Shown here in pieces: positions 1-20,000 of a stretch of 20,000 nt of DNA. How positions within the stretch are numbered: the stretch's first letter is position 1; every line of letters starts with the position of its first letter. The DNA lies in the IMG/VR virus record IMGVR_UViG_2061766007_001169; one strand, 5' to 3'. A program made the position numbers and the translations under genes. The stretch comes from an uncultured virus (IMG/VR IMGVR_UViG_2061766007_001169). Taxonomy: Duplodnaviria; Heunggongvirae; Uroviricota; Caudoviricetes. Under the pieces are notes generated by a model, which did not search any database, was not told the DNA's origin, and saw only the letters and a list, made by a program, of their open reading frames with translations.

Positions 1-240
1 ATGGACGCCGAGACCTGGATGAACGCAAAGGAGGCCGTGAAGCTGGGCTTTGCCGATGAGATCCTCTTTGCCGGAAAGAAGGAAGATGAACCTTCCGATG
101 ACGGCACGGAGATGCTCTTTTCACGCAAGGCTGTGACGGATTCGCTCCTTTCAAAGCTGATCCCGAAACGCCCGGAGAAATCGAAGAACACAGTCAAAGT
201 AACCGACCTTGAGAAGCGCCTGTCGCTTCTCTCACACTAA
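1..240 (+). CDS. Phage head maturation protease, ClpP family (C-terminal part; gene starts before window)
   Basis: MDAETWMNAKEAVKLGFADEI is the typical ClpP C-terminal motif (ETWM.A.EA..LGFAD); lies directly upstream of the capsid gene; stop TAA 238-240. Confidence 0.88.
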   Translation: MDAETWMNAKEAVKLGFADEILFAGKKEDEPSDDGTEMLFSRKAVTDSLLSKLIPKRPEKSKNTVKVTDLEKRLSLLSH

Positions 241-259
241 TTTTATGGAGGTATTTATC

Positions 260-1412
260 ATGACCAAGATTANNNNNNNNNNNNNNNNNNNNNNNNNNNN
301 NNNNNNNNNNNNNNNNNNNNNNNNNNNNNNNNNNNNNNNNNNNNNNNNNNNNNNNNNNNNNNNNNNNNNNNNNNNNNNNNNNNNNNNNNNNNNNNNNNNN
401 NNNNNNNNNNNNNNNNNNNNNNNNNNNNNNNAAAGCCCGGCGCCGCAGAGGACAAGGAAGAAAAGACCGGCAGAGCATCCGCCGCTTACAAGAAGGCGTT
501 CTGGGATAACATCCGTCATCCCGGCAATCCGGCTGTCCGCAACGTGCTGGAAGAGGGCACCGATGCCAACGGCGGCTATCTCGTCCCTATCGAGTTCGAG
601 CATACCCTTGTGCAGGCGCTCAACGAGAACAACATCATGCGTACCATCGGCTGCAAGATCATCACCACGCAGAANNNNNNNNNNTGTGGCGAACGGCCAC
701 ACGCAGGCGGCATGGACGGCGGAGAACGGCGCCTATACCGAGAGCAATCCTACCTTCGGGCAGACCAGCATTGACGCTTTCAAGCTGACTGACCTCATCA
801 AGGTGTCCGATGAGCTGCTTTCCGACAGCTTCTTCGATATCGAGGGCTACATCTCCGAGGAGTTCGGTCGTGCCTTCGGTGAAGCCGAGGAGGACGCCTT
901 CATCAACGGCGCGATCCAGACCGGGCAGACGTCTATCGACAGACCGACAGGACTGTTCATTCCTTCTGCCGCTGGCGGCGCTCCGTCCGGCGTGACGGCT
1001 NNNNNNNNNNNNNNNNNNNNNTGTGTATTCCCTCAAGGCTCCGTACCGCGGCAAGGCAAAGTTCCTCATGAACGATGCCACCGTTGCGGCCATCAGAAAA
1101 CTCAAGGATCTGAACGGCGTCTATGTATGGCAGCCTGCCCTTACCGCAGGCGAGCCTGACAGACTGCTCGGATATCCGCTCTACACCTCTCCGAAGGTGC
1201 CTACGATGGCGGCGGGTGCGAGAGCCATCGCGTTCGGTGATTTCTCCTGCTACTGGATCGCAGACAGAGCGGGGCGCACCATCAAGCGTCTGAACGAGCT
1301 TTACGCTACCAACGGTCAGGTCGGCTTTACCTGCACGGAACGTGTGGACGGCAAGCTGATCCTTGCGGAAGGCATCAAGATCCTCGACATGAAGGCGACT
1401 TCCGGTTCTTAA
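260..1412 (+). CDS. Major capsid protein, HK97 fold (interrupted by three N-gaps)
   Basis: RBS GGAGGT then ATG at 260. Readable pieces: LEEGTDANGGYLVPIEFE, AAWTAENGAYTESNPTFGQ, KLTDLIKVSDELLSDSFFDIEGYI, IRKLKDLNGVYVWQP...PDRLLGYP, IAFGDFSCYWIADR, ERVDGKL. Apparent frame changes coincide with gaps at 273-431, 675-684 and 1001-1021. Confidence 0.93.
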
Positions 1413-1431
1413 GGAGAGGAAGTGAACGACC

Positions 1432-1767
1432 GTGGCACTGATTTCAACTGAAGACGCGAAGGCTTATCTGCGCGTAGATTCTGCGGATGAGGATGCCACG
1501 GTCGGCATCCTCTTAGCCTCCGCCATCCGTTTATGTGTCGATATTGCAAGGCTGACCGATGAGCAATGGGAAGTGATCGATTCGGATGCTGAGTCCTCCG
1601 AGGATTACACGGAGTCGGAACTTTCCGCCATCCGGGAGACGATGAAAGTAGCAATCCTTTATTCCTGTGCCTATTTCTTTGAACACAGGGAGGACGCTGA
1701 CCATCACGCGCTGACATTGACGCTGCGCTCCCTGCTCTTTGCAATACGGGAAGGAGCGTTCTCATGA
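1432..1767 (+). CDS. Head-tail connector protein (HK97 gp6-like)
   Basis: GTG start after GAGGAAG; AKAYLRVD..DED at the N-terminus and AILY...YFFEHRE near the C-terminus; follows the capsid gene. Confidence 0.88.
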   Translation: MALISTEDAKAYLRVDSADEDATVGILLASAIRLCVDIARLTDEQWEVIDSDAESSEDYTESELSAIRETMKVAILYSCAYFFEHREDADHHALTLTLRSLLFAIREGAFS

Positions 1768-2117
1768 ATATAGCAGCTATGCGGGTGCGCGTCACCTTTC
1801 AGAAAAATACGGTCATCGTAGACAAGTACGGTAACCACAAAAACGGGTGGGCGGATTATTTCTCCTGCTGGGCGACCGCAGGCTCCAACAATGCGGTAAG
1901 CGGGACGGGGACCGGCTCTGAAAGCACGGGTGTTGTTATCCGCTCCGAAGAGTCCCTTTCCTTTACCTGCAGGTGGTGTTCCGAACTTGCCGCCGTGGAG
2001 TCCACGAAATATAGGATCGTCTGCGAGGGCAAGACCTACAACATCATCTATGTGAATCCGATGGGCTTCAAGCATAACAGCATCAAGTTTTCCTGCGAAC
2101 TGGAGGGTCAGTCATGA
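1764..2117 (+). CDS. Head closure / head-tail adaptor (SPP1 gp16-like)
   Basis: MNIAAMRVRVTFQ...DKYGNH...W.DYFSCWAT and YRI..EGKTYNI motifs; ATGA overlap with the upstream gene. Confidence 0.85.
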   Translation: MNIAAMRVRVTFQKNTVIVDKYGNHKNGWADYFSCWATAGSNNAVSGTGTGSESTGVVIRSEESLSFTCRWCSELAAVESTKYRIVCEGKTYNIIYVNPMGFKHNSIKFSCELEGQS

Positions 2118-2494
2118 GCCGCCGGGTATCCGTGGACGGCATGGCGGACGCCATCATGGAGGAGCTGACGAAGTACTCTGACCTTGCCGCCGATGAACTG
2201 AAAGCCGCCGTGAAAGAGACGGCGCAGTCGGTACGCAAGGACATCCAGGCATCCGCTCCGTCACGCACGGGAAAATACAAGAAATCGTGGTCGGTAAAGA
2301 CCGTGAAGGAATCCTCGGAAACCATCGACCTGGTGGTGCATTCCAAAAACCGCTATCAGATAGCGCACCTTCTGGAACACGGCCACGCCAAGCGCGGCGG
2401 AGGACGGGTCGCGGCAAGACCGCATATCGCTCCCGCCGAACAGGCAGGAAACGAAAAGCTGGTAAAGACCATCGAGCAGAAGCTGAAAGGATGA
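2114..2494 (+). CDS. HK97 gp10-family tail completion protein
   Basis: APSRTGKYKKSW, HLLEHGHAKRGGGRV.ARPHI.PA motifs; ATGA overlap. Confidence 0.9.
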   Translation: MSRRVSVDGMADAIMEELTKYSDLAADELKAAVKETAQSVRKDIQASAPSRTGKYKKSWSVKTVKESSETIDLVVHSKNRYQIAHLLEHGHAKRGGGRVAARPHIAPAEQAGNEKLVKTIEQKLKG

Positions 2495-2499
2495 TGCCT

Positions 2500-2829
2500 A
2501 TGACACACGAAGAAATCGTAACCATGCTGGAGGAGGCGAACCTTCCTCTTGCCTATGACCATTTTGCGGAGGGCGAGTCGCCTGATCCGCCTTTTTTAAT
2601 CTTCCTCTTTCCGGGGACGGACAATATGTTCGCCGACAATAAGGTGTGGCAGAAGATCAACCAGCTGAACATCGAACTGTACACGGACGAGAAGTCGCCG
2701 GAAACGGAAGAAACAATCGAGAACATCCTGGACTCCTACGAGATCCCCTACGAGAAGTCGGAGTACTGGATCGAATCGGAAAAGATGTATGAAGTGCTTT
2801 ATCAAACAGAAATTTTAGGAGGTAACTGA
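2500..2829 (+). CDS. Putative tail terminator protein
   Basis: Acidic ~110-aa ORF (LPLAYDHFAEGESPDPPFLIF...ADNKVW..I.QLNIELYTDEK) between gp10 and the major tail gene. The start may be 2491, 2494 or 2500; the ORF-track start at 2287 overlaps gp10 and is unlikely. Confidence 0.75.
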   Translation: MTHEEIVTMLEEANLPLAYDHFAEGESPDPPFLIFLFPGTDNMFADNKVWQKINQLNIELYTDEKSPETEETIENILDSYEIPYEKSEYWIESEKMYEVLYQTEILGGN

Positions 2830-2831
2830 CT

Positions 2832-3233
2832 ATGGCAACGAAAAAGAACAAAGTCAAGTTCGGTCTGAAGAACTGCCATTACGCCCTGGTCACGCTTGCG
2901 GATGATGGTACCGCCACATTCGGCACGCCTGTGGCTATGCCGGGCGCCGTATCCCTTTCGCTTGACGCGGAGGGTGAAAACGAGCCGTTCTACGCCGATG
3001 ATTCCGTGTACTACATGGTATCGGACAACAACGGCTATTCCGGCGATCTGGAACTTGCGCTTATCCCGGAGAGTTTCCTTACGGACATCATGCACGAGAC
3101 CGAGGACAGCAACGGCGTTCTCTATGAGAACAAGGACGTGGAGCCGGAACATTTTGCCCTGCTTTTCGAGTTCACGGGCGACCAGAGGAAGATCCGCCAC
3201 TGTATGTATTACTGCTCGGCGAGCCGTCCTTCC
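2832..3233 (+). CDS. Major tail protein, phi13 family, N-terminal part (cut by N-gap)
   Basis: RBS GGAGGT; KNKVKFGLKNCHYA, PGAVSLSLDAEGE..PFYADD, NNGYSGDLELA, FALLFEF.GD, YYCSASRPS. Confidence 0.92.
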
Positions 3234-3243
3234 NNNNNNNNNN

Positions 3244-3295
3244 TGACTGGGACTACGCGCAGGTCGCTACCCAGGAGCAGATGGACAGATTTTAA
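3244..3295 (+). CDS. 3' end of second tail chaperone ORF (T segment), allele 2
   Basis: DWDYAQVATQEQMDRF-stop, the same peptide as at ~3517-3566 with synonymous differences (CAG/CAA). Confidence 0.8.
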
Positions 3296-3313
3296 CGAAG
3301 GGAGGCAGGACGC

Positions 3314-3384
3314 ATGGCTGACAGAATTAAGGGCATAACAGTCGAGATCGGCGGCGATACGACCGGCCTCTCGAAAGCCCTGTC
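3314..3384 (+). CDS. True N-terminus of the tape measure protein (displaced fragment)
   Basis: RBS GGGAGG, then MADRIKGITVEIGGDTTGLSKAL, a typical TMP start in this phage type; sits immediately after the T-segment stop, as in normal synteny. Confidence 0.85.
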
Positions 3385-3402
3385 NNNNNNNNNNAAAGGG
3401 AG

Positions 3403-3566
3403 ATGACAACGCCGTTGTTCCTGCTCCGGTGTGTGCAGATCGGGCTTTCCATCTCGGAACTCGATCTGCTCACCATCGGGACGGTGAACGATATGTATGC
3501 GGAAATGTCAAATGACGACTGGGACTACGCGCAAGTCGCTACCCAAGAGCAGATGGACAGATTTTA
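3403..3566 (+). CDS. Second tail assembly chaperone ORF (T segment of G/GT pair)
   Basis: MTTPLFLLRCVQIGLSISELDLLTIGTVNDMYAEMSNDDWDYAQVATQEQMDRF; stop truncated at the gap; small ORF normally found between chaperone G and TMP. Confidence 0.8.
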
Positions 3567-3577
3567 NNNNNNNNNNA

Positions 3578-3754
3578 TCCGGCAATACCCGCGAGGATTC
3601 TACCGAGGTGCAGACAGAAACACTCTCGCTGACCGTTTCCCCTCTGCCGAGCGGACTGGTGAAGGTCAAGACCGGGACGAACACCACGGCGGCTGTCTAT
3701 GACGCCTGGTACAACTCGGTATATGAGATTTCAACCGAAAGCAGCGGCGAGTAA
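3578..3754 (+). CDS. Major tail protein, C-terminal part (displaced in scaffold)
   Basis: SGNTREDSTEVQTETLSLTVSPLPSGLVKVKTG...YDAWYNSVYE-stop continues the ...SRPS end at 3233 as expected for this family; directly followed by the chaperone gene. Confidence 0.85.
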   Translation, partial: SGNTREDSTEVQTETLSLTVSPLPSGLVKVKTGTNTTAAVYDAWYNSVYEISTESSGE

Positions 3755-3768
3755 GGAGGGCTTAAATC

Positions 3769-4134
3769 ATGGCAGTAACAAAAACAATCGCCGTTGACGG
3801 CAAAGACGTGACTTTCCGTGCGTCTGCCGCCATCCCACGGCTTTACAGAAACAAGTTCCATAGGGACATTTACCGTGACCTGAACGAACTTCAGAAAGGG
3901 ATCGATGAGAACAGTGCCGGGGAATCCAACCTCGACACTTTTTCTTTGGAACTTTTCGAGAACATTGCGTGGCTCATGGCAAGGCACGCCGACTCTGCCG
4001 TTCCCGACTCTCCCGAAGAGTGGCTGGACGGCTTCAACACCTTTTCCATCTACGAGGTGCTGCCGCAGATCATTGAACTGTGGAGCATCAACACGCAGCA
4101 GCAGGTCGAGTCTAAAAAAAACGTCCCGCCACGG
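3769..4134 (+). CDS. Tail assembly chaperone (gpG-like), last codons cut by gap
   Basis: RBS AGGAGG; MAVTKTIAVDGKDVTFRASAAIPRLYR..F.RDI, LELFENIAW.MA, PEEWLD.F.TFSIYEVLPQIIELW, ending ...ESKKN over an A8 run. Confidence 0.85.
4113..4122 (+). other. Putative -1 ribosomal frameshift slippery site (A AAA AAC)
   Basis: TCT AAA AAA AAC at the end of chaperone G; X XXY YYZ heptamer at 4116-4122 in the right phase; G/GT frameshifting is conserved in long-tailed phages. Confidence 0.75.
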
Positions 4135-4144
4135 NNNNNNNNNN

Positions 4145-4262
4145 TACTGAAACTTGATCCTACGAATACAACGCTCCTTCAGCAGAAACAGCAGCTTTTG
4201 AAAACTGCTATCTCTGAAACCAAGGACAAGCTGACACAGCTGAAATCCGTGCAGGATCAGAT
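4145..4262 (+). repeat. Alternative allele fragment of tape measure 5' region
   Basis: Encodes LLKLDPTNTTLLQQKQQLLKTAISETKDKLTQLKSVQDQ, near-identical to ~4307-4425 with synonymous changes; bounded by 10-N gaps. Confidence 0.85.
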
Positions 4263-4272
4263 NNNNNNNNNN

Positions 4273-7141
4273 GTCCACGCAGACACAGCTGAAGGACGTC
4301 AATAAATTATTGAAGCTTGATCCTACGAATACAACGCTCCTTCAGCAGAAACAGCAGCTCTTAAAGACTGCTATCTCTGAAACCAAGGACAAGCTGACGC
4401 AGCTGAAATCCGTGCAGGATCAGATGGATGAGGGCTTGAAGAACGGCACGGTCACACAGCAGCAGTATGACGCCTGGCAGAGGGAGATCGTAGAAACAGA
4501 AAACGAACTGAAGAACCTGCAAAAAGAACTGGACAATTCCTCCACGGCAATGACGAAAATGACTGCCGCCGGGGAGAAACTCCAGTCTGTGGGCGATACC
4601 ATTTCCGGCGTGGGAAAGAAGATGCTGCCCGTGACCGCAGGCATCACGGCGCTCGGAACGGCGGCTGTCACCACGGCGGCAAACTTTGAATCGTCCATGT
4701 CGCAGGTGCAGGCTACGATGGGCATCACCAAGGATTCCATGTCCGAGGTGGACGGGCAGTCCGTCAATACGATGGACGCGCTCACAGACCTTGCAAAGCA
4801 GATGGGCGAAACCACGGCATTTTCCGCCACGGAGTGCGCCGAGGCGTTAAACTACCTCGCGCTTGCCGGATATGATACACAGGAAATGGTGGACACGCTG
4901 CCGACCGTTCTGAACCTTGCCGCCGCGGGCGGTATGGAACTTGCCACGGCATCGGATATGGTAACGGACGCCATGTCCGCTCTCGGCATGGAAACATCCG
5001 ATGCGGATGTCATGGTCGACCAGATGGCAAAGACCGCGTCCAGCACCAATACTTCCGTAGAGCAGCTCGGCGAGGGCATTCTTAAGATTGGCGCGACAGC
5101 AAGGAGCGTAAAGGGTGGTACGGCGGAACTGAACACGGCGCTCGGCATCCTTGCCAATAACGGCATCAAGGGAGCCGAGGGCGGCACACACCTCCGTAAT
5201 GTCATCCTCTCTTTGCAGGAGGGCTGTGAGAACGGCGCTATCGCTGTGGGCGATATGTCTGTCCAGGTCTATGACGCTGAGGGAAATATGCGTTCCCTCA
5301 ATGACATCCTCGGCGACATGAACACGGCGATGGACGGCATGACTGCCGAAGAGAAAAACAACATCATCAGTAAGATCTTCAATAAGACAGACCTTGCGTC
5401 TGTCAATGCGCTCCTCGCCAATACGGGTGATACCTGGGATGAACTGCAGAATTCCATCACCAATTCCGCAGGCGCGGCGCAGCAGATGGCGGACACGCAG
5501 CTTGACAACCTGCAGGGACAGCTGACGCTTTTGAAGTCTGCCCTGGAGGGGCTTGCCATCTCCATCGGTCAGATTCTGATGCCTTATATCAAGTCCATCG
5601 TTTCTCACATTCAGAGTTTCGTGGACTGGCTGAACAATCTTGACGAGCGGACGCAGAAGATCATCGTGACGGTGGCGCTCGTAGTAGCGGCAATTGGTCC
5701 CGTGCTGATCATCGTGGGCAAGGTCATCTCCTCGGTCGGTACGATCATGACGATCATTCCGAAGATCGTGTCGCTGATGGGAACGGTCAAGACCGCTATG
5801 GCGGGGCTGAACGCTACGATGGCGGCGAACCCCATCGGCCTTATCATTACGGCGATAGGTCTTTTGGTAGCGGCGTTCATTTACCTTTGGAACAACTGCG
5901 AAGGTTTCCGGGAGTTCTGGATCAACCTCTGGGAGAAGGTCAAAGAGATAGCGGTCACCGTATGGAACGCCATCAAGGATTTCTTTGTGTCCGTATGGGA
6001 GGCTATCAGCGGAACCTTTACGACTGTGGTTACCGCGATCAGGGATTTCCTGTCCTCCGCCTGGGAGGGCATCAAAAATACAGTCAGCACGGTGATGAAT
6101 GCCATTCATACGGTGATCTCCACGGTGTGGAATACGATAAAAACGGTATTCGAGACTGTTTTCAATGTCATAAAGACTGTGGTCACGACCTATTTCAATA
6201 TCTACAAGACCATCATCGAAACGGTGCTGAATGTCATAAAGACTGTGGTGACTACGGTGGTGAACGCAATCAAGACAGTCATTACCACGGTCTGGAACGC
6301 CATAAAAACCGCTGTCGAAACCGTTGTGAATGCTATAAGGACAGCGGTCACCACGGCATGGAATGCGATAAGCACCACCACATCGACCATCTTCAATACC
6401 GTAAAGACTGTGATTTCTACGGTTTGGAACGCAATTAAAACAGCGGTTACGACCATCGTCAATGCGATCCATACCGCCATCAGCACAGCCTGGAATGCTG
6501 TCAAAACCACGACCTCCACGGTTTTCAATGCCGTAAAGAGTGTGGTCACTTCCGTGTGGAACGGCATAAAGACGGCGATCATGAATGTGGTCAACACAAT
6601 AAAATCCGGCATCACGAACGGCTTCAATGCGATCAAGAGTACCGTCTCCAATATCGTGAACGGCATCAAGAATACCATCTCCAATGTGTTCAATACCATC
6701 TGGAGTACGGTTTCCGGCATCGTGAACAAGCTGAAAAGCGTGTTCAACTTCAGCTGGAGCCTGCCGAAGATCAAGCTGCCGCATTTCTCCATAACGGGCA
6801 GCTTCTCGCTGAACCCGCCGTCCATTCCGCATTTCTCTGTGGACTGGTACAAGAAGGCAATGTCGGGCGGCATGATCCTAAAGGACGCCACGATCTTTGG
6901 ACAGAGTGGAAATACGCTCCTTGGCGGCGGAGAAGCCGGGGACGAGGCTGTGGTGGGCGTGTCCTCCCTTCGTTCTATGATTCAGGACGCTGTGCAGGGC
7001 GCGGCTCTGTCGCTTTCGGGTGACCAGCCGCTTATCAACATCGAAGAAATGAGCGTGAGGAGCGACGACGATATCCGCAAGATTTCTCAGCAGCTGAACA
7101 CGCTCTTAAATGCCGGCAGACGAGCGAAAGGATATATCTGA
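4273..7141 (+). CDS. Tail tape measure protein, TP901 family (5' end displaced to 3314-3384)
   Basis: >940 codons open. TP901-type core (AKQMGETTAFSATECAEALNYLALAG, ALGILANNGIKGAEGGTHLRN, QLDNLQGQLTLLKSALEG), hydrophobic segments, Trp/Phe periodic repeats, C-terminal LPKIKLPHFSITG...WYKKAM..G..L..ATIFG...GGEAG.EAV. Confidence 0.95.
5940..6750 (+). repeat. Degenerate 11/22-residue aromatic repeats in tape measure protein
   Basis: Recurring (V/A)WNAIKTA(V/I)xT and (V/I)FN(V/A/T)(I/V)K units with W/F/V at ~11-residue spacing. Confidence 0.8.
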
Positions 7142-7183
7142 TATGGGATTTTCATTTAACGGTACGACTTCCCNNNNNNNNNN

Positions 7184-7352
7184 CTCCATGATACAGGACG
7201 CGGTGCAGGGCGCGGCGCTGTCGCTCTCCGGTGACCAGCCGCTTATCAACATACAGGAAATGAGCGTGAGGAGCGATGATGATATCCGCAAGATTTCGCA
7301 GCAGCTGAACACGCTCTTAAATGCCGGCAGGCGGGCGAAAGGATATATCTGA
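7184..7352 (+). repeat. Second allele of tape measure 3' end
   Basis: SMIQDAVQGAALSLSGDQPLINIQEMSVRSDDDIRKISQQLNTLLNAGRRAKGYI-stop versus ...INIEEMS... at ~6975-7141. Confidence 0.88.
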
Positions 7353-7353
7353 T

Positions 7354-7667
7354 ATGGGCTTTTCATTTAACGGTACGACTTCCCAGTCTATGGGAATCGC
7401 CACAAGGATCACAACTGAAAACCGTATGCCGGATATTCGGAACAACACCATCACCATGCCGGGACACGAGGGCGTATTCGACTTCGGGGAGACCATCGGC
7501 GAGAGGAAGATACAGATTTCCTGCTTCATCCCTCCGGGGAACAGCGATGAGGACTTTCTCTCGCTCAAGGACAATATCATAGCGTGGCTGAATCCTGACA
7601 ACGGACTCTGCCCGCTCATCCTCGACAAGGAACCGGGACGGGTGTATTCGGCACGGCTGAACGAGGG
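7354..7667 (+). CDS. Distal tail protein (Dit, siphovirus tail component), N-terminal fragment
   Basis: MGFSFNGTTSQSMGI...MPGHEGVFDFGETIGERKIQISC...LILDKEPGRVYSARL immediately after the TMP stop; another start copy at 7143-7173. Confidence 0.88.
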
Positions 7668-7677
7668 NNNNNNNNNN

Positions 7678-8172
7678 GCATGAGGGCGTGTTCGACTTCG
7701 GGGAAACCGTCGGCGAGAGGAAGATACAGATTTCCTGCTTNNNNNNNNNNAACCGTCGGCGAGAGGAAGATATAGATTTCCTGCTTTATCCCTCCGGGTA
7801 ACAGCGATGCGGGTTTCCTTGCGCTCAAGGACGATATCATAGCGTGGCTGAACCCGGATAAAGGGCTGTGTCCGCTGATACTCGACAAGGAACCGGGGCG
7901 GGTGTATTCCGCAAGGCTGAACGAGGGCTTCTCCTTTGATAAGGCGGTGCGCAATTCCTGCACCTTCGATCTTACGTTCCTCTGTCCCGATCCGTATGCC
8001 TACGCCGCTGCGGACGAGACATACACCATCGCGCAGACTGGGGATTCCACGGTGACAAGGACGCTTGGAAACGCCGTCTCCCTGCCTGTGTATTCGCTGA
8101 CAGGCGTTATCCCGTCCGGCACTTCTACCTACATCACGATAACGACCAACGGCAGCGAACTGAAGATCACGG
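7678..8172 (+). CDS. Dit allele fragments (7678-7740 and 7751-8172)
   Basis: HEGVFDFGETVGERKIQISC and TVGERK...FLCPDPYAYA...NGSELKIT; overlap other Dit copies with substitutions; gap-bounded. Confidence 0.82.
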
Positions 8173-8182
8173 NNNNNNNNNN

Positions 8183-8624
8183 CAATTCCTGCACCTTTGA
8201 CCTGGTGTTTTTATGTCCCGATCCGTATGCCTACGCCGCTGCGGACGAGACATACACCATCGCGCAGGCCGGAACTTCCACGGTTACAAGAACACTTGGA
8301 AACGCTGTCTCCCTGCCCGTCTATTCGCTGACAGGCGTTATCCCGTCCGGCAATTCTACCTACATCACGATAACGACCAACGGCAGCGAACTGAAGATCA
8401 CGGGCAGGCTTGCAAGCGGAGAAACGCTGGTCATAGATTCGTCGCTCATGACGGCGAAGGTGGTGGACGGAAACGGCAATACGCTCCGAAACGGTCTGCC
8501 GCTCCTCTCGGAGCTTAATTTCCCGACATTGAATGTAGGCGCAAACACGGTCACAGTCGCCGCCACGGGCAGCGGCGTGACCTTTACGGAATTGAACATA
8601 TCGGCAAGGAGCCGCTGGAGGTGA
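8183..8624 (+). CDS. Dit C-terminal allele fragment
   Basis: NSCTFDLVFLCPDPYAYA...NFPTLNVGANTVTV...ISARSRWR-stop; followed by tail-tip start MALKNTMN at 8631. Confidence 0.85.
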
Positions 8625-8630
8625 TTCTTT

Positions 8631-9443
8631 ATGGCTTTGAAAAATACGATGAACACNNNNNNNNNNGGGGCAAGTACCTGCGTCATGGGGCAAGGACGGG
8701 CTGTGGCGGTTCAATGAAACCGAGCCTGACGCGAACACCTGCACGGCGGACACCTCCGGCAACGGCAGGGATGCCTACATCAACAACTGGAGCGGCACGA
8801 CCGCCGATTTCAAGACAGGACATCTCGGTAACTACTTCCAGATGAACATCAACAATCCGTCATCGGAAAAGACCTATCTCAGGGCGTCNNNNNNNNNNGA
8901 CGCCTACATCAACAACTGGAGCGGAACGACTGCCGATTTCAAGACGGGGCATCTCGGTAACTATTTTCAGATGAACATCAACAATCCGTCATCGGAAAAG
9001 ACCTATCTCAGGGCGTCGAATGACGGTGCGATGTTCTCGGATATCGGAGACAGAATTATTGTCGGCGGGTGGTTCAAGCCTACCACCTATTCGGTCGGCA
9101 ACACCTATACACCTCTGCTCTCCACAAGAGCAGGCACGGGCAATCCGATTTTTTACCTGTCGCTCATCCGCGGCAAGCCGAGGATCATGCTCTACAACTC
9201 CTCCGGCTCCCTGATTCTCGACACATCGGTCACGCCGTCCTTCTCGTTTGTGAACGGCGGCTGGTATTTTATCGCCGCTGTGATAGAGCCAAACAATCAG
9301 AAAGCCTGGTATGTGGTCGGAGACAGGGAAAGCGGAGAGGTGTGGACTTCCTCCGCGCTGACCATCAACGGGACGCTGAACCGCTCCTGTACGGCAGACC
9401 TTGTCTGGGGAATGCTGAATACCTCCTACTGGTACGCGGGCGG
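8631..9443 (+). CDS. Tail tip protein N-terminal LamG/ConA-like domain, allele fragments (8631-8656, 8667-8888, 8899-9443)
   Basis: GLWRFNE....DTSGNGRDAYI, IIVGGWFKP, WYFIAAV, YWYAGG; LamG-like signature; matches the 11678-12330 region. Confidence 0.82.
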
Positions 9444-9453
9444 NNNNNNNNNN

Positions 9454-9895
9454 TAACTCCTGCACTTTCGACCTGGTATTTTTATGTCCCGATCCGTATG
9501 CCTACGCCGCTGCGGACGAGACATACACCATCGCGCAGGCCGGAACTTCCACGGTTACAAGAACACTTGGAAACGCTGTCTCCCTGCCTGTGTATTCGCT
9601 GACGGGCGTTATTCCATCCGGCACGAACACCTACATCACGATCACCACAAACGGCAGCGAACTGAGAATCACGGGCAGGCTTGCCAGCGGAGAAACGCTG
9701 GTCATTGACTCGGCGCTCATGACGGCAAAGGTGGTGGACGGAAACGGCGATACGCTGCGAAACGGTCTGCCGCTCCTCTCGGAGCTTAATTTCCCGACTT
9801 TGAATGTGGGAGCAAACACGGTCACAGTCGCCGTCACGGGCAGCGGCGTGACTTTTACGGAACTGAACATATCGGCGAGGAGCCGCTGGAGGTGA
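9454..9895 (+). CDS. Dit C-terminal allele fragment
   Basis: Homologous to 8183-8624, starting at the same homologous base; followed by ATGGCTTTGAAA at 9902. Confidence 0.85.
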
Positions 9896-9901
9896 TTCTT
9901 T

Positions 9902-10777
9902 ATGGCTTTGAAANNNNNNNNNNCTGGGGTACGGACGGTCTGTGGAGGTTCAATGAATCTGAACCGGACGCCAACACCTGCACGGTGGATTCTTCCGGGA
10001 ATGGCAGGGACGCCTACATCAACAACTGGAGCGGCACGACCGCCGCATTCAAAAAAGGGCATCTCGGTAACTACTTTCAGATGAATACCAGCAGTCCGTC
10101 CTCCGAAAAAACGTACCTCAGAGCCACCAACGACGGCACGATGTTCTCGGATATCGGCGACCGGATCATTGTCGGCGGGTGGTTCAAACCCACCACCTAN
10201 NNNNNNNNNTAGCAGTCCGTCCTCCGAAAAGACGTACCTCAGAGCCGCCAACGACGGAACGATGTTCTCGGATATCGGAGACAGGATCATCGTCGGCGGG
10301 TGGTTTAAACCGACAACCTATTCGCTCGGCAACGCCTATTCCCCTCTTCTTTCCACTCGCGGCGGAACCGGGCAGCCCATCTTCTATCTGTCCCTGCTTC
10401 GCGGCAAACCGAGAATCTCACTTTACAATGCCTCCGGCTCATTGATTCTCGATTTCTCGGTCACGCCGTCCTTTTCCCTTGTTGTTGACCATTGGTACTT
10501 TCTTACGGCGGTGATAGAGCCGGATAACCAAAAGGCGTGGTATGTGGTCGGTGATAGAAATTCCGGCGAGGTATGGATCTCCTCTGCGCTCACTATCAAC
10601 GGGACGCTGAACCGCTCCTGTACAGCAGACCTTGTCTGGGGAATNNNNNNNNNNGGATAATCAGAAAGCCTGGTATGTGGTCGGCGACAGGGAAAGCGGC
10701 GAGGTGTGGACTTCCTCCGCACTTACCATCAACGGGACCCTGAACCGCTCCTGTACAGCAGACCTTGTCTGGGGAAT
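9902..10777 (+). CDS. Tail tip protein LamG domain, further allele fragments (9902-9913, 9924-10199, 10210-10644, 10655-10777)
   Basis: Same motifs as the other copies with synonymous and non-synonymous differences; each piece is bounded by 10-N gaps. Confidence 0.82.
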
Positions 10778-10787
10778 NNNNNNNNNN

Positions 10788-11536
10788 GGTCTATGGGGAT
10801 TGCCACAAGAATTACAACTGAAAACCGTATGCCGGACCTTACCAACAACACGGTCAAAATGCCGGGACACGAGGGTGTTTTCGACTTCGGGGAGACCATC
10901 GGTGAAAGGAAGATACAGATATCCTGTTTCATCCCTCCCGGCATGAGCGATGCGGACTTCCTCGATCTGAAGGACAGTATCATTGCGTGGCTCAATCCCG
11001 ACAACGGGCTGTGTCCGCTGATACTCGACAAGGAACCTGGGCGGGTGTATTCCGCACGGCTTAATGAGGGCTTTTCCTTTGACAAGGCAGTGCGGAATTC
11101 CTGCACCTTTGACCTGACATTCTTATGTCCCGATCCGTATGCCTATGCCGCCACGGACGAGACATACGATATCGGGAGCGTGGGAACGCATACGGTTTCC
11201 CGCTCCCTTGGGAACGCTTACTCCCTGCCGGTGTACTCGCTGACGGGAGTGATCCCTTCCGGCACGGACACATACATCACGATAACCACGAATGACAGCG
11301 AGTTGAAGATCGTAGGGAAACTTTCTGCCGGGGAAACACTGATCATCGACTCGTCTCTCATGACGGCAAAGGTGGTGGACACAAACGGCGATACGCTCCG
11401 GAACGGTCTGCCGCTTTTGTCGGAACTAAATTTTCCTGCTTTGGATGTGGGAGCAAATACGGTCACGGTGGCGGTTTCCGGCAGTACGGTGACCTTTACG
11501 GAACTTCAAATATCGGCGAGGAGCCGCTGGAGGTGA
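10788..11536 (+). CDS. Dit, near-complete allele (lacks first ~11 codons)
   Basis: SMGIATRITTENRMPD...FLCPDPYAYA...ISARSRWR-stop in one uninterrupted frame. Confidence 0.9.
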
Positions 11537-11542
11537 TTTTGT

Positions 11543-14180
11543 ATGGCTTTAAAAAATACGATGAACACACAGGATGCCTTTACCGGGCAATTCCCCACAT
11601 CGTGGGGAAAGGACGGACTGTGGCGCTTCAATGAATCTGAACCGGATGCGAACACCTGCACGGCGGANNNNNNNNNNAGGGCAGGTGCCTTCCTCCTGGG
11701 GAAAGGACGGCCTGTGGAGGTTTAACGAATCCGAGCCTGACGAAAACACCTGCACAGCAGACTCCTCCGGCAACGGACGCGACGCTTACATCAACAAGTG
11801 GAGCGGTACGACCGCCGATTTCAAGACGGGGCATCTCGGTAATTATTTTCAGATGAACATCAACAATCCGTCCTCGGAGCAGACCTATCTGCGTGTATCC
11901 AATGACGGCACGATGTTCTCGGATATCGGTGAGCGGATCATCGTGGGCGGCTGGATGAAACCTACCACCTATTCCGTGGGCAACACATACACGCCGCTTT
12001 TATCCACGAGAGCGGGAACGGGCAATCCGATCTTTTACCTGTCCCTTATCCGTGGAAAGCCGAGACTGATGCTATACAATTCCTCCGGCAGCCTGATTCT
12101 TGATACCTCGGTCACGCCGTCCTTTTCACTTACCAACGGCAACTGGTACTTCATTGCCGCGGTGATAGAGCCGGACAATCAGAAAGCTTGGTACGTGGTC
12201 GGCGACAGGGCGTCCGGCACGGTATGGACATCCTCTGCGCTTACGATAAGCGGAACGCTGAACCGCTCCTGCACGGCAGACCTCGTCTGGGGAATGCTGA
12301 ACACTTCCTACTGGTACGCAGGCGGCTTTGACGACTGGTTCCTGGACTGCGATTCGGATCTGACTACTGACGATATCGCCGAGTGGTTTTTGAAATCCCT
12401 CTCTGCCAATGGCGCGGACACGGATTCCGATGTGGACGGTCTGACCGCAGAAGATACGGTCATGCTCAAAGGGGCGGGCGGTGTCTATGCTGAAAGCGGT
12501 GTGCTTATCACAGCCTCCACGGAGTGTGGGATAGCAGGAACGGGCAGAGTTTCCGTCAAGGCGGAGACGTCTCCGGGCGTGACGTCCGTTTCACTGGTCG
12601 AGACATCGACCTCGGATGATCTCGCCACCTGGACGGACTGGATTTCCCTCGGCACGGGCGGGGCATTGCAGTCCCCGTCAAAAAAGTACATCCGGTACCG
12701 CATCACGCTTGCCACCACGAATACGGCAAGGACGCCTGTGCTGACGGCGATAAGCCTGTACGACAATCCGAAACCGCTTTATTCGCAGCTTGGCTATGCA
12801 CGTCCCGTTATCCTTGGAGATGATGATAGCGCCGAGGCTGTGCTTGAGAACGCCTACGACATCATTGTCACCAGCGAGATCAACGGCATCGACACGCTGG
12901 AATTCAAGCTGCCCTTCAAGGACAGTAAGCGTGAGTACGTAGAGAACGAAAAGCAGGTGCGCATCGTATCCGACACCTACCGCATCCGTACCGTCACGGA
13001 TGATAAGGACGAGAGCGGCAAGGCGATCACTTCCGTATATGCGGAGGCGGCGTTCTATGACCTGTCCTTCTCCGCCAAGAAGGAAGAAAACACCTTCACG
13101 GCGGATACCGCTGATGTTCCGATGGCGTATGCCCTGCAGGGCACGGAATGGGAAGTCGGCGTGGTCAATGTCAGCACCAAGAGGACATGGACATCGACCG
13201 AGGACAATGCGCTCTCCATTCTCCGCCATGTGCAGAACATCCACGGCGGCGACCTGATCTTTGATAATGCCAACAAGCTCGTAAACCTGCTGACATTCTC
13301 CGGCACGGACTCTGGGGCGCTGTTCTGCTACAAGAAAAACATGAAGTCCATCCAGAGGGTGATCGACACCACGAGCCTTATCACGAGGCTCTACGCTGTC
13401 GGTGCGGACGGCATGACCTTCGCCTCCATCAATGACGGCAAGCCGTATGTGGAGGACTTCACCTATACGAGCGAGATACGCATCAAAACGCTGGACTGCT
13501 CCAATTTCACGAACCCTTATCAGATGCTGGAGTTTGCCAATATGCGCCTTGCGGACTACGCGGCGCCGCGAATTTCCTATGTTCTGAAAGCGATGGATCT
13601 GACCGTGCTGACGGGCTATGAGCATGAGGCGTGGAACCTTGGCGATACGGTCATGGTGGTGGATGAGGATTTAGACCTTTCCATCAAGACGAGGATCGTC
13701 CGAAGGGAGTATAACCTGCAGGAGCCCTGGAACACGGTACTGGAACTTTCCACCACGCTTCGTGAACTTGGCGATTCCACGTCTCAGTGGGATGCTGCCG
13801 CAGATGTCCTTGAGGGCGCGAACTACATCGACAACCAACAGCTGCAGAACTTTGTGCCGTTCAACCATCTGAAAAACTCCCGCGCCGACTCCAATTTCAG
13901 TTACTGGACAAATTCTGGCTTTGAGGTTGATGGGGATAACGGCGTGACTGGCACGGCCTCCTTCAAGTGCGAGGGTGCGTACAACGCCACCAAGTACATG
14001 GAGCAGACCGTCACTCCCTCCAACCGTGACAGCTATACCTTTTCTGCACAGATCGCCACGGAGAACCTCAGTCTCGGCAGCAACGGACAGGTCGGCGTGG
14101 AGATCGTGATCGAGTATGAGGACGGCAGCACGGAAACGAGGACGATAGACCTTATATCCTCGTCAGATACGGAGGTGTGA
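11543..14180 (+). CDS. Tail tip/spike protein: N-terminal LamG domain, Tal/prophage tail endopeptidase-type hub domain, C-terminal partial CBM-like domain
   Basis: RBS GGAGGTG, ATG 11543 (fragment to 11667), then an overlapping allele 11678-14180. Hub motifs: SEINGIDTLEFKLP, GALFCYKKNMKSIQRVIDTTSLITRLYAVG, LGDTVMVVDEDL...RIVRREYNLQEPW...LELS. C-terminal NHLKNSR...W...QTV...YTFSAQI. Confidence 0.9.
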
Positions 14181-14184
14181 CGCT

Positions 14185-14379
14185 ATGGCAAGTTTTACCC
14201 ATGTGCATGGCACGGTGAGTCCCCAGTTCGGCAGGGTCGCAAAGATCACGGTCAGAGTATTTGTCAATGACTGCACGGGGACGGTATACATCACGGATAT
14301 GAATTTGCAGGACGGCTCCCTTGCCTCCGGTTGGGTCGGTCATGTGAGCGAGATAGAGTGGACACAGGACGGTGATTAA
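14185..14379 (+). CDS. Small tail-associated protein (C-terminal half of a CBM-like beta-sandwich)
   Basis: Own RBS GGAGGTG overlapping the spike stop; 64 aa; ITVRV...DCTGTVYITDMNLQDG..ASGW. Confidence 0.75.
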   Translation: MASFTHVHGTVSPQFGRVAKITVRVFVNDCTGTVYITDMNLQDGSLASGWVGHVSEIEWTQDGD

Positions 14380-14943
14380 ATGGCTGATTTTGAACGCTTT
14401 GTAGAGGTTATTTCCAAAAAAGAGGATAAGCGTGTGGTCAATATCACCGTCCGTCCGATTGTCACAGACTGCGAGGGTGATATCTGGTTTACCGACCTTA
14501 TGCTCCAGGAGGGCGATATGCTGTCGGGCTATATGCCTCACACGAAGGGGCTTCTGAAGGAATCGGAGAATGATCCCGTGTGGTTCAACGGCATCGTCCG
14601 CTCGGAGGAAACGGTGATTCTTTTAAACCTCGGCGGCACATCGGCGGGGCTTGATATCCACCTTTATCCGAAACAGGACATGGACGGCGGCACAGTCACG
14701 CTGGCGCAGGGTGTCGGCGGTCAGAAAGCGACCTTCCCGAATTCCATGTATGCCGGGGACGATGTGGCTCTTCTGTCATCCACGCGGGAATGCACGAGGA
14801 ACGGCAGTACGGAAACGAAGTACGGATTCTTCCAGTACAGCGCGGCGTGGGATTCCAAGCACATCGTATCCCTGCCGCAGGGAAAATCCGCACAGCTTTT
14901 ATATTCGATGCAGGAAATGGACGATGGAGGTGAACTGCTCTGA
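14380..14943 (+). CDS. Hypothetical tail-associated protein; N-terminus paralogous to preceding ORF
   Basis: 187-aa ORF directly abutting the upstream stop and overlapping the downstream start; ITVRP..TDCEGDIWFTDLMLQEG..LSGY. Confidence 0.78.
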   Translation: MADFERFVEVISKKEDKRVVNITVRPIVTDCEGDIWFTDLMLQEGDMLSGYMPHTKGLLKESENDPVWFNGIVRSEETVILLNLGGTSAGLDIHLYPKQDMDGGTVTLAQGVGGQKATFPNSMYAGDDVALLSSTRECTRNGSTETKYGFFQYSAAWDSKHIVSLPQGKSAQLLYSMQEMDDGGELL

Positions 14944-17414
14944 TGGACACATTAAAGGGAAAGAAGATCATGGTGTGGACTTTCATGGGCAACACCAGGA
15001 TGTATAACGCTCTCCGTGACTACGGCGACCGCATCAGCCAGATCGGGCTGTTTTCCTTCAAGGTCAGGGCTACCGGGGAGATTTACGAGACGGGCGTTTC
15101 CATATCGTCAATGATGACTTACATCAACCGCTATCCGCATATCAAGTGGCTCTTGACTGTTGCGAATGACGGTACGAACAGCATCTTCCGTGCCTTGCGG
15201 GATAACACCAACGGCGCACAGGATATGTTCCTCTCAGAACTTGTCCGTATCATGGAAAAATACCCGTGGTGTGACGGCATTGATATCGACCTCGAAAAAG
15301 GCGATGGCTATTCCACTCATGCGGCATCCACGCAGATGTTTGCCAATATCTATAACACGGTCAAAGGCTACGACTCCTCGAAGCTGATGAACATCTGCCT
15401 GCCGGGTATGACGAGCGTCAACGGCTCGGTCGGCGGCGAGAACTGGTGCGTGTATGCCGATCTCAACGATTACTGCGATACCGCGTCCATCATGAGCTAC
15501 GGCATGGCGTGGGCAGGCTCCGCGCCAGGACCGGTATCTCCGCGCTCCTGGCTTGAGGGGATTTACAACTATGCATCCCAGGTCATGGATACGGATAAGG
15601 TGTTCCTTGGAATGCCTGCCTACGGCTGGAACTGGCAGATATATGACAAGCCGGAGAACATTGGGAAATCCTATCGCGGCACTTCACAGACCTACTACGC
15701 TGCGCAGAACTGGCTGAAGGGCGTGTATAACTTCACGGATGATCAGCCGCCGCAGCCCTTTATTCCGTTCGTGGGCTACTGGGACGATAACAACAAAGTG
15801 CCGTGGGCGCTCCCTCATGTGTACGACTACATGGAAGGACGGGACGCAGACAGCTACGAGTACCCGCAGATGTCGGGGACATACAACGGCAGGCACTATC
15901 TGACCGCATACGGAAAACAGCAATCGACAGATTTCGATAATATCATCATCGACCATGATGGCGGCAATTACGCCAGCGCATCCGGCATCGTATCCATCGA
16001 GAACGGCATTGCCACGCTCGGTGATGAAGGCTCCGTCACATACCAATTTACCGTCAGTACGGCGGGAACCTACGATGTGGCGGTGCGGCTCTGTTATCCC
16101 TTCTGGGACAAGAACGGCATCTATGTATCACTGGACGGAGCAACCACGCATTTCACGGAAAGTCGCCTGTGGTGGCCGTATTGGAGAACGACCTTCTGGA
16201 CTGCGCTTGCAAGCGGTGTGAGCCTTTCGGCAGGGACGCATACGATAAAGATTTCTGTCGATGTGAAGGGCGTACAGTTTTACGGGTTCCGTGTCTGTTC
16301 ATCCTTTTCGGAAGAGCCATCCGCAGGAGAAGCAACCTATTCCTTTTCCCCACGGCGATTCAAGGGTGTGGAGGGCAGCATGGTCGGACCCGACCGTGGT
16401 TTCCGTCTCACCTTGGAGATGCTCCGTAGAAAGCCCGACTCGGCGCTCGTCTGGTATGAGGACTTTCGTGACTACGGCGTGTTGGAGACAAATTACTGGA
16501 CAGTGTTGTCAGGTTCCTTTACCGTGTGGCGGTCAGATGAATACTCTACGGAGCGCGTCTACTCCCAGCTTGACGGCAAGGGTCAGCTTGCATGGAAGTA
16601 TGACGGCTTTTCGGATATTCACCTCCGGGCAAGGCTGGCATTCCCGGCAAGCGGCAGCGGCAAGGCAGGCATATTCTGCGGTGATCTGTTCTGCTGTCTG
16701 AATTACGATAGTCAGGCGGTAGAACTGTACAACGGCTCTACGCTCCTTGGCAGATACAGTCAGGAGATCACGAGGACGCCGACCGCAGACCTTCGTGACG
16801 ATCCGAATATGTACACGGTGGAGATGCGCATCCGAGGGAATAAGGTGCGTGTCTATTCCGGCTCGTCCTATACGCTGCGGTTTACGGCAACGGTCAGCGG
16901 CTTCTCCGGCGGCTATGCCGGGTATCGTTCTGACAATCGGACGGTCTGCGAACTGATGCGCCTGGGTGACGCCTGGACTTATGAGCCGTATGAGCGGTTC
17001 GATGTGGTCATGCCGGACGGGACGCAGAAATCCTACGGCCGCATCAGCAGGAGCAATTGCACATGGGACAGCGAGTTCCAGGTGTTCACGCTGACTGCCG
17101 ATGTGGAGGAGTCATCCACTCGAAGCGAGGATATCTCGATGGACTACGACTTCTTCCATTCGGATGATATGACTTCGCTTTCCTGTGGCAACGACTACCA
17201 GGCAACTGTTATTCCCGTGGATATCAACATCTGGATATCCCGCCTGTTCCTCGGCGATGCGGACGGTTTCTCCATCCTCTATTACCAGGATGTGGACTCC
17301 CTCGTCTATTGGGCGAACGAGGCGGCCTATCGATGGAATCTCCGGGGGATGTGTATGTGGTCCCTTGGGCAGGAAGATCTGCGGCTATGGGAATGGCTGC
17401 CGAAACAGGTATGA
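14943..17414 (+). CDS. Glycoside hydrolase family 18 protein with large internal insertion (putative tail-associated)
   Basis: Intact DxxDxDxE motif (DGIDIDLE, 15273-15296), IMSYG, GPVSP..WL, KVFLGMPAYGWNW, and terminal LRGMCMWSLGQED; RBS GGAGGTG. Confidence 0.88.
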   Translation: MDTLKGKKIMVWTFMGNTRMYNALRDYGDRISQIGLFSFKVRATGEIYETGVSISSMMTYINRYPHIKWLLTVANDGTNSIFRALRDNTNGAQDMFLSELVRIMEKYPWCDGIDIDLEKGDGYSTHAASTQMFANIYNTVKGYDSSKLMNICLPGMTSVNGSVGGENWCVYADLNDYCDTASIMSYGMAWAGSAPGPVSPRSWLEGIYNYASQVMDTDKVFLGMPAYGWNWQIYDKPENIGKSYRGTSQTYYAAQNWLKGVYNFTDDQPPQPFIPFVGYWDDNNKVPWALPHVYDYMEGRDADSYEYPQMSGTYNGRHYLTAYGKQQSTDFDNIIIDHDGGNYASASGIVSIENGIATLGDEGSVTYQFTVSTAGTYDVAVRLCYPFWDKNGIYVSLDGATTHFTESRLWWPYWRTTFWTALASGVSLSAGTHTIKISVDVKGVQFYGFRVCSSFSEEPSAGEATYSFSPRRFKGVEGSMVGPDRGFRLTLEMLRRKPDSALVWYEDFRDYGVLETNYWTVLSGSFTVWRSDEYSTERVYSQLDGKGQLAWKYDGFSDIHLRARLAFPASGSGKAGIFCGDLFCCLNYDSQAVELYNGSTLLGRYSQEITRTPTADLRDDPNMYTVEMRIRGNKVRVYSGSSYTLRFTATVSGFSGGYAGYRSDNRTVCELMRLGDAWTYEPYERFDVVMPDGTQKSYGRISRSNCTWDSEFQVFTLTADVEESSTRSEDISMDYDFFHSDDMTSLSCGNDYQATVIPVDINIWISRLFLGDADGFSILYYQDVDSLVYWANEAAYRWNLRGMCMWSLGQEDLRLWEWLPKQV

Positions 17415-17452
17415 CGATACAACACAACTGAAAACATTATCTTTCGGAGATC

Positions 17453-17482
17453 AGCGATTGCTTACGGGCAGTCGCTTTTTTT
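17453..17482 (+). terminator. Rho-independent terminator between tail and lysis genes
   Basis: AGCGATTGCT-TACG-GGCAGTCGCT: 10-bp stem with two G-U pairs and a UNCG loop, followed by a T run. Confidence 0.8.
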
Positions 17483-17521
17483 ATACACAAAATTCAACCA
17501 GAGAAAGGAAGGTACAAGCGT

Positions 17522-17944
17522 ATGAAAGAATTCTGGAACACCATTCAACTCATCTTTACGGCAATCGGCGGATGGCTCGGCTACTTCCTCGGCGGCTGTG
17601 ACGGTCTGCTCATCGCTCTTGTGGCGTTCGTAGCAATCGACTACATCACGGGCGTCATGTGCGCTGTGGCGGACAAGAAGCTGTCCAGTGAGGTCGGCTT
17701 CAAGGGTATCTGCCGCAAGGTGCTTATTTTTCTGCTCGTGGGGATTGCCAATATCCTCGATGTGCAGGTCATCGGCACGGGCAGCGTCCTTCGCACTGCG
17801 GTGATCTTCTTCTACATCTCCAACGAGGGCGTATCTCTCACGGAGAATGCCGCGCACCTGGGTCTGCCTATACCGGAAAAGCTGAAAGCGGTGCTGGAGC
17901 AGCTCCATGACCGCGACACCGATGGAAAGGACGGTGACGAGTAA
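17522..17944 (+). CDS. Holin (toxin secretion/phage lysis holin, Phage_holin_4 type)
   Basis: GGWLGYFLGG.DGLL.AL...IDYITGV, LSSEVGFKGI.RKV, FFYISNEGVSL.EN...LGLPIPEKLK; RBS GAAAGGAAGG. Confidence 0.93.
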   Translation: MKEFWNTIQLIFTAIGGWLGYFLGGCDGLLIALVAFVAIDYITGVMCAVADKKLSSEVGFKGICRKVLIFLLVGIANILDVQVIGTGSVLRTAVIFFYISNEGVSLTENAAHLGLPIPEKLKAVLEQLHDRDTDGKDGDE

Positions 17945-19443
17945 TGGCATATACGAACAGTTCAATGGTGGCTTACACCAAACTCAGCCCGAACCATTCC
18001 GGGCAGCGGACGCATTCCATCGACCGGATCACTCCTCACTGCGTGGTCGGTCAGTGTACGGCGGAGGGACTTGGGGACTGGTTCGCCAAGTCCTCCACAC
18101 AGGCATCCTCAAATTACGGCATCGATAAAGACGGCCGTGTCGGAATGTATGTGGAGGAGAAGAACCGCTCCTGGTGTTCTTCCTCCAATGCCAATGACCA
18201 GAGGGCGATCACCATCGAGTGCGCATCCGATACCACGGAGCCGTATGCGTTCCGCGACATCGTTTATCAGACGCTCATCAAGCTGTGCGTGGATATCTGC
18301 AAGCGAAACGGCAAGACGAAGCTGCTCTGGCTCGGCGATAAGGACAAGACGCTCGCCTATGAGCCGAAGTCCGGCGAGATGGTGATGACTGTCCATCGGT
18401 GGTTCGCCAATAAGTCCTGTCCCGGCAACTGGATGTATGCCAGGATGGGCGATCTTGCAGAAAAGGTCACGGCGGCTCTCGGCGGTGGTACCGAGGGTAC
18501 CGATGGTTCCACTACTACACAGGGAACACAAGCTTCTGCCTTTGCCGGGAAATCCGAGGCGGATGTTGTAAAGAGTGTGGGAGCATTGTTTACGGCAGAC
18601 CAGAAGAAAACGGGCATCCTCGCATCGGTTTCGATGGCGCAGTTCATCCTCGAATCCGGCTACGGCAAGTCGGAACTGGCGCAGAACGCCAATAACGTCT
18701 TTGGCATGAAATGCTCCCTCTCCGGCAATACCTGGAGCGGTTCGACCTGGAATGGAACGAGCAAGTACACCAAGCAGACAAAGGAGCAGAACGCGGACGG
18801 CAGCTATACCACCAGCACGGCTGACTTCCGTAAATACCCGTGCGTGGAGGATTCCATTGCCGACCATTCCGCTTATCTGCTCGGAGCGAAGAACGGCAGC
18901 AAACTCCGCTATGAAGGTCTGAAAGGCTGCACGGACTACAGGAAGGCGGCGCAGATCATCAAGGACGGCGGGTACGCCACGAGCCTGACCTATGTTCAGA
19001 ACCTCTGCTCCATCATCGAGCGGTGGAACCTCACGCAGTTTAATGTGAAGGAAAGCGAAACGGCTATCGCCTGGTACCGCGTCCGTAAGACCTGGGAGGA
19101 CGCCAAAACGCAGAAAGGCGCATATAAGATTTTGGAGAACGCCAAAAAATGCGCGGACGCCAATCCAGGATATAGTGTATTCGATGTAAACGGTGTAAAC
19201 ATCTACACACCGAAAACAACTGCTCCTGCGGCATCTGCCGATGTGCCGTTCCTCGTGCGAATCACTATCACCGACCTCAATATCCGCAAAGGACCGGGGA
19301 CGGACTATGACAGGACGCAGTATATCCCTGTCGGCGTTTACACCATCGTAGAGGTCAAGTCCGGCAAAGGTTCGACCGCAGGATGGGGACGCTTAAAGAG
19401 CGGCGCGGGATGGATCAGCCTGGACTTCGCCACGAGAGTTTAA
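17944..19443 (+). CDS. Endolysin: Amidase_2 + GH73 glucosaminidase + C-terminal cell-wall-binding (SH3-like) region
   Basis: Amidase: ITPHCVVG, ASSNYGI, ITIECAS, HRWFANKSCPG. GH73: AQFILESGYGKS.LA..ANNVFGMK, GGYATS..Y. C-terminal LNIRKGPGT.Y...YTIVEV....WGRLKSG.GWISL. TAATG coupling with holin. Confidence 0.93.
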   Translation: MAYTNSSMVAYTKLSPNHSGQRTHSIDRITPHCVVGQCTAEGLGDWFAKSSTQASSNYGIDKDGRVGMYVEEKNRSWCSSSNANDQRAITIECASDTTEPYAFRDIVYQTLIKLCVDICKRNGKTKLLWLGDKDKTLAYEPKSGEMVMTVHRWFANKSCPGNWMYARMGDLAEKVTAALGGGTEGTDGSTTTQGTQASAFAGKSEADVVKSVGALFTADQKKTGILASVSMAQFILESGYGKSELAQNANNVFGMKCSLSGNTWSGSTWNGTSKYTKQTKEQNADGSYTTSTADFRKYPCVEDSIADHSAYLLGAKNGSKLRYEGLKGCTDYRKAAQIIKDGGYATSLTYVQNLCSIIERWNLTQFNVKESETAIAWYRVRKTWEDAKTQKGAYKILENAKKCADANPGYSVFDVNGVNIYTPKTTAPAASADVPFLVRITITDLNIRKGPGTDYDRTQYIPVGVYTIVEVKSGKGSTAGWGRLKSGAGWISLDFATRV

Positions 19444-19445
19444 TC

Positions 19446-19572
19446 GGAACACGAGAACACATAGGAACAGCAAATTCCTATCTCTCTGTATATAATACGC
19501 ATTTTTTTATATACCTTATTTTCGTTCACGAAATTTATGATGTAATAGGTTTTTTCGTGTTCCTCGTGTTCC
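19446..19572. repeat. Inverted-repeat element with GGAACA iterons flanking an AT-rich core
   Basis: GGAACACGAGAACAC (19446-19460) versus GTGTTCCTCGTGTTCC (19557-19572; reverse complement GGAACACGAGGAACAC); inner CCTAT/ATAGG pair; AT-rich centre. Confidence 0.75.
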
Positions 19573-19607
19573 AACCGTTGATAATAAAGGATTTTTCGGA
19601 ACAGGTA

Positions 19608-19652
19608 CGGCCTGTGGGTGTCTCTTCGGAGAGCCTGCAGGCCGCTTTTTTT
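19608..19652 (+). terminator. Rho-independent terminator ending the late/lysis operon
   Basis: CGGCCTGTGGG(TG)TCTC-TTCG-GAGA(G)CCTGCAGGCCG long stem with C(UUCG)G loop, followed by CTTTTTTT. Confidence 0.88.
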
Positions 19653-19737
19653 ATGCCGTAACGGTGGGGGTTGAATTTCTCGGTAGTGAGTGAGGGAGAT
19701 ACCACAAGACCAATCCCTCGGAAGGAGCCGAGAGAAT

Positions 19738-20000
19738 ATGACCGATAATCAGAAAGCACAAATTTTTAAACTCCGTGCGGCTGGAAACGGCTATGGCAAG
19801 ATTGCCCAGACGCTTGGCATATCAGTGAACACAGTAAAATCTTTCTGCCGCAGGAACGATATCAACGGGGACATGGTGATCGAGCCTTCCGTAACACTCA
19901 CCGGCGAGACAACCGCCTGCGAAAACTGTGGTCGGGAGATTCAGCAGATTGCCAAGCAGAAGAAAAAACGCTTCTGCTGCGACAAGTGCCGTAACGAGTG
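19738..20000 (+). CDS. HTH + Cys-rich Zn-ribbon protein (often labelled 'sigma-70-like'), runs off window end; absent from ORF track
   Basis: RBS AAGGAG 19722-19727, ATG 19738; MTDNQKAQIFKLRAAGNGYGKIAQTLGISVNTVKSFCRRN (HTH) ... CENCGREI...KKKRFCCDKCR (CxxC...CxxxC). Confidence 0.85.
   Translation, partial: MTDNQKAQIFKLRAAGNGYGKIAQTLGISVNTVKSFCRRNDINGDMVIEPSVTLTGETTACENCGREIQQIAKQKKKRFCCDKCRNE

Follow-up and report, generated by a model that had tools for sequence, protein, structure and literature searches.

How does a phage tail-tip protein that stops partway through a domain obtain the remainder of that domain? The question is raised by a stretch of 20,000 nucleotides from an uncultured member of the Caudoviricetes (the window), where a Tal / tail-tip gene is followed by two small genes, P and M, and then by a gene for a GH18-family enzyme. 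An earlier note, made from the letters of the window, had proposed that a CBM-like beta-sandwich begun at the Tal C-terminus (here the socket) is completed in trans by either of two alternative peptides (here the plugs). The relevant features are as follows:

11574..14180, + strand: Tal / tail-tip protein, with N-terminal extension, Prophage_tail hub and C-terminal half-domain
13860..14156, + strand: socket in the Tal C-terminus, predicted first two-thirds of a CBM16/CBM4-like jelly-roll
14171..14177, + strand: Shine-Dalgarno GGAGGTG of the 64-aa gene, within the last Tal codons (sequence)
14185..14379, + strand: plug P, 64 aa, PHROG 3473 (unknown function), predicted three strands and a conserved W-x-x-H-x-x-E-x-x-W tail
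14380..14943, + strand: M, 187-aa ORF, plug part and Dit galectin-like domain
14380..14541, + strand: plug part of M, residues 1-54 (profile alignment to intact CBM_4_9 domains)
14542..14943, + strand: Dit C-terminal galectin-like domain of M, residues 55-182, without the Dit ring domain (structural match)
14943..17414, + strand: GH18-family tail enzyme with an inserted CBM6/35-like domain, PHROG 3432 (Pfam/PHROG, TP84_26 relative)
17522..19443, + strand: holin and amidase/glucosaminidase endolysin, end of the tail module (PF05105, PF01510, PF01832)

Gene order and sequence integrity

The scaffold that makes up the window is gapped: it contains 20 N runs, of which the last spans 11668-11677. 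The true start of Tal is probably 11543, its 5' end being broken by that gap, and the end of Tal, P and M lie downstream of position 11677 in gap-free sequence, as the earlier note had held. The peptides it quoted from the end of Tal, the 64-aa ORF and the 187-aa ORF were all recovered in place, although the end drawn for Tal needed correction: the protein runs 8 residues beyond 'TIDL', over the ribosome site of the next gene. P starts 4 nt past the Tal stop in the +1 frame relative to Tal, and it does have the ribosome site of its own (GGAGG, 14171-14175) that had been read there; M directly abuts the P stop. The Tal-P junction was bridged by contigs of four other runs from four studies, none flagged as a possible source of the window (X3, 13900-14625; X4, 13900-14399; X9, 14118-14259; X11, 14040-14394) with 0 differences and no indel, bearing out the earlier view that it is no scaffold-gap artefact. 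In comparison with 8 close relatives, pN/pS was 0.12 for P, 0.13 for the socket and 0.15 for the M plug. Tal, P and M fall into three separate PHROG families, and the Tal family (PHROG 3475) ends where this Tal ends, being matched to its final position (841/841).

The Tal C-terminus resembles two-thirds of a jelly-roll

The assignment as Tal follows from the Prophage_tail hub domains (PF18994, residues 412-492, E 9e-16; PF06605, residues 494-738, E 8e-76) and from the position of the gene after those for the tape measure and Dit, a separate true Dit gene lying upstream. Among the matches listed (120 of 312), the Tal of close relatives was 847 aa long. The earlier note had named a Tal end that folds complete on its own as one case against its reading. 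The predicted model of this end (pLDDT 82) was not a complete domain and held only one long hairpin plus short bridges.

Residues 17-119 of the socket model were matched to residues 1-102 of 146 in 2ZEW_A (VIA Z 8.7, rmsd 2.4, 98 aligned), a Z score that is moderate on the VIA scale and with which the sequence matches concur. Further matches were 2XOM 21-120 (Z 7.1) and 4D0Q 52-163 (Z 6.6), such that the model corresponded to the first ~100 residues of CBM16, CBM61, CBM70, CBM4 and CBM22. Foldseek returned no match for the socket model at E<=0.001, CBM16 topping the weak rows. At the sequence level, the socket profile matched CBM16 2ZEZ (E 0.0015), and socket relatives matched CBM_4_9 positions 2 to 90-99 of 136, with PF02018 found at E<=0.1 in 24/99 of them (best 2.3e-8). 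Against 10 intact CBM_4_9-type domains the socket aligned to positions 4-77 (E 8e-5), leaving ~45 residues of the intact domain absent. These models and profiles support the socket as the N-terminal two-thirds of a CBM4_9-clan jelly-roll, for which CBM16 would be the nearest solved fold.

Several searches were negative. HHalign gave no match between either the socket or P and the single intact CBM in one relative (L313), searching PDB sequences with P, M and Tal 403-868 brought up no genuine relative, and a BppA-family search provided no intact domain for comparison. As a separate observation, the conserved aromatics sit at structural-looking positions.

P and M begin with homologous plugs

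The beginnings of the 64-aa and 187-aa ORFs were mutually homologous (HHalign 99.4%, E 1.3e-21, 57 columns), as had been noticed from the letters. Their extent had been drawn too short: the plug begins at about residue 4, one strand earlier, and so comprises three predicted strands. A T-D-x-x-L-Q-x-G core is common to P and M, and Asp38/Asp39, which all 99 P and 79 M sequences share, aligned with the 'IDD' of intact CBMs, whose Asp in the last strand is presumably a structural calcium ligand in the CBM4_9 clan. We infer a calcium site with ligands from both chains.

When aligned to the 10 intact CBM_4_9 domains, the M plug covered residues 109-153 (E 6e-4) with a score of 23.6, against 12.6 for the best of 60 shuffles. 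P aligned weakly to residues 128-153 with a score of 17.5, which the best of 60 shuffles exceeded (20.0; next shuffle 15.0), and none of the 99 aligned P sequences matched a Pfam CBM family. The earlier division of the fold, about two-thirds in the spike and one-third in each small gene, gained support: the socket covers 2ZEW 1-102 of 146, and the plug of M maps clearly, that of P weakly, to the strands that are missing.

In 14 actinobacterial-type loci (L043, L306, L308, L310, L312-L320 and relatives, the host type being judged by likeness to Glutamicibacter and Microbacterium seeds), P formed the N-terminus of fibre-like proteins of 158-485 aa, and in L277 it headed a 510-aa protein. Seven of the 10 scanned extensions contained a Pfam phage tail repeat (best E 1.9e-6), a coiled-coil or, once, an intact CBM_4_9, these Pfam matches lying mostly under curated cut-offs. 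Because it heads fibre-like proteins, the plug behaves as an attachment handle. In eight phage records P was annotated as hypothetical, except in Montesquieu ('Tail protein').

M was modelled at pLDDT 89. Residues 1-54 (pLDDT 75-85) had no strand pairing in the monomer, whilst residues 55-182 matched residues 133-253 of SPP1 Dit 2X8K (VIA Z 12.4-13.1, rmsd 1.9-2.1), the next four or five matches being other Dits (Z range over Dits 8.7-13.1). The plug region was absent among the matches listed in the structural searches. By its predicted structure, the second domain is a Dit galectin-like domain, sharing the fold of SPP1 gp19.1 (2X8K), 80alpha 6V8I, TP901-1 4V96, monocin 9J1K and Douge 8ZDO. 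Unlike these Dits, M lacks the N-terminal ring-forming (belt) domain of ~130 residues and has the plug in its place, with just 54 residues, homologous to P, preceding the galectin domain. Its TP-84 counterpart TP84_25, whose BFVD model matched M with TM 0.74 of query at 15% identity, had been given the name 'distal tail protein' on the basis of an HHpred match (PMC5889276, accessible text); M is nonetheless not a Dit. The contrast drawn earlier between a plain cap and an adaptor with an extra domain gained independent support.

The split is conserved in phages of two host phyla

Collections of viruses, genomes, metagenomes and named phages supplied 401 loci, making 402 stretches with the window. 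The set includes contigs fetched twice and many near-copies (215 distinct junctions) and was gathered with patterns from this family, by which distant fused ancestors could be missed. The Tal end was present in 401/402 stretches and closed by a stop in 398, of which none (0/398) had Tal fused to a plug, extending to homologous phages the split first seen here; in 386/398, Tal ended -1 to +8 residues from the last socket strand. In the protein database, 188/189 socket-bearing proteins ended at 0 or +7 and one at +24, and a socket followed by a plug in one chain was found in none of the 189, with 120 of 312 and 120 of 434 matches taken into the searches for fused forms. Scoring 8000 candidates yielded three that were rejected on inspection: a chimera of P and M from a 1.2-kb contig, the P protein of 510 aa in L277 and a garbled ORF without a socket. 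P0108 and P0253 were also discarded as socket-then-plug proteins (10.5-bit match 360 residues upstream; reversed order, 88 aa).

The order P, M, GH18 was found with profiles of 99 and 79 sequences in 319/331 loci having at least 1.5 kb downstream. The other 12 comprised seven with two plugs and no recognised M C-domain, two without a GH18 match, one with three plug matches, one with P only and one with none, the last two being broken loci. Named-phage records were matched 192 times by the socket, 190 by P and 189 by the GH18 C-terminus, including 166 Microbacterium phages each; these are tallies rather than record lists, with socket and P counted at E<=1. The same module occurs in Geobacillus TP-84, GBK2 and GR1, Bacillus BSP7 and BpsM-61, Microbacterium Hamlet and Schubert, and Glutamicibacter Montesquieu, such that the socket-P-M-GH18 order recurs in phages of Bacillota and Actinomycetota; TP84_23-26 of TP-84 and genes 19-23 of Microbacterium cluster EA form orthologous modules. 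In several loci unrelated genes, some on the opposite strand, separated Tal from P or P from M, and so no covalent or translational link is needed. The split is real, conserved and probably functional.

The GH18 enzyme downstream of M

Dit galectin domains are the docking place of side appendages in solved baseplates. The protein encoded after M matched PF00704 at 53.6 bits (cut-off 29.6) and carries the catalytic DxxDxDxE at 111-118 (D111-x-x-D114-x-D116-x-E118), the final D-x-E being kept in at least 90% of 71 relatives. It is a relative of TP84_26, which the accessible parts of PMC10131341 and PMC10815759 present as a characterised capsule depolymerase of TP-84, free and in virions. The free soluble form is an apparent tetramer and the virion form a faint band (PMC10131341); those same parts of the two papers do not describe its mode of attachment to the virion. 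On balance, M would serve as the adaptor for the GH18 depolymerase, with GH18 docked on M, a pairing suggested by co-inheritance and gene order.

A model of three-strand complementation and its alternatives

Taking the parts together, we think it fairly probable that three strands complement the fold at the Tal trimer: P would serve as a cap or to anchor a fibre, and M would act as an adaptor, probably for GH18. The Tal C-terminus would be a deliberately incomplete jelly-roll without its last three strands, and as two of these sit mid-sheet in intact CBMs, such a socket could not close alone. The N-termini of P and M would supply the strands, rebuilding the domain across two chains during tail assembly. 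Given a Tal trimer, described like the Dit galectin domain in the accessible text of PMC9437275, each tip would offer three sockets, most likely occupied by a mixture of the two plug types, both of them permanent. In the window P would be no more than a cap, in some relatives the anchor of a fibre, whilst M would present its Dit galectin-like domain, most likely to the always co-inherited GH18 depolymerase. From profiles and models, the rebuilt domain would be CBM16-like in fold, with sugar binding putative.

Confidence differs between the parts of this model. Sequence profiles and structure predictions make it highly probable that at least one plug binds in trans, and it is likely that both occupy Tal sockets. 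In a jelly-roll, none of the last three strands pairs with another of the three, their partners all lying in the first two-thirds; because of this topology, an unpaired M 1-54 and a hollow socket are the pattern expected of complementary halves. The unpaired monomer models are suggestive, being also what AlphaFold, which tends to reproduce part-folds, may draw from its memory of intact CBMs. Mean-field covariation between the socket and the plugs was too shallow to be informative (256 and 213 paired rows, effective 64 and 59), as strand ladders were lacking inside the socket as well. A difficulty for the model is that two plug types share three sockets, and that a trimeric P-fibre, bringing three plugs, might take up every socket and exclude M. 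The tetramer reported for free TP84_26 also fits poorly on a three-fold tip. A more elaborate version is doubtful, namely a symmetry-breaking hub in which three identical half-domains receive two plugs in a set ratio, placing a fibre or cap and a depolymerase adaptor on one tip through one standard interface kept across two host phyla, with a two-chain calcium site.

It is unlikely that only P completes Tal and that the M plug completes another, unrecognised half-domain (for example in GH18) or adds onto Tal-P, giving a chain Tal-P-M-GH18. Such an arrangement would remove the problem of three sockets and two plugs and would suit trimeric P-fibres, and the invariant residues do differ between the plugs (W50, E56 and W59 in P; R6 in M). 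Yet an HMM scan of the 401 loci, covering both strands, revealed no second socket, nor did HHalign of the socket against GH18 and the rest of Tal (probability 0.1-0.4%), and therefore one socket gene would serve two plug genes; M also shares the core motif of P. A tree of 80 plugs (40/79 loci, 66 columns) further separated P and M within each host lineage, and grouped actinobacterial-type P and M together, apart from Bacillota P and M (98/96), as if both tracked one socket. This grouping fits co-adaptation to one socket, but also duplication in each lineage independently, conversion or a bias in composition. Plain descent from one ancient duplication of P and M was considered too, and is not what the tree (2 changes) shows.

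Virion data from TP-84 bear on another, rather improbable, arrangement, in which P is a temporary placeholder or folding chaperone exchanged for M, or in which virions mix all-P and all-M tips. In the accessible part of PMC5889276, TP84_23 (Tal) and TP84_25 (M) were detected in virions by MS at their predicted masses, whereas TP84_24, the P homologue of 7.9 kDa, was not detected by gel-band MS, and neither was TP84_26. A transient P would agree with this absence and with the strong ribosome site of P, placed ahead of M. Gel-band MS often misses small proteins, however, swapping three core strands would need near-unfolding, and the fusion of P to fibre-like domains in the 14 loci argues that it is a permanent part. 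TP-84 carrying a His/S tag on the Tal C-terminus was infective with the tag exposed (PMC12205831, accessible text), in agreement with a free Tal end. Dissociation of TP-84 in EDTA is cited by the authors of PMC5889276.

Joining of Tal and P by a frameshift or stop readthrough into a normal single-chain CBM is very improbable. In some relatives the gap that follows TGA is 12 nt long and in frame, and a 132-aa protein (P0178) joins the last strand of the socket in frame to a plug, but behind an unrelated N-terminus. A programmed event would be expected to conserve the frame relation, whereas the 215 distinct junctions used frames 0/+1/+2 in 72/80/63 cases with gaps of -17 to 1133 nt, some with whole genes inserted, in line with the earlier dismissal of simple readthrough. 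A Shine-Dalgarno match of at least 4 nt preceded the next gene in 183/215 junctions, start-picking having favoured such matches. The predicted mass of TP84_23 in virions and the infectivity of the C-terminally tagged phage also count against recoding, which would leave M unexplained. An assembly error or decayed gene, to which the 20 N runs upstream might point, is weaker still given the same junction in four other runs and in isolated lytic phages and the purifying selection; both recoding and artefact are close to excluded.

Relation to known systems

The socket shares its fold and N-terminal signature with the CBM16/CBM4_9 clan (2ZEW, 2XOM, 4D0Q, 4BJ0), and the M plug maps onto the last three strands of that fold. 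In contrast to the clan, the domain is here spread over separate genes in every closed locus examined, with two alternative C-terminal thirds. Its place at a Tal C-terminal extension is like that of the CBMs in streptococcal siphophage Tal extensions (PMC9437275, accessible text).

In donor-strand complementation, known from chaperone-usher and type V pili, an incomplete beta-sandwich is completed by the N-terminal extension of another protein. Models and profile mapping suggest a comparable completion here. The differences are that the donor would provide three strands (~45-55 residues) rather than one, to a jelly-roll rather than an Ig fold, and that assembly would be that of a virion in the cytoplasm, with no chaperone or usher and two donors per acceptor. 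Unlike in pili there would be no polymer, as no P, M or GH18 chain has both socket and plug. Full-text searches, with subscription journals and supplements largely aside, found no earlier description of the Tal/P/M split, and the module was not treated in the accessible parts of PMC10674732, PMC9394477, PMC10459684, PMC9331655 or 10.1101/2025.05.26.655371.

If correct, this reading would explain how the capsule depolymerase TP84_26 and variable fibres are attached to the tail tip, and would assign a role to two genes now called hypothetical, in a family of ~190 records in the phage collection searched. Virion assembly would also gain a form of fold complementation with three strands and two donors. 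The reading is approachable in cultured phages whose hosts are harmless, as TP-84 has a genome-assembly system and tolerates tags at the Tal end. In that case a thermophilic phage would also offer a tight natural split domain, useful as a protein tag.

Variability of the tail-tip module among related loci

The region running from P (64-aa plug gene) through M (plug plus Dit galectin-like domain) to the GH18 gene is an insertion hot spot. The P-M interval of one related locus, L085, holds an additional gene whose product, judged by sequence, appears to resemble an Erm/KsgA-type rRNA methyltransferase:

L085:5579-6367, - strand, P-M insert coding for 262 aa

Inserts also occupy this interval in L086, L112, L255, L279 and L304, and the M-GH18 interval in L031-L035. 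In L310, L312, L315, L317 and L319, M is separated from the P-fibre gene (P as the N-terminus of a longer, fibre-like protein) by 2-7 paralogues in tandem, each coding for about 120-135 aa, with copy number differing among related prophages:

L319:6158-8816, example of the tandem paralogous gene array between the P-fibre gene and M

The array proteins have a common N-terminal motif (P-Y-P-D-x-x-P-W/x-x-D-L) and, judged by sequence, look like putative stand-alone receptor-binding heads. Complete gene order is retained in a very AT-rich relative:

L277:5320-9364, P of 510 aa, M of 200 aa and GH18-like protein shortened to 633 aa

Architecture of the GH18 and Tal proteins

The GH18 barrel appears to be broken up by nested insertions, namely a CBM6/35-like domain, lacking in many relatives, and another beta-rich region, after which barrel-like strands seem to resume at the C-terminus:

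Window 14943-17414, GH18 protein, CBM6/35-like domain at residues 358-440

The tail-tip protein Tal is 457-461 aa long in many database proteins among the matches listed. Tal is also short in the Geobacillus phages GBK2 and GR1, where a distinct fibre-like gene sits between Dit and Tal, whereas in the window's group Tal itself is instead extended by 380 aa at its N-terminus:

L039:4397-5455 and L044:4198-5361, GBK2/GR1 short-Tal, fibre-like gene arrangement

Twenty N runs were found across window 273-11677, and Dit and Tal N-terminal fragments recur at 7110-11725 in slightly differing versions. The scaffold is probably a mixture of several related prophage variants, and the 868-aa Tal start would therefore be a gap artefact.
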